From a virus, in the IMG/VR virus record IMGVR_UViG_3300035698_022389, positions 1 to 64,000 of that record: 64,000 nucleotides of DNA; one strand, given 5' to 3'. Shown here piece by piece: positions 1 through 64,000 of the stretch. The notes below the pieces were generated by a model. The model was not told the DNA's origin. It was given only the letters and a program-made list of their open reading frames with translations, and did no database searches. Within the stretch, counting starts at the first letter, position 1. The number at the start of each line of letters is the position of its first letter. The translations under genes were made by a program, and so were the position numbers.

Positions 1-2
1 TT

Positions 3-323
3 GAGTTTGTTAGAGATGTTTGCATTCTTTTGGGTATTGGGGTTTTCAGTATTAGAGGTCACACTAGAATATCTAATATTACAGAACGTCCTTTCACTAT
101 GTATAAGCTGAAATTTTTACGAAGTACCCTTGATGAGGATTTCTTTGTTATTCCTCATCATAAGAAGGCTTTCCTGAAATTGGGAGGAAGTAATGTAAAA
201 CGTAATGCCATGAATTGGACTGTGATCTCGGTTGAACCGACAGCTCGTGTTGAGAAAGTTTTTTGTGCTACCGTGGATAAACATCGGGATTTTGTTTTGG
301 GTGGTAATCTGGCTACGGGAAAT
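3..323 (+). mobile_element. C-terminal part of an intein in terminase
   Basis: EFVRDVCILLGIGV resembles the end of an intein endonuclease domain. Block F/G KVFCATVDKHRDFVLGGNLATGN ends at Asn 321-323, followed by Cys(+1) at 324-326. Confidence 0.8.
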
Positions 324-1673
324 TGTGACTTCTTTGGTCCTTATACGGCCAATAACACGATGTCTTACGCTAGGTTCCAGACCCCCAAGGACATTGACAA
401 GTATGGCAGATATTCAGAAGACCCAACGGCCAGAGCTTCTCTGAGAGTTACGTTCAGGTCGTGTATTGCCAAAGGTCTTCGTGGTGCTGGTAACATTGTT
501 ATTATTATGGATGAAGCAGCTCACTTTACAGACGGTGGTCAGTCCTCGGCAGCCAGTGTGTACGATGCTGTTACTCCTTCGGCAGCCACATTCTCCCCAA
601 AAGATCAGAATGACAAGAAAATCCCTATAGGTGATGTTGAAGGCCGTGTAATTTCAATTAGTTCCCCACTTGGTAAACAGGGGCACTTTTACGAACTTTA
701 CCAGCTTGGGTACACTGGAACAACAGCAGCTACAAATATGCTGTGCATCCAGGCTCCAACCTGGGAAGTCAACCCAACTCTTCCTCTTTCCGAGTATGAG
801 AAATTCTATTATAAAGATCCCGTAGTGTTCTTTACAGAGTTTGGTGGCCACTTTACAGACCGTACTCGTGGTTGGTTAGAACGGGAAGAAGATTTGCTGG
901 CATGTGTGGATAACTCATTACGACCTTTAACTCAGGCACCGGCCAGACGCCCTCACTTCATCGGAATTGATGTTGGGTTAGTAAAAGATGGCTCGGCTGT
1001 AGCTATTGGTCATACGGAGCGTGTTAATGGCAGTGAAAAAATTGTGGTTGATTTAGTTGATCAGATAAAGGCAGGTGAAGGAAAATATAAAGATGTTAGT
1101 AGATTAGAATTTGATCAGGTGGCTGACTGGGTAGCAAAATTATCTAAGAAATTCTATATTGTGGATGGTATATTTGATCAATGGGCAGGGATTCCATTTG
1201 AACAGGCACTTATAAAACGAGGGTTACGTCAAATTAAAACTGTTCATATGACTAGACAGATTAACTCAGACATCTTTAAAAACTTTAAAGATGCCATGTG
1301 GGAGAAGTGGTTAATGTTGTATGATTGGCCTATTCCACAAGATCCCGGAGAAGGCATACATTGCCCCTACATTGCACAACTGTTGGAAATGCAAGCCCAG
1401 TATCTCTCTAAGTACATAACACTCGTCCAGGCTCCCCAGGTGGCTGGGAAACATGATGATATGGTAGATGCTTTAGTTAGAATGGTTTGGACGGCTAGTC
1501 ATAGCCTTGGTACATCTAAAATTATCTCAGGTGTTCGAAATCCAAATGCCATTGGTGGGGCAACAGGTCATAGGGCCTCTCGGCGCGCTCGGCTGAATGC
1601 TCGAAGGACAGGTTCCAGTCCCGATCGGCAACCTTCACGAGTTAATAGGGGTTGTGTAAGGGGTCGTAGATGA
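3..1673 (+). CDS. terL: Terminase large subunit, 5'-truncated by the window edge; begins inside an intein
   Basis: Frame is open from the window start. Walker B-like VIIMDEAAHF; RNase H-like nuclease motifs FIGIDVG, FDQW and KHDDMVDAL; lies upstream of the portal gene. Confidence 0.9.
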   Translation, partial: EFVRDVCILLGIGVFSIRGHTRISNITERPFTMYKLKFLRSTLDEDFFVIPHHKKAFLKLGGSNVKRNAMNWTVISVEPTARVEKVFCATVDKHRDFVLGGNLATGNCDFFGPYTANNTMSYARFQTPKDIDKYGRYSEDPTARASLRVTFRSCIAKGLRGAGNIVIIMDEAAHFTDGGQSSAASVYDAVTPSAATFSPKDQNDKKIPIGDVEGRVISISSPLGKQGHFYELYQLGYTGTTAATNMLCIQAPTWEVNPTLPLSEYEKFYYKDPVVFFTEFGGHFTDRTRGWLEREEDLLACVDNSLRPLTQAPARRPHFIGIDVGLVKDGSAVAIGHTERVNGSEKIVVDLVDQIKAGEGKYKDVSRLEFDQVADWVAKLSKKFYIVDGIFDQWAGIPFEQALIKRGLRQIKTVHMTRQINSDIFKNFKDAMWEKWLMLYDWPIPQDPGEGIHCPYIAQLLEMQAQYLSKYITLVQAPQVAGKHDDMVDALVRMVWTASHSLGTSKIISGVRNPNAIGGATGHRASRRARLNARRTGSSPDRQPSRVNRGCVRGRR

Positions 1674-1927
1674 CTACACTAGATCCTCAAAGTCCTGTTC
1701 GTGCTGATCATAGGTTTATAAAAAAACTGATGGCTTCGGTATTAGCTGGTAAAGTAAGCAATAGACCCGAGGAGTTTGACGCAATCTCTAAAAACTTCTC
1801 GGCTAAAGGGGGTTCATGGGTTCGGCTATTTAATGGTTCCCCTACGGATTTTAGTTTGTTAAAGAATATTATTAAAGGTGCTTTTGATAAAGATTTGTTG
1901 ACTAAGAGTCCAGAATGGAGTGCTTAA
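1670..1927 (+). CDS. Hypothetical protein (85 aa)
   Basis: ATGA overlap with the terL stop; abuts the next gene. Confidence 0.6.
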   Translation: MTTLDPQSPVRADHRFIKKLMASVLAGKVSNRPEEFDAISKNFSAKGGSWVRLFNGSPTDFSLLKNIIKGAFDKDLLTKSPEWSA

Positions 1928-2260
1928 ATGTCCAAGATGCGTGGCCGAAAGGCTCCTTCCCCCGAGGAACAGGAGCTAAATCAGCAGTTAGTGATTGCTG
2001 AGCAGGCATTGTTACGGGCAGCTACAGCCTGTCAGAGAATTGGTAAACAAGATCGGATTGTGGGCAGAAGAGCTTTACAGGCTTCTCGGAATATACACGC
2101 TGCAATTAATTCTATTGGAGAGATAGGGAATATGGTTCCAAATATTGATTCTTCAGACCCTGATATGATGTCCGAAAAGCAGCGGATTGCTTTATTTAGG
2201 GAGATACGGAACGCCCGATTGGAAAAACATAAAAAAACTCGTCTTAGGAGATCTGAATAA
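1928..2260 (+). CDS. Hypothetical protein (110 aa)
   Basis: Tightly packed ORF; its stop overlaps the portal start (TAATG). Confidence 0.65.
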   Translation: MSKMRGRKAPSPEEQELNQQLVIAEQALLRAATACQRIGKQDRIVGRRALQASRNIHAAINSIGEIGNMVPNIDSSDPDMMSEKQRIALFREIRNARLEKHKKTRLRRSE

Positions 2261-5200
2261 TGGCAAGAAGAAAAAAACAACAACAAGATGCTGTTGAGGT
2301 TCGAAAAGTCCCTAATAAAAAAAAGGGAGCTCAAGCAGGTAAACCTGATAAGATTATGACTGGTGCTATGAGGATGAAAACAGCTTTTTCAATGGCTTCG
2401 GGGACGACCGTGGGAGCAGGGGGTAACTTTTACTCTCCTGAATTATCCACAGATTTCCTTGAACTGCCCCAGAGTATTGATGAGCAGCGGAATTTTTATC
2501 GTCATTTCTATAAGCATGAGCCATTTGTAGGCCAAGCTATTGATCTTCATACAGAACTCCCGCTTTCAAAGCTTCGGGTGAGTCTGCCTATAACTAAAGA
2601 TCGTCAAATGGCCGAGAAGGCTTTGAGATTTTGTGAACAATGGTCAAAGAAAGTTCGGCTTCTCCATCGACTCCTGGAAATTACACATGAATATCATCTT
2701 CTCGGTGAGGTGTTTATTTTCTGTGAGGACATTAACCCTAATATTCCTAGAGAAATTAGGGAAGAACCTGTTCGTGAGATTACGTCTGAGGGTAAATTAC
2801 TGGAGTCTTGGGTTCCTTATGATGATGCAAATGCTCGTGAAGTAGCTTGGTTGAAGAACAATTACAAAGGGTGGACTGCTATTAAGACTCTCCCACCAGA
2901 GCAGATTCAGATGGAATCCTTCCCGTTTACGGATGAGCATCTGTTTGAGTTGGTTCCTGATTCTAAATCCAAAGATGTTGTGAATAAAGCTCAACAGGGT
3001 GATATTAGAGCCGCTGGGATTGTTGATTCGATGTCCGCAGATATTGTGGGTGCTATCCTTGCAGGTGAGAACCTCCCTTTGAATACGGATCCTGATGCAG
3101 GGTCCTTCGTTTATTATCTGGCCAGAAAACGTAGTCAATATGAAGAACGTGGAAGTTCTATTCTTCAACGTTGCCTACTCCCAGGCACTCCTATATGGAT
3201 TAAACGGGATGGTATTGTTCAACAAGTTTCCGTCGAAAATGTAAATGAAAACACTGATACAATGCTGACACATAAAGGTCGTTTCAAACCCTGTAAAGCA
3301 GGATCACGTCCCGTAAATGAGGTTATAACAGTATTGGATATTGCGGGTATTACTGAAAATCTTAGTTTAACTTCTGATCATGAAGTTTTGAGGGTTAATG
3401 GGGATGGGACAGAAGACTGGGTTGAAGCAGGTAAATTACAACCTGGAGATATGGTTAGAGAAGGTCATATTGTTCCTGATGGTGATCCTATAAAGACTAT
3501 TAACTTGGTAGACTGGTGGCAGAACCATTTCTTAAGTTCAGTTAAACGGGGTAGACCTGATATGGGTTTGCCTGAAACATGTCGGGAGTTGGTTGTCCAT
3601 AAAGCTTATTCCAATGAGGAAGGGCTTACTGTAACGTTTCATCATGACAACGATAACAAAAACAGGGTTAAAGCCACCTCTGTACTGGAGAAGATACTTA
3701 CATGGGCTAAGAGCCTAGTTACACCTATTACGATGCCTCAAGCTGCCGTAGCGGTTGCTGCAGGGGTGTCTGAACGGGATGTACGTGTATATACCCCCCG
3801 TCTTCGGAAAGAAGGTATGCTGAGGGTTGAAACTAAATCTCTAGGTAGGGGGAAAGGACAATCCTCAACGTGGTATCCAGCAGATACTGATAAGCTACCT
3901 CCTGTTATAACAGAAATGGTTTCCCCCATTAGTGAAATTATTATTAATGAAGATTTCTGTTATTTACTGGGTACTTGGATGGGTGACGGTTGTGTGTGGA
4001 CTGAAACAGAGAGCTTGTTGAATGTTCATAGCATAGGATGGTCTTTACATGATAAAGATATAGCAGCCCATGTAAATAATCTGGCTGGTCGTTGTTTTAA
4101 AGGGTCTGATATAAAAAAAGGGTGTTTGGTTAGTAAAGTTGCAAAATCTAATGACATCCGTATTGAGGACCCTCTCTTAGCTCGCTGGTTCAAAGAAGAA
4201 TTTGGGCATACTGCCCAAGGAAAACATTTGCCAGAATGGGTTTTCCACCTGTCTGACAAACATATTATGGCTCTTTTGCAAGGTCTTTTGGATACTGATG
4301 GTTGGTTAGGTGTAGGTAAGGCATATCGAATTGAATTTGCTTTGGATAATAAGGTTTTGATAGATCAAATTCATCTGCTTTGTAACAGGGTTGGGATAAA
4401 ATCTAAGGTTGGTATTGATCATAAGAAAGCACGGTCATGGACACGTACTTGGGATACCAAGGATGGCACTCGTACAAAGACATATCATTATGAAGCTAAA
4501 GATTTTCCTAAATTATCATGTTCTCGGTCCGAAGATGTAAGACGTTGGGCAAAAGGAAGTATAAAAGGTTCTCGTGCAATTTGGGATAACAGGGGTGTTG
4601 ATAAACGTGGTGGCCCAAAAACCATAAATGGTTGGATGGTACATAAGATAAAATCTGTTTCACATGTTCTTTATAAAGGTCCTGTTTATTCGTTCAATGT
4701 GGAGGGAGATACTTCACACTTTACTTTAACTATCACCCATAACTGTATGAGAACACTAGTTTTTAGAGATAAAGTTAGACAGTCGATGACTAGCATAGCT
4801 TCTCGTCATATGACTCCTTATAGGCTCGTATGGGCTGAGGATATGAATGATGATCAGACAGAAGAATTGCGTGAGCAGGTAGACTTGGCTCTTCAAGATC
4901 CTGATTACTCTATCATTACTTCTTTCCAGGTCAATTGGGAGGAAATGGGAGCAGATCAGCGACTACCTGATTGGAGTTGGGTTTGGGATTTCACTGACCG
5001 TCAGCTATATGCTGGGTTGGGTGTAACCGAGGGTTTGTTGTCTGGTGAGAGTTCTTATGCTGGTGATAGATTGCATTTGGAAGTCATTAATACAAGATAT
5101 ATGTTGCTTCGAGAATTGCTTCAAGATTTGGTGGAAGAGTATTTCTTCAAGCCTATGTGCCGTCGGATGGGTTTTGTTGAAGAAGATCAGGATGGAAACT

Positions 5201-5532
5201 TGGAAGTAGTTGTTCCTCGGTTGTCATTCACTCGATTGGCACTTCGAGATAATGCTGATACGTTTGATGCTTTGTTCAATTTGTATCAGAAGGGTTCTTT
5301 GGACATTGATACTATCCTCGACCTTCTGAATATCGATCCCGTCACCACAAAAGAGAAACTCCTTCGTGATTTTGGAACTCTCAATGATGCTACCTTTAAT
5401 GAAGTGCTTCGAGGTGCTTATAGCCGTGTAGGTGAGGGATTAGTGGAGGGTTCCAACTTGACTGAGAAAGTTGCTTCTGGTCTAGGATTACAGTATACGA
5501 AACCCGTGGAAGAAGGTAGCGGTCGTTTCTAA
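2260..5532 (+). CDS. Portal protein with a cis-splicing intein
   Basis: Follows terminase. Portal-like segments PFVGQAIDLHTELP, 'LREQVDLALQDPD' and 'QLYAGLGVTEGLLSGE'. Removing the intein leaves about 566 aa. Confidence 0.82.
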   Translation: MARRKKQQQDAVEVRKVPNKKKGAQAGKPDKIMTGAMRMKTAFSMASGTTVGAGGNFYSPELSTDFLELPQSIDEQRNFYRHFYKHEPFVGQAIDLHTELPLSKLRVSLPITKDRQMAEKALRFCEQWSKKVRLLHRLLEITHEYHLLGEVFIFCEDINPNIPREIREEPVREITSEGKLLESWVPYDDANAREVAWLKNNYKGWTAIKTLPPEQIQMESFPFTDEHLFELVPDSKSKDVVNKAQQGDIRAAGIVDSMSADIVGAILAGENLPLNTDPDAGSFVYYLARKRSQYEERGSSILQRCLLPGTPIWIKRDGIVQQVSVENVNENTDTMLTHKGRFKPCKAGSRPVNEVITVLDIAGITENLSLTSDHEVLRVNGDGTEDWVEAGKLQPGDMVREGHIVPDGDPIKTINLVDWWQNHFLSSVKRGRPDMGLPETCRELVVHKAYSNEEGLTVTFHHDNDNKNRVKATSVLEKILTWAKSLVTPITMPQAAVAVAAGVSERDVRVYTPRLRKEGMLRVETKSLGRGKGQSSTWYPADTDKLPPVITEMVSPISEIIINEDFCYLLGTWMGDGCVWTETESLLNVHSIGWSLHDKDIAAHVNNLAGRCFKGSDIKKGCLVSKVAKSNDIRIEDPLLARWFKEEFGHTAQGKHLPEWVFHLSDKHIMALLQGLLDTDGWLGVGKAYRIEFALDNKVLIDQIHLLCNRVGIKSKVGIDHKKARSWTRTWDTKDGTRTKTYHYEAKDFPKLSCSRSEDVRRWAKGSIKGSRAIWDNRGVDKRGGPKTINGWMVHKIKSVSHVLYKGPVYSFNVEGDTSHFTLTITHNCMRTLVFRDKVRQSMTSIASRHMTPYRLVWAEDMNDDQTEELREQVDLALQDPDYSIITSFQVNWEEMGADQRLPDWSWVWDFTDRQLYAGLGVTEGLLSGESSYAGDRLHLEVINTRYMLLRELLQDLVEEYFFKPMCRRMGFVEEDQDGNLEVVVPRLSFTRLALRDNADTFDALFNLYQKGSLDIDTILDLLNIDPVTTKEKLLRDFGTLNDATFNEVLRGAYSRVGEGLVEGSNLTEKVASGLGLQYTKPVEEGSGRF
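3172..4743 (+). mobile_element. Portal intein (524 aa) with LAGLIDADG homing endonuclease
   Basis: Starts CLLPGT, has block B LTSDHEVL, LAGLIDADG helices YLLGTWMGDGC and LLQGLLDTDGW, block F VYSFNVEG, and ends THN followed by Cys(+1) at 4744. Confidence 0.93.
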
Positions 5533-5570
5533 CCCTATAAGACCCTTATATCAGGTACTGGGTTTTCCAG

Positions 5571-6998
5571 ATGGAAGGGTTTGTGATGAATACACATCAG
5601 CAAAAACAGGCAAAGCAACTTGCATTCCGATGGATTCGGAAGACGGCAAGTGGGTGGGAAAAACGAGTATCCCACCTTACTGACAGGTATTTTTTGTTGA
5701 AGACGGGCAAGGAATTCCCTACGGGTGAGGCTTTGCAGAAGTACCTTGAGGAACATCCGAAAGCTGATAAACGCCGTCATTGGGTCACAGATGAAAAGGA
5801 AAACAAAAAAGTTGAAGAGGGTAGTAAATCTAACCCTGAGATCGGATACGTCCGGAAATGGGGGAAAGCCCGCGCTTCAAAATTAGAGTCCATGAGAACA
5901 GGTTCTTTTACCCCCACTCCAATTTCAGGAACTTTGGGAGCTAAATCAGTTAAAGGCATCCAAAAAAATGCAAAAAAACTTCTCCGAACCTATTCAGCTC
6001 ATCTTCCTGGTGATGATGTGGATAATATGCGGGATTTCATTGACGATCTAGGGGACACCCTGGATTCGGCCCTTTCCTCTGGGGATTTCAAAGGGGTTAA
6101 GGCATCTGCCATGGACAAGATTATGCATGATGCCATTGAGGATCTTGTGTTTCAAACACATGAATCCTACAAACGTCAGCTCGGTGATCATGGTATTCGA
6201 CATATCGTTGGGAACATTAAGACTCAAAATCAGGTTTATGATGCTTTGGATAAGGCAGGTAAGAAAATTTCTGCTGCCGATAGGCTCAAAGCCATGTTGA
6301 TAATGGTTAACCATGACCTTGGATACACAGCTGCCCCTGCTGCAACAGATCTTAAATATACAGGTAAACACAAGGAATATGGGTCAAAGATTTTCAAGAG
6401 TGAGCGGGGGGATAACTATCAAGATTTGTTTGGTGATGGTTTAGATGAGTTTGTCCATCTGATTGAGACCCATGATTCTGATGAGATTGATTGGGATAAA
6501 GATCCCGTTGGTAGTGGCATTCGAGTTGCCGATAATCTTAGCCTCTATGCTAAAGATAAACTTCCTGGGCTATTCCGTCTGGTTCCAGATGGCCTTGATG
6601 TATTAGAAGAATTGGGGAGAGCTGCCACGGCAAAACCCCCTGATGATGATGAAGTGGAGAGAATCAAAAAGTCTTTAAAAGAAAAGGTTCAAAATACAGG
6701 GCTTTCTAGTGCTTTAAAAGATGCACTTCTGAATGCTGCCCAAGAAGTCAGTAGGTTCACTCCTAGATTTACGTTAGGTATGCTCGGTGGCCATGTGGGT
6801 TCAATAAATTTTAAGGATGGTTCCTTGGTGGTGAAGGTGAAGAAGGATGCCTATGACACCCAGCTCCAGAAATTATTTGACATGGGGCAGTCCCAGTTTA
6901 ATAAATTAGCTAAGTCTTATGGGGTTGATAAAGTTACGGATAATAAGTTTGAGTTGTCTAAGAACGGCAAGTCTGTCCTGAAACTTAGTATTGGATAA
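5571..6998 (+). CDS. HD-domain metal-dependent phosphohydrolase-like protein (ATG at 5586 is a possible start)
   Basis: HD-superfamily spacing: DHGIRH, VNHDLGY, ETHD, VADNL. Confidence 0.7.
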   Translation: MEGFVMNTHQQKQAKQLAFRWIRKTASGWEKRVSHLTDRYFLLKTGKEFPTGEALQKYLEEHPKADKRRHWVTDEKENKKVEEGSKSNPEIGYVRKWGKARASKLESMRTGSFTPTPISGTLGAKSVKGIQKNAKKLLRTYSAHLPGDDVDNMRDFIDDLGDTLDSALSSGDFKGVKASAMDKIMHDAIEDLVFQTHESYKRQLGDHGIRHIVGNIKTQNQVYDALDKAGKKISAADRLKAMLIMVNHDLGYTAAPAATDLKYTGKHKEYGSKIFKSERGDNYQDLFGDGLDEFVHLIETHDSDEIDWDKDPVGSGIRVADNLSLYAKDKLPGLFRLVPDGLDVLEELGRAATAKPPDDDEVERIKKSLKEKVQNTGLSSALKDALLNAAQEVSRFTPRFTLGMLGGHVGSINFKDGSLVVKVKKDAYDTQLQKLFDMGQSQFNKLAKSYGVDKVTDNKFELSKNGKSVLKLSIG

Positions 6999-9900
6999 AT
7001 TAATGAAACCTGAAAAATACTTCGGTGCTGCATATGGCAAAAAAACAGGAGATGGGACGGGAGTAGGTCTTTTTATCCCCCTCCCCGAACCTTTGGCTTC
7101 TCAATTCCCTAGTTTGGGGGATGCGGATACGAGTCCTTCCCATTGTACATTTCTGTATATTGGAGCTGTCAATAAAGACCAAGAAAAATTGTTCCTGGAT
7201 ACTTTGACTCAGGTGTTCACCGGTTGGGATAAGTCGGTGATGGGTGTTCTGGATTACCTTGATTATTTCATCCACCCTGAAAAAGAACGCCATGTTGCAG
7301 TAATGAAAATCCGTTTCAACCAACGGATGGATGAAATTCGTTGGAAACTTCGAGATGCCCTGATTGAAGTTGGTATCCATGTAGATGATGGTTTTCCTTT
7401 GGTTTATCAGCCTCATGCAACACTTGAATACATTGGCTGCCTTGACACTCCTTATGTGGGCACAGTTCCTTCAGGGAGTTGGACTTTCAATAGCATTGAG
7501 GTTTGGGGACTTCCAAAGCTCCATGTGATTCCATTCCAGCAAACACCTACAGACAGAATGGCTTCAAAATACATAGCGTCATTAAAACACCAGACATCTA
7601 TCGAATTGATGAAGTTCTTGGCAAATGCTGTGAACAAACTTGGTGCAGGGAGGCATGTCTATGTAGTTGGGGGAGCCGTCAGGAATTTCATTATATCAGA
7701 GCCTATAAAAGATATAGATATCGTTGTGGATTCCATTGGGGCAGGGAAAGATTCAGCTTGGTTGGCCAAGAAACTTCAGAAAGCCATTCCCACCCGAACC
7801 AACTTGGTGACAAATCAGTATGGTGTTGCCATAATAACAATCAAAGATGACTGGTTCATCGGGGATTCCAATTTGAAGGGTGAAACTATCGAGATAGCTA
7901 ATGCCCGTAAAGAGTCTTACGGGGGGGTAGATGGCAAAGGGTACAAACCTCACATGGTGGAACCCTCGACTATTCAGGAAGATGTAGTTAGAAGAGAGTT
8001 TACTTTTAACACATTATTGTGGCAGATGTCTGAATTAGCCAACGGTCCTGAGAAGGCTGAGATTCTAGATATGACGGGATGTGGCAGGAAAGATTTGGAT
8101 GAAGGGATGATGCGTTGTCCCAGTAATCCAAATAAGACGTTCACAGAGGATCCATCACGAATGATTCGTGCCATAAAATTCCTTATTAAGTATGGGTTCA
8201 AGATAGCTCCTGATGTGAAAGCTGCTATCAAACGGAATGCTCCGAAGTTGAAGAATATTCCATCTGGGCATTTGAGTAACATGATTGTCAATTTGTTTTT
8301 TGAGCCTGGATATGGTTCTAAGGCTTTAGTTGAGATGAAAAAATTAGGACTTTTGGATGTAGTTCAGGAGATTGCGGTTAAAGATAAGTCATTTAGGGAA
8401 GCTCTGGCAAATTGGTCTGATCGAAGTGCCAAGATAGATTTCCTGTTTGAACTGATGGACTATAATATGCCTACAGGACGTAGGTTGAAGTTCCTTAGTA
8501 AAGCTGATTTAGTGAAGCTCAGGGATATTACAGCTCCAATGTCTTCCGATGAAACCGAGAGACTCATTGCTCCGTTGGAGCAGCCTGGTAAACTTGTGAA
8601 TATGAAAGCTCTGATTTCAGAGTTTGGGTTGAAGGGTCAGGAAATCAGGCAATTGACGGATGTTATCCGTCAGGCCATCTTAAAAGATCCTCGGATGGTT
8701 ATGACCCCAGCTCGTCTGGAGAGGGAAACCCGTAAACATATGGGGAAGACAGCTAAGGTTTATACAGAGGCCGATCTGTTTCCAGCTCTACGAAAGTTTG
8801 AGGATGCCGTTGAACAACTGGATAAATATTATGCCATAATCCATGTCTATGTGGAATCTTTAGGTGATAAGGGTGGTGAAAAACAGTTGCAATTGGCTTT
8901 TGAGAGGGGTGTCCGACGGTATTGGGAATATGTTATTAATGCAGGTGCCGAATTGTCTCGGATAGTTCTTGACCAGAAAGCTATCCCTGCGGGGCAGGCT
9001 AAGAAAATTGAGATGGCAGCCCGATTGTTTATGTCTGCCCTGCGTTTCCCAAAGAAGTTTGACAATTGGATGAAAAAGAATACTAGGCATATCAAGTACC
9101 TAGAAGAAGCTGCTAAGAAATGGAAAGACAAAGAAGAAGGCGATGAGCTGTTTAAGATTGGACCTTTTGATGTTCATAATACTATAGGGGCATCTGATAA
9201 GGATCTTGAAGGAATCAAAACACTGGTTTCAAAAGGAATCTCTTTGGTCAAGAAAGCTAGTGGTGCTCTCACAGGTTACAAGAAGACTTTGTATGGTGAT
9301 GTTTTCGTCGTTGGTAAACTTCTGAAATCCCATACGATGGCTTGGTATGAGATAGGGGATGATTCTGTTTATATGAGGCTTATGAAAAAGGTTGATTATG
9401 ATGATCTTCAGTCCTTGCTTCATGAGTTAGCTCATCGGTATTGGAGAAAATTCTTATCCCATGGTGTAAAAACCCGCTGGCATGTTCATCACAATGCTGT
9501 TGGAGGATCAATGGCAGGTAAAGTTGATATGCCTGAAGTTGGGGACATTCTCCCATTTTCTGTCAATAAAACAAAAAAACCAAAAGTACTGGGGATTGAA
9601 TCTGGTGTTTATATTTTAGAAGCCCGTTCCGGTAATCCTTTAGCTGTGCAAAAGATGACTTTATACAAATGGATGCAGCAGGAACAGAAAACTGGAAAAT
9701 ATCCGACTAGATATGCAGCCACGGATGCAGAAGAACATTTCTGTGAAGCTATGGCTCTTTACGCTTTGGGGAAATTAGGTCCTGAGCATGTTAAGGCTTT
9801 AGAAGAATCTTTAACAGGGAAAGAGGATGAGCTTTCGTTCATTCAGAAAGATGTTGCTGCAATGACAGATCAAGCTATTGAGCGGGTAGCCAAAGGATTC

Positions 9901-12900
9901 AAGAAACGGGCTTCATATTTCAGAGCTGGTGACCCTATTTTCTTCGGTAAATACAAGAATAAAAAGGGCATAATCAAAGGTTTCGGGCAAAATTCAAAGA
10001 ATCAGTCTGTAACTGTTATCATCGAGCTTGACCCTAAAGGCAGAAAACAGGAGAAAGCAATCAGTTTGTACAACATCTGGCATCGGGACATTGAACGTCG
10101 TGCCTCTGTTGACCGCCTGGCTATCAAGTACGAAGCTCGTGTCAAAGAGCCTTGGAAGATGACTTTTAATGAATTCAGGAAATCTGTAAAAGTTCAGAGA
10201 GTTGAATGGAAAGCTGTCCAGACTTTCCAGGACTTCTTGAAGGCCAAACGGGTTAACCCATCAGATATTCCAACAGAAGCTGAGGAAGCAGATGCTATTG
10301 GTGGGTTGGTATTTAGGCGTCCTAATATGACAACTCAGCAAATAGGGCGTTTGAAGACATTAGTTCGTAAAAAATTGTATAAGGATAAATTATATAAGGA
10401 ATGGGGGACTACTGTTGATAGAGTTGAGTCCCGTTCAGATTTGGATTTAAGCAGGGCTGATGATAAAGCCTATTTGAGAGTTGAACATAAACGGGCAATT
10501 CGTAAAGCTCTCCATCATCGAAAACATGTCCCAGATAAAGTTTTGATTGAGTATCCTGAATTGACTGCTGTAGACAGGATTGCATCCAGGAGCTTAAAAG
10601 CTAAGGGTACTCATAACTTTTTACGGATAGAGAAACTTATGACAGATCTTCGTGAGGAATTACCACGAGGTTTTTATAGGAATACCCCTATAAAGGAAAG
10701 TCAAGTAAAAGATATTCAACGAAAAGCTCGTGCTTTGTATGATGCCCTTGTCTTTGATTTCGAGGGGACACGGGCTGCTTTCCTTTATAAAAAGAAAGCC
10801 CATCGTAAAATCGAGAATTTTCGTAAGTTCTTTTTAGCACTTACCAAAGTAACAGGTCCTGAAGAAATGATGGCATACCTCCAAAAATGGGGTGGTAAGA
10901 CTAAAGGGTACTTTGAAAAGTTTTGGGACTCCATGCGGTTTACTTTAGGTGTCATTCAAGCACTTGATGTGGAACGTATTGATTCTTTCTCAGTTGGTAA
11001 GTGGAATGTCTCATTATGGACATCTCCCCGTGCTGATTGGGATGATGGTAAGGTTGGTCGTTTGCAGTGGGTTTTGGACAGGGCTGATAAAATGACTACC
11101 TCTAAGGGGTTTGGGGGTGTGTCTTACGGTCGGGTAAATGCCTATCCCTCGGGTAATGTTCCAGTATCAGGGCATGGAAGTGGTTCAACCATGGCAATGT
11201 ATAACCCCTCAACTGATTTGGTCAGTTTGGGTGCAGGGAAAGATGTTAAGAGGACTCTCTTGGATTTAATCCATGAATTAGGTCATCGTTATTATTTCAA
11301 AAAAATGGGGTCACGGGGACGTGCCGCATGGGAGGAGTTTTTTGAAGCCTCTCAAGGTTCTCCCAATGTGGATAAGCTAATTGCCGATTGGGAAAGATAT
11401 GTTAAGAATGCAACTGGATGGGATGGTAAGAAATACGGTCGGTATCTGTTTCAGTATTACTCTTATTTGAAGAAAAAAGACCCTGAACAAACCATGTGGC
11501 TTGAAATGGTTGCAGATAAAATAGATATTAATGAGCCTTCCAATGCTTATGGTCCTAAAAAGGGGATTACCCCTGGCCTTGATCAGTTGATTGCACGTAA
11601 AGGGGAAGCTAATGTTTTCCTTCACCCTGTAACGGCTTACAGTGCTACAAGTCCATCGGAACTATTTGCTGAAACCTTCTCTCATGCAATCTTTTATGGG
11701 CCAAATACGATTCCCGAAATAGTCAGGGATGTGTTCAAGCGGGCAGCCCCTAAAGCAAAAATGGCCTCTGATAGGCAGATTAATCGCATTGCATCTAAGT
11801 TTCAGAAGAAAAAAGAAGTCCCTAAAGCAGATGGCAAAGGGACAACCACGGTCTATGAGTACAGTGAAGGTCAGATTCAGAATCGGAACAGGGACAAAGC
11901 CAAACGAATAGAGGCTCTTCGGGGGAAACTGGATAAACTCCATACGTCTATTAAGAAAGACCTGAAATCCAAAGATGAACAGACCTGGATGACTGCTCTG
12001 GCTATTGGGCTTATCAATGATACATTTGAGCGGGTTGGTAACTCAGGTTCAGCTAATGACGGCCATTTTGGTGTGACTGGCTGGCAGGCCAAGCATGTAA
12101 CTTTGGGGCCTGGAAAAGCTACTTTCAAATACGTCGGCAAATCAGGTGTGAGTCAGTCCAAGACAACCACCGATAATGGCCTTGTGAGTGCCCTGAAAGC
12201 AGCAATGGAGGGTAAGACGGGTTCTGACCCTATATTCAAGGCAGAGAGCTTCACAGTGGATTCAGGGAAGATTAACACCTATCTGAAGCCCTTTGACATC
12301 ACAGCTAAGGATGTCCGGGGTCTTCATGCTAACAGGCAAGTCCAGAAGGCTCTTAAATCCATCCGTTCTGCCGGTGGGAAATTACCAACGGATCCAAAGG
12401 AAAAAGAGAAGAAGTTGAAGGCTGAATTTCAGTCTGCCCTCGAACAGGCAGCAAAAGCTGTCGGTCATGAGGCTGCCACCTTGAAGAATCAGTATTTAGT
12501 TCCAGGATTGGAAGATAATTATCTGAAAGATGGGACTGTTAAAGAGAACTTGGCCAGACAGAAAAAGGCAACTAAAACCCACGGGGAAAGAGATGACGAG
12601 GAAACTGCTAAACTCGTAAAACCTCTCCCTAAGAAGAACCCTCCACGGTATGATCTTAGAAACGAACGGGTTAATGTGGATAAGGACAAGGATACAGGGG
12701 GCAATAAGGCTGATAATGATAAGGACATGAGCCTGAACTACAAGAGGGTTGCTATAGACCGTCTGGCTGACCGTTGGTTGAGACACGCTGTTGAGGCAAA
12801 GAAACCTGGGGATATCTGGAAAACGAACAAAGGTTATTCAGTTAAATTGGATGATGACACTATCCGACAGACGGACTCTGGGGCCAAGGCTAAAATTATA

Positions 12901-14586
12901 CTGGAGAAATTCCGTAGTGGGAAGAAACCCGAGGATGATCCGAGCGGGAAAAAGAAACCTCAAGAGGTACCTGGCAGTGTTGAGAAAGCTCTGATCAAAG
13001 TTGAGGAAGATAAAGCTCAAGCCAAAGTTGATGAAGCAGCTGCGAAGGCTGATGAAGTTCCTCAAGATGAAGAACCTGCTTCCAAGGAGGAAGCTATTTC
13101 AAAACAGCCTGAAATCTCGAAGTCAAAGAAACAGAAACGATTTGATGAGGTCGCTGCTGTTTATAATGGTTTTATTGTTGATATGGGGAAAGATAAACGG
13201 TTCAAATCCGTATTAAAAGAAATTAGTGATTTTGATAACCCACAGGAAGTTATGACAGCTTTCCAAACTCAAGTTACCGATATTAGGGCTGAGATAGATA
13301 AAGGAAACCTTTCTCCTGAAACCATTCAGGCTGCTTCAGATGCATTAGAAAACCCAGGTGGTGATGGCATGGCCAATGCCAAAATGGTTGGTCAGACTTT
13401 GGCATTGGCTATGATAGCCAAGAAATTAATAGCTAATCCTCTTTATAGAGGTGGTCAGTCTTCTGGTTTAGATGCTGAAGGTACGGTATCTGATTCCCGT
13501 GATCTAACAAAAAAAGCCAGGGAAACTGCAAATTATTACAGTTCCTTAACTCCGATTCTCCGACAGGAGGCTATTGCTGAAACTAAGAAGCTATTTACGG
13601 GGTTAGAGGGAGGTTCTACTCAGCGTCATGAATTGGATAAGTTAGCTGATGGTATTCATCATGCTGCTAGTGTTCAGGGAGATTACGATGATCCCCGAAG
13701 TGGTAATGCTTCTTTAAGGCCACCTCCAGGGCCAGGCCTTCGGAGTGTCTTGCAAGTTTTGGCCACTAAAGGTGAAGACCAGGATATTTTGGATATTATA
13801 GTAAATAGCTCAAAAGGTGGCCTGGGTTCAGATGATGCCAAGCTTAAAATCAAAAGTGCTTTGGACGATTTATCTGATGATGATTTGTATGAAGCTTGTG
13901 GTGGGGAAAATGGCCCAGATGCACTTACTATAGATTTGTTGCAGAATGGGGGTCTGTCTTCTAAGGAACTGGAATATGTTAAGGATATGTTAGTAGGTGG
14001 TTTGGTAGATAGTATTTCCTCTCATGATGAGATAACTGCCCGTATAACGCAGGGTGATAAAGTAATTCAACAGTTAGTAGACCTTGAAAAAACTCAAGAC
14101 CAAAAACCAGAAACTAAAACCCTAGGGGACTCTGAAAATTCAACCCTTCACGGGGACACAGAATATTGTTGGACATGTCCCCGTGAAGATGGAGCACCTT
14201 CTTCACAAGAACTGGTTAACAATATAGAAAATGGTGCCCGAAAGGAGACTGATGAGGAGCGGTTTAAGTTGGCTGAGTGTCTGAAAGAGGCTAAGAGTCC
14301 TGAGCGTAAGCAGAAGTGTCTCGATAAATTGAATAGGGTGCCCTTAGATAAATTAGCTAATGATAATGAGGATTTACGCCCAGAAGATCCTTGGCAGGAC
14401 GCATGTAATGTTTACCGTTTGAGCTTAGCCGAGGCTCGATTAAAGTTTTTTGAAGAAACTTTCGGTGAACTTCCTATAGATGACCCTTTTAAAGTCCAGA
14501 TTCAAACAGCAATCAAACTTTATGATGCTGAAGAGTTGGACAAAAGATACATCCGAGAGGGTGAGAAGTTAGGAAACTTATTTTAA
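6991..14586 (+). CDS. Giant multidomain 'polyvalent'-type protein: 2H phosphoesterase + CCA/poly(A)-polymerase-class nucleotidyltransferase + two HExxH metallopeptidase-like domains + type IB topoisomerase + acidic C-terminal region (ATG at 7003 is a possible start)
   Basis: HCT (7141) and HAT (7414); VGGAVRN, DIDI, RREFT, EDPSRMIRAIKF; LLHELAH (9421) with YAATDAEEHFCEA; LIHELGH (11272) with YSATSPSELFAETF; TopIB pentad ERVGN / GKSG / KDVR / GH-x8-Y. Confidence 0.85.
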   Translation: MDKLMKPEKYFGAAYGKKTGDGTGVGLFIPLPEPLASQFPSLGDADTSPSHCTFLYIGAVNKDQEKLFLDTLTQVFTGWDKSVMGVLDYLDYFIHPEKERHVAVMKIRFNQRMDEIRWKLRDALIEVGIHVDDGFPLVYQPHATLEYIGCLDTPYVGTVPSGSWTFNSIEVWGLPKLHVIPFQQTPTDRMASKYIASLKHQTSIELMKFLANAVNKLGAGRHVYVVGGAVRNFIISEPIKDIDIVVDSIGAGKDSAWLAKKLQKAIPTRTNLVTNQYGVAIITIKDDWFIGDSNLKGETIEIANARKESYGGVDGKGYKPHMVEPSTIQEDVVRREFTFNTLLWQMSELANGPEKAEILDMTGCGRKDLDEGMMRCPSNPNKTFTEDPSRMIRAIKFLIKYGFKIAPDVKAAIKRNAPKLKNIPSGHLSNMIVNLFFEPGYGSKALVEMKKLGLLDVVQEIAVKDKSFREALANWSDRSAKIDFLFELMDYNMPTGRRLKFLSKADLVKLRDITAPMSSDETERLIAPLEQPGKLVNMKALISEFGLKGQEIRQLTDVIRQAILKDPRMVMTPARLERETRKHMGKTAKVYTEADLFPALRKFEDAVEQLDKYYAIIHVYVESLGDKGGEKQLQLAFERGVRRYWEYVINAGAELSRIVLDQKAIPAGQAKKIEMAARLFMSALRFPKKFDNWMKKNTRHIKYLEEAAKKWKDKEEGDELFKIGPFDVHNTIGASDKDLEGIKTLVSKGISLVKKASGALTGYKKTLYGDVFVVGKLLKSHTMAWYEIGDDSVYMRLMKKVDYDDLQSLLHELAHRYWRKFLSHGVKTRWHVHHNAVGGSMAGKVDMPEVGDILPFSVNKTKKPKVLGIESGVYILEARSGNPLAVQKMTLYKWMQQEQKTGKYPTRYAATDAEEHFCEAMALYALGKLGPEHVKALEESLTGKEDELSFIQKDVAAMTDQAIERVAKGFKKRASYFRAGDPIFFGKYKNKKGIIKGFGQNSKNQSVTVIIELDPKGRKQEKAISLYNIWHRDIERRASVDRLAIKYEARVKEPWKMTFNEFRKSVKVQRVEWKAVQTFQDFLKAKRVNPSDIPTEAEEADAIGGLVFRRPNMTTQQIGRLKTLVRKKLYKDKLYKEWGTTVDRVESRSDLDLSRADDKAYLRVEHKRAIRKALHHRKHVPDKVLIEYPELTAVDRIASRSLKAKGTHNFLRIEKLMTDLREELPRGFYRNTPIKESQVKDIQRKARALYDALVFDFEGTRAAFLYKKKAHRKIENFRKFFLALTKVTGPEEMMAYLQKWGGKTKGYFEKFWDSMRFTLGVIQALDVERIDSFSVGKWNVSLWTSPRADWDDGKVGRLQWVLDRADKMTTSKGFGGVSYGRVNAYPSGNVPVSGHGSGSTMAMYNPSTDLVSLGAGKDVKRTLLDLIHELGHRYYFKKMGSRGRAAWEEFFEASQGSPNVDKLIADWERYVKNATGWDGKKYGRYLFQYYSYLKKKDPEQTMWLEMVADKIDINEPSNAYGPKKGITPGLDQLIARKGEANVFLHPVTAYSATSPSELFAETFSHAIFYGPNTIPEIVRDVFKRAAPKAKMASDRQINRIASKFQKKKEVPKADGKGTTTVYEYSEGQIQNRNRDKAKRIEALRGKLDKLHTSIKKDLKSKDEQTWMTALAIGLINDTFERVGNSGSANDGHFGVTGWQAKHVTLGPGKATFKYVGKSGVSQSKTTTDNGLVSALKAAMEGKTGSDPIFKAESFTVDSGKINTYLKPFDITAKDVRGLHANRQVQKALKSIRSAGGKLPTDPKEKEKKLKAEFQSALEQAAKAVGHEAATLKNQYLVPGLEDNYLKDGTVKENLARQKKATKTHGERDDEETAKLVKPLPKKNPPRYDLRNERVNVDKDKDTGGNKADNDKDMSLNYKRVAIDRLADRWLRHAVEAKKPGDIWKTNKGYSVKLDDDTIRQTDSGAKAKIILEKFRSGKKPEDDPSGKKKPQEVPGSVEKALIKVEEDKAQAKVDEAAAKADEVPQDEEPASKEEAISKQPEISKSKKQKRFDEVAAVYNGFIVDMGKDKRFKSVLKEISDFDNPQEVMTAFQTQVTDIRAEIDKGNLSPETIQAASDALENPGGDGMANAKMVGQTLALAMIAKKLIANPLYRGGQSSGLDAEGTVSDSRDLTKKARETANYYSSLTPILRQEAIAETKKLFTGLEGGSTQRHELDKLADGIHHAASVQGDYDDPRSGNASLRPPPGPGLRSVLQVLATKGEDQDILDIIVNSSKGGLGSDDAKLKIKSALDDLSDDDLYEACGGENGPDALTIDLLQNGGLSSKELEYVKDMLVGGLVDSISSHDEITARITQGDKVIQQLVDLEKTQDQKPETKTLGDSENSTLHGDTEYCWTCPREDGAPSSQELVNNIENGARKETDEERFKLAECLKEAKSPERKQKCLDKLNRVPLDKLANDNEDLRPEDPWQDACNVYRLSLAEARLKFFEETFGELPIDDPFKVQIQTAIKLYDAEELDKRYIREGEKLGNLF

Positions 14587-14691
14587 GAAGTAAACTTTTT
14601 CAATCTTTCATCTATATTTGAGGATACCTAAGTAGAGGGCATAGTGCGCCTCGTTTTAACTTGAGTATGGATGACCTTACAAGGAGGACAT

Positions 14692-15735
14692 ATGATGACT
14701 ATGACGTTGACTAAAAAGGGCGCACGGCAAGTGACTGAAACATTGGATAAGGTTGCAACCTTATTTCAGAATGACCACAAAACCCTTGGGATTGACCCAA
14801 AAATTGCCACTGATTTTGCTCACCGTTGTGATGTTCTTTCCGACCATGTTGAGAAACGTGCCGGAATTAACCGTACAGCTCTGACAGAATACGATCCTGT
14901 AAAAGAAACAGGATTCAATCCCGAAGAAATCGGGATTGAAAGATCGGGTCCCCTTGAAATGGTGGATTCAGATGAACCTTTCATGAACGGTGAGTTCACT
15001 CAGCAAGAGAATCGTGAACTTCGTTATGACCAGCAAAGTGGTAAACTCGGTCCAGACCGTACTACTCTTGCCCCACAAAACATTCCTGCAGGCAAACAAG
15101 CATTCGAGAAAATGGGTCGTGAAACTGTCATCAACAAGATGAGTATGATGAATGACACTCTGCATAATACAGCTTTGAAATTAGCTGCACTTAACCAAAG
15201 CATTTTGGCTGATGGTGTGACTAAGCTAGCCCAAGCTGTGATGGATACCCAAGTAGGCATCTCTCTCGGTATCGTGACTGCTGCTCAAAGCACTGAAATC
15301 ATGGATTCTTTCGAACTTGTGATGCCTCACATTGCTGCTGTAAGTCCTCAAACTCAGTCTAAAGTTGCTAGGATGATTGATCTTGCACTTCATATCGCAA
15401 AAAAAGCGGAAGAAGATGAAGATAATGACGACAAGAAGGACGACAAGAAGGACGACAAGAAGGACGACAAGAAGGACGACAAGAAGGACGACAAGAAGGA
15501 CGACAAGAAGGACGATAGTGGCAAATCTTTCTTTGAGAAGATGGAAGAAGCCAAGGCTAAGAAAAAGGCCAAGAAATCTGGTGAAGATGAAGATGACCTT
15601 GATGATGATGATGATGTAGAAGGCAAAAAGAAAGCAGCTAAGAAGTCTGATGAAGATTCAGAAGCTGAAGAGGACGATGATGATGTGGAAGGTAAAAAGA
15701 AAGCCTCTCACGGATTCATTCTGAACGCTGACTAA
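14692..15735 (+). CDS. Acidic/lysine-rich head scaffold-like or internal protein
   Basis: AAGGAGG RBS before ATG 14692; low-complexity D/E/K C-terminus; upstream of the prohead protease. Confidence 0.6.
   Translation: MMTMTLTKKGARQVTETLDKVATLFQNDHKTLGIDPKIATDFAHRCDVLSDHVEKRAGINRTALTEYDPVKETGFNPEEIGIERSGPLEMVDSDEPFMNGEFTQQENRELRYDQQSGKLGPDRTTLAPQNIPAGKQAFEKMGRETVINKMSMMNDTLHNTALKLAALNQSILADGVTKLAQAVMDTQVGISLGIVTAAQSTEIMDSFELVMPHIAAVSPQTQSKVARMIDLALHIAKKAEEDEDNDDKKDDKKDDKKDDKKDDKKDDKKDDKKDDSGKSFFEKMEEAKAKKKAKKSGEDEDDLDDDDDVEGKKKAAKKSDEDSEAEEDDDDVEGKKKASHGFILNAD
15427..15510 (+). repeat. Perfect 12-bp tandem repeat x7 (GACGACAAGAAG), encoding (DDKK)7
   Basis: Read directly from the sequence. 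Confidence 0.97.
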
Positions 15736-15756
15736 ATCATCTACAAGGAGCATCTC

Positions 15757-16407
15757 GTGGCAAAAACAGCAGCTATCGTCAATTATCAAATCCGGGGAGC
15801 ACAGTTCGCTGTTGGCGATGTGGTTTACCCGTTTTTGGACGGCAGTTCTGACTTGAACGGTCGAGTTGTAGCCGTATGGCCAGCCATTGGCATGGTAGAT
15901 GTGGAATGGCCTCACGGGTCGGAACGTCTTCCTGTTGAAGATATTCAGAAAATATCTCCTGATTCTTTCTATCAACCCCCTGAAGTGGCACCTGGTGAAA
16001 GTAGTGTACCCGGTGGTGCTGAAAGTGTCCCTGTATCAACGGGTCCTTCGGAAAAAGCTGTTATTCCTGAAGAGGAACAAGTAACTCGGTTGACTGCTGC
16101 TTTCATCAAAAAAGCTGTATGGCAGAATTCCCAATTACCTGAATTCCGACGAAGACTTGGCCTTTATTGGGCTTCTCGTGACCGACGGTATAGAGCCCGA
16201 AAAATTGAATTGGGTGACGGTGTTTATCATTGTCCAAAGTGTGCTGGGGTTGAATTACGGAAAGCCATCTATAAACGACGTGCAGGTGAAAGCTTGCATT
16301 TATTAGGTTGCCCAAATTGTCTGTTCCTTATCAAGAAATCTGACATTATAGGTGACCCAACTTATACTGAGTTTGACATTACACCCAATCGGAAACGGAG
16401 GTTGTAA
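15757..16407 (+). CDS. Hypothetical protein with C-terminal zinc ribbon
   Basis: GTG start after AAGGAG; CPKC...GCPNC; stop overlaps the next ATG. Confidence 0.7.
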   Translation: MAKTAAIVNYQIRGAQFAVGDVVYPFLDGSSDLNGRVVAVWPAIGMVDVEWPHGSERLPVEDIQKISPDSFYQPPEVAPGESSVPGGAESVPVSTGPSEKAVIPEEEQVTRLTAAFIKKAVWQNSQLPEFRRRLGLYWASRDRRYRARKIELGDGVYHCPKCAGVELRKAIYKRRAGESLHLLGCPNCLFLIKKSDIIGDPTYTEFDITPNRKRRL

Positions 16408-18023
16408 TGGCATTCATGAAGTATGCAACAGCTACCGTTGTTCAACCACATGTATCGGCCAATGTTTGGAGTAATATTCGGACGGCAGGGGATGTGGCCA
16501 GGTCTGGTGGAAACTTGGACAAGAATCTTATTGTTCGGGCTTCCGACTTGTTTGAGCAGGACTTTAAACCGAGTGAGTACCTCTTAACTCATGCTACTAT
16601 TATTGCTTCAGTTGACACATTTGCTCCAGTAGGATCAAAGGTTGGTTCTCAACTGGTGGATGGCTTCCAGGTCAATCGTAAGTACCCTGACTTTAGAATC
16701 ACAGCAACCACTGATAAATTTATCAACAATAATAGTGATGCCTGGTCACGAGATGTCCTCATGAAGTCCTATCAGACTTTCGTGGGGGGTCATAATTTCG
16801 TGGAGCATATTCAGGTGGAGGAGTTATCCCGGGGACGAATCATTGATGCCGTGTCTCGTGATATTGGTGATTCCATCTATGTTGACATCCTTATTGCTAC
16901 AGATAGAAAACACACAGACCTGATTCAAGCAATTGAAAATGGGAAAATGTCAACCTTATCGATGGGTTGTTCTGTCGACGGGACTATTTGTAGTAAGTGT
17001 GGGCATTGGGCAGCTGATGAAACCGAAATGTGCCCACATATCAAATACGAGAAGGGGAATACATTCTTTGATAACCAGGGGCGTCAGTCACGGGTAGCCG
17101 AACTTTGTGGGCATGGTACAATAGACCCACATGGTGGCGTTCATTTCGTTGAAGCCTCTTGGGTAGAGCAACCTGCATTTACTGGGGCTGTTTTACGGAA
17201 TGTGTTGGAGCCTACTCCTATTACAACTGCTAAAGTACAAGAAGTTTTGGCTTCAGTACCACCTCAATGGTCGGAGACTGACTATTTGAAGGTTGCTGGC
17301 TTCATGCCCCTCGTTGAAGAAGTGCTCGACACCAAAGTAATTGATAATGTTGGGCAAATCCGTCATGACGGGGCTTTAGTGGGGGCCATTGGCAAAACTC
17401 AACGTGCTGCCATTTATGGTTCCGCAGACCCCTTCCTGGCAGGTTGGGACGATGAGGGTGTTGAAGAGGGGGCTGAAGAGGGGGCTGAAGAGGGGGCTGA
17501 AGAGGTCAGTGATACACCTCCAACTGGAGAGCCTGCTAAGAGTCCTTTAGAGGATGCTGAAGAAGATCTTGAAAAACATTTAATGAACCGAGTAGTTCAA
17601 AGAATGAAAGACAAGATGAAGGATAAAGTTGTGGATGATGCTATTGGTGGGGAATCCTCAATGGCTCCAAATGACACCCTTATTAAAGAAGGCTCTGCTG
17701 GTAGGATGTACAAAGCAGCTTTGAATACGATTGTTTGGAAAACAGCAAGTGATGCTGATCTGGTGAATTCCTTAGCTGAGTATCATCAGAATATAGGTAT
17801 TGACATTCCTGTGGACATCTACAGGGCGTCATTAGTAGTAGGGTACCATAAGAAATATAGTTCGGTTGATTCGTTCTGGGATGCTTGCTGCCGAGTTCTA
17901 GGACGTGTGCCGAATCATTATGAGGCTAAAACAATTTTACGAATTTCCAAATTGTTGACCCAGAGAAAGTCTTTGGGCTGCAATTCTTCTCACTCAGGCA
18001 GTCGCTATAAGGAGGATCAGTAA
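16407..18023 (+). CDS. Prohead maturation protease with a Cys/His insert
   Basis: HK97/assemblin-like order of motifs: NNNSDAW, FVEH (His), GRIIDA, LSMGC (Ser), FVEASWVEQPAFTGA. Insert CSKC...CPH...C. Located before scaffold and MCP. (EEGA)3 repeat at 17463-17498. Confidence 0.8.
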   Translation: MAFMKYATATVVQPHVSANVWSNIRTAGDVARSGGNLDKNLIVRASDLFEQDFKPSEYLLTHATIIASVDTFAPVGSKVGSQLVDGFQVNRKYPDFRITATTDKFINNNSDAWSRDVLMKSYQTFVGGHNFVEHIQVEELSRGRIIDAVSRDIGDSIYVDILIATDRKHTDLIQAIENGKMSTLSMGCSVDGTICSKCGHWAADETEMCPHIKYEKGNTFFDNQGRQSRVAELCGHGTIDPHGGVHFVEASWVEQPAFTGAVLRNVLEPTPITTAKVQEVLASVPPQWSETDYLKVAGFMPLVEEVLDTKVIDNVGQIRHDGALVGAIGKTQRAAIYGSADPFLAGWDDEGVEEGAEEGAEEGAEEVSDTPPTGEPAKSPLEDAEEDLEKHLMNRVVQRMKDKMKDKVVDDAIGGESSMAPNDTLIKEGSAGRMYKAALNTIVWKTASDADLVNSLAEYHQNIGIDIPVDIYRASLVVGYHKKYSSVDSFWDACCRVLGRVPNHYEAKTILRISKLLTQRKSLGCNSSHSGSRYKEDQ

Positions 18024-19552
18024 TGTCAAGAAAGCAGCGTGAACGTATGACGTGGGCTGTGGGCCATCAGGCGAGTGCCCCGCCCGCAACTCCTGGTTAC
18101 AACGTGGAAGACCAAGACCATCCTGCAAAGCAGGGGCCGGACCCGGACATGCATAAGTATGAAGACGGGGACACCTCAAGCTGGGCAGAAGATGTCCGTC
18201 AACCCCCTTACCCGCAGGGCAACCCTCCTGCAATTCCTGGTTATGATGCCGAAGATCAGGATCATCCTGCACATGAATCTCCACCTCGTGTGTCTCTGAC
18301 GGCAGCTGTACGGAAACGTGCCAGTAAATGTTTGAAGCTTGCTACCATTCAGTTGGTTGGTAAGAAAATGACCAAAGCTCAAGTTGAAGACCATGCAATG
18401 GATTTGATGGAGTTAGGTGATTCTCAAATTGATAACATGTTGGAACGTTTTGGTGGTGGTTTCCTTGCCGATGAATTGGAAGTTGATGACGACCTTTTGG
18501 CAATGGATGACATGGACGACCTTTTGGCAATGGATGATATGGATGACATGGCTCTTGAAGAGCCTATCCTTGCTTCCAATGACAATATCATGGCCAAGCT
18601 TGAAGCTCTGACTGCTGAGGTTGTAGCTATGAAGAGTGGGTCAGATGACGATGAGGACGACGATGAGGACGGCGATGAGGACGGCGATGTAGAAGGTACT
18701 CAGAATGACCCTAAAGGTCCTACTCTTTGTCCAAAAGTGAAAGCATCCGACGACCCTATTGTCCAGGAATTCGATTCATATGATACGGGTAAAACTGGAT
18801 TCGTTGGCATCGATGAATGGAAGGGCAGCAAAACTGTCTTTGCAGCACTGGATACTGACAATGACCAAATTCTGGCTCGTGTTGACCTCATGACAGCATG
18901 TGGTGAGGTTCCTGCTACCATTGAAGCAGGTTTAGAACCTGAAGAAATGGCTATGTTGGCTGAGATGTCCATTGATCCAATTGATCCAATTGATGAAATC
19001 CTCGAAGATGAAGTCCTCGAAGATGAAGTCCTCGAAGATGATCCAATGGAACTGGAGCTTATGGATGAGCCTATTATCGAAGAACCTATGATTGTCGCTG
19101 AAGACGATGCTGGTATGTTTGGTATGACTCATGACCCAATGGGTTTGTCCGACAATGCTCCTGTTATGTCTTCTGAAGACGATGCTCTACTTCAAGAAAT
19201 TTTCGGTGGTAAGGTTGCCAAGAAATCTGACGATGACGAAGAAGTTATCGAAGAAGAAGTTGAAGGCAAGAAGAAAGCCAAGAAATCCGATGAGGACGAA
19301 GAAGTTATCGAAGAAGAAGAAGTTGAAGGCAAGAAGAAAGCCAAGAAATCCGATGAGGACGAAGAAGTTATCGAAGAAGAAGTTGAAGGCAAGAAGAAGA
19401 AAGCAGCAGTCCAACGACCTCAACCTCGTAAAAAGAGTGCTGGTGTTCAGCAGGTTGGTAACATGACCAAAGCTGCTGCCAACAGTGAGATGCTTGAACT
19501 TCAAAACATGTGGGCATCTTCCCCTGACGTGTCCAAAGTTTTCGGTAGCTAG
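18023..19552 (+). CDS. Acidic scaffolding-like protein with two EF-hand-like loops
   Basis: Very D/E-rich; between protease and capsid genes; internal repeats PGYxxEDQDHPA x2 and KKSDxDEEVIEEEVEGKKKA x3. Confidence 0.65.
   Translation: MSRKQRERMTWAVGHQASAPPATPGYNVEDQDHPAKQGPDPDMHKYEDGDTSSWAEDVRQPPYPQGNPPAIPGYDAEDQDHPAHESPPRVSLTAAVRKRASKCLKLATIQLVGKKMTKAQVEDHAMDLMELGDSQIDNMLERFGGGFLADELEVDDDLLAMDDMDDLLAMDDMDDMALEEPILASNDNIMAKLEALTAEVVAMKSGSDDDEDDDEDGDEDGDVEGTQNDPKGPTLCPKVKASDDPIVQEFDSYDTGKTGFVGIDEWKGSKTVFAALDTDNDQILARVDLMTACGEVPATIEAGLEPEEMAMLAEMSIDPIDPIDEILEDEVLEDEVLEDDPMELELMDEPIIEEPMIVAEDDAGMFGMTHDPMGLSDNAPVMSSEDDALLQEIFGGKVAKKSDDDEEVIEEEVEGKKKAKKSDEDEEVIEEEEVEGKKKAKKSDEDEEVIEEEVEGKKKKAAVQRPQPRKKSAGVQQVGNMTKAAANSEMLELQNMWASSPDVSKVFGS
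19217..19400 (+). repeat. Tandem repeat of about 60-63 bp x3 (AKKSDxDEEVIEEE(E)VEGKKK)
   Basis: Units start at 19217, 19277 and 19340. Confidence 0.93.
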
Positions 19553-19566
19553 AACCTGATTTTTGT

Positions 19567-19602
19567 AACCTAACCGGAGGCTTTGTACTCCGGTTAGGTT
19601 TT
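19567..19602 (+). terminator. Stem-loop, probable intrinsic terminator
   Basis: AACCTAACCGGAG / 8-nt loop / CTCCGGTTAGGTT: 13-bp perfect stem right after the scaffold stop; short U tail. Confidence 0.65.
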
Positions 19603-19696
19603 CCACAATGTTTGATTGTGGATGATTGACAATAGAAAAGTTAATTTTTTATCGGTAAAGACATTATATTTACCGACATCTTAGTAGAAGGTCCTT

Positions 19697-19768
19697 ACCG
19701 TAACATTGGGTTACGGTGGATTGAAACAGTGATGGTTAAAACCATCCCAACCAACCCTGTAAACAGGG
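19697..19768 (+). promoter_or_regulatory. Three tandem hairpins in the leader of the capsid operon
   Basis: ACCGTAAC/GTTACGGT, GATGGT-TAAA-ACCATC and CCCTG-TAAA-CAGGG, immediately 5' of the AAGGAGG RBS. Confidence 0.5.
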
Positions 19769-19787
19769 AGTCAAAAGGAGGCTCAAA

Positions 19788-20486
19788 ATGCCTATTGGAC
19801 TCGGACAGGCCAGTGGTGGGTGGACTGAATCGTCAGCAGCTCTGAGAATACTATATGCTGGTATTCGTAATACAGAGGGTTTGTTGACTGATGATGCCTA
19901 TACCCAAACTAATCCACCGGCAGTGGCAACAAATGTATCCACAAAAGTTGATACCACCATCAATGGTGTTCTCAGCGGCAGTGTAGCATTTGCTCGCCCA
20001 GATGTAGGAGCTGATTCTATCGGTGGTGCCGGCAGTGCAGCCAATCAGTTGGCCATGCAAAATGCTGTTGCCCAAGCAATCGGTTTTAAAGCTCTCGGTG
20101 TGTTCATCAACACGGCAATCGGTAATGCCTATGAGAACCAGCCTGGTGTGGCAAGTGGACGTGGACCGTATATGTCCCAAATGGGAACCTACGGTAACCA
20201 ACTGTATGAAACAGCCCTGATCGGTGATTCGGTCGGTGGTGACCCAGCAGCTGGTGCAGCCATTGTGTATTACACGGGTGTCGGCCTCATTGCATCACGA
20301 AACGGCTATCTAACCCCTGCTCAGCAGTTGAACGCAGCTGCTAATGCCATTATCTCTTGTGATGATGTCACGATAGCAGCCGAATCGTATGTATTGAACA
20401 CTGATAATTCTTCAACCCTGCTTGGTATCGTAAAGATGCCACCGGATGCGACTCAAGCCGAAGTCGTGTACGACCAGCGTATATAA
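19788..20486 (+). CDS. Probable head decoration / minor capsid protein
   Basis: G/A-rich structural composition, strong RBS, directly upstream of the MCP. Function inferred from position. Confidence 0.55.
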   Translation: MPIGLGQASGGWTESSAALRILYAGIRNTEGLLTDDAYTQTNPPAVATNVSTKVDTTINGVLSGSVAFARPDVGADSIGGAGSAANQLAMQNAVAQAIGFKALGVFINTAIGNAYENQPGVASGRGPYMSQMGTYGNQLYETALIGDSVGGDPAAGAAIVYYTGVGLIASRNGYLTPAQQLNAAANAIISCDDVTIAAESYVLNTDNSSTLLGIVKMPPDATQAEVVYDQRI

Positions 20487-20496
20487 GGAGGTACTC

Positions 20497-21369
20497 ATGT
20501 CTATTGATAATGCCGTGAAACAAAGGCTGATCGGTGAGTACATCAAGACCCCTGCAGGTCGTGCTAAACTCGCTGCTTCTATGACTCAACCCCTTCGTAC
20601 TCGTCGTGATTACGCCGCTGTGGGACGTAAGACCTTTTTGGTCGAACAACTCCCTGATGGTGCATTGCCTCTGTACGATAAAGACCCTGATGTGACAGCA
20701 TTCGTGGTTGGTGAAGAAGGTCAGAATATCCTGGCTGTTACCAAACCAAGACGAGTCATTTTCCCTCTGTTTGAAGTTGCTTCAAATCCAGAGATTCCTC
20801 TTACCCAGATTAAAGAACGTAGATTTGATCTCATTGAAAGAGCCCAAGAATTGGCCCGTGCCCAAATTCAGGCTGCTGAAGATGAGAGAGTGTTTGCAGT
20901 TCTTGACAGTATTGCCACAGCAGGTTTCGACTCTCTGCCAGCTCAGATGAACGCTGACATCCCAGTCATCGCTCCTATTACTGGTCAGATTCTTGCCGAT
21001 GCCTTTTCCCTAGTGGAACGTCATGACCTTCGTGTAGCTCGTGTGTACATGAATGCCCGTGACTATGCTGATCTCCGTAAGTTCGGTCGTGACATCCTGG
21101 ACATCGAATCACAGGCTGCTTTGCTTAAAACTGGTTTGATGGCTACCCTCTGGGGTGCCCAGATTGTCACAAGCCGGTTGGTCCCCGTTGGCACCGTGTA
21201 CATTTGTTGCGAACCGGAGCACTTTGGCAGAATTCCCGTTAGAACGGAGCTCACCGTTTTGAGTGCTGATGATCCGAAGGCTCGGACAATAGGCTTCTCC
21301 GTTTTCGAAAATTTGGGTATTGGCGCCTTCAACCCTCGGGGTCTGGCTCGACTGACCATCACCAGATAA
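20497..21369 (+). CDS. Major capsid protein (290 aa; HK97 fold expected)
   Basis: AAGGAGG RBS before ATG 20497. KLAASMTQPLRTRRDY...LPDGALPLYDKD, 'AQIQAAEDERVFAVLD' and GAQIVTSRLVPVGTVY resemble large-phage capsid proteins; followed by a strong terminator. Confidence 0.85.
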   Translation: MSIDNAVKQRLIGEYIKTPAGRAKLAASMTQPLRTRRDYAAVGRKTFLVEQLPDGALPLYDKDPDVTAFVVGEEGQNILAVTKPRRVIFPLFEVASNPEIPLTQIKERRFDLIERAQELARAQIQAAEDERVFAVLDSIATAGFDSLPAQMNADIPVIAPITGQILADAFSLVERHDLRVARVYMNARDYADLRKFGRDILDIESQAALLKTGLMATLWGAQIVTSRLVPVGTVYICCEPEHFGRIPVRTELTVLSADDPKARTIGFSVFENLGIGAFNPRGLARLTITR

Positions 21370-21403
21370 ACTTTTAATATAACTAAGGTTTTTAGGTTAA
21401 GAG

Positions 21404-21440
21404 ACATGAGCCGGATTTTCTGGCTCATGTTTTTTTTTCT
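21404..21440 (+). terminator. Rho-independent terminator after the MCP
   Basis: ACATGAGCC...GGCTCATGT stem followed by a T run. Confidence 0.85.
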
Positions 21441-21448
21441 TTTTATGC

Positions 21449-21478
21449 TTGACACCTTTGAGATTGTTCTGTTATACA
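21449..21478 (+). promoter_or_regulatory. Sigma70-like promoter
   Basis: TTGACA-N18-TATACA with an extended -10 TG, upstream of ATG 21533. Confidence 0.6.
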
Positions 21479-21532
21479 TGTGTTACGAGGTTTTGTTTTT
21501 TTGTGTTTACATGTGTTGTGAAAAGAGGGTGT

Positions 21533-24100
21533 ATGGGACAATTAACTCCTAAGTTGTTAAATATTTTGTATAGTCAAGAAGGTCGGATTGAATCTTCTAT
21601 TGCAAAAGAATTTGGTCTTAGTCAGGTACAGGTAGGTAGGTTACGTAAAAAATGGGGAATACCTACAATGACTAAAGGTGAGAGAATTTCTTTATCTCTG
21701 CCTAGTGTGACTACTCAACAATGGGAATTGTTTATAGGTTCTTTGTTGGGTGATGGTAGTATGAGTCAAACCAGTGAGCTTTCTGCTCGTTTCATGGAGG
21801 GTCACAGTTTAAAACAAGAAGAGTATTTAAACTGGAAACATCATATCTTAAAGCCCTTTTCAAAGAAGATTTTTAATATTCAGAAAAGAGAGAATGGGAA
21901 AATACATAGAGGGAAAGGTTTTGTAACCAGCTCCTGTACCAAATTACGTATTTTTTATGATATGTTTTATCCAGCACCTTTACGGAAAAAGATTTTCCCT
22001 AGGAATTTACCTGCATTGATGACTCCGTTGGTTTTAGCTATTTGGTATATGGATGATGGGAGTATTACTTCAAAGGGTAAACCTAGGATTCATTTTGGGT
22101 TGGATAAGGTGAGTGAGGACAGGGCAGTAGCTGCTCTAAAGAAGTTAGGTTTGAAGCCTTGTCTTTATGGGATAGAAGGCGGTGACAGAACTTTTCATTT
22201 TCCAGGGCAAGCTATGAAATTTAAATCCTTGGTAGAACCTTATATACAGGAAGTTGTTTGTTTACAGTATAAGATACCTACAGAAACTAAACGGCAACAA
22301 GGGGACCGGCAAGCTAAGGCATTAACCCCTGAAAGGGCTTTGGTTTTGTATGATGCTGGTATGTCTATAACTATGATTGCTAATGTGTATGGTGTTGGTA
22401 CGTCTACTGTACGTAGACGTATAGGGTCAGAGAATTTACGTTTTTCTGGCCCTGTAGTTTTGAAACATTCTTTATCTGAAGCTAATATGATATTAGAATG
22501 TTTTAGCCCCGAGGATTGGTCGACTTTTTCTGAGGTTGAACAAGATCAGTTAGTCGCAGATATTATGAAAATACTACGAAACACCCCTTTCCCAATAGAA
22601 CCTTCTAAAGAATATCCTATGACTGTTGTAAGTAAATTAAGTAACACTTTTTTTTATCTGGAAAATGGGGATGTGATAAGACCTAAGAATCATATAGGGA
22701 CCTCATTCTGTGCTTCTCTTTTCCCTAATCGGTATAGGGCTTCTTCAAAAGGTGGCCCTACTGCTTTTGAGTCGTGGTATGACGATAAACAATTAGAGTG
22801 GGCTGTTCGTTTTCAGTTGAGATCCGGTGATCCGGTATTACCTTATAGAGTGTTAAAATCAATTACTATGAGATGTCGTACACCAACCGTCTTTAGACCT
22901 TCTGTGGCTGCTTTTATGTGTAGGAGATATCTTCCTAAAGGTGGTGTGTGGTGGGACCCTTGTGCGGGGTATGGCGGGCGTTTATTAGGGGCTTCTTCAG
23001 TGCCTGGGGTCCAGTATATAGGGACGGATGTTGATCCTGAAACTGTGAAGGGTAATTTGAAATTAAAATCGGTATTAGGGTATGTTAATTCTGAGGTTAT
23101 AGAAAAACCTGCTGAGAAGTTTGACCCGCCTCCGTGTGATATGGTATTTACGTCCCCTCCTTATTTTGATAGGGAGAGGTACTCCACAGGAGAAGATCAA
23201 TCATGGGTTAAGTATAATACTTTTTCTAAGTGGTGTAGTGAGTTTTTAGTCCCTATTATGAGGACGGCTTTTGAAAAATTAAATGAGGGGGGTGTTTTTG
23301 CTTTAAATGTTGCAGATATACGTAAAAATGGAGAAGTGGTTCCGATAGAGAAGGCCGTAAAAACCTTAGCAGTGGAGGTTGGTTTTGAGTTACTTGAGAC
23401 TTTAAAAATGCCATTAGCTGCTATGAACAGAAAAAACCCTACGGAACCTATTTTTGTTTTTAAGAAGTCTTTGAATCTGGGGGGTTCTAAAGATAGTTAT
23501 TATATAGATAGAGGGTGTAAGGGATTAGAAAAACCTGAAGGGAAAGGGCTTTCGGATCTTGGGGAAAAGCCTGATGAACCTGAACAAGTGTTGGGTTTTT
23601 TGCCCAGTCTGGGTATATGTTCCGTTTGTGGGAAAACTTTCCCTACTATGGAGCTAAGGAATGGCAACTGCCCTTCTTGTCTTGTTAAGGGTGTAGAGAT
23701 TGCTGTTTGTAAGGGTTGTGGTAAAGAGTTTGTTAGGAAGAACAAGCTTCATGAGTTTCATTCTGCTAATTGCAGGGCCCGTTATGATAGGAAAGAATGG
23801 AGAAAGACACATCCTGTGAAGGAAATACGTATTTTCACTTGTAAGGTTTGCGGGGTTAGTTTTGAAACGAGTCTACTTGGAAATTTCACTATATGCAATA
23901 CATGTAAAGAAAATAAGGATATTGCAAATCGAACCAGGATATGCAAATATCGTGAATGCCAGATGTCCTTTGTTGATACTTCTTCAAAAAATGGTATGAA
24001 CTATTGTTGTGAGGAGCATCGTCGAAGGGAGAAACTGTTTAGGTCTGGGAAACTATCGTCTGTTTCTCAATTCAGAAAGCCCGATCCGATCAATCCTTAA
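21533..24100 (+). CDS. Fusion protein: HTH + LAGLIDADG endonuclease + HTH + amino-DNA methyltransferase + multi-CxxC zinc ribbon
   Basis: FIGSLLGDGS (21731) and LAIWYMDDGS (22034); SAM motif WDPCAGYGG (22949); catalytic SPPY (23153); many CxxC pairs at about 23617-24020. Confidence 0.8.
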   Translation: MGQLTPKLLNILYSQEGRIESSIAKEFGLSQVQVGRLRKKWGIPTMTKGERISLSLPSVTTQQWELFIGSLLGDGSMSQTSELSARFMEGHSLKQEEYLNWKHHILKPFSKKIFNIQKRENGKIHRGKGFVTSSCTKLRIFYDMFYPAPLRKKIFPRNLPALMTPLVLAIWYMDDGSITSKGKPRIHFGLDKVSEDRAVAALKKLGLKPCLYGIEGGDRTFHFPGQAMKFKSLVEPYIQEVVCLQYKIPTETKRQQGDRQAKALTPERALVLYDAGMSITMIANVYGVGTSTVRRRIGSENLRFSGPVVLKHSLSEANMILECFSPEDWSTFSEVEQDQLVADIMKILRNTPFPIEPSKEYPMTVVSKLSNTFFYLENGDVIRPKNHIGTSFCASLFPNRYRASSKGGPTAFESWYDDKQLEWAVRFQLRSGDPVLPYRVLKSITMRCRTPTVFRPSVAAFMCRRYLPKGGVWWDPCAGYGGRLLGASSVPGVQYIGTDVDPETVKGNLKLKSVLGYVNSEVIEKPAEKFDPPPCDMVFTSPPYFDRERYSTGEDQSWVKYNTFSKWCSEFLVPIMRTAFEKLNEGGVFALNVADIRKNGEVVPIEKAVKTLAVEVGFELLETLKMPLAAMNRKNPTEPIFVFKKSLNLGGSKDSYYIDRGCKGLEKPEGKGLSDLGEKPDEPEQVLGFLPSLGICSVCGKTFPTMELRNGNCPSCLVKGVEIAVCKGCGKEFVRKNKLHEFHSANCRARYDRKEWRKTHPVKEIRIFTCKVCGVSFETSLLGNFTICNTCKENKDIANRTRICKYRECQMSFVDTSSKNGMNYCCEEHRRREKLFRSGKLSSVSQFRKPDPINP

Positions 24101-24211
24101 TCAGCCTGGCCTCTGAAAGACAAAGAACCCGACCTCTCACAAGGGGCCGGACTTTTTTAACCTTCCTTGGGTATTGTCCATAGTGTCCAATAAACATCAG
24201 GATGCTTTCAA

Positions 24212-24436
24212 ATGGACGTAAAGAATATTGAAGATGTAGAAATATCCCCCAAAGCCAATGCTTTTCGAGTGTTGGACGATGGTAATGGGGCAAGTTGTTT
24301 TCTGGATTTTCTGGAGTATAGCCAAGAAAAAAACAAGGCTCGTGTTTTATCCCGAATCCATATAAACCGTGGATTTCTTTTAATAATTCTAGACAGGTTG
24401 AACTTATCCCTGAAAGAAATAACTGAGGACAGCTAA
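24212..24436 (+). CDS. Small protein resembling DUF3467-like proteins; paralog of 32956..33333
   Basis: ANAFRVL...CFLDFLEYSQ...ARVLSRIHI aligns with ADAFRII...CVLDFLSLSQ...ASVVARIRV. Confidence 0.55.
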   Translation: MDVKNIEDVEISPKANAFRVLDDGNGASCFLDFLEYSQEKNKARVLSRIHINRGFLLIILDRLNLSLKEITEDS

Positions 24437-24536
24437 TTTTTACAATCTGTTTTTGGTTTCATCGGTAAGGTATGAGGTGTGAAGGCTATGTCATTTTTTA
24501 AGTCCACAAGTATGTGGATTACTAACGGAGGAAAAC

Positions 24537-25523
24537 ATGACCCAGATAGTTCATAAGCGTGGTGTATTTCGTAAATTTCGATCCTTGAGTAATATTCATA
24601 TGGGAGCCTATGAAATGGATCTCCCTGCCCAGTCTGAAGTGGAGTTTGATGGGATGGTACTAAGATGGGGGGATGAGAAATATAATCTCCCATTGTTTGC
24701 TGGGGCTATCAATGCAAAATGGGCTGTTCCTATTGAGGATAATGTCAGTAGATACATTCCTCAGCCTGCTGGGATTGAAGTCCGTCCTGCCACATCGGAT
24801 GGCCCTGAACGTGGTGCCCCGATGGAGGTAGGCAAAGCTCCTGATGAGGAAGATGTTTTGGTTGGGACGGTAGAGGGTAACAATGCCCGTCGAGAAGCTG
24901 TGAACCATCCCCCGATACCTGTTGGTTCACAAGAATCAATGGACAGGGCAGCCTCTTTAGCCGAAGTTCGTCGACAACAGGCTGCAGTGGCCCAAGCAGC
25001 AGTTCTGGCAGAGGAAGCTAAAACTGCCAAAACCACTGTGGGTGAAGAACCTGTGGAGCTTCCCAGTATTCAGCATTCGGATGATGATGATCCAGCAGAA
25101 ACTGTGATTCAATCTAAGTTTTTTGATGATACACCAAAAGTTACTCATAATGGGATGGAGATTGTTTCTGAAGATCAGCAGGCTGTTCCTGTTGCTACTA
25201 TTGGTAGCAGAAGTTCAGCTACCGTCGGAACCAATGCTCTTGGTGGGGCGCGTACTGTTTTATCGAATGCTTCTCAAGCAGCAACAGCTGTGAGAATGGC
25301 TAAAGCTACCCGACCTATACGGACGGCTAAGGTTCCTGTTGTACCAGCCCCAAAACCAACCTCAAAGGTTAAATGGAAACGAACAGGGTTGAAACCGGCA
25401 GAACGTGCCGTGGTTGCTGTGGATAAGTACGGATCAAACCCAGATTCTCTGAAACAGGTTATGAAACAAGAAACGGATCAGGTACGCAGACTGATCCGTA
25501 AAAAGATTAAAGACAGGGTTTAA
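24537..25523 (+). CDS. Hypothetical protein (328 aa)
   Basis: GGAGG RBS and a long ORF; no recognised motif. Confidence 0.7.
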   Translation: MTQIVHKRGVFRKFRSLSNIHMGAYEMDLPAQSEVEFDGMVLRWGDEKYNLPLFAGAINAKWAVPIEDNVSRYIPQPAGIEVRPATSDGPERGAPMEVGKAPDEEDVLVGTVEGNNARREAVNHPPIPVGSQESMDRAASLAEVRRQQAAVAQAAVLAEEAKTAKTTVGEEPVELPSIQHSDDDDPAETVIQSKFFDDTPKVTHNGMEIVSEDQQAVPVATIGSRSSATVGTNALGGARTVLSNASQAATAVRMAKATRPIRTAKVPVVPAPKPTSKVKWKRTGLKPAERAVVAVDKYGSNPDSLKQVMKQETDQVRRLIRKKIKDRV

Positions 25524-25601
25524 ACCCCCACTTGTATCGGTTATCTTTCAATGATAAGCCTCTGTTAGGAGCATGATGTTTTCTAATGGAGGTTTTTCGT
25601 T

Positions 25602-26069
25602 GTGATACAGAATAAACAGGCCAGTAGTCAAGCGGCATGGGCACTCTTAATGGGTGGTGTTGCACACGCCCGAGTGGATGCTCATCGTTTAAAACATCTG
25701 ATAAATCGGGCAATACGTTTGGTTGATGCTTCTGAGGAAAAGGAGCATCTTTATCAGGTAGCTGGGGATATTATTGTGGGCATCCCAAAACGACTAGGCC
25801 AATTAGAAATAGACTTAGACAGGACAGGTTTGGCATTATCCAAGATGGGTGCTGAATTTCTTTCTGCTAGATTATCTTTATCAGACAAGGCAATGGTGGA
25901 TGAAGCTGTGGAACCTGCTTTTGGCAGATCCACACCAAAAGATTCTGATGTGGATAAATTGGCAAGGCGTTTTATGATGGCAGGCACTAATTCTAACTTC
26001 CCTAAAGCTCCCGAAGTTCTTCAGGGTGTCCTGACAAAACTTGATATGTCAGGGGCAAAAGTGACGTGA
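25602..26069 (+). CDS. Hypothetical helical protein
   Basis: GGAGG RBS with GTG start; carries a VDKLARRF motif. Confidence 0.65.
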   Translation: MIQNKQASSQAAWALLMGGVAHARVDAHRLKHLINRAIRLVDASEEKEHLYQVAGDIIVGIPKRLGQLEIDLDRTGLALSKMGAEFLSARLSLSDKAMVDEAVEPAFGRSTPKDSDVDKLARRFMMAGTNSNFPKAPEVLQGVLTKLDMSGAKVT

Positions 26070-27628
26070 AACTACACAGTTACAGTAGACCTACAGAGGA
26101 ATTATCCGGTTATAAGACGTTTGTACGTCCTGACACGGCTGATAACCCGAAGGACATTAAACCAATACTTCCTTCTCCTCCATGGTCTCGCAGTAAGCCC
26201 TCTCCACCTTTAGGATTTGGTAAGCCTGCTCCAGGGAATCAAAATTATAAAATCCCGAATAAACCAGGTGATGATTCTCCCGTACCGAACCCTGCTCCGA
26301 GTACAACTGTGCAACGTCGTCCCGAGGTGAATTCGGCTGTAGGTCGTCCTGGGCCACCTTCGGCAAAGAAAAGGCAGAAAGATCAACGTGGTCAAGCCAA
26401 GATGTACCACAGGAAATATTATCAAGGACACAAAAGTAAAATTAAACATCAGATGGAAGTTTGGTATACTAAGTGGAAAAACAAATTTAATTATAAGAAA
26501 GATCAACAAAAACGTCGTAAAAATCCCCAACAGTTCGAGAGAAAACCAGGTGGGGGGGTTAAGGAGAATAAGAATCGGGCTGAGCAGGATCGTAAAAAGA
26601 CTGCTGAAATGATATATCTTCCAACGGCTAGTTTGTATTCTATTAGAACTGGACAGTATGGGTTGATGTTGGGTGCCGAGCCTGATACAGGCTATATTAT
26701 GATTTATTTTGATAATCATGAAATAAGGGAAGTTCCTTTTGACATATTCCTTAATGACTATGTGATGCTTTCAGAAGAAGATATTGAAATTGCTCTTGAT
26801 AATCTGGATGCCGCTTTTGGTATTGATGAAGAAGCTGAGGCACTCGAACGTGTTGTTGCTAAATATGCTGACTTCTTATATGAGAAACGACCTCCTCAGA
26901 TGGATCCTGATACTACCTATGACCGTGGTTCCGAACGTCAAAAGAATGATGATTCACCTATACCTGGTAGGATGCCTAATTATTATATCAGGGATAATCC
27001 AGGGTCAGCTAAAGTTATCCCCGAGAATAAAGATTTTGTTAATAACAAAGCTGCTATTAAAGTAGCTTCTCGAATTTCGGATATTAGGGATGCATGTAGC
27101 TCTGAGTTACGGGCAAAAGCAGGAGGAGTAAGTATTCGTTTGGCCAAAGCAGATGCTCGAAACGCATTATGGTTGTTTGATGCTACTGGTTTTGGTGGAA
27201 AGAAATACCGAATTAGAATTAAGGCAGTACCTAAAGGAAATGTTCGAGATATGAATAAGGTTGATATTTTGGTATCGTGTACTTGTCCTTATTGGCAATG
27301 GCAGGGTCCTGAATATTATGCCCAGCAAGAAGGGTACTTGTTTGGTAAACCCCGAGGAACTGCCTCAAAGCCGGACGTTAAAGACCCAAATGGCCACCAC
27401 AAGGCATGTAAACATATTCTTGCATGCTTAGATAAGGTAGCAGGTTATAAGGTGCCTAAAAAGCCTGGGAAAATTAAGAAATTGGCTTCTGCTCTTCAGT
27501 ATTTGGCTAATCTCATTTCCCAGGGTGAAGTGGCTGTCGTTTCTAGTAATCAAATGGAGTTGGAGTTGCTTCTTCATCGGTATAGTCTAAAAAAGGCTTT
27601 TGAAGGAGAAAACCATGCCAATTTATGA
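26066..27628 (+). CDS. SWIM-type zinc finger protein with Pro-rich and basic N-terminal region
   Basis: VSCTCPYW...ACKHILACL (CxC...CxH). Confidence 0.65.
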   Translation: MKLHSYSRPTEELSGYKTFVRPDTADNPKDIKPILPSPPWSRSKPSPPLGFGKPAPGNQNYKIPNKPGDDSPVPNPAPSTTVQRRPEVNSAVGRPGPPSAKKRQKDQRGQAKMYHRKYYQGHKSKIKHQMEVWYTKWKNKFNYKKDQQKRRKNPQQFERKPGGGVKENKNRAEQDRKKTAEMIYLPTASLYSIRTGQYGLMLGAEPDTGYIMIYFDNHEIREVPFDIFLNDYVMLSEEDIEIALDNLDAAFGIDEEAEALERVVAKYADFLYEKRPPQMDPDTTYDRGSERQKNDDSPIPGRMPNYYIRDNPGSAKVIPENKDFVNNKAAIKVASRISDIRDACSSELRAKAGGVSIRLAKADARNALWLFDATGFGGKKYRIRIKAVPKGNVRDMNKVDILVSCTCPYWQWQGPEYYAQQEGYLFGKPRGTASKPDVKDPNGHHKACKHILACLDKVAGYKVPKKPGKIKKLASALQYLANLISQGEVAVVSSNQMELELLLHRYSLKKAFEGENHANL

Positions 27629-27998
27629 ATTTCAGTGTAAAAAATGTTTCAAAAACTTTGAAATGATCTTACCAATTACGGAGTACAGTGCAGCTCAAGT
27701 CTGTCCTGAATGTGGCAACCCTGCAAAGAGATTAGTGTCTCTTTCTGATTTTATTTTGAAAGGTGATGGGTGGTATGGCAAAGCCCAGCGGATTAAAGGG
27801 CAGATGAAAAAGAAGAATGAAAAGATTCTGGAACGGCAGAAAGATAGGTATCATGGGACTCAACCGAGCATTCAGCCGAATGTGGGTGGGAAACCTGTTG
27901 ATTCCTGGTCTGATGCCCAGCAAATAGCAAAAGAACAAGGCAATCTGGCTGAAACCTATCAGCCATTGGTAGATAAAGAAAAAAGAGGTGACTCATGA
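27615..27998 (+). CDS. FmdB-like zinc ribbon protein
   Basis: MPIYEFQCKKC...CPECG...KRLVS; AAGGAG RBS. Confidence 0.75.
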   Translation: MPIYEFQCKKCFKNFEMILPITEYSAAQVCPECGNPAKRLVSLSDFILKGDGWYGKAQRIKGQMKKKNEKILERQKDRYHGTQPSIQPNVGGKPVDSWSDAQQIAKEQGNLAETYQPLVDKEKRGDS

Positions 27999-28855
27999 GT
28001 AGCTATGGCCCATTCGATGCTCGTATAGGTGTATTGGAGCGTTTACCACACTTCGTTGACCTTATTACCAGGAACAAACCAGGGGTGACTCAGTATCGCC
28101 TTTGGGGTGCTCGTAACATCAATGATGCTTATGGGGATTTGACCGATAGTGGTGTTGGGGGTACAGGTCCCACGTTGATGATGACAGCAAATTTTGCTGG
28201 TCAGCGTGTCCAGAGTCCTGAACTTGTCCGTCGAAAAGCAGGGATGGTGGAAGAAAGCCGTAAAGGTCAAACCTCATTCCAGTTTGACATCGTTGATTTC
28301 TTGGCTCCAGCAGCCCCTCAACCGTTTGGACCTGACGAGGAACCTGTGTTTGTACGTCTGCAAGAATTCAGGCAAGCTACAGGTAGTTGGCAGGCCGTTC
28401 CGATAGGGGCACCTATTAATCCAGGTGAACCTATCCTTGGGCCCACTCTGGTAGTTCCAGGCTCTCGGCAAAATAAATCAATTTCTACGGAAGTTGTCGG
28501 TATTGCCCCTGCTGCTACAGGTTGTATGGAGATGTATCCTCCTAACTTTGATGAAACCCTCCAGCAACCCATTCCTATGCATGTCGTGTTCCCTAGACCT
28601 GTGGATAATGTTGTCATTCGGAATGATGCTGAGGATGCTGACACTTGGCTTTTGGTGTCTTACGGCCTTGGCCAACCGATGTTTGCTATCCCTGGTGGTG
28701 GTGGTAATGTCAGCACGGTATCTTATGATTCAGCTCAGGGAAGCATCGGTGAGATGATTTTTGCTTGTGATACAGCAGTTCCTGCTGGTTCTGTCGGTGG
28801 TGATCCAGGTTGCCCCTTTACGGTTGTTGTTATTTCACCAAGCTGGCGTCCCTAA
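27995..28855 (+). CDS. Hypothetical, probably structural protein
   Basis: GAGGTG RBS, ATGA overlap, G/P-rich. Confidence 0.6.
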   Translation: MSSYGPFDARIGVLERLPHFVDLITRNKPGVTQYRLWGARNINDAYGDLTDSGVGGTGPTLMMTANFAGQRVQSPELVRRKAGMVEESRKGQTSFQFDIVDFLAPAAPQPFGPDEEPVFVRLQEFRQATGSWQAVPIGAPINPGEPILGPTLVVPGSRQNKSISTEVVGIAPAATGCMEMYPPNFDETLQQPIPMHVVFPRPVDNVVIRNDAEDADTWLLVSYGLGQPMFAIPGGGGNVSTVSYDSAQGSIGEMIFACDTAVPAGSVGGDPGCPFTVVVISPSWRP

Positions 28856-28960
28856 CATAGTCAAACTATTGGGGACATTCTCGATTTAATAAACTGCTAT
28901 AGTTAAGTGAGCAGGGATGGTCCCTGCTTGTTCGGATGACTTTCTTTTTTTGAGACGGAG

Positions 28961-30151
28961 GTGGAAAATATGCCTTATATCTGTCTGACAAGAAGTGACA
29001 TCCCGGACGGAACCTTGCAAATTTTGGATTTGCTCCCAAATGCATCGCTACGGCATCCGGGTTATGACCCCCCTGCCCAAACGCGTTACATTAACCGAGT
29101 TCAGAACGAAGCATTGGCTCTAGTCAACGGGGTGTCCTATGGGGTAAAAAATGGGTTGGCAGCCTATATCCTGGACAGAGTGGAGCCTGGAGGCCTACAA
29201 TTTGGGTCGGCTGAAGTGGACTTGGATGCTCCTGGAGCAGTACTGGCTGGTGATATTATTGCCATTGGTGGAGTCCCTTTCACGGCTACAGATGGTCTTT
29301 ATGATCCTGCATTGCAGGAGTTTTACTCTGATGTAGGTGGTGGCTCTGACGAAACAGTCATGGCTAATTCACTTATTGATGCCGTGAATGATCCAGCTTC
29401 TCAGGCATTGCTCCTGGCAGCTGGTGGGACCTGTACAGCTTCGGCTGGTGGTTCTTTGGGTGCAGGGGAAGTTACTTTGACGGCTGATACAGCTGGTGCA
29501 ACAGGAGCTTTGACTCTGACAGAAAGCACAGCAGGTGCCCGAATTGACATTTCGGAAGATCACCTGTCCAGAGCATTTGAGGCTTTTACGGCAGCCCATG
29601 CTTACAACATTGCCGTTCGAATCATCGCCCGATTGGATGCTGCTTCTGCTTTGACCGCAGCCGATGTAAACACAGCAATCAATGCCGAACCTGGTGTTTC
29701 CGGGTGTGCTATTGCCAGTGTTGGAACTCTGGGATCTCTGATAGAGGTACTCTCAGTGTTAGCAGGTCGTGGATACCGTCTGCCTGATTTGTCTTCTATC
29801 TATACGGGAGCCGGATATGACATCTGGCATACCGCAGCAGCTGGAAGTTTTGACATTTCCCATTTAGTGAACGACAGTCGGATGGTAGCCGGTGAACTCG
29901 TACCGAATACGATTGGTGGTGACACTGCGCAGATTCCGGTGAAGGGTATCACGGACACTTTCCACAGCTCCACATTGGACATTTCTCTCCTTGAGGGTGA
30001 TTTGTCAAAAATGGGTGCTGGAATCACTCTCTGGCCGGACAGTGACCCTACTCCACATTTCCCGTGGACATATCAAAAAGGGACTGCCTATACTCAAATA
30101 ACCGCCCGCGTCGTCACGGTCTATGATGATGATGGCTCAGTTCTCGTTTAA
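28961..30151 (+). CDS. Probable virion structural protein, paralog 1 of 3
   Basis: Shares LQILDLLPN, GLAAYILDRV, GSLIEVLSVLAGRGYRLP and C-terminal VTVYDDDGSVL with the next two ORFs. Confidence 0.7.
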   Translation: MENMPYICLTRSDIPDGTLQILDLLPNASLRHPGYDPPAQTRYINRVQNEALALVNGVSYGVKNGLAAYILDRVEPGGLQFGSAEVDLDAPGAVLAGDIIAIGGVPFTATDGLYDPALQEFYSDVGGGSDETVMANSLIDAVNDPASQALLLAAGGTCTASAGGSLGAGEVTLTADTAGATGALTLTESTAGARIDISEDHLSRAFEAFTAAHAYNIAVRIIARLDAASALTAADVNTAINAEPGVSGCAIASVGTLGSLIEVLSVLAGRGYRLPDLSSIYTGAGYDIWHTAAAGSFDISHLVNDSRMVAGELVPNTIGGDTAQIPVKGITDTFHSSTLDISLLEGDLSKMGAGITLWPDSDPTPHFPWTYQKGTAYTQITARVVTVYDDDGSVLV

Positions 30152-30166
30152 AAGGAGGGTACAGAC

Positions 30167-30973
30167 ATGGCATATGCGTATATCGTACTTAACAGAAATG
30201 ACATTGCAGACAATCTTCTGCAAGTATTTGACATCAAACCCAACACCAGTCAGCTCGGAATCTATGATTCTGTGTGGGCTAATCAAGGTGGACAGACAGG
30301 TTATTTGACTTGGTTGTCACAGCATGATGTCGTGGCTACAACTGCCGGTGCTGGTGCTATCGAAGTCACTAATGCCGCTTACAAAGGTCTAAATGCCTAC
30401 CTGCTTGATAACGTCGAGGACGTTCAGAACGGTAACTTGGCTTTGACCGACACTTTTGCCATTGCAATTGGTGATGCCATCCGGGATAGACTCTCGGCAG
30501 GTGGAACTTTGACTTTGGCAATTATCAATGGCCTTATTAACACTGCCCTCGGTGGTGCTGCCAGTTCTGATCTGGATGGTACGGCTGTTGCTTCCTACTC
30601 AACAGGCACAGTCGAAGAAGTTCTTCGTATTCTGGCAGGTGAAGTTTACCGTGTCCCTGCAGCCGCTCAGGTTGGTGATGCAGCCAATGCTTTCCCAGGT
30701 CATGGTGTAGCCCACGTCAGGCTCGGTGCTTATGTGGCTACTACAGACAGTGAATACCGTTATGTCCGTAGATTTGCCAATACAGGTTCTCTGAATCTGT
30801 CGTGTTTATCGGGTAATATGTCCAAGATGAAAGCTGCTACCTATTCTTGGCTGAATCCTTCGTACACTTACGGAGCAGCTGGGACAGCCGTGACATTGGA
30901 TGGAACCCAAATCCCAGCAACAGGAGTCGCAGCAGCCGTTGCGGTTTTCATAAACGACGGCACTTTGCTGTAA
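30167..30973 (+). CDS. Probable virion structural protein, paralog 2 of 3
   Basis: LQVFDIKPN, GLNAYLLDNV, GTVEEVLRILAGEVYRVP, VAVFINDGTLL; AAGGAGG RBS. Confidence 0.7.
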   Translation: MAYAYIVLNRNDIADNLLQVFDIKPNTSQLGIYDSVWANQGGQTGYLTWLSQHDVVATTAGAGAIEVTNAAYKGLNAYLLDNVEDVQNGNLALTDTFAIAIGDAIRDRLSAGGTLTLAIINGLINTALGGAASSDLDGTAVASYSTGTVEEVLRILAGEVYRVPAAAQVGDAANAFPGHGVAHVRLGAYVATTDSEYRYVRRFANTGSLNLSCLSGNMSKMKAATYSWLNPSYTYGAAGTAVTLDGTQIPATGVAAAVAVFINDGTLL

Positions 30974-30988
30974 GAAGGAGGTTAACTC

Positions 30989-31936
30989 ATGGCACATAAA
31001 GCTTATGTTCTTGCCCAGAGATTCGATGTGGGTGGGATGAATATTCAGGTTTTAGACCTTAAACCAAATTCGAGCCAAAAAAGTAGCTCATATGATGGTG
31101 ACGGGCAAACCTTTTACCTGAATTGTATGGATTTACCTGGATCAACTCATATGATCGCTAATGGATATGAGTCAGGTAGTCGTCAAACTGAACTGGCTGC
31201 TTTCTATGAAGCTGTAGCTGATGACACCACGGGTGGTGGTAATGATGTATTAGCAAATCAGAACGCTTGCCTCGGGTTAGCATCTTACCTTCGTGAGCGT
31301 GTTCAACCTGGTGGTGTGGCTTTGGCAACGGCTGGTCGGATGACAGTGGCTCATGCCAATGACCAGGCACTCGGTATTTTCACCCTGGTTCGGGCAGGTA
31401 CTGCTCTAACAGTAGCCGGTATCAATGTCGTATTGTCAAGTGTACCTGATGGGGGTATAGCAGCTACTGATCTTGATGGTGCTGCAGCCTTTTCCAGGTC
31501 TTTCGGTTCCGTAGACGATATCCTTAGAATCCTCTCTGGTGAAATCTATCGGTCGCCGATGAATTGTATCATCTGTAATGTTGCTAATCAGTTCCTGACT
31601 CTGGCAGATCGAGACATTTTGGTAGCAGCCCAAGTTAGTGTAACTACAGGTCAAACCTTCGTGTCTCAGGGTGGATTTTTGACTAATCTGGAAAATGGTT
31701 ATGAAAAGATTCCTACTCTGGCCATTACAGGTGACATGTATGCTTCAATAGGTGGTGGTTATTTGTTCAAAATGGAAGCTGGGATGACCTTCAAAAATCC
31801 TAACTTTGCATATGCAGCAGCAGATGTGACCCCTTATAAGCCTCTTGCTCGTTCAATGAATGGTACACCCATTCCGGCAACAGGAACTCTGGGGACTGTG
31901 CGTGTGTACAATTATGAAGGAACTAATCTGCTTTAA
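30989..31936 (+). CDS. Probable virion structural protein, paralog 3 of 3
   Basis: IQVLDLKPN, GLASYLRERV, GSVDDILRILSGEIYRSP, VRVYNYEGTNLL; AAGGAGG RBS. Confidence 0.7.
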   Translation: MAHKAYVLAQRFDVGGMNIQVLDLKPNSSQKSSSYDGDGQTFYLNCMDLPGSTHMIANGYESGSRQTELAAFYEAVADDTTGGGNDVLANQNACLGLASYLRERVQPGGVALATAGRMTVAHANDQALGIFTLVRAGTALTVAGINVVLSSVPDGGIAATDLDGAAAFSRSFGSVDDILRILSGEIYRSPMNCIICNVANQFLTLADRDILVAAQVSVTTGQTFVSQGGFLTNLENGYEKIPTLAITGDMYASIGGGYLFKMEAGMTFKNPNFAYAAADVTPYKPLARSMNGTPIPATGTLGTVRVYNYEGTNLL

Positions 31937-31961
31937 AAGTAGGTTCCTGTTTTAAATCGAG

Positions 31962-31994
31962 AACGGAGACCACTTGTGGTCTCCGTTTTCTTTT
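31962..31994 (+). terminator. Rho-independent terminator
   Basis: AACGGAGACCA-CTTG-TGGTCTCCGTT followed by TTCTTTT. Confidence 0.8.
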
Positions 31995-32066
31995 AATAGC
32001 CTACCCTATTATAGGAACCCCGTTTTTTGTGGACGGTGGGAAAATAAACAGACAAGGAGACATACA

Positions 32067-32312
32067 ATGGAAACAAGGAAAGAGTTTAGAACTTCAGACC
32101 TTTACTTTGCAGCATACTTAAAAGTGGCTGGTGTGGAATTCAGGGGAACAACCAAAGAAGGAACCCGAGTTTTTTTCTTATTTGAGCCAGGAGATGGGAT
32201 ATCTGACTTGAAGACACAGTATTTCAACAGGTTTGCAAAAGTTCCTGCTCTGACATTCGTTGATGAAATTCGTTCAATGAAGGGTCTGACCTACATGGAA
32301 AATGGAAACTAA
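32067..32312 (+). CDS. Small protein resembling DUF5659-like proteins
   Basis: TSDLYFAAYL...G...RVFFLF; AAGGAG RBS before ATG 32067. Confidence 0.55.
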   Translation: METRKEFRTSDLYFAAYLKVAGVEFRGTTKEGTRVFFLFEPGDGISDLKTQYFNRFAKVPALTFVDEIRSMKGLTYMENGN

Positions 32313-32671
32313 TGGCAACTGTCCTTGTTAACACCCCATTCACATTTCAGGTTTTATTCCTGGATGTGGATAATATCCCCATTGTGGCATTGAACCCAAC
32401 GATTACTATATTCAGTTTCAGTGATCTTGGGGTAAAACAGGAGTTGGTCGCTGCCACTGTAATGACCCCAGCTACCCCTGTGGAAGTTGGACGTTATACT
32501 CACACATATACCGTGCCCAGTGCATTCGGAGATGGAGATATGATTTATGGTGAAATGACTGGAGAACATCCTGTCAGTGGAGACTTTCTATGGTATAGTG
32601 AGGAAGTCTCGGTGGTAACTTTGCCACCAGGGTCACAAGGATTGTCATGGAATACTGTTAAAGGTGGTTGA
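32312..32671 (+). CDS. Hypothetical beta-rich (Ig-like) protein
   Basis: Alternating hydrophobic strands and VGRYTHTYTVP; coupled to its neighbours. Confidence 0.55.
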   Translation: MATVLVNTPFTFQVLFLDVDNIPIVALNPTITIFSFSDLGVKQELVAATVMTPATPVEVGRYTHTYTVPSAFGDGDMIYGEMTGEHPVSGDFLWYSEEVSVVTLPPGSQGLSWNTVKGG

Positions 32672-32955
32672 AAATGTGGGTTATTTATTTATTGGCTACT
32701 TATGGCATCGTGTTTATGCTCCAGAATAAATGGGAGATTAGATTCTTTTGTCACTCTGACTTCTTTGAGAATCTATTGGATTGTGCCTTTTGTTTAGGGT
32801 TTTGGCTTGGGGGTTTGGTCTGGATTACCGTTCCGATATTTTCAAATCTTATCATAGACACGGATACAATCCTTGGTTTCTTTTTCTTCGGCCTCCTGTG
32901 GTCTTTTGCTTCAGCAACATTCTGCTACGTTGTAGATAAGTTCATGGAGGATTGA
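32668..32955 (+). CDS. Small membrane protein (DUF1360-like CxxCxGFW)
   Basis: Two to three hydrophobic segments; CAFCLGFWLG. Confidence 0.55.
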   Translation: MKMWVIYLLATYGIVFMLQNKWEIRFFCHSDFFENLLDCAFCLGFWLGGLVWITVPIFSNLIIDTDTILGFFFFGLLWSFASATFCYVVDKFMED

Positions 32956-33333
32956 ATGACTGATATGCGGATAGATTGTAAAGTGGATGTACCTGTAGAG
33001 CTGCAGGGTGGTAATTATGCGGACGCCTTCCGAATTATCTCCTTAAAAGGTGATGTTGAGTGTGTCTTGGATTTCCTGTCGCTGTCACAATGCCGTACTC
33101 AAGCCTCTGTAGTAGCTAGAATTCGTGTGGAAAAGAAGTTCCTAACTTCTATCAGGGATCGGCTGGAAGCAACACTGGAAGAAATACAAGAAATACAAGA
33201 TATCAGTTATGGCAACCTGACATCTGAACAGGTTGATTCTATTTGGGATCAATCCGAGGTTTTTGATTCCGAAATTGAAGGTGAAGGGGCTATACCATTA
33301 ATATGGTTCATATTCCCAGAAAAGGTGGGTTAA
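32956..33333 (+). CDS. DUF3467-like protein; paralog of 24212..24436
   Basis: Motif alignment given for 24212; acidic C-terminal extension. Confidence 0.55.
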   Translation: MTDMRIDCKVDVPVELQGGNYADAFRIISLKGDVECVLDFLSLSQCRTQASVVARIRVEKKFLTSIRDRLEATLEEIQEIQDISYGNLTSEQVDSIWDQSEVFDSEIEGEGAIPLIWFIFPEKVG

Positions 33334-33334
33334 A

Positions 33335-33835
33335 ATGGCAGTAGCCTTTATTCCGGGAGAAACAATATCAAGAGGAGACTTAGACATCTTCTTGCAGAAT
33401 AGTTTAGGGAATCCAGCAAATGCTGCAGAGATTTACTACACTCTTTACTATGTAGCTCCAGGTCCTCCTGAATCCGAAGTACAGGTTGGCCAACCTCAAC
33501 GAATTCCCGTAAATCCTGCCGTCGGGGAGTATTACGCTTCTCTTATGGTTCCCCAAGGTTCAACCCCAGGAACATATAGAATTCGATGGACATTCAGAGA
33601 ACTTATCAATTCACCCCAACAGCAAGTCGTTCAGGAATTTGCTATCGTGACAGCAGCTGGCTCCTTATTGGTTCCTGGATATGATCAGGCTCAGACAGCA
33701 ATGATGAGAAGCCTTCGGATGCTTTTAAGAGATCAGTGTGTTGGTGGTGAAGTTACAGTAGAAGTGGATGCCGATGGTGAATTGATGGTTGTGTCCATGA
33801 AAGATTTATGGGAGGCTTTGAAAGATGAAGTCTAA
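33335..33835 (+). CDS. Split gene part 1: N-extein (134 aa) + short N-intein 1 (32 aa)
   Basis: ...MLLRDQ | CVGGEVTVEVDADGELMVVSMKDLWEAL*, intein block A starting at Cys 33737. Confidence 0.8.
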   Translation: MAVAFIPGETISRGDLDIFLQNSLGNPANAAEIYYTLYYVAPGPPESEVQVGQPQRIPVNPAVGEYYASLMVPQGSTPGTYRIRWTFRELINSPQQQVVQEFAIVTAAGSLLVPGYDQAQTAMMRSLRMLLRDQCVGGEVTVEVDADGELMVVSMKDLWEALKDEV

Positions 33836-34307
33836 CCAGCCACATCAAAAATTATTACCTTTATTAAAGAAATATGAAGTTTTTCCATATGGACAGAAAA
33901 AGATAGGTTGAAAAATGTTAAGTGTGCATGATAAACTGAGAAATGCTTTTCGTGTAGGGAAGTTAAAAACGAGATCAGTATCACCTGAAGGAAAAATGGA
34001 ATGGAAATGTGTAACAGATGTCCATAGGGCTGAGGTTCCTTGGGAAGAAATTCGGAGGGTAGATACTAAATATGGTCATGCTTATTTAACTAAAGGGCAT
34101 AGAGTTTTTGTATCTCCTGTAATAAAAAAGAATGCTGGGGATTTAGTAGAGAATGATAGTGTTCTTGGCATAGATGCTTCAGATACTGTTTTTTATCCTA
34201 GTTTAACATCTATAGCTGTTAAACCCTCTCGTAAATATATGTATGATTTAACTGTTGCTGACTGGCATAATTTTGTTTTGTTTGATTCACGGATGGTTAT
34301 CAGTAAT
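33737..34307 (+). mobile_element. Atypically split mini-intein 1 (IntN 33737-33832, IntC 33915-34307)
   Basis: Block A is in one ORF and blocks B/F/G are in the next; no endonuclease domain. Confidence 0.8.
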
Positions 34308-34679
34308 TGCCCTGACAAATTTTATCATTTCAGGCCACCTGAGTACGAAGGGGATATCGGACAGTATAATCGAATATTTGGTCAGATATGGGAAGACGAG
34401 GAACTTTTGGAGTACCTGCTGAGGTCTTTGGATTGGTTCAACATGTTCCCCCCACTAACTCAGAAGATCAATACTTTGACCATTCTGCTTCAAGCCATGC
34501 CCGCATGGAGGACAGCCATCCTGTGGGGTGCTATTACTCATGCTTGTTTTGCTTTATCGATAAATTGGGTCGCGGACGAATTTTCTGTTCGTGGTGATCA
34601 GGAGGTAACTGTAGTAACTAAATCAGGTAAAGAGATTTCTTTATCGATTCAAGAATTGTATGAGATATGCAAGAACTAA
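33915..34679 (+). CDS. Split gene part 2: C-intein 1 (131 aa) + middle extein (92 aa) + short N-intein 2 (31 aa)
   Basis: LTKGHRVF, MYDLTVADWHNF, VISN | CPDK... (34308) ...ADEF | SVRGDQEVTV...SIQELY* (34584). Confidence 0.85.
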   Translation: MLSVHDKLRNAFRVGKLKTRSVSPEGKMEWKCVTDVHRAEVPWEEIRRVDTKYGHAYLTKGHRVFVSPVIKKNAGDLVENDSVLGIDASDTVFYPSLTSIAVKPSRKYMYDLTVADWHNFVLFDSRMVISNCPDKFYHFRPPEYEGDIGQYNRIFGQIWEDEELLEYLLRSLDWFNMFPPLTQKINTLTILLQAMPAWRTAILWGAITHACFALSINWVADEFSVRGDQEVTVVTKSGKEISLSIQELYEICKN

Positions 34680-35160
34680 TTAGTAAACGACAATTTATGG
34701 TAGGCAAAAGGGACTTGAAAAAGACTCCAGATATTTGTGTAGCTAGGGTGCAGGAGGTATTATTACAATGTTGAGAATAAAAGAACAATGTGAAATCAGA
34801 GAATCTTTTAAGGAGGGTACTTTACAGGTAAAAAGTGTTGACCCTGTTACAAAAGGTGTGGTATTACAGCCTATTATTGAGGTGTTAAAACATAAAACCC
34901 CTGATAAAGTTATGTTAGAAGTGGTTACCGATTGTGGGACGGTGGTTACAACACAAGATCATTCTTTGTTTAAATCTGATATGGTATCTGTTGAAGTTTC
35001 CAATTTAAAAGAAGATGATGAAATAGCCTGGGTGGATGGTATTTATAAACCCATGAAAGTCAGAAAGATCAATGTAGTCCCTAATGAAGTTTTTACTTAT
35101 GATTTAAGTGTCCCTCCTTTTCAGAATTTTACACTCTCTAATGGAGCTGTAGCACATAAT
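34584..35160 (+). mobile_element. Atypically split mini-intein 2 (IntN 34584-34676, IntC 34768-35160)
   Basis: Ser1 block A ends ORF 2; blocks B/F/G ending His-Asn with Ser(+1) are in ORF 3. Confidence 0.82.
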
Positions 35161-35451
35161 TCATATAGCATAGGCGGGGTATCCTTGGATATTGAGAAAT
35201 CCTCAAAATACGAATCCTTGAAACAAAATGCTGAAGGTCAATTAGAGAAAGCAGCTGAAGCAAAACAACGAACTGTTAAATTTATCCGAGGGTTACAGCA
35301 GCCCAGATTCGGCCTCGGAGTAAGGAGCAGTTTTGGCCCACATGTAGGTAACGGCATACTTAGCCCTCGGAGTTTTATGGCTTGGGCTGTTGCTGTTTTA
35401 ACACCTGCATTAGTTTTTGTTAGTTCTGCCAACAGTCTAGGTTTGGTCTAG
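34768..35451 (+). CDS. Split gene part 3: C-intein 2 (131 aa) + C-extein (96 aa)
   Basis: AGGAGGT RBS; TTQDHSLF, TYDLSVPPFQNF, VAHN | SYSIGG... (35161). Confidence 0.85.
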   Translation: MLRIKEQCEIRESFKEGTLQVKSVDPVTKGVVLQPIIEVLKHKTPDKVMLEVVTDCGTVVTTQDHSLFKSDMVSVEVSNLKEDDEIAWVDGIYKPMKVRKINVVPNEVFTYDLSVPPFQNFTLSNGAVAHNSYSIGGVSLDIEKSSKYESLKQNAEGQLEKAAEAKQRTVKFIRGLQQPRFGLGVRSSFGPHVGNGILSPRSFMAWAVAVLTPALVFVSSANSLGLV

Positions 35452-35535
35452 GTTTTCGGTAAAAAGTTAATTATTTTTTATTAGTGTAGTTTGAGGTTGC
35501 TTGGAGAGATTATAATCTAGTGGTGGAGGTTTAAT

Positions 35536-35961
35536 ATGAGTGTTTCTGTAGAAAGGTTAATTCATCGGTATATGCAAGCATTTGTGTCTAAACAATCCCC
35601 GAAGGCCGTTGTTTATATTAGTAAAGACTCTGTATATTTTCAGGGTGCCCTTCCTTGTGGGGTTATGGGGTCTATTAAAGATATGATGAAAACTCATAAG
35701 AAGGGGTTGGATTTGTGTAAACAGACGGTTTTAGCATTACGCAAGGCATTTCCAACATGTAAAGCATGGAAATTACCCACAAAAGATTTTGATTATCTTG
35801 CAGGGGAGACTTCAAGTAGACTTTTCCCTTTGTTTTTTTCAACAGGACAACCAGCTTCTTTAGGGGTGTTTCAATTTGAACTTATGGATGTAGATGAAGT
35901 TGAGGCCATCACTCTTAAAGTGATGAAACATTTGGGTTGGGAAATTAAAATAATGGAATAA
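35536..35961 (+). CDS. Hypothetical protein
   Basis: GGAGG RBS; N-terminal VERLIHRY motif. Confidence 0.65.
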   Translation: MSVSVERLIHRYMQAFVSKQSPKAVVYISKDSVYFQGALPCGVMGSIKDMMKTHKKGLDLCKQTVLALRKAFPTCKAWKLPTKDFDYLAGETSSRLFPLFFSTGQPASLGVFQFELMDVDEVEAITLKVMKHLGWEIKIME

Positions 35962-35968
35962 GGTAGTT

Positions 35969-36451
35969 ATGAAAAAACAAACATCTTTTCAAAAATTCAG
36001 TCCTGAAGGATTAAAGCAGGCATTAATTAAATTAGCTTCTGATAATCCTGAACTAAGGAAGCATTTAGTACCCCTTCTGAAAGAAGCTGGGTATAAACGT
36101 AGACCTGAGTTTACAATGGAGATTTCAAGGGGGGGCGCTGAATTTGGGTTTTATTACCCCTACGTGAAAACCAACATGGAAGAACAAAAAGAGAAATGCT
36201 GGGAAGAATTTAAGGCTATTGTAAAAATCATTTTTAAGAAATATAAGGGTAGGAAACTATATTTTAATTCTAATTTATCTGATATAATAGTTTTACCAAA
36301 AGAGTTTATGTTACATAAAAACAAAAAACCTAGTATTAGTGTCCCTGATGTGTTTAAGCATAAGAGTTTAAACATTGAAAAAGAAGTAAAACAGATTGTT
36401 AATCGCTTTGGTTGGGTTTTAGATATTGGTTGGGTCGCATATTATCATTAA
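35969..36451 (+). CDS. Hypothetical protein with N-terminal LRKHLVPLLK motif
   Basis: LIKLASDNPELRKHLVPLLKEA. Confidence 0.7.
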   Translation: MKKQTSFQKFSPEGLKQALIKLASDNPELRKHLVPLLKEAGYKRRPEFTMEISRGGAEFGFYYPYVKTNMEEQKEKCWEEFKAIVKIIFKKYKGRKLYFNSNLSDIIVLPKEFMLHKNKKPSISVPDVFKHKSLNIEKEVKQIVNRFGWVLDIGWVAYYH

Positions 36452-36499
36452 TCCAAGTCTGCAAATAAAGTTGGCCAAGGAAAGTATATGGTGTTTTAA

Positions 36500-37177
36500 A
36501 TGAAAAACTTTATCAGACATGCAACTTTGAGGGCATCCTCTAAAAAAGTTATTGATGCTTTTATCTTAAAGAAACCCCTTGAAAACCAATCTATGACTTC
36601 AACGGGGAAAGAACTCTCAAGTATTTCGATGGGTGGCCAACTACTTGCCAAATGGGTAGGCCGAAAAATAGCATTTGTAGGATTAGAGTCTTCTCGGACT
36701 GTATCCTCTATAGTTAGGTATCTTACGAAAAAGGCTGGTCACTCAATGGTGACTTTCGATTATGACCGAAAGGGTTTTAATCGGTCTATTCATTTTCAAA
36801 CGGGTGGGGATGTAAACGGTCCTCAGTATGATGGTTATGTTTATGCCAGGTTGCCTTGGCGGGATAACCAGTTTGTGGGCCAGTTAACTTGGACTGAGTA
36901 TCAGGATGAGTACAGTGTCCGAATGATTGAGGTTTTACCTGAATACCGAAGGACTGGTATTGGTAAAGCTCTGATGGAGTATTTTATGAAAGATCAAAAG
37001 ATTACTAAATCTGATATTAATACAGGGATGAGAACTCCTGATGGTTCTAAATTTTGGGATAAGTTATCCAAAGGGATGGAACACCCTGAGAATTTAAGAG
37101 CTAAAGTAATTAAGCTGGCTCACGAGAACCCTAAGTTACGAAAGCATTTAGTTCCTATTTTGAAAGAGGCTGAATAA
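36500..37177 (+). CDS. GNAT-like acetyltransferase domain protein with C-terminal LRKHLVPILK motif
   Basis: VRMIEVLPEYRRTGIGKALME (GNAT motif A); VIKLAHENPKLRKHLVPILKEA at the C-terminus. Confidence 0.7.
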   Translation: MKNFIRHATLRASSKKVIDAFILKKPLENQSMTSTGKELSSISMGGQLLAKWVGRKIAFVGLESSRTVSSIVRYLTKKAGHSMVTFDYDRKGFNRSIHFQTGGDVNGPQYDGYVYARLPWRDNQFVGQLTWTEYQDEYSVRMIEVLPEYRRTGIGKALMEYFMKDQKITKSDINTGMRTPDGSKFWDKLSKGMEHPENLRAKVIKLAHENPKLRKHLVPILKEAE

Positions 37178-37437
37178 TGGGAACTGGTAATAATAACAAC
37201 GATATAACATTTTTTGATTCTGGCCCAAACAAAACGAAATACATGCTAGCTACAGTAAATTCTACTATAAATAGCGATAAAGATACAAACAAGTATCCAC
37301 CGACTGAAAGACTAATAACGACTGAAACTATTGAAGTATATATTGGGGTTGGTGATCGTGCAGAATTTGTTACACATATTTTTGATGCAAAGAAGGCTGA
37401 AAACCAAAGGTTAAATAGAAAACTGAGTTCTTATTAG
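37177..37437 (+). CDS. Hypothetical protein (86 aa)
   Basis: TAATG coupling to the upstream gene; no motif. Confidence 0.45.
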   Translation: MGTGNNNNDITFFDSGPNKTKYMLATVNSTINSDKDTNKYPPTERLITTETIEVYIGVGDRAEFVTHIFDAKKAENQRLNRKLSSY

Positions 37438-37464
37438 GTGGAAAAGGGAAGGAAACCTTTCAAA

Positions 37465-38763
37465 ATGTCTAAAGATTTATCAAAGTTAGTAAAGAAGTTA
37501 GCTTCTGATAATCCTGAACTAAGGAAGCATTTAGTACCCCTTCTGAAAGAAGCTGTTGTACCTATTAAACAAATGGCAAAAAAGGCTTCAATTAAAACAG
37601 TGGAGCAGTTTGGATTATTTAAAGTTTATGGGCCTTATACAGATATAGCTCCTTTGATTAAGTCTTTGAAGCAGTGGGGTTTTAGATATGAGCCTGTTCA
37701 TAAAGTTTGGGAGATGCCTTTAGAAAAGGTAACCCCAGCTTTACGTAAAAGATTGGATAAATTAATTGCAAAACAAACTCCTTGGGAGGATATTTTGCAA
37801 CAGGCTGTAACAAACGGTTGGGTTTTAAGTTTTGTTTATAACGAGGAATTGATTCAAGATGCTCGCAAATTAAAAGGGACTTGGGATAAAAAACATAAAT
37901 ATTGGGTATTCCCGACAGCAAGGGCTTATAAGGAGATGTCTGATATTGTTAAAGATAAAGAAGACATTTTGAATGAGATACTAAAAAAGAAAGAGGGTTA
38001 TCTGCAACAAAAAAAGGAGGCCCTGCGTAAGGGTTGGTTTGTACAGTTTGATTATGATACAGATTTGATAAAAGAAGCCAAATCTTTAAATGGCTTATGG
38101 GACACTAATCAGAAGGTATGGGTATTTCTTGATATTTCTGATTATAAGAAAATGAAACGTGCCATACATGAGGATGATGATAAAGATGTCCCCTCAAATG
38201 CTATTGTACGCAGTCAATCTAGTAAGAACAAGACTCCTCGTTTTCAAAAAGGAGATTCCTTTAGAGACCCTGAAAATCATAAGGTTTTAACAGTTTTCAA
38301 CATAATGTCCAAATACTATGCTGAGGATGGAAGGTCCTTTGGTTTGGGTATGGATAGAGGTTGGGCACATTCGTTTTATTGTAAACTGGCCGGAAAAAAA
38401 GGGGTGGCTGAAGTAGAATTACAAGAATTTAAAGAATTGTCTCGGCAGCAAATGGTTAAGGCATACCAGAATATGGTTAAGATGTTTAAGAAAAAAGGGA
38501 AATTCCCCAAACCTGGCTCAAAATTGATAACTTTACGTGGGAAAAAACATATGGAATCCGATACCTCCTCTATTCTTTATGGTGGCGGGCATTGGTTTGT
38601 GGTTGAGAGTGGTAAAATATGGTATGTAGAGAACAACGGGGCAGATGGTGATAATTGGGCTCATAACAATATTGCCACATCTGGTGCGGGGGCATTAGGG
38701 TGGTATCTCCCTTATTCTGAGGGGTTAGCTGAGGAGCTTAAAATTATGGATAAGAAACTTTGA
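37465..38763 (+). CDS. Tagged protein with three internal repeats (DUF5710-like A(K/R)xLxGxWDxxxKxW)
   Basis: N-terminal KLASDNPELRKHLVPLLKEA; repeats WGFRYEPVHKVW, ARKLKGTWDKKHKYW, AKSLNGLWDTNQKVW. Confidence 0.7.
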   Translation: MSKDLSKLVKKLASDNPELRKHLVPLLKEAVVPIKQMAKKASIKTVEQFGLFKVYGPYTDIAPLIKSLKQWGFRYEPVHKVWEMPLEKVTPALRKRLDKLIAKQTPWEDILQQAVTNGWVLSFVYNEELIQDARKLKGTWDKKHKYWVFPTARAYKEMSDIVKDKEDILNEILKKKEGYLQQKKEALRKGWFVQFDYDTDLIKEAKSLNGLWDTNQKVWVFLDISDYKKMKRAIHEDDDKDVPSNAIVRSQSSKNKTPRFQKGDSFRDPENHKVLTVFNIMSKYYAEDGRSFGLGMDRGWAHSFYCKLAGKKGVAEVELQEFKELSRQQMVKAYQNMVKMFKKKGKFPKPGSKLITLRGKKHMESDTSSILYGGGHWFVVESGKIWYVENNGADGDNWAHNNIATSGAGALGWYLPYSEGLAEELKIMDKKL

Positions 38764-39140
38764 TGTGGTGGGTTTATGTAATTCAATCTCAAGAAGTCCG
38801 GACAGGTAAAAAAGGAAATATTTTACCAGGGTTTCATTATGTAGGGTGTACTACTGATCCGGCTCGAAGGTTGCGTGAGCACAACGGTTTGTTGTCTGGG
38901 GGCGGGAAATATACCAGCAAGCACCGTCCTTGGGTGGCCCGAAGTCTTTATGGTCCTTATTTTGGCAGGTCTGAAGCAATGAAGGCTGAGTATGCTTTAA
39001 AGCATGGGAAACGCAGTACAGCTCGAACACGGTGGTCTGTAGAAGATTCCCCTTGGTGTCGAGGATTAGGTCCGAACGATCCGTGGGTGGTCAACGGTAT
39101 TTTTCCTATAGAACTCTGTAAGAAGGAGGAGTTTTTATAA
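38760..39140 (+). CDS. GIY-YIG nuclease, SLX1-like
   Basis: WVYVIQS...HYVGCTTDPARRLREHNG..GGGKYT..HRPW...EAMKAE. Confidence 0.82.
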   Translation: MMWWVYVIQSQEVRTGKKGNILPGFHYVGCTTDPARRLREHNGLLSGGGKYTSKHRPWVARSLYGPYFGRSEAMKAEYALKHGKRSTARTRWSVEDSPWCRGLGPNDPWVVNGIFPIELCKKEEFL

Positions 39141-39180
39141 GGTGTTGGCTGAAATAAAAAGAAAGCAAGGAGAAGTTAAA

Positions 39181-39705
39181 ATGAGTAATTTACGTTCAGA
39201 ATTAGTGAAGCTAGCCAGTGACAACCCTGGGTTTCGAAAACACCTGGTTCCTATTCTGAAAGGGGAGCCTAGAAGTATGAAAAGGGCAAATGTTATGAAA
39301 AAAGAAGCTGGTGGTATGGCTAGCGCCTTAGATTTAGTGTTTTTGATCATAAGTCAGGAATCCTCTTCCAAAGGTCAGAAGATGTTTATGGATACTAAGA
39401 AAGCTCTTGAGTCTGATGAGCAGTCCAAGAAATTGATGTCCGAGGTGTTAAGGGGGGTGGCAAGATCCTTAATACTTGACCAAAAGGAAAACACGGCTTT
39501 AAACTACATCCGTATGGCAATGAAGAATGTTAGATCCGCCGGATCTGCCAGGAATTCTATTTTCAAGGCTGCTCATGCTCTTGGTATCAAACTTCCAAGT
39601 TCTATATTTGCATCTAATGACTCTGAATTACAGGAACAATTACAGAAGCTGGCCAATGAGAACCCAGAAGGTATCAGGAAGCATTTGGTTCCTCTTTTAA
39701 GATAA
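39181..39705 (+). CDS. Hypothetical protein with the tag at both ends
   Basis: AAGGAG RBS; N-terminal LRSELVKLASDNPGFRKHLVPILK, C-terminal LQKLANENPEGIRKHLVPLLR*. Confidence 0.7.
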   Translation: MSNLRSELVKLASDNPGFRKHLVPILKGEPRSMKRANVMKKEAGGMASALDLVFLIISQESSSKGQKMFMDTKKALESDEQSKKLMSEVLRGVARSLILDQKENTALNYIRMAMKNVRSAGSARNSIFKAAHALGIKLPSSIFASNDSELQEQLQKLANENPEGIRKHLVPLLR

Positions 39706-39792
39706 CTTGGACTTTGATTTAGGTGGTTAGAAGATTACTTAAGTGAAATTGAGTTGGAAATTATAATACTTTCTATGTGAAAGGGTGGTGGA

Positions 39793-40581
39793 ATGAGTGA
39801 TACAAAATATTTACAGTTATTTCCAGTAATAGATAAAGCAGTAAAGAAATATTTATCTAAGTCCAAATATATAAAACGAATTAGGCTCAAAGGCAAAGAT
39901 AAACATTCTATTCTATATAGTGTGGATTGGGCATTTGAACCTCATAAAGATGCTCCAATCCCAGAATACTTTGCGGTAACTAGCACAGGGAGAACTCTTT
40001 ATTTGGAGTTGAGTGTCCCAGGGTTCTTTAGTTATTCATCACCAACTGAAATGTCTATGGATTTAGAGATTGCTCTTATCAACCCTGTTAAGGTTGAACA
40101 GAAGATTAAAGAGATTGCAAGAGCTATTGACCCTATAGCTTCCAAGGTGTTGACCGAAATAAAAAGAAAGCAAGGAGAAGTTAAAACGAGTAATTTACGT
40201 TCAAAGTTAGTGAAGTTATCCAATGAGAATCCTGATGGTATCAGGAAACATTTGGTTCCATTGCTGAAACAGGCTTTGGCTGGTCCAGATAAGAGTGGTC
40301 GGAATTGGAAAGAAATCAATGATTCCAAAGGTCATCGGTGGATGTGGTCTGGTAAACCTGGTCCTGTATTTGGGGTTTACGAATTTGAAGGCCCAGGAAT
40401 CCCTCTATACCGTCTTCAGACAATTTTAGACGATGGGGGTATGCTGAAATGGAAACGTCAGGTGAAAGACCCGAAAATGGCTTTTGCTCAAGCAGCCTCC
40501 GTTTGGAAAATGTTCCATGCTGATGGGACTATGGGCGGCAATCTTTTAATGGGTTGGAAAAGGATGGCTTCTAATAGATGA
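39793..40581 (+). CDS. Two-domain hypothetical protein with an internal tag
   Basis: Internal LRSKLVKLSNENPDGIRKHLVPLLKQA separates two regions. Confidence 0.7.
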   Translation: MSDTKYLQLFPVIDKAVKKYLSKSKYIKRIRLKGKDKHSILYSVDWAFEPHKDAPIPEYFAVTSTGRTLYLELSVPGFFSYSSPTEMSMDLEIALINPVKVEQKIKEIARAIDPIASKVLTEIKRKQGEVKTSNLRSKLVKLSNENPDGIRKHLVPLLKQALAGPDKSGRNWKEINDSKGHRWMWSGKPGPVFGVYEFEGPGIPLYRLQTILDDGGMLKWKRQVKDPKMAFAQAASVWKMFHADGTMGGNLLMGWKRMASNR

Positions 40582-40622
40582 ACGCTATTTAGAATTATTT
40601 CTAGTTATTTAAGGAAAATACA

Positions 40623-41519
40623 ATGAGTAATGGAATTAAAGACCTCAAAATATTGTTGGATATTAATGCTACATATCCTAAATTTGGTTCCCCTGAGTAT
40701 GAGCAGATGGTTACAAAGGCTGTTCTGCTCAAGAAGCCCTTGTTAGTAGCTTATACAAAGTTTGTTCAAAAAGAGGCATCTAAAGACAGGTCTGCCGATC
40801 CTGCAATGGTGTTCTTAGGTTCTATGGCTATGAATATTAATAGGGATTTTACAAAGCTGATTACCTCCACATCCAAGAACTATCCTGATTGGATATCTTT
40901 GTACAATGGTTTGGTTCCTAGAGGTAGAAAAATAGGTGGTAAAGCATATAAGTCAGCTTTTGCTAAAGGATTTGATGCAGCACATGGTCGAGGGACATTT
41001 GTTAGGGCTGAATTAAACAACAAGAAACAGAGGGCTTCTAGTAATTTACGTTCAAAATTAAGCCGTGATGAGAAAATACCAAGATATACAGAGTTATTAT
41101 CAGCCAGGATTTCCAAATTGGCTTCGGACTATCCTGAGTTACGAAAGCATTTGGTCCCTTTATTGAAACAGGGTTCCATTTTCAAATATGAGTCTTCTAC
41201 ACCTATAGACAAAAGGGTTCTGGTTAGAAACCTTAATAAAGTCCTTGGGAATGTTTCTAGAGGATTCTTCAATGATGAGCATTGGAGAGGGCCTAAGAGA
41301 GTATGGGATGCTTTGAATAAGATAGGTATAACTTGGGAGCAGACAAAGAACTTCTATGATGGGAAAATGCCCCCACAATCAAAGACTTGGAAGTTTGAAG
41401 TTGAGTTCACCTCTAAAAAAGGTAGGGCAGCTAAATTATATGGTCACATGGTAGCATCTGGTGCTGGTTCTGTAAATGACCCCTTGAGCCGTTATGATAT
41501 TGTCGTTTACGTAGGATAA
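40623..41519 (+). CDS. Two-domain hypothetical protein with an internal tag
   Basis: SNLRSKL...ISKLASDYPELRKHLVPLLKQG in the middle. Confidence 0.7.
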   Translation: MSNGIKDLKILLDINATYPKFGSPEYEQMVTKAVLLKKPLLVAYTKFVQKEASKDRSADPAMVFLGSMAMNINRDFTKLITSTSKNYPDWISLYNGLVPRGRKIGGKAYKSAFAKGFDAAHGRGTFVRAELNNKKQRASSNLRSKLSRDEKIPRYTELLSARISKLASDYPELRKHLVPLLKQGSIFKYESSTPIDKRVLVRNLNKVLGNVSRGFFNDEHWRGPKRVWDALNKIGITWEQTKNFYDGKMPPQSKTWKFEVEFTSKKGRAAKLYGHMVASGAGSVNDPLSRYDIVVYVG

Positions 41520-41538
41520 AATTTAAGGATAAATTAAG

Positions 41539-41991
41539 ATGAGTACTTTACGAGATAAAGTAATAAAACTTGCCCACAAGAATCCTGAACTTAGGAAACA
41601 CCTGGTTCCGTTACTAAAGAGTGCTGGTGGTGGGATATATCAAATTTTCTTTAATATATTTAAGGAAGCCTTTAAAGAATCTTGTACTAAACTATACACT
41701 CAATTTTACCGTGATTATCGTTGGGAGGATATAGAAGGAGTGTCTTCAAGTATCCAACCAGGACTTTGGCAAGTTGTTTCTAAATATAGTCCTATGGTTG
41801 CAGTTTCTTATCATGTGACTGGTACGAAACTGACTATTACTTGTAGTCTTTTAAATCTTCATCATTCTCTATCTAAAATGGAAAAGGTTATTCCTTTGGG
41901 GGAATTTCTAGCCCGTGATATGACTGAAAAAGACATGCAAATCCTTATTATGAAATTCATTATTAGTTGTGCTAAGAGGGTTTGGAGATAA
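41539..41991 (+). CDS. Hypothetical protein with N-terminal tag
   Basis: LRDKVIKLAHKNPELRKHLVPLLKSA. Confidence 0.7.
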   Translation: MSTLRDKVIKLAHKNPELRKHLVPLLKSAGGGIYQIFFNIFKEAFKESCTKLYTQFYRDYRWEDIEGVSSSIQPGLWQVVSKYSPMVAVSYHVTGTKLTITCSLLNLHHSLSKMEKVIPLGEFLARDMTEKDMQILIMKFIISCAKRVWR

Positions 41992-42139
41992 GAATCCTAA
42001 ACTCCGACCTCATCTGGTTCCATTATTGAAAATAGCAGCTATTTTCAATAATGATTTCTCTGAGCTAATCGATAAAAGGATTCTGGTCAGGAAACTTAAT
42101 AAGGAGAATCTTATTATACAGGATGTAAGTTATAAATGA
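41969..42139 (+). pseudogene. Remnant tagged ORF (not in the supplied ORF track)
   Basis: Frame from 41990 reads KNPKLRPHLVPLLKIA...IDKRILVRKLNK...*, resembling IDKRVLVRNLNK in 40623..41519. Only a GTG at 41969 is available as a start. Confidence 0.55.
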
Positions 42140-42175
42140 CCACTAAAATGGGATTAACCTCAAGGAGAAATTACG

Positions 42176-42706
42176 ATGAGTGATTTACGTTTAAATTTAG
42201 TGAAGTTAGCCAATGATAACCCTGATGGTATCAGGAAGCATTTGGTTCCTCTATTAAAACAGGCTAAAACCTATGACTTTGAGGAAGGGGACCCCATAGG
42301 AACTAATGAGAAAATGTGGGCTGAATATAAACCTAGTCTTAAACTTCAAGTACAGAAGTTGGAGCAGCTCGGTCTGAGATACATTAAAGTGCAACGTCAT
42401 GGTATGTTGGCTTTGTCATTCAAATATAAGAAATGGACAATTGAGATATCAATCCTTCGGTTATTTGAGTTGAGAAACGTAAAAGGTCTGGGTGCTTTTG
42501 CCAGTCGTTTCGGTAAATTAGAACAGTTAATCGAAGACGAGATCCAAAATATCAAGCTGGCTGGTGGCCCACGTCAATATTCCCCGTTCTTCTCAACCTA
42601 TTATAGTAAGGTGAAAGCCATCATGGGAGGGGCAAAGACCAAAGGTTTGGCTATATCTTTTGTTACAGAAGTTATCAAAGAGATGGGTGTTCGGATTTGG
42701 ACATAA
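42176..42706 (+). CDS. Hypothetical protein with N-terminal tag
   Basis: AAGGAG RBS; LRLNLVKLANDNPDGIRKHLVPLLKQA. Confidence 0.72.
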   Translation: MSDLRLNLVKLANDNPDGIRKHLVPLLKQAKTYDFEEGDPIGTNEKMWAEYKPSLKLQVQKLEQLGLRYIKVQRHGMLALSFKYKKWTIEISILRLFELRNVKGLGAFASRFGKLEQLIEDEIQNIKLAGGPRQYSPFFSTYYSKVKAIMGGAKTKGLAISFVTEVIKEMGVRIWT

Positions 42707-42764
42707 TGAAATTTTAGGTTTTCAAAGTTAAAAAAAGTTTTGTAAGATATATAGCTTCTCGTAA

Positions 42765-42808
42765 AATGGCAAAACCCAGCAGGAATTAACCTGACGGGTT
42801 TTGTCGTT
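42765..42808 (+). terminator. Long stem-loop closing the tagged-ORF cluster
   Basis: AATGGCAAAACCC...GGGTTTTGTCGTT outer stem with inner CAGG/CCTG. Confidence 0.6.
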
Positions 42809-42934
42809 TGTGGTTTTGGCTGTGGATTTTTCTATGGAGACCTTAATTGGGTGCTGCTGTCAGAGTCTGATGTTCTGAATAGGTTCCTTATAATCCATAG
42901 GTAATAGGGGCTGTTTCCAGTATTGGAGTTTAGC

Positions 42935-43195
42935 ATGGCTGATAAAAAAACAGCAGGAGTTGCAAGTCGTCGGGTATATTCATATGTGGCTGATGATGGA
43001 ACTGTCTTTTATTCGTTTACAAAGACGAGACAGACGGTTTCCACTGGCAAACGATTAGTATTGCAAAGTCGGAATGGAACCCCTCTGCTCCCGTTCATGG
43101 TTTTCATGAGAGGACAGGCAGATAAAGAAGCTTCCGTCGAGGATGATTCTCGGCTGGAAAAAACAGAACAAATGAAAGGACAAACAGATGATTGA
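42935..43195 (+). CDS. Hypothetical protein
   Basis: GGAG RBS before ATG 42935; overlaps the next gene. Confidence 0.6.
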   Translation: MADKKTAGVASRRVYSYVADDGTVFYSFTKTRQTVSTGKRLVLQSRNGTPLLPFMVFMRGQADKEASVEDDSRLEKTEQMKGQTDD

Positions 43196-43643
43196 AGACA
43201 CTCAAGACATGGCCTCCGTAACCCAAGACTCCGAAATCAAAGAAGCACCTGCTTCAAGTCTTCCAACAGGGGAAGCTCTTGCTAACGATGACCCGCCCAC
43301 ATCAATTGGTGATGAACCCGAGGGTGGCAATTCTGACCCTTCATTCTTGGGCACTGTTGAGAAATCTGAACAAGACAGCATTATGGCTTTGCAGCAGAGT
43401 CATCAACAGCTTGTGTTTCAGCTGGGGAATACCGTTCTCCGTATATTTGAAACAGTGAATCGGGTTGGTGGCCTTGAAGATCAGATTCAGGGTGTTTACC
43501 AGGCCATCGGTAAGCGTTTGAATATCGGATCAAAAACTCGTTGGTCAGTGATGCAGGACGGATCAGTCCGAATCATCCCTGAGCAGCCCAGTGGTCCACA
43601 GGTCGTTCCTCCGCCGTCGGAGGGTGATAAATCGGAGGGCTAA
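43188..43643 (+). CDS. Hypothetical protein with a coiled-coil segment
   Basis: AAGGA RBS; tightly packed. Confidence 0.6.
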   Translation: MIEDTQDMASVTQDSEIKEAPASSLPTGEALANDDPPTSIGDEPEGGNSDPSFLGTVEKSEQDSIMALQQSHQQLVFQLGNTVLRIFETVNRVGGLEDQIQGVYQAIGKRLNIGSKTRWSVMQDGSVRIIPEQPSGPQVVPPPSEGDKSEG

Positions 43644-45056
43644 ATGTGTGCAGCAGGATGGGGACCAGCCCCAGGTGATCAACCACTTCCACCTCAAAAT
43701 GGGTCCGTAATAAGCCCATACATTGCAGGAGTTCTTGACCTTAATTGGGATGACCCATCCCTGCTGGCTAAAAATGCTGCTTGGGTGGTAGTAGGGGTTA
43801 ATATCTATCGGAGTGATGTCTCTGATAGAGGCCCCTTCTACCGCATTAATGAATTCCCTGTCGGGGGGACTTTTTATCGAGATTGGACTCAGAATGTTCA
43901 AGTTACAGAAACTGTAGCTTGGGCAGCTTGGACATATAAGGGTACAGGCCCTAATACCCGACAGTATTCATTTTCTACCACACAACACCCAGTCGTCAAA
44001 CAAGTACCTGAGCCTCCCTACGATAGGCCAACTCCTGCAAACATGCCCTCAGATGTGACTATCGTCATTGATGGTGTAGAAGTCCCCGTTAATTCCGTAT
44101 TCGGCCCCACAGGGGAGATTGTCCTCATTAATCAAGGTGTTTTCAACGTGGCTACGGAGAAGATTGAACCTGCATTACTCCCAACGGAAGATGCTGTAGT
44201 GGAGATATCATATTGGGTGAGTAAGAACCATATCCGTTCCAGCCTTGATACCAGCTTGTTTTACCGTTTGACTACTGTAGTAATAGATACCAGTACTCCG
44301 AGCGGTTATAAAGAAACTGAATTAGAATGGTGTAAGCCTATTTTGACCGCCACGGTTGAGGATATGGATTACATTTGGAGAGAGGCTGTCCGACGAAATG
44401 CCTGGATTCTACAACAGGGTGGGGAACGGGTAAAAATCTTCATTCGACGAACAACTGGGGTTCCTTGTAGCTGTGGACTTGATCCGAAGACAAAAGAGTA
44501 TTTAGGGCAGCACTCACAAAGATGTGTTTCCTGCTATGGCACAGGTTTTATTGGTGGGTTTGAGGGTCCCTATGAGGCAATTATTGCTCCCGATGACTTT
44601 GAGCGTCGGATGAGTCAAGGTCCTACAGGTCGTCGTAAAGAGCATACTGGTGAAGTTTTCATGGGGCCAAGTCCCGTTGTAACCCAACGCGACCTTATCG
44701 TGAAACAGACCAATGAACGGTATTCGATTGCTCCTTCCAGACGGCCTACTAACCGTGGTAATATGCTTCAACAGCATTTTACCATTGGGTATTTGGATGA
44801 ACAGGACATCAGGTACAAAGTACCTATTGATGGTGTGGCTGATCTCGTCCGTCCTCAGACTCGATATGGTTTCCGACAATATCCTTCGATGCCAGTGGAC
44901 GGGGAACTTTCATTCCCAGAATCCACAGCTCCTGATCAGGCAGCCTATCCTGAAGGTCCTGACTCTCAAACCCCGATGCAGACAGATAAGCAACCATGGG
45001 CAGAAGGGACTCAACAGAGAGGGCGTTCGCCGGTTTGGGAAAACCAAAACGAATGA
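43644..45056 (+). CDS. Probable neck / head-closure protein with zinc-binding insert
   Basis: GGERVKIFIRR...PCSC...RCVSCYGTGFIGGF; lies between head and tail genes. Function inferred. Confidence 0.55.
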   Translation: MCAAGWGPAPGDQPLPPQNGSVISPYIAGVLDLNWDDPSLLAKNAAWVVVGVNIYRSDVSDRGPFYRINEFPVGGTFYRDWTQNVQVTETVAWAAWTYKGTGPNTRQYSFSTTQHPVVKQVPEPPYDRPTPANMPSDVTIVIDGVEVPVNSVFGPTGEIVLINQGVFNVATEKIEPALLPTEDAVVEISYWVSKNHIRSSLDTSLFYRLTTVVIDTSTPSGYKETELEWCKPILTATVEDMDYIWREAVRRNAWILQQGGERVKIFIRRTTGVPCSCGLDPKTKEYLGQHSQRCVSCYGTGFIGGFEGPYEAIIAPDDFERRMSQGPTGRRKEHTGEVFMGPSPVVTQRDLIVKQTNERYSIAPSRRPTNRGNMLQQHFTIGYLDEQDIRYKVPIDGVADLVRPQTRYGFRQYPSMPVDGELSFPESTAPDQAAYPEGPDSQTPMQTDKQPWAEGTQQRGRSPVWENQNE

Positions 45057-45089
45057 TTTTCTTAGTAATATCAAGTACTTAGGTGGGTA

Positions 45090-45704
45090 ATGCCTCGTAT
45101 AAATTACAATCGAATCAGGGCTACCTATGGGAAAACATGGGCTAAGACAGGTGAGATTGAGATAGATGCCAGTATTCTTCAATTGATTGGGGAAACACTA
45201 GTGTCTGTGGTTAAAGTTGAGGCCAAGAATGATTTTGCAAAACGGGAGTGGTCACAGAATGACCCAATGGGAGGTCCTTCTATCGGTGATTCTTTCAAAT
45301 ATGAAATTTTAGGAGAGCGGACAGTCGTCCTCAAATCCAGTTTTTATGGGTTAGCTCAGTTGACTTCCAGGGAAGGAATTCCTGAACGAAAAATGACTTG
45401 GTTGACTCAGCAGGGTCAGATGAGGAATATTAAGAAACCTAAAGAGTTTGGTGAAGTCTCTAATGTTAAGTCTACATCTTCAAGCTCAAAACCCTTAGTA
45501 GTGCCTCTGACTACTAGCACAGGGGAGGTTATTTTCAGGATGGCACCGTTACGAACAGCAGATGCTTGGATTCATCCTGGTATTGCCAGATTTAATTTCA
45601 TGGAGAGGGCTGTTAGGAAAGCCAAGATTCAGGTAGATAAGATTATGACTGAATACTGTGGTAATGTCATAAGTGCAGGGATCGCCGAGGTTTTTAATGA
45701 TTGA
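45090..45704 (+). CDS. Probable tail-completion / neck protein
   Basis: Position; basic C-terminal WIHPGIARFNFMERAVRKA typical of HK97 gp10-like proteins. Confidence 0.45.
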   Translation: MPRINYNRIRATYGKTWAKTGEIEIDASILQLIGETLVSVVKVEAKNDFAKREWSQNDPMGGPSIGDSFKYEILGERTVVLKSSFYGLAQLTSREGIPERKMTWLTQQGQMRNIKKPKEFGEVSNVKSTSSSSKPLVVPLTTSTGEVIFRMAPLRTADAWIHPGIARFNFMERAVRKAKIQVDKIMTEYCGNVISAGIAEVFND

Positions 45705-46332
45705 AGCTCAGATTATTTGCACTTGCCCATCCATATGGATACAAGATTTGAACTTAAATATGAAACGTGGCCAGTCGGCAATGGTTTCAGAATCTAAAGC
45801 TAAGGCTTCAACGGATTTGGGTTTAGCACGTAGGAATGGTGGCGTTAGTATTACGTATGTACAACGATTTCAGGAACTTAAACCCCCTCAAGTAGAACCT
45901 GTGGTTCAGGTATCGAAGAAAGTACCCTTACCAACTCCTTTGCATCAACCTGAGTCTCCTGTCCTTCCTGCTGAAAGAGTCAGGGTGGAGAGAATGACCT
46001 TGGACGAGGATGCTTTGGTGGATAAACTGGCAGCCAAAATGAATTCATTACGAAGCAGTAACACCAATTCTTTAATAGATTCTTTGATAGGTGAAGTTCA
46101 GGCCATGAGGAAAGAGTTCTCAGAGGGTCAAAAGAACCATGGTCAGATTGTGAAAGAGGTTGTTCATTCTGAGGGTAGGGTAAAAGAAGATGTCCCTATG
46201 TTTATCCCTAAGACTATTATGGGGAAAAAAGCAGGGGATGTTAAGATAGAGATTGAAGAAACTACTTCAGAAAGCACTGTGGATGAGGCTTCGGAAGCTT
46301 TACGTGCTTTACGGAAAAAGGAGAAATCATGA
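45697..46332 (+). CDS. Hypothetical protein
   Basis: GAGG RBS before ATG 45697; ATGA overlap with the next gene. Confidence 0.6.
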   Translation: MIEAQIICTCPSIWIQDLNLNMKRGQSAMVSESKAKASTDLGLARRNGGVSITYVQRFQELKPPQVEPVVQVSKKVPLPTPLHQPESPVLPAERVRVERMTLDEDALVDKLAAKMNSLRSSNTNSLIDSLIGEVQAMRKEFSEGQKNHGQIVKEVVHSEGRVKEDVPMFIPKTIMGKKAGDVKIEIEETTSESTVDEASEALRALRKKEKS

Positions 46333-47348
46333 CAGATGAAAAAACACCTGTGATTCCAGTACCTTTTGGCGTGGGGTGTGATATTGGGACTATGAATATT
46401 GTGTCTGCCCGTCGTGGAAAAGAAGGGATTACGACCAAACGTATGCGTGATGTCTTCATCGATTTGCCTATAACTGCCAAGAAGATGTTGAAATTGTCTT
46501 CTACCAGCTTTGTTGAACGAGAAGACGATGTTTTGATTCTTGGGGATGCTGCTTTGGAGACGGCTAATGTTTTTGGAACCCCTCCTCGACGCCCACTTTC
46601 GGATGGAATAATCTCGGCTAGTGAAATAGACAGCTTGGAAGTCCTTGGTATGCTTATCAAGAATGTGCTGGGTAAACCCAGGACTCCGAACGAGGCTTGT
46701 TATTTCTCTGTACCAGCAGAACCGATAGATAGGCCTGACAAGGACATAATTTACCATCGTGGAGTATTTGAACGAATTGTTGCTGAGTGTGGATATACTC
46801 CATATGCAGCCAATGAAGCTATGGGTATTGTGTATTCTGAAACAGCTAATGAAGGATTTTCTGGTGTAGGAATCTCTTTTGGTAGCGGCATGACGAACGT
46901 TGCCCTATCCATCAACACCATTGAAGGTCTGACGTTTTCCATTGCCCGTGGCGGCGACTGGATTGATGCAGGTGCTGCTAGTTCTGTCGGCCAGACTCAG
47001 GCACGTATATGTGCATTGAAAGAGAAGGGTTTTGATTTGATGAAGCCTGAAGGTCGGGAACAAGAAGCTCTGGCCTTCTATTATAAGTCGGCCATTGACT
47101 ATGCTCTGGATAACATTGAAGAACGTTTCAAGGCCATTCAAAATCAATTTGTTTTGGCTAATCCTGTCCCCCTCGTAGTGTCAGGTGGTACGAGTTTAGC
47201 AGGTGGGTTCATGGAGTTTTTCAAGTCTGTCTTTGAGAAACGGAAGAAGTTCCCTATCGAGATTTCCGAGATTCGACATGCTCAGGAACCCCTGAATGCC
47301 GTTGCTTACGGTTTGTTGATTCAAGCTATCCAAGAACACGAGGATTAG
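46329..47348 (+). CDS. Actin-fold ATPase (MreB/FtsA/ParM-like)
   Basis: Phosphate-1 GCDIGTMNIV, connect-1 NEAMG, phosphate-2 SFGSGMTNV, GGDWID, adenosine VVSGGTS. Confidence 0.8.
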   Translation: MTDEKTPVIPVPFGVGCDIGTMNIVSARRGKEGITTKRMRDVFIDLPITAKKMLKLSSTSFVEREDDVLILGDAALETANVFGTPPRRPLSDGIISASEIDSLEVLGMLIKNVLGKPRTPNEACYFSVPAEPIDRPDKDIIYHRGVFERIVAECGYTPYAANEAMGIVYSETANEGFSGVGISFGSGMTNVALSINTIEGLTFSIARGGDWIDAGAASSVGQTQARICALKEKGFDLMKPEGREQEALAFYYKSAIDYALDNIEERFKAIQNQFVLANPVPLVVSGGTSLAGGFMEFFKSVFEKRKKFPIEISEIRHAQEPLNAVAYGLLIQAIQEHED

Positions 47349-47365
47349 AAAGGAGTTTATTATGA

Positions 47366-47842
47366 TAGGCAAAAGGGACTTGAATAAACATTAAATAATT
47401 TAACATAGTTATGAAAATAAACAAAGCACATAAAATTAGACTTTATCCAAATAACAAACAGGAAACTTATTTCAAAAAAACTTCTGGAATCTCAAGATTC
47501 GTTTATAATTGGGGACTCTCTGAATGGAAATCCCAATATGAATCAGGTTTAAAACCCTCCTCCTATAAATTAGTTAAACAATTTAACTCCATAAAACATC
47601 AACAATTTCCTTGGGTTTATGAATGTTCGGAGTGTGGGTTAAAGATGGATTGTGATTTAAATGCATCAATTAATTTAAAACAACTCGCTGAAAGTCATTC
47701 AGAGAGGATAAATGCTTGTGGAGATGAAAGCTCTGGTCACTGCGTTGCCCCAAGGGCAAGCAAGGACGAAACTATTATCTATGAAGCAAGAAAAGGGCAG
47801 TTGTTAACCCGTTTGGTTAACAGTTCAAGTCCCTTTTGACTA
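47366..47842 (+). mobile_element. Non-autonomous IS200/IS605-family remnant bounded by a 19-bp inverted repeat
   Basis: TAGGCAAAAGGGACTTGAA (47366-47384) and TTCAAGTCCCTTTTGACTA (47824-47842), 1 mismatch; subterminal hairpin followed by TTCAA. Confidence 0.75.
47411..47839 (+). pseudogene. tnpB: Internally deleted tnpB
   Basis: N-terminal AHKIRLYPNNKQ...RFVYNWGL joined at PWVYE to C-terminal ECSECG..DCDLNASINL; RuvC core absent. Confidence 0.85.
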
Positions 47843-47848
47843 GATATA
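47690..47848 (+). ncRNA. Candidate TnpB omegaRNA (right-end RNA) with adjacent guide
   Basis: GCTTGTGGAG...ATGAAGCAAGAA scaffold-like motifs, hairpins TTGCCC/GGGCAA and GTTAACC/GGTTAAC, end TTCAA. Boundaries are approximate. Confidence 0.5.
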
Positions 47849-47961
47849 AATATTTATAAAAGTCGTGTACTGAGTTTACTTTTATTGTAATTGCCCTTGT
47901 TGGTGATACTCAACATGCTGCTTTACTAGTAACTATTCGAAAACTTCTTTATCTAGGACTG

Positions 47962-48351
47962 TTGTCAGGTTATATCCTTTTAACCGGTTTTATTTTGACT
48001 GCATATTCAGTTATTTCAGGGCTTTCATCTACAGGAAAATTTAAGCTGATTGCTTCACGCCCCAAATTATTTAATCAAATCACAGATGTTTTTAATTCAG
48101 GGTTTATCTATTTAATGATTGCAATCGTAGTTGTTGTTTTTTCACTTGTTTTTGATACAGGTGAATTTGATAGTCTGCCCCCCATAATTAATGTTTGCAT
48201 TTTTATCTTTGTTCTCATGAAATTGATAGGGTGTTTTAAAATGCTGGATAAAATTACTTCTCTAGCATCCCAACCTTCTACAGACCGTATTGGTCCAGAT
48301 AAAAGATATAAAACGCTTGATCAGGCTCAGATTGAAGATGATGATATATAA
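47962..48351 (+). CDS. Hypothetical membrane protein
   Basis: Three hydrophobic segments; TTG start, uncertain. Confidence 0.5.
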   Translation: MSGYILLTGFILTAYSVISGLSSTGKFKLIASRPKLFNQITDVFNSGFIYLMIAIVVVVFSLVFDTGEFDSLPPIINVCIFIFVLMKLIGCFKMLDKITSLASQPSTDRIGPDKRYKTLDQAQIEDDDI

Positions 48352-48566
48352 AAACATTTTCAGTTGCTTAATGTTTCAGTATTTCTTGAGAAGCCCCCTT
48401 TACCCAAGAACCCAAAGAACTTTAATATTGGTCAAACACGGGAGGTGACCCGTGTCATATTAGATAATCCTGATGGAGAAGAATTTGAAACAGGTCTTAT
48501 GACGGCTACTATTAGCGGGGAACTGCTCGACGAATAATTCCCCTATGAAAGCACCTACATAAGGAG

Positions 48567-49772
48567 GTGCTCATGTACTTCAGATTAACCGAGGCATTAA
48601 AAAAACGACTCATCATGGAACTGAGGAATTATTGGTCTTACCATCCTCTATATCCAGACCTGCCTGACCACATCATTGGGAAATACTCATTTAGAGAACG
48701 CCCTTCAACTGGCATTATTGTAAAAACTGGTGGTGGGAGTCATGTTTCGTTGTCAGCTGACAACTACATAGGTATTCAAGAGAGCTATGTCAATTTGACC
48801 AGGTACAAAAACAAACCAGGACTGGCCATTGAATGGGTCAGAGAAGATGCTGTTGCTATCCAGAAAAATAATGGAGTTTTCCCAACCCCACCTGGTGTTT
48901 ATTATGTCCAATTGACTGAGGACAGGGAATTCTGGGTGGATGCCCTTGTTAATATTTACAATGAGATTCTGACTCCTGTAGACACCTTTACATACTCCAT
49001 GACAGCAGATCCTTTACAAGGGACTCTCCGTATCTTTGAAATGCCTGCTCGGTATCAGCTGGTGGAGGATGAAAATTACACCGTTGAGGTGGATGGCCAA
49101 GGGAAACCCACAGGTGAGATTACTCTGAAACAAGCTCTGACAGGGAATAGATATTTGGTTGCCGACTATAAACATCCAATCGGTTCTCAGGGTCCTTATA
49201 CCATCGACCCAGGCTTTGCAAACAATACAGCAATTCCAGGAGTCGTTCTGGCTTTTGGTCGACGAAACAAAAAAGGAGATATTCAGGCTGTCGTCGTGGA
49301 TGACGTTCGAAGGTCATCTGCTCAGGTTTATGGGGGTAAGTGGGAAATCTCAATGGAGTTTGATGTTGTGGCTAGAGATGTCTATGCCCAGCAGGAAATT
49401 GCTGACCAAACCGTCATTTATTTGTGGGGTATCCTTAGACCTCGGTTATCTTCTGAAGGTATTGAAATGTCCGAGATTTCTCTTGGTGGGGAGTCTGAAG
49501 AAGTTTATGATGAGAGTGGTGATGATTATTTCTATAACTCATCGTTTTCGTTGACAGTTACGACGGATTGGGAAGTCCATATCCCATTGAGTGCTTTCCT
49601 CCGTCAAGTAACCCCAGCCAGCCGTGAGTATACTGAATATTTGGCTACAATTTCTGATGACCAATTGAGAGAAGCTGGGGCAGGGATACGTCAAGCAGGT
49701 GAGATGGGATTGGAAGTTATGAGGGATCCTTATTTCGTTGGGAGGACAGCAACATTTGAAGTAATTCGGTAG
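48567..49772 (+). CDS. Probable tail terminator / tail-completion protein
   Basis: AAGGAGG RBS; upstream of the sheath; C-terminal 'MEFDVVARD...QEIAD' pattern. Function inferred. Confidence 0.5.
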   Translation: MLMYFRLTEALKKRLIMELRNYWSYHPLYPDLPDHIIGKYSFRERPSTGIIVKTGGGSHVSLSADNYIGIQESYVNLTRYKNKPGLAIEWVREDAVAIQKNNGVFPTPPGVYYVQLTEDREFWVDALVNIYNEILTPVDTFTYSMTADPLQGTLRIFEMPARYQLVEDENYTVEVDGQGKPTGEITLKQALTGNRYLVADYKHPIGSQGPYTIDPGFANNTAIPGVVLAFGRRNKKGDIQAVVVDDVRRSSAQVYGGKWEISMEFDVVARDVYAQQEIADQTVIYLWGILRPRLSSEGIEMSEISLGGESEEVYDESGDDYFYNSSFSLTVTTDWEVHIPLSAFLRQVTPASREYTEYLATISDDQLREAGAGIRQAGEMGLEVMRDPYFVGRTATFEVIR

Positions 49773-49815
49773 TTTTTTAATTTTTCATATCTTCTTAGAG
49801 AAAGGAACCAGATAA

Positions 49816-50265
49816 ATGCCCGTATATACATATCAATGTGGTTGTGGAATTCGATTTGAGGGTTCGGCCAGCATGGCTAAACATTCTAAACCTCATAAAT
49901 GTCCTGACTGTGGGGAGATGGCTGATCGATTGATGCCCTCAGATGTAAATGGTGTTTTCAATCAGGAAGTTTCAGGACCTGTTCCTCAGAATACTGGTGT
50001 GGATGGTTTGGATGCCCATATTGACAGGGTGATAGGTCAGTCCGCAGAACAAGGTCGAAAAGCTCATGTGGCTCGTGTCGATACTAAGAAAGAATTGTTA
50101 CGGGATAATCCTGGGGCAACTGGAAAAGACATTACGAAAACCTCTGATGGGGAGTTTCATTTGATGTCCTTGGAGGAACGGGATGCCCGAGATACAGCTC
50201 TCTCTATCAATAATCAGGCTATGAATGCCATTGAACAGGAGAGGATGAAATCCGCTCCTAAATAA
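49816..50265 (+). CDS. FmdB-like zinc ribbon protein (second copy)
   Basis: MPVYTYQCGC...CPDCG...RLMP. Confidence 0.7.
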   Translation: MPVYTYQCGCGIRFEGSASMAKHSKPHKCPDCGEMADRLMPSDVNGVFNQEVSGPVPQNTGVDGLDAHIDRVIGQSAEQGRKAHVARVDTKKELLRDNPGATGKDITKTSDGEFHLMSLEERDARDTALSINNQAMNAIEQERMKSAPK

Positions 50266-50444
50266 AACTAGACCACAAGTGGTCGTGGACAAAACATACA
50301 GATGAAAATATGGACTAACATTTTGAGCTTAATTAACCGCCTTTGGCTGGAGATACATACGAACTTACGGATAAACAAATGAAAAGGTTTGAGCTGAAAC
50401 TTCACATTTGACTTGTGGAATGAACTAAAATTAAGAGGTGTAAA

Positions 50445-53400
50445 ATGGCCTTTCCAGGAAAAAACTACAGCCCGCCAGGAGTTTATACTCGAACACTTTT
50501 CGAGAATCCCGTTTCTGGAGCTATTGACAGTTTCAAAATCCCGATTTTCATCGGTGAGGGGAACGAATTTTTAACCCAGAATAATCTGGAGGTCGTTCGG
50601 GGATCATCCCAGAAAGTTGACCAAAAGATTGTAGGTGAAGATGAGGCAGGACGTGCTGTGGTCAGCACTACCCAAGCAGGTGTCATCACATTGGGAGATT
50701 TTAACGGAGTCTTGGACACGATTCAAGTCCGTAAATACCCCATTGTAGATGGGCAAGGCTCGGGTGTAACTACGAACAGCCGGGCGGATGTGGTAGTTAC
50801 CATCAATAACCAGATTATGGTTGTTCGACAGGTGACTGGGGCTACAGGAGTCGTCAAGTTGGCTCAACCCCCACAAGTTACAGATGAAATCCGTGTTACT
50901 TACTTTTTCAAACGCACGGATACTCTGACTACTGATGATGTCAGTGCCCAAGTCAACCCGAATCCTGCAGTTGTCAGGGGTGTTGATGGTATTGCCGACA
51001 TAGACTCCCCAGTCGGTCAAGAAGGTTCGGTTGGTTCCAGCATAGTCATTGATTTGCATGGGGACATCACGAATGCCTCCGGTCAGGTTGTTGTTCCAGC
51101 TAACAATGTTCTCAATCTAGTGATTGATGGTGTGGCATATGTTATCACCATTGCTCCTCGGAATGATTACACAATGGCTCAAATTGCTGCATCTATTACG
51201 GCAGCTAACAAGGGAACTCTGACTGCTGGTGCTTTCACTAATAATTTTGGTCTTTCGGTACTTTTATTAAATGCTAGTGGTAGCATCGTAGTGAAAGCAG
51301 GCTCAGCTAATGCTCCTTTGGGGCTCATAACTGGTTCTGCAGACACTCGAACTACAACTTTCTATACCTACGAAGGTCCTATCGTTGATGGTTCTAACGG
51401 TGGTGTTGCAACAACAGACCCCGCAAAAGTAGTGGTTAAAGTCAATAACAGTCAGGTCATTCCAGTATCAGTGAATGGAACCACACGGACAGTTACTTTG
51501 TTAGCAGCTCCTAAAGCTGGTTCAACTGTGACCATCCAATACTGGTTTAATGCCTGGCAGGATACCTTTGATTACTTGCTACATAATGGCATCACTGAAA
51601 TTACTCAGTGTGGTGTTGCTCCGGATTCTAAATCTTACATCCAGGATGCTGATTTTGTCCTGAAAGATGATAAGATTGTCTGGGGTACGGCAGCATTGAT
51701 AGCCAGTGGTGTTCATACTACAGGTGCTGTTTTGTTTGGGGAAACCCAAATTACTAGCACCTTGGTAGACAACAAGACATTCCTTTCAGTTTGTACCTCA
51801 GTCGTACAGAGCAGTGGTGGTATCTCCTCTGATAACCGTATGGATTTCACACTTCCTTTCCAACCAACTCTGGGTAATGGACGAAACACCCCCTTGGGTC
51901 AGAGTTTGTTCCAGACGGTTTCCAATGGACGTATTGATCTTCCAACCAACCGCCCTGATGTGGTGGATGTATATTGGGGTTACGATGTTCAGGATGCTCT
52001 CGAAAGAGGTGGGGTGGCTGTAGATAAAGTGGAAGGTATCACTGTTACGTTGGCTGAGGCTGTTCCAGTCGGGGCCACCGTGTTTGCATCCTTCTGGTAC
52101 AATCTCCTGACAGACACTGAATTCACCTTGTCTTGTGTGAACCCCGGAGCTTCAGGCATCGGTACATATACCGTTGAAGATAAAGGTGACAACACTGTCT
52201 ACAGTGCTACATATAACACCAGTACAAAGGGTTCCTCTCTTAATGGTGTGACTCTGGAATTCCCATCAGGTTCTGAATTGACACCCGATCTTCACTTTGA
52301 AGGTTTGTCTGGTGATGATTTTGTTGGGCCTGTTGAAGAAATCGTGACAGTACAGTTTGCTTCTCGTGTAGCAACTCCAGCAAAATGGACGCTGCCTGGG
52401 AACGGACCTTATGAGTTCATTAAAGAGTACTCTGATAGACTCAGGGTTAAACTGCACACTTACGAATCCGTTAGTGCCGCGGGTCTGAATCTTGATAATC
52501 CTTCTGGTAGTGCATCCGTTCCTGGACATGGTGGTGGGTTCTTTGCTTCCATCGTCGGTGATGAAGTGGATTACACAGGTGGAACCAGTGCAACTATTGG
52601 TCAAAGTTATTCTTTGGCAGCTGCTGAAGATTTCTACCTTCAAGTAGATGATGCCAATATTCTGGTGAAAACATCCAGTACAGTAACCAACGTAGATGTT
52701 AGCTACTTTGCAGATGTCATCAACGAAGCTGCCAGCGGTCATCAAGACATAGCCGTAGCAGGTGGTGTTAGCACTATTGAATTGCCGCACACCAAATCCG
52801 ACGTGAATAATTATTACGTTGGCTGGAGAGTGGTTATCGGTAATCATGCTCTTGGTGGAGCAACTCAGGGTCAGTACAAAACTATCACAGCTTATGATGG
52901 AACTGCTTGGATAGCAACTCTGGATTCTGCTTGGGCTGGTGGGGCTGTTGCAGTAGGAACTCCTTACTTCATTTATAACCCTGATGCCCGTTCTACAATG
53001 GTCGGTGCAACAGAGTTTAATGGCCCCGTAACAATCACAGCCTCTGCCCATGACAAACTTAAAGTGGGTTATATTGGTGATGTTGTCGGTACAGAAGGTT
53101 TCGAGATTACATTGGGTGCCGCAGCTTATGCTACCCCAGCTCTCTTGGCTGCCCATATCCAAAGTAGAATTGACACAGCTATTATAGCCCGTGTTTTGAT
53201 CACACCAAATCTGGCTGGTTTCAATATTGAATGTACGGCTAATGCTCAAGCTAAGTTGCAGTTTAAATTGCAGCTTCCAGGGTTAGACAATGCTGGTTAC
53301 ATCCAGTTCCTCGATGCTACCAATGCTCCTGTTGAAGATTTTGCAGTGGTTGCAGGCTTAGATACAGGGGCAGCAATTGGTGACGGTCAGGCAGCTCTCC

Positions 53401-55775
53401 TTCAGGCTCCTATTGCAAGGTCTTACCTTTGCCCATCGGGTACGGGTGACCGCAAACTGTATGACAGACTTATTATTCGTAACCGTCTGTTGCCTGGTGG
53501 TGGTCCTGATAGCAGTATGGATGCTCATGACATCGAATCACAGACTCAGCTTCAAGTTCTGACGGGTAACACCAAAGCAGGACTGGCTTCAGGTTTGTAT
53601 GGAACAGCCAGTCGTTCGGCAACAGTCCGATCTTCTACCGTGAGCGGGCAGGTTGGTTTTATCGGTGGTATGGATGCTGACAGTGAACCCGAGGTCATAT
53701 TCTATGATGGTACTGGGACTGTGGCAGTAAATAATATCTTCAAGTTTGATGTGGATGGAACTCCTGTAGAAGTTATCTTCGATGCTACTGCTACTGGGAC
53801 AGCTACCAATCTTGGTCCAATTTCAGATGATGATTCTGTTTTGGGTCAAATTAAAGTGGCAATGGCAGATGTACCAGGTGCCCCGTTTGGCAACGCAGCC
53901 AACATCGTGAGTACTTTTATCCTACGTCAAGAAGGTGCCGGCTTCCGTATCACAGGTGTTGAAACAAGCTCCCTGTCCAAAGTGTCCGTCAGTAATGGTT
54001 CGGCCAACGGTGTATTGGGTGCTTCTTCAGGGACAGTGGCACTTCGAGAAACTGTATCGGTTAGAAAATTGGCTTCTGCTTTAATGGCAAATCGGCACAG
54101 CAATTTTACCACTTGGATGCTGACTCTTTCTGCTGCTGACCTTTCCTTTTCCCGAGACGGCTTGGCTAATGTTGAAGAAGACAGTGTTGGTGGTCAATTC
54201 CTTTATGTGCAGGATGCTCCGATACTCGTATCCGAATTGGGAACCCAATCTTCGGTCGAAATCAAGAACACCTTGAGCCAAATTGATGATGCTTTAGCAT
54301 ACAACACAGGTCTGAATGCTAAAGATAGTGATGGTGCTTCTGGTGAACCTGCTTTGGACGGATTTTTCGTAAAATCCAGTGTGTCTGATGGTTCAGGTAC
54401 AATCAATGAATCCCAACTTAATCCTTCTGGTGACGGTACGGGTCAAGATGGAATCGTTGGTCAAACTTATCGGGATGAAATTACAGGCTTGGTTTTCACC
54501 CTTCTACCTCGTGGTTGGAGTACAAATCCAAATGGTCCGTGGCTTCAGTACCCAACAGGTGCTAACTCTACATTCCGTATTCAGATCAGCGGAACTTTCT
54601 TGACGGATGCCAATATCCCTCATAATGCTTTCAATGGTGTGGAACTGACTGTAGCTAACACTGTTGATGTTGGTGTCAGTGACACTGCCTTGGTTGAAAC
54701 CTTCAAACGTGGGGGTAATGAACCATCTATCGGTGACTTGTACTATACATCGTACATTTACCAGAAACAGGACTTCACAACGACGTTCTACACTAAGATG
54801 AGTTCCATCGAACAAGCTTATGGGAATATTGGTGTAGATGCTCCGTTAACAATGGCATCAGATTTAGCTGTGTTGAATGGTGCTGTCCTATTGGGTCTAA
54901 AACAAGTCCCTCGGGAATCAGGTGAGCCTTATGCTAGCCTGACAACGTACAGGGACGCCATTCAGGAGCTGGAAGGTACTTTGCCTGGGTTCGTTAACCC
55001 TGACATTATTACTCCACTTCGTGGTGATTCTACGGACTTGTATCAGTATCTGAAACAATCTAATGAACTGATGTCCTCTATTCGGTATAAGTCTGAAAGG
55101 ACTTCTATCATAGGTATGGCCGCAGGTTCCTTGCCTGAAGCATGTGGTAACTTGGCACAAGCCCTTGAAAATACTCGTATGCGACTGGTTTACCCTGATG
55201 TTGCAGTGGTTTCTATCACGGATGCCTTGGGGAACAGCACAGATGAGTTAATGGATGGTCCCATGTTAGCAGCAATGCTGGTAGGTTCTGTTGTCAGTCC
55301 AAATCTTGATGTGGCAACACCATGGACAGGCCGACGATTGGTTGGTGTCCAACAGCTCGGACGTATCCTTGATGCAGTAGAGCAGAATCTGCTGGCCACG
55401 AAAGGTGTTACCGTGTTGGAAGACAAACCTCCGTTTATTCGTGTACGTCATGGTTTGACAACTGACATGACTAATGTCTTGACCAAGCTGCCGACTATTG
55501 TGTTGATTGCAGATGAAGTCCAACGTCAGTCACGACAGCTTTTGGAGAACTTCATAGGTATCAAATTCTTGCCTGGTATCCTGTCACAGATTGAAGGTCG
55601 GATGGCAATGTTGATGAAGCAACTGGTAGCTGCTCAAATCATCACGGCTTACACAGGCATTAAAGCATCTACACAGGCAGATGATCCTACATCTGCCGAA
55701 ATTGCTGCTTACTATGCACCGGTTTTTCCATTATTATATCTGCTCTTGACCTTTCACCTCCGTTCCAGCTTATAG
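50445..55775 (+). CDS. Tail sheath protein, very large (1,776 aa)
   Basis: N-terminal YSPPGVYT; sheath C-terminal core RVRHGLTT...IVLIADEV...YYAPVFPLLYLLLTF. Confidence 0.88.
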   Translation: MAFPGKNYSPPGVYTRTLFENPVSGAIDSFKIPIFIGEGNEFLTQNNLEVVRGSSQKVDQKIVGEDEAGRAVVSTTQAGVITLGDFNGVLDTIQVRKYPIVDGQGSGVTTNSRADVVVTINNQIMVVRQVTGATGVVKLAQPPQVTDEIRVTYFFKRTDTLTTDDVSAQVNPNPAVVRGVDGIADIDSPVGQEGSVGSSIVIDLHGDITNASGQVVVPANNVLNLVIDGVAYVITIAPRNDYTMAQIAASITAANKGTLTAGAFTNNFGLSVLLLNASGSIVVKAGSANAPLGLITGSADTRTTTFYTYEGPIVDGSNGGVATTDPAKVVVKVNNSQVIPVSVNGTTRTVTLLAAPKAGSTVTIQYWFNAWQDTFDYLLHNGITEITQCGVAPDSKSYIQDADFVLKDDKIVWGTAALIASGVHTTGAVLFGETQITSTLVDNKTFLSVCTSVVQSSGGISSDNRMDFTLPFQPTLGNGRNTPLGQSLFQTVSNGRIDLPTNRPDVVDVYWGYDVQDALERGGVAVDKVEGITVTLAEAVPVGATVFASFWYNLLTDTEFTLSCVNPGASGIGTYTVEDKGDNTVYSATYNTSTKGSSLNGVTLEFPSGSELTPDLHFEGLSGDDFVGPVEEIVTVQFASRVATPAKWTLPGNGPYEFIKEYSDRLRVKLHTYESVSAAGLNLDNPSGSASVPGHGGGFFASIVGDEVDYTGGTSATIGQSYSLAAAEDFYLQVDDANILVKTSSTVTNVDVSYFADVINEAASGHQDIAVAGGVSTIELPHTKSDVNNYYVGWRVVIGNHALGGATQGQYKTITAYDGTAWIATLDSAWAGGAVAVGTPYFIYNPDARSTMVGATEFNGPVTITASAHDKLKVGYIGDVVGTEGFEITLGAAAYATPALLAAHIQSRIDTAIIARVLITPNLAGFNIECTANAQAKLQFKLQLPGLDNAGYIQFLDATNAPVEDFAVVAGLDTGAAIGDGQAALLQAPIARSYLCPSGTGDRKLYDRLIIRNRLLPGGGPDSSMDAHDIESQTQLQVLTGNTKAGLASGLYGTASRSATVRSSTVSGQVGFIGGMDADSEPEVIFYDGTGTVAVNNIFKFDVDGTPVEVIFDATATGTATNLGPISDDDSVLGQIKVAMADVPGAPFGNAANIVSTFILRQEGAGFRITGVETSSLSKVSVSNGSANGVLGASSGTVALRETVSVRKLASALMANRHSNFTTWMLTLSAADLSFSRDGLANVEEDSVGGQFLYVQDAPILVSELGTQSSVEIKNTLSQIDDALAYNTGLNAKDSDGASGEPALDGFFVKSSVSDGSGTINESQLNPSGDGTGQDGIVGQTYRDEITGLVFTLLPRGWSTNPNGPWLQYPTGANSTFRIQISGTFLTDANIPHNAFNGVELTVANTVDVGVSDTALVETFKRGGNEPSIGDLYYTSYIYQKQDFTTTFYTKMSSIEQAYGNIGVDAPLTMASDLAVLNGAVLLGLKQVPRESGEPYASLTTYRDAIQELEGTLPGFVNPDIITPLRGDSTDLYQYLKQSNELMSSIRYKSERTSIIGMAAGSLPEACGNLAQALENTRMRLVYPDVAVVSITDALGNSTDELMDGPMLAAMLVGSVVSPNLDVATPWTGRRLVGVQQLGRILDAVEQNLLATKGVTVLEDKPPFIRVRHGLTTDMTNVLTKLPTIVLIADEVQRQSRQLLENFIGIKFLPGILSQIEGRMAMLMKQLVAAQIITAYTGIKASTQADDPTSAEIAAYYAPVFPLLYLLLTFHLRSSL

Positions 55776-55989
55776 GTCAGTGATTTCAGGTACTTACAAA
55801 CCTGAGTGACACAACTTGAAAACCTTCTTGGGTCTTGGTATTCTGACTCAAGGAGGTTTTCTTATGGGTGGTCCAAAATCAAAAGCAACCAAAGAAGAAA
55901 AATTACGGTAGCATTTCACACAGAGGAGCTTTATGATAATGTTGATTATCATAAAGGTCGGTTGGTGCAGGCGGGCATTCTTTCAAGAT

Positions 55990-56021
55990 AAAACCCCCTG
56001 GGAATATTCCCAGGGGGTTTT
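55990..56021. terminator. Perfect 32-bp palindrome, probable bidirectional terminator
   Basis: AAAACCCCCTGGGAATATTCCCAGGGGGTTTT between convergent genes. Confidence 0.8.
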
Positions 56022-56038
56022 TGGTCTCCAATTGAGTT

Positions 56039-57352
56039 TTATTTACCGAAGCCTACTTCTTTCAGTTGTTTTTGCAGTTGTTTTTGCATCTGCTTTTTTG
56101 AAGCTTGGACGGCTTCCACACTTTTTGCAAGGCCTAGTGTTATCGCATGTGTGATTATCTCTGCACGAGTATATCCTGTGTTTTTTTCTAGCAGCTTGAT
56201 CTTTTCATGGGTGTCCAGAGTAAGTCCCATTGTGATTTCTGGACGAGGTTTCGTAATAGGGGTAGTCATATCAAGGATAGCCACGGCAGGTTTTACGACA
56301 GGAACCACGAGGGATTTCACGACAGGAACCACGATGGATTTCACGGTGGGTTCTAGTTTGAGGCTTTTTTTCGGGATCATAGCTACGTTGGACAAATTTT
56401 TGTTGTGCATCCATATCACAAACTCCTTTAATGCTGAGTGTACTGAATGCATTGTTGAGTCAGCGTATCTTAATTGTATAACATTGAAATGTTGTACAAT
56501 TGAGTTGCCTGTGATGTCCTTAATTTTAGTGTCTTTTCCTACCGTTTCCATGAAATCAAGAATTCTTGATTTGTGTTTTTTGATGTTGGCTGGTCTAGTT
56601 TTTTTGACTCTGACAGGCAGATCCCTGAAATATGCTTTGATCACAGCTTGCAGAGTGATCTCTGGCACTGTAACCGGGGCAATGGCATCGGCTTGAGCAG
56701 TATCGGCCTTGCCTTCGGTTGTGGCTGTAGCGTCGGCAGCAGTGGTAATTTTATCCTTTTTTGAGGTAAATTGGAATGTGATTTTTCTTTGTTCGTTGTT
56801 AGTGTTTTTTGGTCCCATGATTTTTTTTACATCTCCGTTATTAATAAGTTGTGTGATACCTTTTTGTGCATCCTCTTCTGAGATTTTGAAAAAGGCTGTT
56901 ATATCGTTAAGTTCTGGGGTTTTGGGGTATCTGTGACCTTTTTTCACCCCGTTGGAACAAAAACGGATATAATTTTTAATAATTTGTTTTTGCCATGAAT
57001 TTTTGAAATCGGGTGTGAACGGGTCGATTGCATAACATGCCCCGAAACAAACCCTTGCAATACGCCCACGTAGAAACGATGAGGGTTTATATTCAAGTTT
57101 TGAATCCTTTATTTCAGTGTCGATAAATTCTTTTGAGGTTAGCAATTGCATATAACTTTCTAGCTCTTTAACTCGTACCGTCCGATACCAATTTTTTGAC
57201 AATTTATCCCCTAGTGATTTTTCTTTTTTCTTTTTTTCTTTTTTTAGCATATTGTGAATTTGCTGGCTTGAAAATCTTTCCCCAAATGAGTCTCCTGCAT
57301 TAAGGATTACGGACATAATTTCGAAACTTTGTCGGTTTAAATCTTTTCTCAT
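56039..57352 (-). CDS. DNA-binding protein: integrase core-binding (SAM-like) domain without catalytic domain, plus C-terminal RHH-like segment
   Basis: IKDITGNSIVQHF...YADSTMHSVHSALKEFVIW; C-terminal ITMGLTLDTHEKIKLL...TRAEIITHAI; no R-H-x-x-R/Y motifs; (KSxVVPVV)2 repeat. Confidence 0.55.
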   Translation of the reverse strand: MRKDLNRQSFEIMSVILNAGDSFGERFSSQQIHNMLKKEKKKKEKSLGDKLSKNWYRTVRVKELESYMQLLTSKEFIDTEIKDSKLEYKPSSFLRGRIARVCFGACYAIDPFTPDFKNSWQKQIIKNYIRFCSNGVKKGHRYPKTPELNDITAFFKISEEDAQKGITQLINNGDVKKIMGPKNTNNEQRKITFQFTSKKDKITTAADATATTEGKADTAQADAIAPVTVPEITLQAVIKAYFRDLPVRVKKTRPANIKKHKSRILDFMETVGKDTKIKDITGNSIVQHFNVIQLRYADSTMHSVHSALKEFVIWMHNKNLSNVAMIPKKSLKLEPTVKSIVVPVVKSLVVPVVKPAVAILDMTTPITKPRPEITMGLTLDTHEKIKLLEKNTGYTRAEIITHAITLGLAKSVEAVQASKKQMQKQLQKQLKEVGFGK

Positions 57353-57396
57353 TTTTTTAGTCCTTTTATTTTAAGTCCAAAAATTGGTCATGTCTA

Positions 57397-57436
57397 TTAG
57401 TCATAAGGTCTTAGTCATAAGGTCTTAGTCATAAGG
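57397..57436 (+). repeat. 14-bp tandem repeat, about 2.9 copies (TTAGTCATAAGGTC)
   Basis: Read directly; abuts the right end of the second tnpB remnant. Confidence 0.9.
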
Positions 57437-57762
57437 GATTTGAACTGTTAACCCTACTGGTTAACAATGGCCCTTTTCTTGCTTCATAGATAATAGTTTC
57501 GTCCTTGCTTGCCCAAAGGGCATTGCAGTGACCTGAGCTCTCATCTCCACAAGCATTTATCCTCTCTGAATGACTTTCAGCGAGTTGTTTTAATTTAATT
57601 GAAGCATTTAAATCACAATCCATCTTTAACCCACACTCCAAACATTCATAAACCCGTTCCTATAATGTCAGGTCCTTTTTGACAGGTCCTTTTTGACATT
57701 ACCACATCCTGAACAAGTTTTGGAACTCGGGTAAAACCGATCGGCCTTAATTACTTCTACCC
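57426..57762 (-). pseudogene. tnpB: Second tnpB 3' fragment with right end / omegaRNA region
   Basis: Minus strand reads EVIKADRFYPSSKTCSGCGNVKKDL, then a 14-bp duplication (57669-57696) and TAG, then ERVYECLECG..DCDLNAS. Closely similar to 47613-47842. Confidence 0.82.
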
Positions 57763-57817
57763 GCAAAAAAATATATTATCCAAACAAAATAAAAAAATAA
57801 TAAAAAAATGTTTTAAC

Positions 57818-57847
57818 TTGACAGTAATGTGACACCTAATGTAGTAT
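57818..57847 (+). promoter_or_regulatory. Sigma70-like promoter for the T5orf172-MerR / VIT-vWA pair
   Basis: TTGACA-N18-TAGTAT preceded by an A-rich UP-like tract; AGGAGG RBS follows. Confidence 0.6.
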
Positions 57848-57864
57848 ATTTTTAGGAGGTACTT

Positions 57865-58551
57865 ATGGATTACATTTATTTTTTACATGATCGTACATCT
57901 AATGCTATCAAAATTGGATGCTCAAAATATCCAGAACAACGGATGAGGGAAATTCAAATAATGATTCCTGGTGATGCCTTTCCTTTGAGGTATGTTGAAG
58001 TGGCTGGGAATGGGTTTGATGTTGAGCGTACTTTACATATGAAGTTTCGGGGGATTCGGATAAAAGGAGAGTGGTTTAAAGCAACACCTGAGCTTTTGGA
58101 TTTTGCTGAATCAGGAGTTCTTCCTAATTCTACAAAAGTTGAAGTAGTTTTAACACCTTCAACTCGTGTGTCTGTCCCACGGTTATCTTTGAAAGAGCTA
58201 ACTGCTCAAACAAAGGTGGCAGCTAGGACTGTCCGTTATTATGTTTCTGAGGGGTTACTAAAACCTCCTGTTACTTCGGGGAAGTACGCTAAATATACAG
58301 AGGAGCATATTAAAACTATTAATGATATTCAAAACATGCAAGAGGAAGGGATGTCTTTGGGAGAGATAAGACAACGAATTTCACCTGCGGAGTTAGTTAT
58401 AGATATTCACAAGAAAAGGGCAACCTGTGTTACTCCTGTTGTAGGAGTGAAAATGATAATTGATGAAGATGTCCCATCACATATCAGTCATGCATTTATT
58501 AAGGCTGTGGTAGATGCAGCCAAGACATTACCAACATACAAAGGAGATTGA
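57865..58551 (+). CDS. T5orf172/MUG113-like GIY-YIG domain fused to a MerR-type HTH
   Basis: YIYFL...IKIGCS..PEQR...LH..F...RIKGEWF; LKELT....AARTVRYYVSEGLLKPP...YTEEH. Confidence 0.75.
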   Translation: MDYIYFLHDRTSNAIKIGCSKYPEQRMREIQIMIPGDAFPLRYVEVAGNGFDVERTLHMKFRGIRIKGEWFKATPELLDFAESGVLPNSTKVEVVLTPSTRVSVPRLSLKELTAQTKVAARTVRYYVSEGLLKPPVTSGKYAKYTEEHIKTINDIQNMQEEGMSLGEIRQRISPAELVIDIHKKRATCVTPVVGVKMIIDEDVPSHISHAFIKAVVDAAKTLPTYKGD

Positions 58552-58552
58552 A

Positions 58553-61033
58553 ATGAGACACTTTATGGAAGAATCTGTAGGAAACGTCCTGACAGAAGCA
58601 GGGACGGGGCTAACTATCCCGCTCACAATGCAGAGGCTGGATTTGGTTGGCCGAGTGACCCCAGTAGGAGCAATGCTTCGGGTAACTCATCGGTTCAAGA
58701 CTGAGGGGCAGATTGAGCCTATGGAGGCCCTTTATACATTTATGTTGCCCCGTAATGGCACACTCAGACGATTCATCGTTAAAGGTGAAAATTTCAAGGT
58801 GGAATCCAAACTCGAACCTCGTGCAGAAGCTCGTGAAGCATATGAAGAAGGCATGGAAGCAGGGCATTTATCGGTATTGGCTGAAGCCAATCAGGATGGC
58901 ATGGTTTCTTTGTCTGTTGGTCAAGTGCAGCCTGATGAAATCATAACTGTTGTTATGGATATAGTGTCAGGTGTTGAAATCAAAGACAATATTTACCGTT
59001 TTCGTTTTCCCTTCACTCTGGCTCCCAGCTATCATGCTCGTGCAATAGTTACTTCAACCAAAGACGACGGGAAGATGACATTACCTTCGGATGTATTTGG
59101 TGACATTATACTTCCTGAATGGAAAAATGATGCTTCTGGTCTTCATCGGGTATCTTTCAGAATGAATGTTGAAGCTGCCGGCAAACTAGATTCAGTATCG
59201 TCTCCATCTCACAGGATTCTGGTCCGACCGAGTGGCGAAGGTTCTGCCGAAATTGAATTGTCAGGTACAGGAGATGTTCCAAACCGTGATCTGGTGATTG
59301 ATGTGCAGGCAAAAGAAGTTGAAGCTTCTGTGTTTGCTGATGCCAAGTTGGTTTCCAAGAAATCCAGCAAAGATGACCCCAAGGTTATGAAGGGTGCATC
59401 TCGATGGACGGTTGTTGTCCCATCGAGCCTGCTCCCTAAATCAAAGAAAGTTTCCAGAAAAGTCTGTTTCGTCTTGGATGACTCTGGTTCAATGGGTGGT
59501 CAGCCAATTGAACAGGCAAAATTGGCAGTCCGAGCCTGTTTATCGGCTCTTAGGCCAACAGATGAATTTGGTTTGATTTACTTTGGGTCAAGCTACACCG
59601 TTTTCGATGCTAAAATGGCTAAGGCCACAGATGTAAGTCGGAAACGTGCTGACCAATTTATCAGTAGAATACATGCAGGCAGTGGTGGAACCAATTTGGC
59701 TGATGCTCTTGGTGCTGCTATTAGTGTTCTGGGTGGTTCTGGTGGGGATATTTTCTTGATGACAGATGGCCAAGTGTTTGAAACAGGCACTATTGTTGAG
59801 CAATGTGCTGCAGCAGGGGCGAAAGTTCATGTTTTGGGCATTGGTTCAGCCAGCCAAGACAGGTTTCTTTCCAGCCTTGCTCGTCGGAGTCATGGTGTAC
59901 AGAAGATGGTGGGTGTGACTGAAGATGTGACAGCCAGCTCTTTGGAGTTATTCAATGCTGTTAGACGGCCCATTCAGATTGACCTGAAGGCATATGTTAC
60001 AGGCAAGAAGATGTCTCAGGAACATCAGGTTGATACCATTTGGGATGGTTATCCTGTATTGCTGACAGATGATGGTACTACAGGTCTGAATCTCCCACAA
60101 ACCGTGACGTTTACTTGGGGCTGTGGTAAATCAGTTAAGAAGGTCAAAGTTCCTGTGAACTGTATTCAAGAAGTTCCAAATGGTTTGTCTGGTCTTTTAC
60201 ATGCGGGACGACAGGTGGAAGACCTTGAGGCTGCTTTGGATGCTGCTCTGAAAGATGGCCCTGAGAAAAAAAATATAGAAGCTCTCCTGAAGGTTGTTTC
60301 CATAAGTTATGGATTGGCCAGCCGGTTGATGTCTTTGATAGCCATCGTAAAACGTGCTGGTGACCAAGCAGGCACACAGGTGAAACAACAGGTCGTTGCT
60401 GTGGGTATCCCTGAAGGAATGGGTGGTGCAGGTATATTCCGTGGGTGTGGTGGCCAATCTTTTAGTTCCTATGTTCCTGTTAGTTCCTGTGTTTCTGAAA
60501 GCATCCTGAATTATGGTGCTTCTGAAAGCATCCTGAGTTATGGTGCTTCTGAAAGCATCCTGAGTTATAGTGCTTCTATGGACGGGATGGGACAGGAACC
60601 CGTGGAAGCTTCTTCTCTAAGAGGTTTTCAGATGAAGGGTGTTTGTGACTTTGCTGTTACGGACACCGATGATATCGTGGACAATCCCTCTGAATTGTTT
60701 GGGTCTTTGACAAAATTACAATCTGATGGTGGTTTGCCTGGTGAAACTCGGAAGAAACGTGCTCATGAGACTGTGATTCTGGCATTGGCAGCTTATATGT
60801 CTGATAAAGACAGTGATGCTCCCAAGTACAATCTCCACATTGAACGGATGCTGGAATTCTTGAATCATTATCTTGACTTGAATGTTGGGAAAGACCCCGA
60901 CATGGCCAAAATGGTTGGAATCATTGAGGTAGGGCTGGTTCGGGTGAATGAGGAATGTATGCAAATCCTTAGAAATCCCCTGGCAGGTGACCCTGAAACT
61001 AATTGGGTTCGGCTGTCAAGTGTTCTAGTTTGA
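58553..61033 (+). CDS. VIT + von Willebrand factor A domain protein
   Basis: VIT-like EALYTFMLP...AREAYEEGMEAGH; MIDAS VLDDSGSM, GGTNL, FLMTDGQ; AAGGAG RBS. Confidence 0.85.
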   Translation: MRHFMEESVGNVLTEAGTGLTIPLTMQRLDLVGRVTPVGAMLRVTHRFKTEGQIEPMEALYTFMLPRNGTLRRFIVKGENFKVESKLEPRAEAREAYEEGMEAGHLSVLAEANQDGMVSLSVGQVQPDEIITVVMDIVSGVEIKDNIYRFRFPFTLAPSYHARAIVTSTKDDGKMTLPSDVFGDIILPEWKNDASGLHRVSFRMNVEAAGKLDSVSSPSHRILVRPSGEGSAEIELSGTGDVPNRDLVIDVQAKEVEASVFADAKLVSKKSSKDDPKVMKGASRWTVVVPSSLLPKSKKVSRKVCFVLDDSGSMGGQPIEQAKLAVRACLSALRPTDEFGLIYFGSSYTVFDAKMAKATDVSRKRADQFISRIHAGSGGTNLADALGAAISVLGGSGGDIFLMTDGQVFETGTIVEQCAAAGAKVHVLGIGSASQDRFLSSLARRSHGVQKMVGVTEDVTASSLELFNAVRRPIQIDLKAYVTGKKMSQEHQVDTIWDGYPVLLTDDGTTGLNLPQTVTFTWGCGKSVKKVKVPVNCIQEVPNGLSGLLHAGRQVEDLEAALDAALKDGPEKKNIEALLKVVSISYGLASRLMSLIAIVKRAGDQAGTQVKQQVVAVGIPEGMGGAGIFRGCGGQSFSSYVPVSSCVSESILNYGASESILSYGASESILSYSASMDGMGQEPVEASSLRGFQMKGVCDFAVTDTDDIVDNPSELFGSLTKLQSDGGLPGETRKKRAHETVILALAAYMSDKDSDAPKYNLHIERMLEFLNHYLDLNVGKDPDMAKMVGIIEVGLVRVNEECMQILRNPLAGDPETNWVRLSSVLV
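60494..60577 (+). repeat. 27-bp tandem repeat x3 encoding SESIL(N/S)Y(G/S)A
   Basis: Units start at 60494, 60521 and 60548. Confidence 0.93.
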
Positions 61034-61060
61034 TTCTGAAATAAAAGCTTCAATTTGTAG

Positions 61061-61096
61061 AATGGGGTGGTTTTTTACGAGACCACCCCATTTTTC
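61061..61096 (+). terminator. Rho-independent terminator
   Basis: AATGGGGTGGT...ACCACCCCATT followed by TTT. Confidence 0.75.
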
Positions 61097-61196
61097 CGTC
61101 CTGGGTGTTCGTTAGGGAGCCTATATTATAGCATTAGTTGTAAGGGTTGATGATTGTGTACCTAATTCGAGCTTTCCAATGACGGAGGTTTTTAAC

Positions 61197-62039
61197 ATGC
61201 CAAATACAGATAATAGTACTGCAAACACGGGGGTGGGCGGGACTTCGTACATGTACGATTATGGAACTAGCCCCAATACTCGAACAGCTGTCAGCCAAAA
61301 GGTTCGTATTCTGACACCTCATATGGGGAATACGACCACAATGGCTCAGATGGGTGTGCTTTCACAATTCAATCCTAGCCAGAGTCGTACCGTAGAACCT
61401 GTTCGAGGAGTTGGTTTTGGTGATCAAGTTGCTGAATTGGTGCCCTCTGTAACGGAACCAACTACAGGCAACTTTGAAAGAGCACTCTTGTACCTATGCA
61501 ACTTGTGGCAAGCCTCTGGTTATGCTTCAGGTATAGATGGTCCTGTTCGTTCTTTAGCCCATCATAAATGGCCTTTCGACATTGAACAGCAAGTTGTTTT
61601 CAGTACGTTGGCCGATGTGGACATGGGTGTACCAAATGAAGGTATTGGATTCGAGGCGGGTACTTTCCAAGGTGGTGTAGATCAAATTAAATACGGTGCG
61701 GTTACTCCAAACCCAAATGTTACTAATACTCAGGGTAACGGTGATGAGCAAGGGCATTCTGCCATTATCACTGTATATGAAGCATGTTGGTTCACCAGTT
61801 GGTCCACGACATTTGCTAAAGATTCTGGCCTTATCATGGAATCTGGTGACGTAACCGTCAGTGATGTCCATGATTTTGCTTCTGTCTATGGTGAGTTCTT
61901 GGCAACAGGTAATGATCCAACAGTTGGACAGCTTGGTTCTATTCGATATGCTGAATCCGGTTATGACGTAGCTGGTGCAGCTGGTCGTCAGACCATTGGT
62001 GCAGCTGGCCAAGGCGTTTTTGCCGTTGGTGCTACTTAA
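61197..62039 (+). CDS. Tail tube protein
   Basis: GGAGG RBS; RGVGFGDQVAELVP, KWPFDIEQ, TVYEACWFTSWS...IMESGDVTV typical of contractile-tail tube proteins; follows the sheath. Confidence 0.75.
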   Translation: MPNTDNSTANTGVGGTSYMYDYGTSPNTRTAVSQKVRILTPHMGNTTTMAQMGVLSQFNPSQSRTVEPVRGVGFGDQVAELVPSVTEPTTGNFERALLYLCNLWQASGYASGIDGPVRSLAHHKWPFDIEQQVVFSTLADVDMGVPNEGIGFEAGTFQGGVDQIKYGAVTPNPNVTNTQGNGDEQGHSAIITVYEACWFTSWSTTFAKDSGLIMESGDVTVSDVHDFASVYGEFLATGNDPTVGQLGSIRYAESGYDVAGAAGRQTIGAAGQGVFAVGAT

Positions 62040-62265
62040 TCCAGGCTTTCCTTGATTGCTTGGGTAAAGTACAGGTAAACCTGGGATACAACCCAGCAGC
62101 CTGTTAAGACAAACAGATGGACAGATGGACAACAACTTGAGCTTTTTTCCCTCCTTCTTTTTTTGGGGGTGGTCTGACTTACCTATTGAAACTAACAGAC
62201 AAGCTCAAACTTGTGCTATCCAGGGCTGCGAGGTTGTTTCCTTTAACAGAAAGGGAATAACGATA

Positions 62266-63600
62266 ATGGAACAAATTACACTTGACGCTCTGGAGAGTGC
62301 TCTTGCCCCTATCGAAGCCATCGGTAAAAGTGAGATAACTTTCGACGTTCTGGGGACGAAATCAAACCCTGGTACACCCGTCACACTACGAATTCTTCTC
62401 CCTGAAGAAGAGATTATAGCTCAGAGATATGCTTCTGAAGCTTTGGCAGATACCAACGAAAAGAAAACTCATGATGCCTTAGAGTATCTGGAGCGTTTCA
62501 AGGTTGGTATCTTGTCGTATTCTATCGTGGCTGTCGGCTCCCTTGATTTCCATGATGTAGATTACATTGCCACAGGGGAAATTCTGGAGAACGGCCAAGC
62601 TGTCAAAGAACCCAAACATTTGGCCATGAGAAAACTCCTTTTCCGATGGACTCAAGATATTAGAACTAGGATGCTCAACAAATACAATGAGTTACTGCTC
62701 AAAGTGGAGTTGAAGTCCGAGAAAGCTATTGTTTTCGACCCTGTAGACCTGGCAACAGAGATTGAACGGGTTGAGAAACGGCTGGGAGAATTGAAGAAGG
62801 CTCAGGAGAAAGATAGCAGTATTACTACTTCGGCTATCCATGATCAAGTGAAAGAGATTGCAGAGCTTGATAAAGCAGATAGTCGAGACCGTAGGGCTGC
62901 CGTTGATGCAATGGCCTCAAAACGGGCTGGTGTCGCCCCACAGGTAGATGAAGATGTAGCTTTACCTGAAAATGTGGATGCCTCTCCTGCACTGGGTCCC
63001 CAACGAACAGAATCAGTTGAGTTGAAGCCTGCTGTCTTCCATGAAGCAGCCACCCCACCTCCTGAGCGAGCGGTGGAGCAACAAGTAGTTCCAACACCAC
63101 CTATCACTCAGGAAGCGCCCCAAACACAGCCTGTTGAGAATACAGAACCTCCATTACCTGTATGGGAGGATGACTCTTTCGTGGATGCCAGTGATGTTGA
63201 TGGGATGAAGGCTGCTGTTCATGCTGAAAACCAGAGACTTTTGGCAGCTAGACGTGGGCAAGTTCCTCCTGACCAAGGAGCTTTAAATACCATGAGGGCA
63301 GAGCAAGCTGCCAAAGGCCAGCCTGTGATGCGTCCTGGTGTACAACCTCCTCATATTGGAGCTAAGGCCGTAGCAGATGGATTAGAGTCCGAAGAAACCC
63401 AGATTCTGGATGCTTCACGGAAAGCTCTGAAAGAATCCTCTGGTAAAATAGGTGATACAGATGTTTATCGTCAGCCCGTTGAAATTTTGGATAGAATGGA
63501 GCCAACCAAACCTGCTCCACAGCAACCGGCAGTTTTGAATAGTGGCCCTGCAACTCAATCTGTCAACCCGAGGTTCCAACCTGTTAATCGAAAGCCATAG
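62266..63600 (+). CDS. Probable tail assembly chaperone with Pro/Ala-rich extension
   Basis: After the tube gene; VTLRILLPEEEI...YLERFKVGILSYSIVAVG...MLNKYNEL pattern. Confidence 0.55.
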   Translation: MEQITLDALESALAPIEAIGKSEITFDVLGTKSNPGTPVTLRILLPEEEIIAQRYASEALADTNEKKTHDALEYLERFKVGILSYSIVAVGSLDFHDVDYIATGEILENGQAVKEPKHLAMRKLLFRWTQDIRTRMLNKYNELLLKVELKSEKAIVFDPVDLATEIERVEKRLGELKKAQEKDSSITTSAIHDQVKEIAELDKADSRDRRAAVDAMASKRAGVAPQVDEDVALPENVDASPALGPQRTESVELKPAVFHEAATPPPERAVEQQVVPTPPITQEAPQTQPVENTEPPLPVWEDDSFVDASDVDGMKAAVHAENQRLLAARRGQVPPDQGALNTMRAEQAAKGQPVMRPGVQPPHIGAKAVADGLESEETQILDASRKALKESSGKIGDTDVYRQPVEILDRMEPTKPAPQQPAVLNSGPATQSVNPRFQPVNRKP

Positions 63601-63603
63601 CCT

Positions 63604-64000
63604 ATGGGAATGTTGCCGACGACAACTCCCGAGCAACGGGCAGCGTTCTATGAGGACGTTGAAGATTTCACCAGTGTGGGATTTATATCTCATTCATTGA
63701 GTCTTGCAGGTGCTCGTTTGTCATTTCGGTCTTTGTCTGCTGGAGATTTGTTTTTAATTAGAACCCATGGTGATGACGAGGATTGGCAGGCATGGATGGT
63801 AGCTTCTTCTATCTGGATGGTGGATGGTTTCAGCCTTCTGGGAGAAACTAATTCTCCATATCATATCCATAAAATGTTGAAAGACATACCTCGGTCAACA
63901 ATGGCTATTTTGTTCAGTATTGTTAAGGGGTTGTTTTCTCGGCAGGATCAAGCTATCGGAGCAGTTGAGGCATATTGTTATGAAAATGCTTCACGTTTTC
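63604..64000 (+). CDS. Partial ORF, probably a second tail chaperone-like protein, truncated by the window end
   Basis: MGMLPTTTPEQRAAFYEDVEDF...LSFRSL...SSIWMVDG..., open to the edge; in frame with the upstream gene. Confidence 0.55.
   Translation, partial: MGMLPTTTPEQRAAFYEDVEDFTSVGFISHSLSLAGARLSFRSLSAGDLFLIRTHGDDEDWQAWMVASSIWMVDGFSLLGETNSPYHIHKMLKDIPRSTMAILFSIVKGLFSRQDQAIGAVEAYCYENASRF

What the first reader, a model, noticed from the sequence alone, without database searches (positions are those of the whole stretch)
6991..14586. 2,531-aa polyprotein between portal and head genes stringing together five recognisable enzyme domains
Seen in order: 2H phosphoesterase (HxT x2), CCA/poly(A)-polymerase-class nucleotidyltransferase, HExxH peptidase-like domain, SH3/KOW-like domain, a PWKMT...HKRAIRKAL...VPDKVLIEYPEL segment, a second HExxH domain, type IB topoisomerase, acidic tail. 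Known: phage 'polyvalent proteins' near portal/MuF genes combine conflict-related enzymes and are thought to be injected with DNA. I see no MuF domain here. Inference: a packaged precursor processed into separate early-acting enzymes. This domain combination looks unusual.
Basis: partly seen in the sequence, partly recalled or inferred. Interest (0 to 1): 0.8.

Follow-up and report, generated by a model that had tools for sequence, protein, structure and literature searches.

The report
Giant tagged multi-enzyme phage cargo protein
One 2,531-residue phage gene between the portal and capsid genes joins an RNA-end repair pair, two anthrax-lethal-factor-like peptidases and a DNA topoisomerase, each module preceded by the same short peptide tag; it belongs to a large, apparently undescribed family in huge phages whose products are probably carried into the host inside the capsid.

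Summary
The ORF is real (6991-14586, 2,531 aa; the likely start is ATG 7003). All five proposed enzyme domains hold up, and their catalytic residues are intact: 2H phosphoesterase, CCA/poly(A)-type nucleotidyltransferase, two paralogous zincin peptidases with an anthrax-LF/PPEP-like fold, and a type IB topoisomerase with the full R-K-R-H-Y pentad. The KOW/SH3-like piece, the 'PWKMT' piece and the 600-aa C-terminal module remain unassigned. The combination is not a one-off. At least 95 related giant proteins (1.4-4.2 kaa) occur on metagenomic phage contigs of up to 528 kb. Their modules are shuffled, swapped (NUDIX, SOD, ART-PolyVal, InPase, RNA ligase) or split into separate genes. The genes always sit in one slot between the portal and a scaffold-like gene. 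The main new result is a short tag, consensus (A/S)-A-x-R-V-A-A-R-Y-L, in front of every module. It is about 39-fold enriched over shuffles and absent from the neighbouring structural genes. It also starts, or occasionally ends, the stand-alone versions of the modules. In the same position it can be replaced by the 25-aa tag found on nine small ORFs of this window. Best reading: a polyvalent, capsid-loaded cargo protein whose modules carry an address or processing tag. Packaging and cleavage are inferred, not shown. The scan found no look-alike on other DNA.

The parts
6991..7554 (+). Module 1: 2H phosphoesterase (aa 1-188; likely start ATG 7003)
   Evidence: HxT motifs at H51/T53 and H142/T144, conserved in 36/36 homologs. 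The profile A3 hits LigT/ThpR structures 1vdx, 2fyh and 5h7e at E 0.001-0.007. Homologous modules carry Pfam PF13563. The window's own copy gives no Pfam hit at E<=1.
7555..8739 (+). Module 2: class II CCA-adding/poly(A) polymerase-type nucleotidyltransferase (aa 189-583), starting with tag RMASKY (7555-7572)
   Evidence: Pfam PolyA_pol E 3e-15 and PolyA_pol_RNAbd E 2e-5. PHROG tRNA nucleotidyltransferase E 4e-32. PDB poly(A) polymerase and CCA-adding enzymes down to E 8e-17. GG..R and D241xD243 conserved in 58/58 homologs.
8740..9882 (+). Module 3: zincin peptidase 1 (aa 584-964; HELAH at 811-815, third-ligand helix EEHFCEA at about 914-920). Only a degenerate tag (RETRKH/KTAKVY, aa about 578-591) sits at its start
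   Evidence: AF2 model pLDDT 91.7. VIA-align: anthrax LF Z 9.5, APN 9.4, PPEP-2 8.8. Foldseek hits are weak but all zincins. HExxH and E are invariant in 25 sequences. N-terminal alignment to stand-alone forms.
9883..10113 (+). Module 4: small basic KOW/SH3-like module (aa 965-1041), starting with tag RVAKGF (9883-9900)
   Evidence: Present in 38 homologs with the invariant motif G-K-Y-K-N-K-x-G. No Pfam or PDB sequence support. The fold assignment is untested.
10114..10575 (+). Module 5: unassigned 'PWKMT...VPDKVLIEYPEL' module (aa 1042-1195), starting with tag RLAIKY (10114-10131)
   Evidence: Shared by only 4-9 homologs. No Pfam or Atlas match.
10576..11784 (+). Module 6: zincin peptidase 2 (aa 1196-1598; four-helix bundle plus LF-like catalytic domain, HELGH 1428-1432, E1557), starting with tag RIASRS (10576-10593)
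   Evidence: AF2 model pLDDT 87.6, with the tag itself at low confidence. VIA-align: anthrax LF Z 11.0, PPEP-2 9.6. Paralog of zincin 1 (hhalign prob 99.6%, E 1e-23). Sub-threshold Pfam matches to Peptidase_Mx, ATLF and MPTase-PolyVal.
11785..12540 (+). Module 7: type IB topoisomerase (aa 1599-1850), starting with tag RIASKF (11785-11802). Pentad R1681, K1717, R1776, H1826, Y1835
   Evidence: Pfam Topoisom_I E 1e-23. Alignment to D. radiodurans and variola TopIB places the pentad. The pentad is conserved in 85/85 homologs (Y in 84/85).
12541..12759 (+). Charged linker (aa 1851-1923). Many homologs carry extra modules at this point
   Evidence: Break between alignment pieces at q1857/1858 in many homologs. 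Composition.
12760..14586 (+). Module 8: C-terminal module of unknown fold (aa 1924-2531), starting with tag RLADRW (12760-12777). The last 281 aa have net charge -25
   Evidence: Aligns to the extreme C-termini of 30-39 homologs at 22-48% identity. Only 14 hits among 1.84 billion representatives, mostly the same family. No Pfam, PDB or Atlas match.
5571..6998 (+). Upstream 475-aa HD-like ORF with a tag-like N-terminus (QAKQLAFRWIRK): a further occupant of the same slot
   Evidence: Tag scan. Pfam HD match is weak only (E 0.45). Absent from related loci, except for a 120-aa remnant in L003 with the same N-terminus.
14671..15735 (+). Scaffold-like protein that bounds the slot on the 3' side; degenerate tag-like motifs (LDKVATLF, KIATDF) near its N-terminus
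   Evidence: Conserved in all related loci. Acidic repeats and a conserved C-terminal HGFxLxA.

Best explanation
This is a polyvalent cargo protein of a clade of large to huge phages whose capsid is related to that of Bacillus phage G. It is a concatenation of eight self-contained modules.

Each module is preceded by a short amphipathic tag, consensus (A/S)-A-x-R-[VIL]-A-[AS]-[RK]-[YFW]-L. The tag acts as an address or processing label for proteins encoded in the slot between the portal and scaffold genes.

Proposed mechanism:
- The protein is made late and loaded into the prohead through its tags and/or its constant C-terminal module.
- It is probably cut at or near the tags, by its own LF-like zincin modules or by the head protease.
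- It is delivered with the DNA.

Proposed roles of the delivered enzymes:
- The 2H and CCA-adding modules (with the neighbouring HD protein) would heal 2',3'-cyclic-phosphate ends and rebuild tRNA 3' ends damaged by host defence RNases.
- The ATP-independent topoisomerase IB would relax the incoming genome for early transcription or replication, as the virion-packaged vaccinia enzyme does.

Shown: the domain identities and intact active sites, the modular shuffling, the conserved slot, and the tag with its statistics.
Inferred: packaging, cleavage, delivery and the targets.
For: Domains:
- All five enzyme domains are confirmed with catalytic residues conserved across the family.

Family and modularity:
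- 95 giant relatives carry the modules in different orders and mixed with NUDIX, SOD, PAP2, ChaC and RNA ligase.
- They also carry ART-PolyVal (PF18760) and InPase (PF18823). Reference PMC5512222 treats ART and InPase as polyvalent-protein domains.

Synteny:
- The order TerL-portal-[slot]-scaffold-like-o216-protease-o509-o232-MCP holds in five loci with both flanks, including the 485-kb LR745208.1. Two further loci keep the 3' flank.
- The slot holds one giant gene, or 2-4 genes that mostly start with the tag, or only a 528-aa topoisomerase IB protein.

Tag:
- The strict motif occurs 138 times in the 95 giants against 3.6 in shuffles.
- It occurs 27 times against 1.1 in the short homologs. Of those 27, 17 lie within 26 aa of the N-terminus and 4 within 10 aa of the C-terminus.
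- It occurs 20 times in 21,344 slot residues against 0 in 31,330 residues of the flanking head genes.
- It precedes nearly all of 80 topoisomerase modules and most internal CCA and KOW-like modules.
- Stand-alone zincin proteins begin or end with it. Two begin instead with the window's 25-aa tag.
- In the AF2 model the tag is a low-confidence helix detached from the domain, as expected for a linear motif.
Against: - There is no virion proteomics or cleavage data for any member.
- The cultured phages with related capsid genes (phage G, Tunturi_5) have neither the gene nor the tag.
- No MuF, portal fusion or other known head-incorporation domain was found.
- The C-terminal module has no recognisable fold.
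- The tag is absent from the MCP, protease, portal and o509. It therefore does not behave like the shared prohead-protease site of T4 or phiKZ-type phages.
- No residue flanking the tag points to a scissile bond.
- One junction (CCA to zincin 1) has only a degenerate tag.
- The contig has no tRNA genes, and I found no direct link to a defence RNase.
Confidence: 0.55

Rival explanations
1. Packaged but not cut. The tags are only docking helices that tether one intact giant multi-enzyme to the capsid interior, portal or scaffold. In this respect it would resemble N4 virion RNA polymerase, which is packaged unprocessed. The zincin modules would then act on host proteins after delivery.
For: Stand-alone modules keep the tag at their extreme N- or C-terminus, where a release site would serve no purpose. 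The tag is missing from the proteins a head protease normally cuts. PMC5512222 notes that N4 vRNAP is packaged uncleaved despite its MPTase domain.
Against: In relatives the same modules are separate genes, so the modules evidently work when apart. Two intact peptidase modules lie inside the chain. A 280-kDa protein would have to leave through the tail unfolded.
Confidence: 0.2
2. Not a virion protein. It would be a cytoplasmic multi-enzyme (RNA repair plus DNA relaxation) that merely sits in the late operon. The tag would be a linker or assembly motif that recruits the modules to each other or to a host machine.
For: There is no direct packaging evidence. CCA-adding enzymes, 2H enzymes and HD enzymes are common non-virion genes of jumbo phages (PMC7824862). 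Phage G encodes its CCA enzyme far from the head genes.
Against: The slot between portal and scaffold genes is conserved across divergent loci. The family shares ART-PolyVal and InPase modules with polyvalent proteins. A scaffold-like neighbour carries degenerate copies of the tag.
Confidence: 0.15
3. The core job is done inside the capsid. The topoisomerase IB is the one constant occupant of the slot. It would relieve twist that builds up while a very long genome is packaged or ejected, and the other modules would be passengers.
For: 85 of 95 relatives carry the topoisomerase. In LR745208.1 the slot holds only a topoisomerase protein. The enzyme needs no ATP (established for type IB enzymes).
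Against: The retrieval was biased by the query. Some relatives lack the topoisomerase (P0033, P0035, P0050, P0052, P0054, P0057). Nothing here tests activity in the head.
Confidence: 0.1

Closest known systems
Polyvalent proteins of phages and conjugative elements (Iyer, Burroughs, Anand, de Souza, Aravind 2017, PMC5512222)
   Same: Many unrelated enzyme domains in one polypeptide. Zincin-like peptidase (MPTase) modules are interspersed among them. The gene lies in a head-gene neighbourhood. There is extensive domain shuffling. 2H, InPase and ART-PolyVal domains occur in the family.
   Different: The core pair here is topoisomerase IB plus a CCA-type nucleotidyltransferase. That paper has no occurrence of 'CCA' and a single occurrence of 'topoisomerase', whose context I did not see. 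There is no MuF, portal or ArdC-N anchor. The zincins miss the MPTase-PolyVal Pfam threshold. A conserved peptide tag marks the module junctions; the passages I read do not mention one, but I did not search the paper for it.
T4 internal proteins and Alt with their capsid targeting sequence; ejection proteins of SPN3US/phiKZ-type giant phages cut by the prohead protease (PMC3012670, PMC5694885, PMC10052503; found, not read)
   Same: A short peptide shared by otherwise unrelated cargo proteins of the head. The cargo is delivered with the DNA.
   Different: The T4 signal is strictly N-terminal and ends in the protease site (L/I-x-E), which also occurs in scaffold and capsid proteins (my knowledge). 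Here the tag can be N-terminal, internal or C-terminal, has no conserved acidic residue, and is absent from the capsid, protease and portal proteins.
Encapsulin cargo-loading peptides (my knowledge; not tested here)
   Same: Short terminal peptides that can be moved between unrelated enzymes and load them into an HK97-fold shell.
   Different: No sequence similarity. No evidence here that the tag binds the capsid protein.
Vaccinia virus topoisomerase IB, packaged in the virion core (established knowledge)
   Same: A small type IB enzyme with the same R-K-R-H-Y pentad and H-to-Y spacing. It is proposed to travel with the genome.
   Different: About 30 bits of similarity only. Here it is one module of a giant protein, and packaging is unproven.
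Anthrax lethal factor / Pro-Pro endopeptidase zincins (MEROPS M34-like)
   Same: Best structural matches for both HExxH modules (Z 9.5-11.0). HExxH plus a downstream E-x-F-A-E helix.
   Different: About 10-17% identity. Pfam ATLF matches are sub-threshold only. Extra N-terminal helical bundle and different inserts. Substrate unknown.

Membership tests
Type IB topoisomerase (Pfam PF01028) | Match above the curated threshold | tested here: met
   84.3 bits against a cutoff of 23.7, aa 1630-1833
Type IB topoisomerase (Pfam PF01028) | Catalytic pentad Arg-Lys-Arg-His-Tyr | tested here: met
   R1681, K1717, R1776, H1826, Y1835, placed by alignment to 2f4q and 2h7f. Conserved in 85/85 homologs, Y in 84/85
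Class II nucleotidyltransferase (CCA-adding / poly(A) polymerase, PF01743) | Head-domain match above threshold, with the GG..R and DxD motifs | tested here: met
   57.1 bits against 23; PolyA_pol_RNAbd 24.4 against 22. G227-R231 and D241xD243 conserved 58/58
Class II nucleotidyltransferase (CCA-adding / poly(A) polymerase, PF01743) | CCA-adding rather than A-adding or poly(A) specificity | not testable with these tools
   PDB hits include both poly(A) polymerases and CCA-adding enzymes at similar scores
2H phosphoesterase superfamily | Two HxT/S motifs on a duplicated fold | tested here: met
   H51-x-T53 and H142-x-T144, 36/36 conserved. Both motifs align to LigT 1vdx
2H phosphoesterase superfamily | Pfam family match above threshold (PF13563/PF02834) | tested here: not met
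   The window's own module gives no Pfam hit at E<=1. Homologous modules in relatives carry PF13563
Zincin (gluzincin) metallopeptidases, LF/PPEP-like | HExxH helix plus a downstream Glu ligand helix on the zincin fold | tested here: met
   Invariant H-E-x-x-H and E in both families. Best fold matches are LF at Z 9.5 (rmsd 4.7, 185 aligned) and Z 11.0 (rmsd 3.7, 167 aligned), followed by other zincins
Pfam MPTase-PolyVal (PF18818) / ATLF (PF07737) | Match above the curated threshold | tested here: not met
   Sub-threshold only: ATLF in 9/25 and 12/26 members (best E 1e-3), MPTase-PolyVal in 2 members of each alignment (E 0.008-0.017)
Polyvalent protein (sensu Iyer et al. 2017) | Several functionally unrelated effector-type domains in one polypeptide, encoded beside the phage packaging/head genes | tested here: met
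   Eight modules, five of them enzymatic. The slot between portal and scaffold genes is conserved
Polyvalent protein (sensu Iyer et al. 2017) | Physical packaging in the virion and transfer to the host | not testable with these tools
   No proteomic data for any clade member. The cultured relatives lack the gene
MuF / SPP1 gp7 head protein | MuF domain | tested here: inconclusive
   No Pfam hit at E<=1 in the giant protein or in its segments. The C-terminal module was not folded, so a remote relationship is not excluded
KOW / SH3-like barrel | Five-stranded barrel, KOW motif | tested here: inconclusive
   Only a KOW-like pattern G-D-x-[IV]-x-x-G-K-Y-K-N-K-x-G. No Pfam or PDB profile hit.
T4-type capsid targeting sequence | Peptide necessary and sufficient for prohead loading and removed by the head protease | not testable with these tools
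   Only the positional and statistical behaviour of the tag is known

The most novel reading that the evidence does not exclude
The short R-V-A-A-R-Y-L tag and the interchangeable 25-aa tag form a portable cargo-loading code of a whole clade of huge phages. Any enzyme that acquires a tag is loaded into the capsid. Concatenating tagged modules gives giant polyproteins, which are cut back into single enzymes at the tags. This would be a natural, programmable protein-packaging system, comparable to encapsulin loading peptides but in tailed-phage heads. Its constant cargo would be a virion-borne topoisomerase IB and a tRNA 3'-end repair kit.
Probability: 0.35. Interest if true: 0.85.

Novelty: new variant of a known kind. 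Interest (0 to 1): 0.66.

Why it matters
If the reading holds, a widespread group of uncultured large phages brings a ready-made enzyme set into the cell with its DNA. The set would comprise a DNA relaxase, tRNA-end repair, peptidases and a changing list of counter-defence enzymes. That bears on how huge phages survive the first minutes of infection and on which host defences (tRNA-cutting nucleases, supercoiling-dependent steps) shape them. The junction tag is a concrete, testable handle. It predicts which proteins of these genomes are cargo, offers a candidate signal for loading foreign proteins into phage heads, and explains how giant phage genes grow and break apart by shuffling tagged modules. 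The two zincin families and the C-terminal module are also sizeable protein families with no current Pfam model.

Tried and rejected
- I first took SLNY (aa about 1914-1917) for the topoisomerase active site. Alignment to solved TopIB structures places the Tyr at 1835, so aa 1851-1923 is a linker, not part of the enzyme.
- The tag as a generic prohead-protease site of the T4/phiKZ kind is unlikely. There are 0 copies in 31,330 residues of the flanking ORFs of the loci (portal, protease, o509 and MCP among them). The S/A/G-x-E strings seen after some stand-alone tags are not present after the window's tags.
- The tag as an internal translation start: some window copies have M or V a few residues upstream, but no Met is conserved at positions -12 to -1 across 140 copies.
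- The CCA module as a maturase for phage tRNAs: there are no tRNA genes on the 133-kb contig. The contig may be incomplete, so this is weak.
- Searches that gave nothing:
  - No close DNA match among 50,697 phage records.
  - ESM Atlas for the C-terminal module and for the KOW+X region.
  - PDB profiles for the KOW-like and C-terminal modules and for the protease. One profile (A4) was spoiled because I included long proteins.
  - Pfam for the 3,926-aa ORF downstream.
  - Single-protein scans of viral contigs returned only 2 and 6 loci.
- Literature searches for a virion topoisomerase IB in phages, or for recent work on polyvalent proteins, found no description of this family. The library does not cover most subscription journals.
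Full report
THE OBSERVATION

Window 6991-14586 (+) is one uninterrupted frame of 2,531 codons from TTG. The public cluster for the same protein has 2,527 residues, which corresponds to the ATG at 7003.

Upstream lie a large terminase (30-1673), a portal (2260-5532) and a 475-aa ORF. Downstream lie a 354-aa acidic protein, a 216-aa protein, a head maturation protease (16407-18023), a 509-aa acidic protein, a 232-aa protein and the major head protein (20446-21369; PHROG 2522, E 1e-50).

THE DOMAINS

- Topoisomerase IB. Pfam gives Topoisom_I at aa 1630-1833, E 1e-23. Alignment to the Deinococcus and variola enzymes places the pentad at R1681, K1717, R1776, H1826 and Y1835. These are conserved in 85/85 relatives, with one Y to F.
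- Nucleotidyltransferase. Pfam gives PolyA_pol plus its RNA-binding domain at aa 223-458, E 3e-15. PHROGs calls it a tRNA nucleotidyltransferase. PDB chains of poly(A) polymerase and CCA-adding enzymes match down to E 8e-17. The GG..R and DxD motifs are invariant.
- 2H phosphoesterase. The N-terminal 188 residues carry two HxT motifs. They give no Pfam hit themselves. A five-sequence profile finds the LigT/ThpR 2H enzymes at E 0.001-0.007 with both motifs aligned, and related modules carry PF13563.
- The two HExxH regions. I aligned each with stand-alone homologs and folded both, with pLDDT 91.7 and 87.6.
  - A fold search that does not depend on Foldseek puts the catalytic domain of anthrax lethal factor first for both. 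The scores are Z 9.5 (rmsd 4.7, 185 aligned) and Z 11.0 (rmsd 3.7, 167 aligned).
  - Next come the Pro-Pro endopeptidases, aminopeptidase N and other zincins.
  - Foldseek hits are weak (E 0.04) but all are zincins.
  - H-E-x-x-H and the Glu of a downstream E-x-F-A-E helix are invariant.
  - The two modules are paralogs (hhalign probability 99.6%, E 1e-23).
  - They reach the Pfam families ATLF, Peptidase_Mx and MPTase-PolyVal only below threshold. In practice they are unmodelled families.
- Unassigned parts. The KOW/SH3-like piece (aa 965-1041), the next 154 residues and the last 600 residues gave nothing in Pfam, PDB sequence profiles, the ESM Atlas or a full scan of 1.84 billion representatives.
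- The acidic tail is real: net charge -25 over the last 281 aa.
- No MuF domain was detected.

A LARGE FAMILY OF SHUFFLED MODULES

A search of 5.8 billion proteins returned 95 related clusters of 1,430-4,243 residues, besides the window's own, on contigs of up to 528 kb. Mapping them onto the query defines blocks that are present or absent independently:

| Module | Relatives carrying it (of 95) |
|---|---|
| 2H | 36 |
| Nucleotidyltransferase | 58 |
| Zincin 1 | about 23 |
| KOW-like | about 38 |
| Module X | 4-9 |
| Zincin 2 | up to 11 |
| Topoisomerase | 85 |
| C-terminal module | 30-39, always at the protein's end |

The order of the blocks varies. For example, P0021 reads zincin 2 - NTase - 2H - topoisomerase.

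Relatives add NUDIX, Fe/Mn superoxide dismutase, PAP2, ChaC, RNA ligase, cREC, DUF5661 and inteins. They also add ART-PolyVal and InPase; ART and InPase domains are treated as components of polyvalent proteins in PMC5512222. Both zincin modules also exist as stand-alone proteins of 340-430 residues.

ONE CONSERVED SLOT

In related contigs from IMG/VR and in the published 485-kb genome LR745208.1 the gene order is the same: terminase, o85, portal, [slot], scaffold-like protein, o216, protease, o509, o232, MCP. The slot content differs:

- one giant gene (window, L001, L003);
- two to four genes (L005, L006, L007);
- a single 528-aa topoisomerase protein (LR745208.1).

The capsid protein is 84% identical to that of LR745208.1, 50% to Tunturiibacter phage Tunturi_5 and 39% to Bacillus phage G. 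The two cultured phages have neither the slot genes nor the tag.

THE JUNCTION TAG

Every module boundary of the window protein carries a copy of R-[ILMV]-A-x-[KRG]-[YFW]:

| Tag | First residue (aa) |
|---|---|
| RMASKY | 189 |
| RVAKGF | 965 |
| RLAIKY | 1042 |
| RIASRS | 1196 |
| RIASKF | 1599 |
| RLADRW | 1924 |

A degenerate copy sits at aa 578-591.

The tag is a property of the whole family:

- The topoisomerase module is almost always preceded by R-V-A-A-K-Y, including when it opens the protein. The same holds for most internal nucleotidyltransferase modules and for the KOW-like modules.
- Stand-alone zincins begin with it seven to ten residues from the start, and some end with it.
- In split relatives most of the separate genes start with it.
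- The strict motif occurs 138 times in the 95 giants against 3.6 in composition-matched shuffles (maximum 10). It occurs 27 times against 1.1 in the short homologs.
- Across eight loci there are 20 copies in 21,344 slot residues and none in 31,330 residues of the surrounding ORFs, which include terminase, portal, protease and capsid genes.
- On the whole 133-kb contig, clear copies outside the giant gene are few. They are in the upstream HD-like ORF (N-terminus), a 155-aa ORF at 25602-26069 and a second giant ORF outside the window. Three other short matches look like chance.
- The consensus is (A/S)-A-x-R-V-A-A-R-Y-L. This is one face of a two-turn amphipathic helix flanked by two basic residues.
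- In the zincin 2 model the tag is helical but has low confidence and is detached from the domain.
- Two stand-alone zincin 1 proteins carry a different peptide in exactly this position: 'KLIRIAHANPELRAKLLPLIKK'. That is the 25-aa tag found on nine small, unrelated ORFs at 35969-42706 of this window. One giant relative has it at an internal junction. The two peptides share the [RK]-[LIV]-A core.
- The scaffold-like neighbour has degenerate copies near its N-terminus.

HOW IT MOST LIKELY WORKS

The protein fits the polyvalent-protein concept of Iyer et al. (PMC5512222): unrelated effector domains in one chain, interspersed zincin peptidases, head-gene context, rapid shuffling. I read the tag as the label that defines cargo of this slot. 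It may be a docking peptide for loading into the prohead, a processing site, or both, as in the T4 capsid targeting sequence.

- Against a generic head-protease site: the tag is absent from the capsid, protease and portal proteins.
- In favour of some processing: the modules function as separate genes in relatives, and two intact peptidases are built in.

The likely cargo functions follow from established enzymology:

- 2H enzymes open 2',3'-cyclic phosphates left by metal-independent RNases.
- The CCA-type enzyme rebuilds tRNA 3' ends.
- HD domains in bacterial CCA enzymes supply phosphatase activity.
- Type IB topoisomerases relax DNA without ATP, and the vaccinia enzyme is carried in the virion.

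None of these steps was tested here, and no tRNA genes are on the contig. I put 0.55 on the packaged, tag-addressed, at least partly processed reading. I put 0.2 on packaged but uncut, 0.15 on not packaged, and 0.1 on a role of the topoisomerase inside the head.

COMPARISON WITH WHAT IS KNOWN, AND NOVELTY

The kind of protein is known. Three things are apparently not described in what I could read:

- the core combination of topoisomerase IB with a CCA-type enzyme (PMC5512222 contains no 'CCA' and a single 'topoisomerase', whose context I did not see);
- the size and distribution of the family in huge-phage contigs;
- above all, the junction tag and its equivalence to a second, longer tag.

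Literature searches found no description, with the caveat that the library is incomplete. Other first-stage notes on this genome had already pointed to the motif, the topoisomerase pentad, the HD/2H/CCA neighbourhood and the 25-aa tag. I verified the first two and linked the last to this protein. The scan holds no look-alike on other DNA.

VERDICT

Observation confirmed. Interpretation partly supported. This is a new variant of a known kind, with a concrete, testable new element: the tag.

Noticed in passing
window 3172-4743 (portal aa 305-828): The portal gene carries a 524-aa intein with a LAGLIDADG domain. The window reads ...SILQR|CLLPG...ITHN|CMRTLVFRDKVR, while the closest relative (L003) reads ...SILQRCMRTLVFRDKVR with no insert. 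The junctions are the classical Cys1, His-Asn and Cys+1.
   Followed up: partly
window 35969-42706: Nine small ORFs carry the 25-aa tag (L-V-K-L-A-S-D-N-P-E-L-R-K-H-L-V-P-L-L-K) at the N-terminus, the C-terminus or internally. One cargo is a GNAT acetyltransferase. The same tag replaces the short junction tag at the N-terminus of two stand-alone zincin 1 proteins (P0102, P0104) and sits at an internal junction of P0090. An ORF of LR745208.1 starts with its first 11 residues, after which the fetched locus ends (L012, 28159 onward).
   Followed up: partly
window 5571-6998: A 475-aa ORF with HD-like motifs (Pfam HD only at E 0.45) and a tag-like N-terminus (QAKQLAFRWIRK). It is absent from related loci. 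L003 keeps only a 120-aa ORF with the same N-terminus.
   Followed up: partly
window 25602-26069: A 155-aa ORF of unknown function. It carries the only other clear copy of the short tag in the window apart from the HD-like ORF's N-terminus (DKLARRFM, near its C-terminus).
   Followed up: no
same contig, 77666-89446 (outside the window; L011:67-11847): A second giant ORF of 3,926 aa with no Pfam match at E<=0.01 and one tag-like motif (KKRVADKF, aa about 3698).
   Followed up: partly
homologs P0011, P0012, P0013, P0026, P0031, P0032 (query aa about 323-342): In several relatives the nucleotidyltransferase module is interrupted at one and the same point by an insert of about 450 aa carrying intein/LAGLIDADG Pfam domains (PF14528, PF14890). 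In L001 the head protease is also interrupted by an insert of about 2.8 kb.
   Followed up: no
window 21449-24100: An 883-aa ORF directly after the capsid gene combines a LAGLIDADG homing endonuclease match with DNA methyltransferase matches (PHROGs).
   Followed up: no
L006 8450-9184 and 9911-10771: One related contig appears to carry two topoisomerase IB modules in the same giant ORF (27% and 58% identity to the window's).
   Followed up: no
whole contig (132,879 bp): ARAGORN finds no tRNA or tmRNA gene on the contig that holds the window.
   Followed up: yes

Follow-up and report, generated by a model that had tools for sequence, protein, structure and literature searches.

The viral window analysed here, a whole stretch of 64,000 nt, contains a gene for a 2,531-aa protein in which similar short strings recur (Table 1). 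Are these strings a portable element selected as a peptide, and what could such an element do on the modules of a large phage protein?

The genes for the portal (phrog_16240), the 2,531-aa protein, the head protease (phrog_18299) and the major head protein (phrog_2522) followed one another in this order, which places the giant gene among virion or late genes of a phage. The order of portal, polyvalent protein and head protease was identical in 12 related loci. The giant protein consisted of 2H-like, CCA nucleotidyltransferase, two zincin-like, small beta-barrel and topoisomerase IB (TopoIB) modules; Pfam assigned PolyA_pol/CCA to aa 223-458 and Topoisom_I to aa 1630-1833. Several unrelated effector domains were likewise present in its 96 giant homologs, with sets shuffled among relatives and varying in SOD, RNA ligase, PARP, GNAT, HAD, HAD_SAK_1 and ART-PolyVal. 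ART-PolyVal was found in homologs P0012 and P0090 and in an ORF of locus L006, and was absent from the window protein. Across 60 homologs of zincin-like module 1, H178, E179 and H182 were invariant and E282 and E286 nearly invariant; 775 relatives of this module were detected at E ≤ 0.001. The two zincin-like modules aligned with each other (hhalign probability 98.5%, E 3e-15), and fold comparison of these HExxH modules gave weak matches (E ~0.04), all to zinc metallopeptidases. The 354-aa protein may be an internal head protein or an anchor protein.

Table 1. Features of the window. Nucleotide positions refer to the window; residues are those of the 2,531-aa protein.
Feature	Nucleotides	Strand	Residues	Context
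475-aa ORF	5571..6998	+		overlaps start of polyvalent protein; N-terminal AKQLAFRWI (nt 5613), then KTAS
Polyvalent (multi-enzyme) protein, 2,531 aa	6991..14586	+		ORF between portal and head-protease genes
Tag 1, TDRMASKY	7549..7572	+	187-194	between 2H-like module and CCA-type nucleotidyltransferase
Zincin-like HExxH module 1	8890..9819	+	634-943	AlphaFold pLDDT >90
Tag 2, IERVAKGF	9877..9900	+	963-970	between zincin-like module 1 and small beta-barrel
KRAS, candidate protease cut site	9904..9915	+	972-975	directly after tag 2
RRAS, candidate protease cut site	10096..10107	+	1036-1039	directly before tag 3
Tag 3, VDRLAIKY	10108..10131	+	1040-1047	after small beta-barrel
Tag 4, VDRIASRS	10570..10593	+	1194-1201	weak copy without aromatic residue; before zincin-like module 2
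Zincin-like HExxH module 2	10885..11754	+	1299-1588	paralog of module 1 (hhalign)
KMAS, candidate protease cut site	11758..11769	+	1590-1593	4 residues before tag 5
Tag 5, INRIASKF	11779..11802	+	1597-1604	directly before TopoIB module
Tag 6, IDRLADRW	12754..12777	+	1922-1929	end of TopoIB block; KRVA directly before
354-aa protein with acidic tail	14671..15735	+		homologous to C-terminal ends of other polyvalent proteins
Prohead protease, 538 aa	16407..18023	+		phrog_18299 match
Acidic, repetitive scaffold-like protein, 509 aa	18023..19552	+		KRAS at aa 98 and KSAG at aa 471 of this protein

The sequence-only reading had described six strings of the pattern (I/V/T)-x-R-(L/I/V/M)-A-x-x-(F/Y/W), each at a domain junction. 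All six were present at the claimed nucleotide positions. Five fit the pattern; VDRIASRS did not. Five copies also lay at module borders, but the copy at aa 1194 was weak in this respect as well, with a motif-HMM score of -0.3 bits and few homologs spanning the region. The borders were defined by BLAST homology blocks in the family, and Pfam domains and the AlphaFold model agreed with them. Blocks started at aa 181-200 (29 blocks, tag 1), 961-980 (22 blocks, tag 2) and 1581-1620 (72 blocks, tag 5), and ended at aa 1021-1060 (28 blocks, tag 3) and 1921-1960 (31 blocks, tag 6). The closest relative kept R-[ML]-A-S-[KR]-Y at tag 1 while the surrounding linker diverged, and had lost the aromatic residue of tag 3. 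Tag 2 was conserved in homolog P0003, and tag 6 was the counterpart of the family's LSLNYKRVAARWL element. In the AlphaFold model, tags 2 and 3 formed low-confidence helices between well-folded modules: tag 2 lay within helix 314-340 (pLDDT 53-65; flanking modules >90 and 70-79), and the helix of tag 3 had a pLDDT <50. Three of the six tags exceeded the 95th percentile of helical hydrophobic moment for the 2,531-aa protein.

Motif frequency was compared with chance and proved far higher in both the window protein and its homologs. The original pattern occurred 5 times in the 2,531-aa protein (0.03 expected; none of 5000 shuffles reached 5) and 43 times in 95 giant homologs (3.1 expected). The core R[VIL]A.[RK][YFW] had 128 copies in these homologs against 2.4 expected; shuffles, reversed sequences (2) and 480 permutations of the residue classes (median 2) all gave ~2. 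Ala- and Arg-rich helices are common, and 42 of 149 tag contexts in the family count came from a single conserved tag-TopoIB joint, that of tag 5, which recurs in 42 homologs and is also seen at the N-terminus of free TopoIB proteins. The motif could on that account be due to chance or composition, or be a first or last helix inherited with individual domains. However, the sequences flanking the tags fell into 41 downstream and 49 upstream clusters, indicating that the tag is not part of any single domain, and an independent set of 137 further zincin-like module representatives contained 56 tags against 1.6 expected (13 N-terminal and 8 C-terminal). The shuffle, reversal, permutation, cluster and independent-set controls refute the chance and inheritance explanation, to which we assign almost no probability.

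The family consensus was A/V/I-x-R-V/L/I-A-A/S-R/K-Y/W/F-L/V, and conservation followed amino-acid classes (V/L/I, R/K, Y/W/F). Shuffling of modules is extensive, and the tags coincide exactly with the points where homology stops, as would be seen if the motif were a DNA-level recombination linker promoting shuffling, with the peptide as a by-product. However, the conserved Arg and Ala were encoded by differing codons among the six copies, which share no nucleotide repeat; this indicates selection at the peptide level and, together with the tracking of amino-acid classes, makes a DNA-level linker very improbable. The residue preceding Arg was D, E or N in all six tags, a class uncommon at this position family-wide, and this fits co-adaptation to one reader. 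Core counts, flank clusters, codons and the AlphaFold model bear out a portable element under peptide-level selection: the tag is a portable basic amphipathic helix of ~10-14 residues, its helicity being predicted. No published description of the motif was found in the literature.

Similar strings had also been claimed for five separate ORFs of this genome. The strings exist, at nt 5613, 16081, 25950, 26843 and 35548 rather than at the quoted ORF starts, but they are near-misses at chance level, and none fits the pattern. The exact pattern had no match outside the polyvalent protein in the window (0.55 expected), and loosening it to admit these strings gave 11 matches against 5.7 ± 2.4. Their motif-HMM scores (0.7-1.6 bits) were no better than those of shuffled sequence. 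AKQLAFRWI in the 475-aa ORF, the best match outside the polyvalent protein (1.6 bits), may be a degenerate tag.

Outside the window, tags were found on separate proteins. Forty of 218 tags lay within 30 residues of a protein end (10.9 expected; p 1e-12). Stand-alone homologs of the TopoIB, CCA enzyme, zincin-like, GNAT and HAD modules carried the tag at the extreme N- or C-terminus; individually tagged genes of the kind proposed as ancestors of the modules therefore exist. Locus L012 encodes the polyvalent protein as separate pieces in consecutive genes, and there is a tag at the end of both the zincin-like piece and the GNAT piece. Some fusion joints carry two tags in tandem. When a complete 436-kb relative was searched with the back-translated pattern, 23 matches were found on the coding strand and 1 on the other strand (5 and 3 in controls). 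These lay in genes throughout the genome, often at a terminus, including those of a second TopoIB protein, an HAD_SAK_1 protein and a WLM peptidase. As had been suggested, the 25-aa LRKHLVPLLK tag is a parallel system in this phage clade: the related genomes that carry the helix tag have it too, and it marks homologs of a module that the helix tag also marks.

The (K/R)-x-A sites described near the tags were also recovered: three of the four non-tag [KR].AS sites of the polyvalent protein lay within 10 residues of a tag, and RMAS of tag 1 and RIAS of tag 4 double as such sites. Family-wide, [KR].AS was enriched ~9-fold at offsets -9 to -4 from the tag and ~6-fold at +4 to +8; the sites enriched beside tags have the form (K/R)-x-A-S/G. 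Within the window, the scaffold-like protein and the protease each contained one [KR].AS, that of the protease being K-T-A-S-D at aa 445 (nt 17739-17750). [KR]-x-A-S-[SDT] was present at the aligned protease position in 10 of 12 homologs. Over-representation in the scaffold and in the protease itself, as expected of a cut-site code, was seen in the homologs, with 30 [KR].AS sites in 7 scaffold homologs (2.8 expected, ~10-fold) and 22 in 12 protease homologs (5.8 expected). Because they cluster by the tags and are enriched in the scaffold, and one of them is conserved in the protease, the (K/R)-x-A-S sites are probably cut sites of the head protease.

The tag itself might then serve protease recognition and nothing else: the prohead protease or the embedded zincin-like modules would cut it as R-V-A↓A/S-R-Y, and terminal copies would be gene-fission leftovers or short propeptides. 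Its core, R-x-A-[AS], fits the scaffold-enriched (K/R)-x-A-S consensus, its six contiguous conserved positions resemble viral polyprotein cut sites, both zincin-like modules are followed by a tag, and passages of Iyer et al. 2017 (PMC5512222) predict metallopeptidase processing of polyvalent proteins. However, conserved tags lie 2-19 residues from the N-terminus or 3-14 from the C-terminus in dozens of unrelated free-standing proteins, so that cutting there would free merely a tiny peptide. The R/K-aromatic-L half of the tag has no counterpart in the scaffold sites and evidently carries other information. Position +3 of the tag is Ala in 38 of 99 cases and Ser in 16, whereas scaffold sites favour Ser, and tags are predicted to be helical rather than extended. 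We consider this explanation unlikely. A separate cargo-side cut site accompanied 2 of 30 N-terminal and 4 of 24 C-terminal tags; removal of terminal tags is thus not supported.

An address label for capsid loading appears most likely, because related phages place the helix on the ends of many separate enzymes. We put at about even the chance that the tag and the sites form a code resembling the capsid-targeting sequence (CTS) of phage T4: a helix would give the address for loading, and cut sites would separate the modules. In such a code, the tag would mark effector modules of an uncultured huge-phage clade, whether encoded alone (tag at the terminus) or fused (tag at the joint). The partner of the helix would be part of the prohead during assembly, our guess being the acidic scaffold, and enzymes would enter the capsid ready-made, to be delivered together with the DNA. 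The prohead protease would cut the (K/R)-x-A-S sites beside many internal tags and inside R-x-A-S-type tags, dividing the 2,531-aa protein after loading roughly at aa 191, 974, 1038, 1198, 1592 and 1601. Loading, the identity of the reader and cleavage are what we infer here. A broader version, in which the clade uses a two-part code of a position-independent RVAxRY-type loading tag and (K/R)-x-A-S trimming, with the 25-aa tag as a second, orthogonal label, is given somewhat less than an even chance.

Alternatively, the helix could be a docking element with no link to the capsid. Once made or injected, enzymes both free and fused would assemble on one hub, which might be a phage-made compartment, a complex for RNA repair or a target in the host. 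The tagged cargo is mainly enzymes that repair or modify nucleic acids, tagged genes are scattered throughout the 436-kb genome, and two different tags in one genome could mean two destinations. However, a hub candidate was not found, the sites that accompany the tags are over-represented in scaffold and protease, and the richest carriers are polyvalent proteins encoded between portal and head protease, a position also counted in favour of loading. Docking therefore seems quite improbable. Counted against loading were the absence of tags from the head proteins themselves and from the module border at ~aa 590-640 of the 2,531-aa protein; the tags of the window genome, which are degenerate relative to the family consensus and confined to one protein; the lack of the strict tag in 29 of 95 giant homologs and of strict-pattern enrichment in the related lineage G002; and the location of several tagged genes of the 436-kb relative far from the head module.

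For uncultured phages, the proteins packaged in the capsid and injected before genes are expressed are hard to find, although the way a phage copes with host defences depends largely on them. Should the tag prove to be a loading label, it would provide a sequence-only list of capsid cargo for a large huge-phage clade, here tRNA/RNA repair enzymes, topoisomerase IB, peptidases and many unknown proteins. Polyvalent proteins would then arise as individually tagged genes fuse and split, and the tag, working at either end or internally, could also be used to bring foreign proteins into capsids. The cut-site reading yields exact predicted cleavage positions for the 2,531-aa protein. Under the two-part code, sequence alone would suffice to list all the enzymes that an uncultured phage packages and injects.

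Polyvalent proteins of phages and conjugative elements are described by Iyer, Burroughs, Anand, de Souza and Aravind 2017 (PMC5512222) as single polypeptides that combine from two to fifteen effector domains unrelated to one another, among them hallmark domains such as the zincin-like MPTase and ART-PolyVal, and that travel in the virion to be delivered along with the DNA; embedded zincin-like modules are proposed there to release domains. The word 'linker' is absent from the text of PMC5512222, and its passages on cleavage and processing contain no cut-site motif. The protein studied here is similarly large, has many unrelated effector domains and embedded zincin-like modules, is encoded among virion genes, and has homologs with ART-PolyVal, 2H and GNAT; it differs in that the HExxH modules of the window had no match to Pfam MPTase models.

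Herpesvirus assemblin and related prohead proteases cut at Ala↓Ser sites located both in the scaffold and within their own sequence. The candidate sites described here share the small-residue P1/P1' pair (Ala-Ser) and the location in scaffold and protease, but the basic P3 residue is specific to the huge-phage clade, and the protease was recognised by a PHROG match. Encapsulin cargo-loading peptides and bacterial microcompartment encapsulation peptides are terminal or inter-domain helices that load unrelated enzymes into a shell, and encapsulin shells have the HK97 fold in common with phage capsids. These peptides have no sequence similarity to the tag, the shells are non-viral, and shell binding has been demonstrated for them. 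The T4 CTS, carried by internal proteins IPI-III and Alt and removed by the gp21 prohead protease, is strictly N-terminal, comprises ~10 residues and ends in an L/I-x-E cut site; a CTS of this type is needed, and suffices, to bring a protein into the prohead, and both loading and cutting have been demonstrated. Its sequence is unrelated to that of the new tag, which departs from the N-terminal, ~10-residue form in being N-terminal, C-terminal or internal, sometimes with several copies per protein. Here, (K/R)-x-A-S is the candidate for cutting, and no conserved Glu appeared in a profile covering the first 14 positions downstream of the tag. What the two systems would share is a short peptide common to unrelated, hypervariable, injected proteins, with a role in directing them to the prohead that is proposed for the new tag and a coupling to head-protease cutting that is putative for it.

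All six strings that the sequence-only reading had picked out in the 2,531-aa polyprotein (TDRMASKY, IERVAKGF, VDRLAIKY, VDRIASRS, INRIASKF and IDRLADRW, at aa 187, 963, 1040, 1194, 1597 and 1922) were present at the nucleotide positions claimed. The proposed pattern (I/V/T)-x-R-(L/I/V/M)-A-x-x-(F/Y/W) occurred five times in the polyprotein vs. 0.03 expected, a count not attained in any of 5000 shuffles; VDRIASRS falls outside the pattern. The core R-[VIL]-A-x-[RK]-[YFW] had 128 copies in 95 relatives vs. 2.4 expected, whereas reversed sequences gave 2 and 480 residue-class permutations a median of 2. The consensus from 99 non-redundant copies was A/S, A/V/I/S/T, x, R, V/L/I, A, A/S, R/K, Y/W/F, L/V. 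The sequences flanking the tag fell into 41 BLAST clusters downstream and 49 upstream, indicating that it belongs to no single domain. The probability that the motif reflects chance or is part of a domain is negligible in view of these counts.

The codons of the conserved residues differed among the six window copies, indicating selection on the peptide. This difference ruled out a DNA repeat or recombination signal, and a linker acting in recombination at the DNA level is very improbable. Internal translation starts ahead of the tags were also considered and rejected; three tags had a Met ahead of them, but the DNA showed no visible ribosome-binding site. The closest relative (66% identity) kept tags 187 and 963 as conserved islands in diverged linkers and had partly eroded versions of tags 1040 and 1922. 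The residue before Arg was D, E or N in 6 of 6 window tags, which is uncommon at that position family-wide, and two related genomes (G003 and G004) used the form A-x-RVAAR[WY]L. Such genome-specific dialects would fit co-adaptation to one reader. In the G002 lineage (locus L008, protein P0059), Ala or Glu replaced Arg/Lys at +4 (RVAQAY, RLAAEW, RVASAY).

The strings were also claimed to lie at domain junctions. We set module borders independently of the tags, from the start and stop points of BLAST homology with the 95 relatives. Homology blocks started at aa 181-200 (29 blocks), 961-980 (22) and 1581-1620 (72) and ended at aa 1021-1060 (28) and 1921-1960 (31), placing tags 187, 963, 1040, 1597 and 1922 at module borders. 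The claim thus stood for five strings; around tag 1194, homolog coverage was too thin to place a border. The module border near aa 590-640 carried no tag. Besides the Pfam domains listed in the table, the polyprotein contains a 2H-like N-terminal module, two paralogous HExxH modules, and a small beta-barrel after the first of these. A sequence search of the zincin-like module against PDB gave no real match, and Foldseek gave weak zincin matches and nothing else. AlphaFold modelling of aa 634-1050 (mean pLDDT 86) placed tags 963 and 1040 in helices between the zincin-like module (pLDDT >90) and the beta-barrel (70-79); pLDDT was 53-65 for the tag 963 helix and <50 for the tag 1040 helix.

Genes around the polyprotein and Pfam domains within it
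Feature	Position	Size	Remark
Terminase fragment	3-1673
Portal	2260-5532	1090 aa
ORF	5571-6998	475 aa	between portal and polyprotein
Giant ORF (polyprotein)	6991-14586	2,531 aa
PolyA_pol/CCA	aa 223-458		Pfam
Topoisom_I	aa 1630-1833		Pfam
ORF	14671-15735	354 aa	after polyprotein, before protease
ORF		216 aa	after polyprotein, before protease
Prohead protease	16407-18023
Scaffold-like protein	18023-19552		acidic, repetitive
Major head protein	20446-21369		phrog_2522

Shorter homologs often had the tag at their start or end. Free TopoIB proteins had the N-terminus M-x(4-8)-RVAA[RK][YF], and CCA enzymes had the C-terminus ...RVASRYL-x(3-8). Of the 218 tags in the 335 proteins collected, 40 were within 30 residues of a protein end vs. 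10.9 expected (p 1e-12). Locus L012 encodes the polyvalent protein as a series of consecutive genes, in which the zincin-like and GNAT pieces both end with the tag. A search of the zincin-like module against 1.84 billion representative proteins revealed 775 relatives; 137 new relatives among the matches listed had 56 tags vs. 1.6 expected, 13 of them N-terminal and 8 C-terminal. Tandem tag pairs were present at three joints, as expected if a C-tagged gene fuses to an N-tagged gene. These joints and the terminally tagged free-standing homologs support the earlier suggestion that the modules descended from individually tagged genes.

Whole related records were scanned with a DNA pattern back-translated from the tag. 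The complete 436-kb genome G003 had 23 coding-strand matches and 1 opposite-strand match (controls, 5 and 3), and the 100-kb fragment G004 had 12 and 0, respectively; in the G002 lineage, the strict pattern was not enriched genome-wide. Matches beyond the polyvalent gene were scattered over the genome and included a second TopoIB protein, a HAD_SAK_1 protein (C-terminal tag) and a WLM-type peptidase. Many other tagged genes outside the polyvalent gene encode proteins without assigned function. In all these genes taken together, the tag was often 5-24 residues from a terminus.

The claim that similar strings occur in separate ORFs of the window did not hold. Outside the polyprotein the exact pattern was found 0 times vs. 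0.55 expected, and the quoted strings were near-misses. When the pattern was loosened to include them, the other ORFs gave 11 matches vs. 5.7 ± 2.4; the quoted strings had motif-HMM scores of 0.7-1.6 bits, and shuffled sequence did as well. The best-scoring string, at the N-terminus of ORF 5571-6998, adjoins a KTAS site and may be a decayed tag. The sole other strict core in the 132-kb record is KKRVADKF at aa 3698 of a 3,926-aa ORF past the window (77666-89446); one such match is within chance.

The window polyprotein had seven [KR].AS sites vs. 1.8 expected. Three were tag cores, and three of the four others (KRAS 972, RRAS 1036 and KMAS 1590) were within 10 residues of a tag, in agreement with the (K/R)-x-A sites noted earlier near the tags. 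Family-wide, [KR].A[SGA] was enriched ~9-fold at offsets -9 to -4 and ~6-fold at +4 to +8 from the tag. Seven scaffold homologs (the window protein 18023-19552 and those of loci L002, L005-L008 and L012) had 30 [KR].AS sites vs. 2.8 expected; 30 of their 99 [KR].A strings were followed by Ser, vs. a Ser composition of 6.5%. Twelve protease homologs had 22 sites vs. 5.8 expected, and 10 of the 12 kept one of them, [KR]-x-A-S-[SDT] in the C-terminal part (window aa 445, nt 17739-17750), at one aligned position. The classic substrates of prohead proteases are scaffolds and the protease itself, which makes (K/R)-x-A-S, cut between Ala and Ser, the probable consensus for cutting by this clade's prohead protease. 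The tag could be purely a cut site, as the three tag cores would allow; however, the R/K-aromatic-L half of the tag is missing from the scaffold sites and therefore holds additional information, and we consider this reading unlikely. Trimming of terminal tags at a separate adjacent site was not supported: just 2 of 30 N-terminal tags and 4 of 24 C-terminal ones had a cargo-side site.

The 25-aa LRKHLVPLLK tag (window 36008-36097 and copies) had been proposed as a parallel system. It was present in 1-7 copies in each of the five related records searched (G001-G005) and on homologs of the same modules, including the zincin-like one: N-terminal in P0209 and P0229, near the C-terminus in P0295 and internal in P0090. 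The two tags thus occur together in the clade, and one cargo type can carry either. The first helix of the LRKHLVPLLK tag (I-S-K-L-A-S-D-Y) is similar to the form that the RVA tag takes in this genome, and the two tags may be related.

CheckV completeness of the 132,879-bp source record, of which the window is the first 64 kb, was only 25%, indicating that it originates from a huge phage. Nearly all window genes are on the + strand. A megablast search of GenBank phages with the polyprotein DNA gave no match, and tblastn matched uncultured huge phages and ordinary CCA enzymes of cultured phages, and nothing else. ORFs 5571, 14671, 15757, 18023, 24537, 25602, 26066 and 35536 had no Pfam or PHROGs match, and neither did most tagged ORFs of relatives. 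The 354-aa protein shares homology with the C-termini of the polyvalent homologs P0096, P0069, P0084, P0086, P0081 and P0060; in the phages of these six homologs, a predicted cargo protein is fused to an acidic-tailed candidate head protein of the 354-aa type. The major head protein had no tag or obvious propeptide. Its true start is probably an internal Met near aa 18, without a long propeptide, and a Gly/Ala-rich 232-aa ORF without known relatives (19788-20486) overlaps its start from upstream. The window portal ORF corresponds to the 566-aa portal of relatives plus a ~517-aa insertion (aa 307-823), which looks like an intein, ending in ...THN followed by Cys. The 1,353-aa protease homolog of L012 (14725-18786) shares a segment with this insertion (23% identity over 326 residues, E 1e-7) that may be a related intein.

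We propose, with about even confidence, that the tag is an address label for prohead loading and that neighbouring sites cut the modules apart. The conserved helix would load tagged enzymes into the prohead, and the (K/R)-x-A-S sites beside it would let the modules be separated. Such a label would most simply explain why one helix is conserved at the N- or C-terminus of unrelated enzymes as well as at module joints. The gene position between portal and protease is part of the case for prohead loading, as against a docking helix for a non-capsid hub, which we regard as quite improbable. That the acidic scaffold might read the tag is a guess, suggested by the charges of the two, basic in the tag and very acidic in the scaffold.

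The family comprises at least 96 giant proteins, on contigs up to 528 kb, with strongly shuffled domain sets (CCA enzyme, TopoIB, 2H, SOD, RNA ligase, PARP, GNAT, HAD_SAK_1, ART-PolyVal, inteins), and corresponds to what Iyer et al. 2017 (PMC5512222) called polyvalent proteins. Polyvalent proteins were described, and their processing by metallopeptidase predicted, by Iyer et al. 2017 and 2021 (PMC5512222, PMC7824862); term searches of these two papers found no linker or tag motif, and none of six tag strings turned up in a full-text literature search. The proposed tag differs from the T4 capsid targeting sequence in its peptide, its free positioning and its cut site; by analogy, the two would have in common the logic of a loading address combined with cutting. 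A capsid-targeting peptide with protease sites is a known principle, which would operate here, every functional step being predicted, with a different peptide.

Follow-up and report, generated by a model that had tools for sequence, protein, structure and literature searches.

Three open reading frames at one locus

We analyzed a window of 64,000 nt, comprising positions 1 to 64,000 of the virus record IMGVR_UViG_3300035698_022389, and focused on three open reading frames between positions 33335 and 35451. All features described below lie on the plus strand. ORF1 (33335-33835) is predicted to encode a first segment of host protein (extein 1, 134 aa, 33335-33736, ending in LRDQ), followed by a 32-aa N-terminal intein fragment (IntN1, 33737-33832, with the stop codon to 33835) that starts with Cys1, contains blocks A and N2 and has a net charge of -7. 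ORF2 (33915-34679) begins with a C-terminal intein fragment of 131 aa (IntC1, 33915-34307), in which we recognized the block B motif TKGH (T59-x-x-H62), the block F residue D111 and the end ISN (Asn131). It continues with extein 2 (92 aa, 34308-34583), which starts with CPDKF (Cys+1) and ends with ADEF, and closes with a 31-aa IntN2 (34584-34676, with the stop codon to 34679) that carries Ser1 and a net charge of -1. ORF3 (34768-35451) likewise joins a 131-aa IntC2 (34768-35160; block B TQDH, i.e. T62-x-D64-H65; block F D112; end AHN with His130-Asn131) to extein 3 (96 aa, 35161-35448, with the stop codon to 35451), which starts with SYSIGG (Ser+1). The last 23 aa of extein 3 (35380-35448) form a hydrophobic extension that is absent from the relatives.

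The three ORFs occupy three different frames and are separated by gaps of 79 bp (gap 1) and 88 bp (gap 2), both of which contain stops in every frame. Each gap is spanned by a mini-ORF: the first (28 codons, 33825-33911) has its ATG inside the end of ORF1 and its TGA 3 nt upstream of the ORF2 ATG, and the second (35 codons, 34667-34774) overlaps both the end of ORF2 and the start of ORF3 (ATGTTGA). An AGGAGGT ribosome-binding site is located 9 nt upstream of the ORF3 ATG (34752-34758), and that of ORF2 is weak (GATAGGT). No Rfam family and no terminator-like site were found in the two gaps. The first-pass annotation had described this arrangement with its lengths, nucleophiles, motifs and ribosome-binding site, and every number was reproduced.

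The exteins read as one probable head-to-tail adaptor

When the three exteins are joined, they give a predicted product of about 322 aa with the junctions LRDQ-CPDK and ADEF-SYSI. By searching this joined sequence against phage proteins we obtained uninterrupted homologs, which bears out the proposal that the three exteins belong to one gene. The intein-free metagenomic ortholog P0120 is 88% identical over 299 aa with 0 gaps (also 88% for extein 1 alone against P0120 residues 1-134), and at the junctions the +1 residues are the sole differences. The uninterrupted protein gp319 of the Tunturiibacter phage Tunturi_5, which carries the depositor's annotation head-tail connector, is colinear with the joined exteins at 27% identity and shows no gap at either junction. 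Residues R128, D133, P136 and F226, which flank the junctions, are invariant in 39 intein-free homologs.

For the function of the host protein we relied on structure models and gene position. An exhaustive VIA structure search with the helical domain (P0120 model residues 117-276) matched adaptor or neck chains of at least 15 phages including T4 gp13, with Z 8.0-10.9 and 97-118 aligned residues, although such Z can arise by chance for helical domains. The N-terminal domain is Ig-like (macroglobulin-like); it dominated a Foldseek search against the PDB, in which the helical domain was not identified. A profile of the 39 intein-free homologs retrieved no solved relative at the sequence level, and Pfam and PHROGs searches on the three ORFs and ten neighbours yielded no family for the host protein and one match for an unrelated neighbour. 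The homolog in the 485-kb record LR745208.1 gave a weak PHROG match to 'head-tail connector' (0.0067). In the window, TerL, portal and prohead protease genes lie upstream of the locus. Because the repeated matches fall into one functional class and agree with the gene position, the assignment as a head-to-tail adaptor of a huge phage, in the class of T4 gp13, P22 gp4 and T7 gp11, which had been suggested from position and composition, is supported by the models at mid-range Z, together with the weak PHROG match and the depositor annotation. Extein 1 would then contribute the Ig-like beta-sandwich and the first adaptor helix, extein 2 the helical core, and extein 3 the beta-hairpin, a long helix and the C-terminal arm. 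The adaptors of T4 (gp13), cyanophage A4, Pa223, SU10, GP4, DEV and PhiM1 resemble the P0120 model in helical domain, beta-hairpin and C-terminal arm, whereas the protein investigated here has an additional N-terminal Ig-like domain and no detectable sequence similarity to the solved ones.

Two paralogous inteins with an atypical split point

Pfam Intein_splicing matches the C-terminal part of IntC1 and IntC2 (6e-6 and 1.7e-8), and a profile built from the IntC pieces finds 48 solved inteins (best 3.6e-12). Given these matches and the gapless extein alignment, the intein and extein signals are not due to chance. All splicing blocks are present and conserved across the family. Cys1 occurs in every split or contiguous site-1 intein that we read and Ser1 of IntN2 in 65/65 relatives. 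In the IntC1 family T59, H62 and N131 are found in 85/85 sequences and D111 in 84/85; in the IntC2 family T62 is found in 119/121 and H65, D112, H130 and N131 in 121/121. This conservation holds despite a mean pairwise identity of only 44-45% in both sets (85 and 121 sequences). The +1 residue at site 1 is Ser in 62 and Cys in 30 cases (92/92 Cys or Ser), while empty site-1 alleles never carry Cys or Ser at this position; at site 2 it is Ser in 119 and Thr in 4 cases (123/123 Ser or Thr). In intein 1 the terminal Asn is preceded by Ser and not by His, and the same is true of 65/92 relatives. Ser-Asn is likewise the C-terminus of the fast Npu DnaE intein.

The AF2 model of ORF2 places residues 5-131 in a HINT fold, with the Mtu RecA mini-intein 3ifj_A as a match (Z 15.2, rmsd 2.0, 115 aligned residues). 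The IntC1 model matches 71 chains at Z>=8 and, among the matches shown, all are intein or HINT domains. The fold was thus taken from a structure model for IntC1, and IntC2 was assigned by sequence only. In the same model IntN2 forms a confident hairpin and helix (pLDDT about 90). IntN1 and IntN2 gave no BLAST alignment with each other, and by eye their one common feature is a hairpin with S-x-x-[DE]-L-[WY]-E after it.

The location of the break also agrees with the initial description of atypically split inteins, since fragments of 31-32 aa (IntN) and 131 aa (IntC) are separated N-terminal to block B, near the Cat/TerL-type split site. IntC1 is devoid of roughly the first 20-30 HINT residues: its match begins at about residue 21-30 of canonical inteins (21 in the Mtu RecA mini-intein), and position 20 of the IntC profile corresponds to about residue 31-32 of Npu DnaE. 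Comparing IntC1 with the IntC chain of the consensus intein Cat (Z 11.0), we observed that model residue 12 falls at about chain residue 35, and from this structural alignment the two split points are equivalent within a few residues. Searches with profiles and sequences of the present inteins gave no sequence-level match to Cat (PDB 6DSL). Some middle pieces of 146-149 aa appeared to be 'short' and were considered as evidence of a second, conventional split point; the one examined, P0110, is a gene-caller truncation, its true ATG overlapping the upstream endonuclease ORF. Taken together, the data support two paralogous inteins of class 1, one with Cys1 and one with Ser1/Ser+1, both of them atypically split.

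Allelic states and putative loss of endonuclease genes

Among 382 retrieved relatives, sites 1 and 2 each occur empty, with a contiguous mini-intein or split. All 9 combinations of these states are found, and 41 middle pieces are split at both sites. On the intein tree, contiguous alleles are intermingled with split ones (14 changes). The split layout is also present in the relatives L005, L006 and L011. Relatives often carry a free-standing homing-endonuclease gene right where the intein is split. Such a gene separates the halves in L001, L005, L006, L007 and L011; L005 and L006 have one in each gap, L007 and L011 in gap 2. A TnsA-like endonuclease gene of L011 lies at precisely the position of the split when compared with the contiguous allele of L012, and downstream of this point the two sequences share 87% DNA identity.

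Neither gap of the window contains an endonuclease gene, although gap 1 retains a vestige of one. The sequence KSNQPHQKLLPLLKKY of the gap-1 mini-ORF aligns with KASEPHPKLVPLLEKH of the L006 gap-1 endonuclease ORF at z 7.6 (0/300 shuffles reached this value), and the comparison with L001 gave z 4.1. Judged by this similarity, the gap-1 mini-ORF is the vestige of a lost free-standing homing-endonuclease gene. The gap-2 mini-ORF compared with the Vsr-like endonucleases of gap 2 reached a z of about 1, which is not significant, and therefore no vestige is claimed in gap 2. Split alleles without an endonuclease persist in several lineages.

These states suggest a history in which a free-standing homing-endonuclease gene would have invaded the coding sequence of each intein at the same loop, the invader being TnsA-like or GIY-YIG-like at site 1 and Vsr/DUF559-like at site 2. 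The invasion would have turned a contiguous intein into a 'fractured gene', split after the first ~31 residues (blocks A and N2). In the phage of the window both endonuclease genes may later have been deleted, leaving the gaps of 79 and 88 bp.

Predicted trans-splicing and alternative explanations

We consider it very probable that the locus is one adaptor gene of a huge phage carrying two atypically split, paralogous mini-inteins, with a mature protein predicted to be made by trans-splicing. The three ORFs probably share a transcript, and their translation may be coupled. Once the three chains are made, IntN1 would pair with IntC1 and IntN2 with IntC2, and two trans-splicing reactions would join exteins 1, 2 and 3 at the two junctions given above to form the adaptor, which would then assemble on the portal. 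From the sequences we infer that splicing itself occurs and that the two intein pairs do not cross-react. Orthogonality of the two inteins is plausible, because they are deep paralogs in two clean clades and use different nucleophiles.

A stronger reading of this orthogonality is that the pair has co-evolved to be strictly orthogonal and that the phage uses tandem trans-splicing instead of just tolerating it, perhaps as a checkpoint that sets free an adaptor competent for assembly only at equal amounts of all three chains, and perhaps also as a source of products with exon 2 skipped or the middle piece cyclised; we regard this as very unlikely. Also very unlikely is that the intein halves are splice-dead and only dock tightly and non-covalently, leaving the adaptor as a complex of three chains. 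Split intein halves do bind each other strongly, and the missing penultimate His of intein 1 would fit this idea as well. If the halves only docked, however, there would be no call for Cys1/Ser1, TxxH, the block F Asp, the terminal Asn or the +1 nucleophile, all of which are conserved in 85-121 sequences at ~45% identity, and without splicing the contiguous alleles of these inteins would yield no adaptor at all.

We also asked whether the split state itself is adaptive, with tandem trans-splicing gating neck assembly in time or stoichiometry, or giving products in which exon 2 is skipped or the middle piece is circular. ORF2 does have the IntC-target-IntN layout, the mini-ORFs with their overlapping starts and stops connect the three genes in a way that could impose coupled translation, and the endonuclease-less split alleles have persisted in several lineages. 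Nevertheless, intein-free alleles are up to 88% identical, the contiguous and split alleles are interspersed on the tree as described above, and the existence of all nine state combinations is the pattern of selfish elements and not of a conserved regulator. An allele this close that lacks inteins speaks against any indispensable regulatory role. The assembly gate or alternative splicing that the first-pass annotation had envisaged found no support; in close relatives the sites are empty or hold contiguous inteins, so the split state resembles a leftover of selfish elements and not a device that the phage requires. We rate an adaptive split as very improbable.

Even less credit is due to the view that the gene is decaying, wrecked by endonuclease invasions after which another adaptor gene elsewhere took over. 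The record of the window is only ~25% complete, which leaves room for a second, intact adaptor gene, and ORF3 has its odd 23-aa C-terminal extension. Against decay, none of the three ORFs is broken, the exteins show no frameshift relative to the intact ortholog with which they share 88% identity, the layout is kept in many diverged phages, and the 485-kb LR745208.1 has no adaptor gene other than the fractured one. An artefact of assembly or sequencing, or frameshift or readthrough recoding that restores contiguous inteins, is effectively refuted, since two further ENA samples yielded contigs that match the three ORFs and the two gaps at 100% identity, the same three-piece layout recurs in dozens of diverged contigs, the ORFs lie in three frames with stops in every frame of each gap, contiguous alleles are without the extra 79 and 88 nt, and the region has no Rfam match.

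Comparison with known systems

The favoured reading of two split inteins acting on one adaptor gene has precedents for its parts. Atypically split inteins of the TerL type are represented by the GOS 'Terminase' intein (Dassa et al. 2009, PMC2677866), by AceL-TerL and by the consensus Cat. They resemble the present inteins in their short IntN with only the first motifs, their long IntC from block B onward and their phage origin. The TerL-type host is a terminase, whereas here it is an adaptor with two such inteins in one gene, and the IntN measures 31-32 aa compared to the 15-25 aa quoted for known atypical inteins. Intein 2 is similar to PolB16 OarG, which is atypically split, uses Ser1 and Ser+1 and has a dispensable block B His (PMC10189870). 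It differs in that this His is kept in 121/121 sequences. PolB16 OarG and VidaL are split after 15-16 residues and the inteins described here after 31-32, and the hosts differ as well; the VidaL structure (PDB 6VGV) matches IntC1 at Z 12.5.

Fractured genes of phage origin, in which a free-standing homing endonuclease lies between the halves of a split intein, have been described before (Dassa et al. 2009, PMC2677866), and relatives of our locus share exactly this arrangement, including Vsr/DUF559-like endonucleases at site 2. The window differs from these cases in that both endonuclease genes are lost. In addition, the break is at the atypical N-terminal point instead of lying between motifs N4 and C2, the nucleases at site 1 are TnsA-like, two breaks occur in one gene, and the host is a virion structural protein instead of a DNA-metabolism enzyme or terminase. 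Engineered tandem trans-splicing and SICLOPPS likewise use three segments, two split inteins and a middle IntC-target-IntN piece. Such schemes require orthogonal pairs, whereas the present locus is natural and genomically encoded, with an orthogonality that follows from inference. In the openly accessible literature we found neither a natural protein needing two split inteins nor an intein in a head-tail connector. The split-intein type itself is already known; we found no paper there on two split inteins acting in series on a natural virion protein.

Three-segment protein engineering is short of well-behaved orthogonal pairs, notably atypically split and serine-using ones (PMC10189870, PMC12707363). 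The locus offers a pair that was apparently pre-selected by nature to work side by side, in one cell and on one protein, and each intein comes with ~100 diverged natural variants and with contiguous forms for comparison. For the annotation of huge phages, three 'hypothetical' ORFs would be explained as one adaptor gene. Fractured genes, known from DNA-metabolism enzymes and terminase, would now include a virion structural protein, in which endonucleases of different families apparently broke two paralogous inteins at one and the same structural loop. The allelic series is unusually complete, ranging from empty over contiguous to split with and split without endonuclease, and it thereby traces how a split intein arises and becomes stranded.

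A split gene for a probable head-to-tail adaptor

The locus consists of three successive ORFs on the + strand of the window, each in its own reading frame. ORF1 (33335-33835, +) encodes a 134-aa extein ending in LRDQ and then a 32-aa IntN with Cys as first residue (IntN1). ORF2 (33915-34679, +) encodes a 131-aa IntC (IntC1; TKGH, ...YMYDLTV..., ISN), a 92-aa extein (CPDKF...ADEF) and a 31-aa IntN with Ser first (IntN2), and ORF3 (34768-35451, +) a 131-aa IntC (IntC2; TQDH, ...TYDLSVP..., AHN) and a 96-aa extein starting with SYSIGG. Re-reading the sequence, we found all figures of the first-pass annotation for ORFs, inteins and exteins correct. The spacers between ORF1 and ORF2 (gap 1, 79 bp) and between ORF2 and ORF3 (gap 2, 88 bp) carry stops in all frames, and neither Rfam families nor terminator-like sites were found in them. 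ORF3 is preceded by the RBS AGGAGGT 9 nt 5' of its ATG; the RBS of ORF2 is weak (GATAGGT only). We also observed that extein 3 has a 23-aa hydrophobic C-terminal extension, AWAVAVLTPALVFVSSANSLGLV (35380-35448), running past ...SPRNF[LVI], the C-terminal end of the relatives read; a lost stop codon may be its source.

The split layout is real and not an artefact: independently assembled contigs of ERZ27316110 and ERZ27315536, two further ENA samples, are 100% identical to the window over the three ORFs and both gaps, which speaks strongly against assembly errors at the gaps and stops. Since the IMG/VR virus record (132,879 bases) has a CheckV completeness of about 25%, the window comes from a fragment of a huge phage. 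Upstream of the locus, the window encodes terminase, portal and prohead protease. An 883-aa ORF (21449-24097) has a LAGLIDADG homing-endonuclease match (1.7e-21) along with matches of DNA-binding and methyltransferase-like type; it is not hit by PF14890.

To compare the three pieces with uninterrupted homologs, the exteins were joined in script before alignment. The joined sequence shows 88% identity and zero gaps to P0120, an intein-free metagenomic ortholog of 299 aa, and the junctions differ at the +1 residues only (Cys versus Asn at site 1, between exteins 1 and 2; Ser versus Asp at site 2, between exteins 2 and 3). It is also colinear with gp319 of Tunturiibacter phage Tunturi_5 (283 aa; 27% identity, E 2e-30), annotated by its depositors as head-tail connector protein, and gapless at both junctions. 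These alignments bear out the proposal that the three ORFs are one gene. In LR745208.1 (uncultured phage, 485 kb) the adaptor gene is broken at the first site only, in the order extein 1 with IntN1, a 347-aa TnsA-like endonuclease ORF, and IntC1 fused to exteins 2 and 3; the second site is empty and reads EEF-DYSIGG. This fractured copy is the sole adaptor match across the entire 485-kb record.

P0120 was modelled in AlphaFold using 39 intein-free homologs, with a mean pLDDT of 79.2. The model consists of an N-terminal Ig-like beta-sandwich (residues 1-104), matching macroglobulin-like and other Ig-like domains, and a helical domain (118-264) with a beta-hairpin (228-235). In an exhaustive structural search, residues 117-276 matched many portal-tail complexes at their adaptor or neck chains: Cyanophage A4 and Pa223 (both Z 10.9), SU10 (10.3), GP4 (10.1), the T4 gp13/gp14 neck (9.7), the Phage 812 neck (8.5), DEV and the PhiM1 adaptor (both 8.0). 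For a helical domain such Z values are in the middle range; the matches, however, recur in one functional class. Because of this recurrence, together with gene position and the Tunturi_5 annotation, we accept the neck or connector assignment made earlier and consider the host protein likely to be a head-to-tail adaptor. Site 1 lies just past the first helix, in the invariant motif R..LLRD.NPD..YHFRPP, and site 2 just ahead of the hairpin, in the invariant motif ADEF.YS. Conserved sites of this sort are typical intein locations.

Two different atypically split inteins

IntC1 and IntC2 each match Pfam Intein_splicing in their C-terminal part, and IntC2 by itself has sequence matches to solved inteins. 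A profile from eleven IntC pieces matched 48 solved inteins (best E 3.6e-12), its position 20 corresponding to Npu DnaE residue 31-32. ORF2 was also modelled with AlphaFold (mean pLDDT 81.6). Residues 5-131 of this model superpose on HINT domains; the Mtu RecA mini-intein fits best (Z 15.2, rmsd 2.0, 115 residues, from its residue 21), and VidaL (Z 12.5) and the IntC chain of Cat, an atypically split consensus intein (6DSL; Z 11.0, model residue 12 at chain residue 35), match as well. From these alignments each IntC is a HINT domain without about the first 20-30 residues, and blocks A and N2 are supplied by each IntN. With IntN of 31-32 aa, IntC of 131 aa and the break at HINT residue ~20-30, the inteins belong, as first proposed, to the atypical split class. 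This 'unusual' break was first met in a GOS terminase intein (PMC2677866) and is now termed atypical (PMC10189870, PMC12707363). For known atypical inteins the IntN is quoted as 15-25 aa, so that IntN1 and IntN2 are slightly longer.

The splicing residues are highly conserved, although mean pairwise identity among intein family members is only 44-45%. For intein 1, Cys1 was present in all site-1 IntN or contiguous forms read, with T59 (85/85) and H62 (85/85) of block B, D111 of block F (84/85) and the terminal N131 (85/85); the window has Ser as penultimate residue, as do 65 of 92 relatives. For intein 2 the corresponding residues are Ser1 (65/65), T62 (119/121), H65, D112, H130 and N131 (each 121/121). 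The +1 residue is Ser (62) or Cys (30) after intein 1 and Ser (119) or Thr (4) after intein 2; at empty sites it is Asn (28), Ala (2), His (1) or Asp (1) at site 1, and Asp (58), Ser (24), Asn (8), Gly (8) or others at site 2. This conservation is a signature of selection for splicing chemistry and not for docking alone. For contiguous alleles splicing is necessary, as the adaptor would otherwise not be produced from them, and we infer that the window inteins splice as well.

As ORF2 has the layout IntC-target-IntN, cross-reaction between the two inteins would cyclise or skip extein 2. The two inteins differ in nucleophiles (Cys1 with +1 Cys or Ser versus Ser1 with +1 Ser), block B context (GHR versus DHS), a conserved block F His118 found in intein 1 only, the window's penultimate residue (Ser versus His) and IntN net charge (-7 versus -1). 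Such differences would fit pairs that do not cross-react, as is needed in engineered tandem trans-splicing schemes. IntN2 forms a confident hairpin in the AF2 model of ORF2, which bears neither way on cross-reaction.

Allelic states and origin of the splits

Searches with ORF2 and ORF3 found 333 and 784 relatives, and P0120 as query gave 381 clusters at 50% identity. We classified 382 retrieved sequences with P0120 as reference. Three states were seen at each site: empty, split, or filled with a contiguous mini-intein of about 145-197 aa. All nine combinations were present. The most frequent classes were 41 split/split middle pieces (plus 9 classed as N-terminally truncated), 70 sequences with IntC1 and exteins 2 and 3, 53 intein-free sequences, 13 with site 1 contiguous and site 2 split, and 125 third pieces (IntC2 and extein 3). 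'Short' forms of 146-149 aa look like gene-caller artefacts; one, P0110, was examined. In a tree of 87 intein sequences, site-1 and site-2 inteins separate cleanly (SH-aLRT 99 on both sides, one site-label change), and contiguous and split forms are intermixed (14 changes). IntC1 and IntC2 of the window share 27% identity. The C-terminus of another relative, P0381, reads NPDRNY and then an IntN-like tail with Ser first (SVDGKEKIRIR...LEELWEII...), which suggests a third insertion site in some relatives, 6 residues downstream of site 1.

The gaps of relatives are occupied by free-standing endonuclease genes: TnsA-like ones (loci L001, L005, L011) or GIY-YIG-like T5orf172/MUG113 ones (L006) at site 1, and at site 2 DUF559/Vsr-like ones in all four loci examined (L005, L006, L007, L011), a family described in fractured genes by Dassa et al. 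(PMC2677866). Although the endonuclease family differs by site, the break falls in the homologous loop after block N2 in both inteins. Comparison of loci L011 and L012 shows a clean presence/absence contrast for the intein 1 endonuclease: in L011 its ORF lies exactly at the split point, where L012 has a contiguous intein, and DNA identity is back at 87% directly downstream of the insertion. In the window, gap 1 still contains a 28-codon mini-ORF. Its segment KSNQPHQKLLPLLKKY aligns with KASEPHPKLVPLLEKH from the endonuclease ORF of L006 (z 7.6, 0/300 shuffles), and there is a further match to the endonuclease of L001 (z 4.1). In gap 2 of the window no significant match to endonuclease ORFs was seen. 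Gap 2 of L012 (4251-4331), without an endonuclease, retains the first ~60 nt of the L011 Vsr-like ORF, and the DNA alignment of the two loci extends beyond the stop of ORF2. The gap is apparently a second case of endonuclease loss through internal deletion. Directly 3' of the adaptor gene, L001 (4627-6060), L006 (7130-8557) and L007 (6440-7813) carry a 457-477-aa DUF7487/homing-endonuclease-like ORF, where the window has unrelated small ORFs (35536-36451).

The first-pass annotation had suggested that the split could act as a post-translational assembly gate or as alternative splicing of a structural protein. However, intein-free, contiguous and split alleles all occur among close relatives and the contiguous/split state flips often on the intein tree, so the split is not needed for function and we consider this proposal unlikely. 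The three pieces may, speculatively, be coupled in translation. Mini-ORF 1 (33825-33911) starts at ATG 33825 within the end of ORF1 and stops (TGA 33909-33911) 3 nt before the ORF2 ATG; mini-ORF 2 (34667-34774) starts at ATG 34667 within the end of ORF2, and its TGA (34772-34774) overlaps the ORF3 ATG. Overlapping or abutting starts and stops thus form an unbroken chain from ORF1 to ORF3 through both. The most economical reading for both inteins is a history of invasion and then loss: two old site-specific intein lineages would each have been repeatedly invaded by endonuclease genes at the same loop, and the window phage would since have lost both endonucleases, leaving two stranded split inteins.

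Atypically split inteins, fractured genes and Vsr-like endonucleases are already known as separate parts, and the hosts listed by Dassa et al. are DNA-metabolism enzymes and terminase only (PMC2677866). New compared with the literature found are a probable virion adaptor as split-intein host, two split inteins that presumably act in series on one natural protein, and a complete nine-state allelic series.
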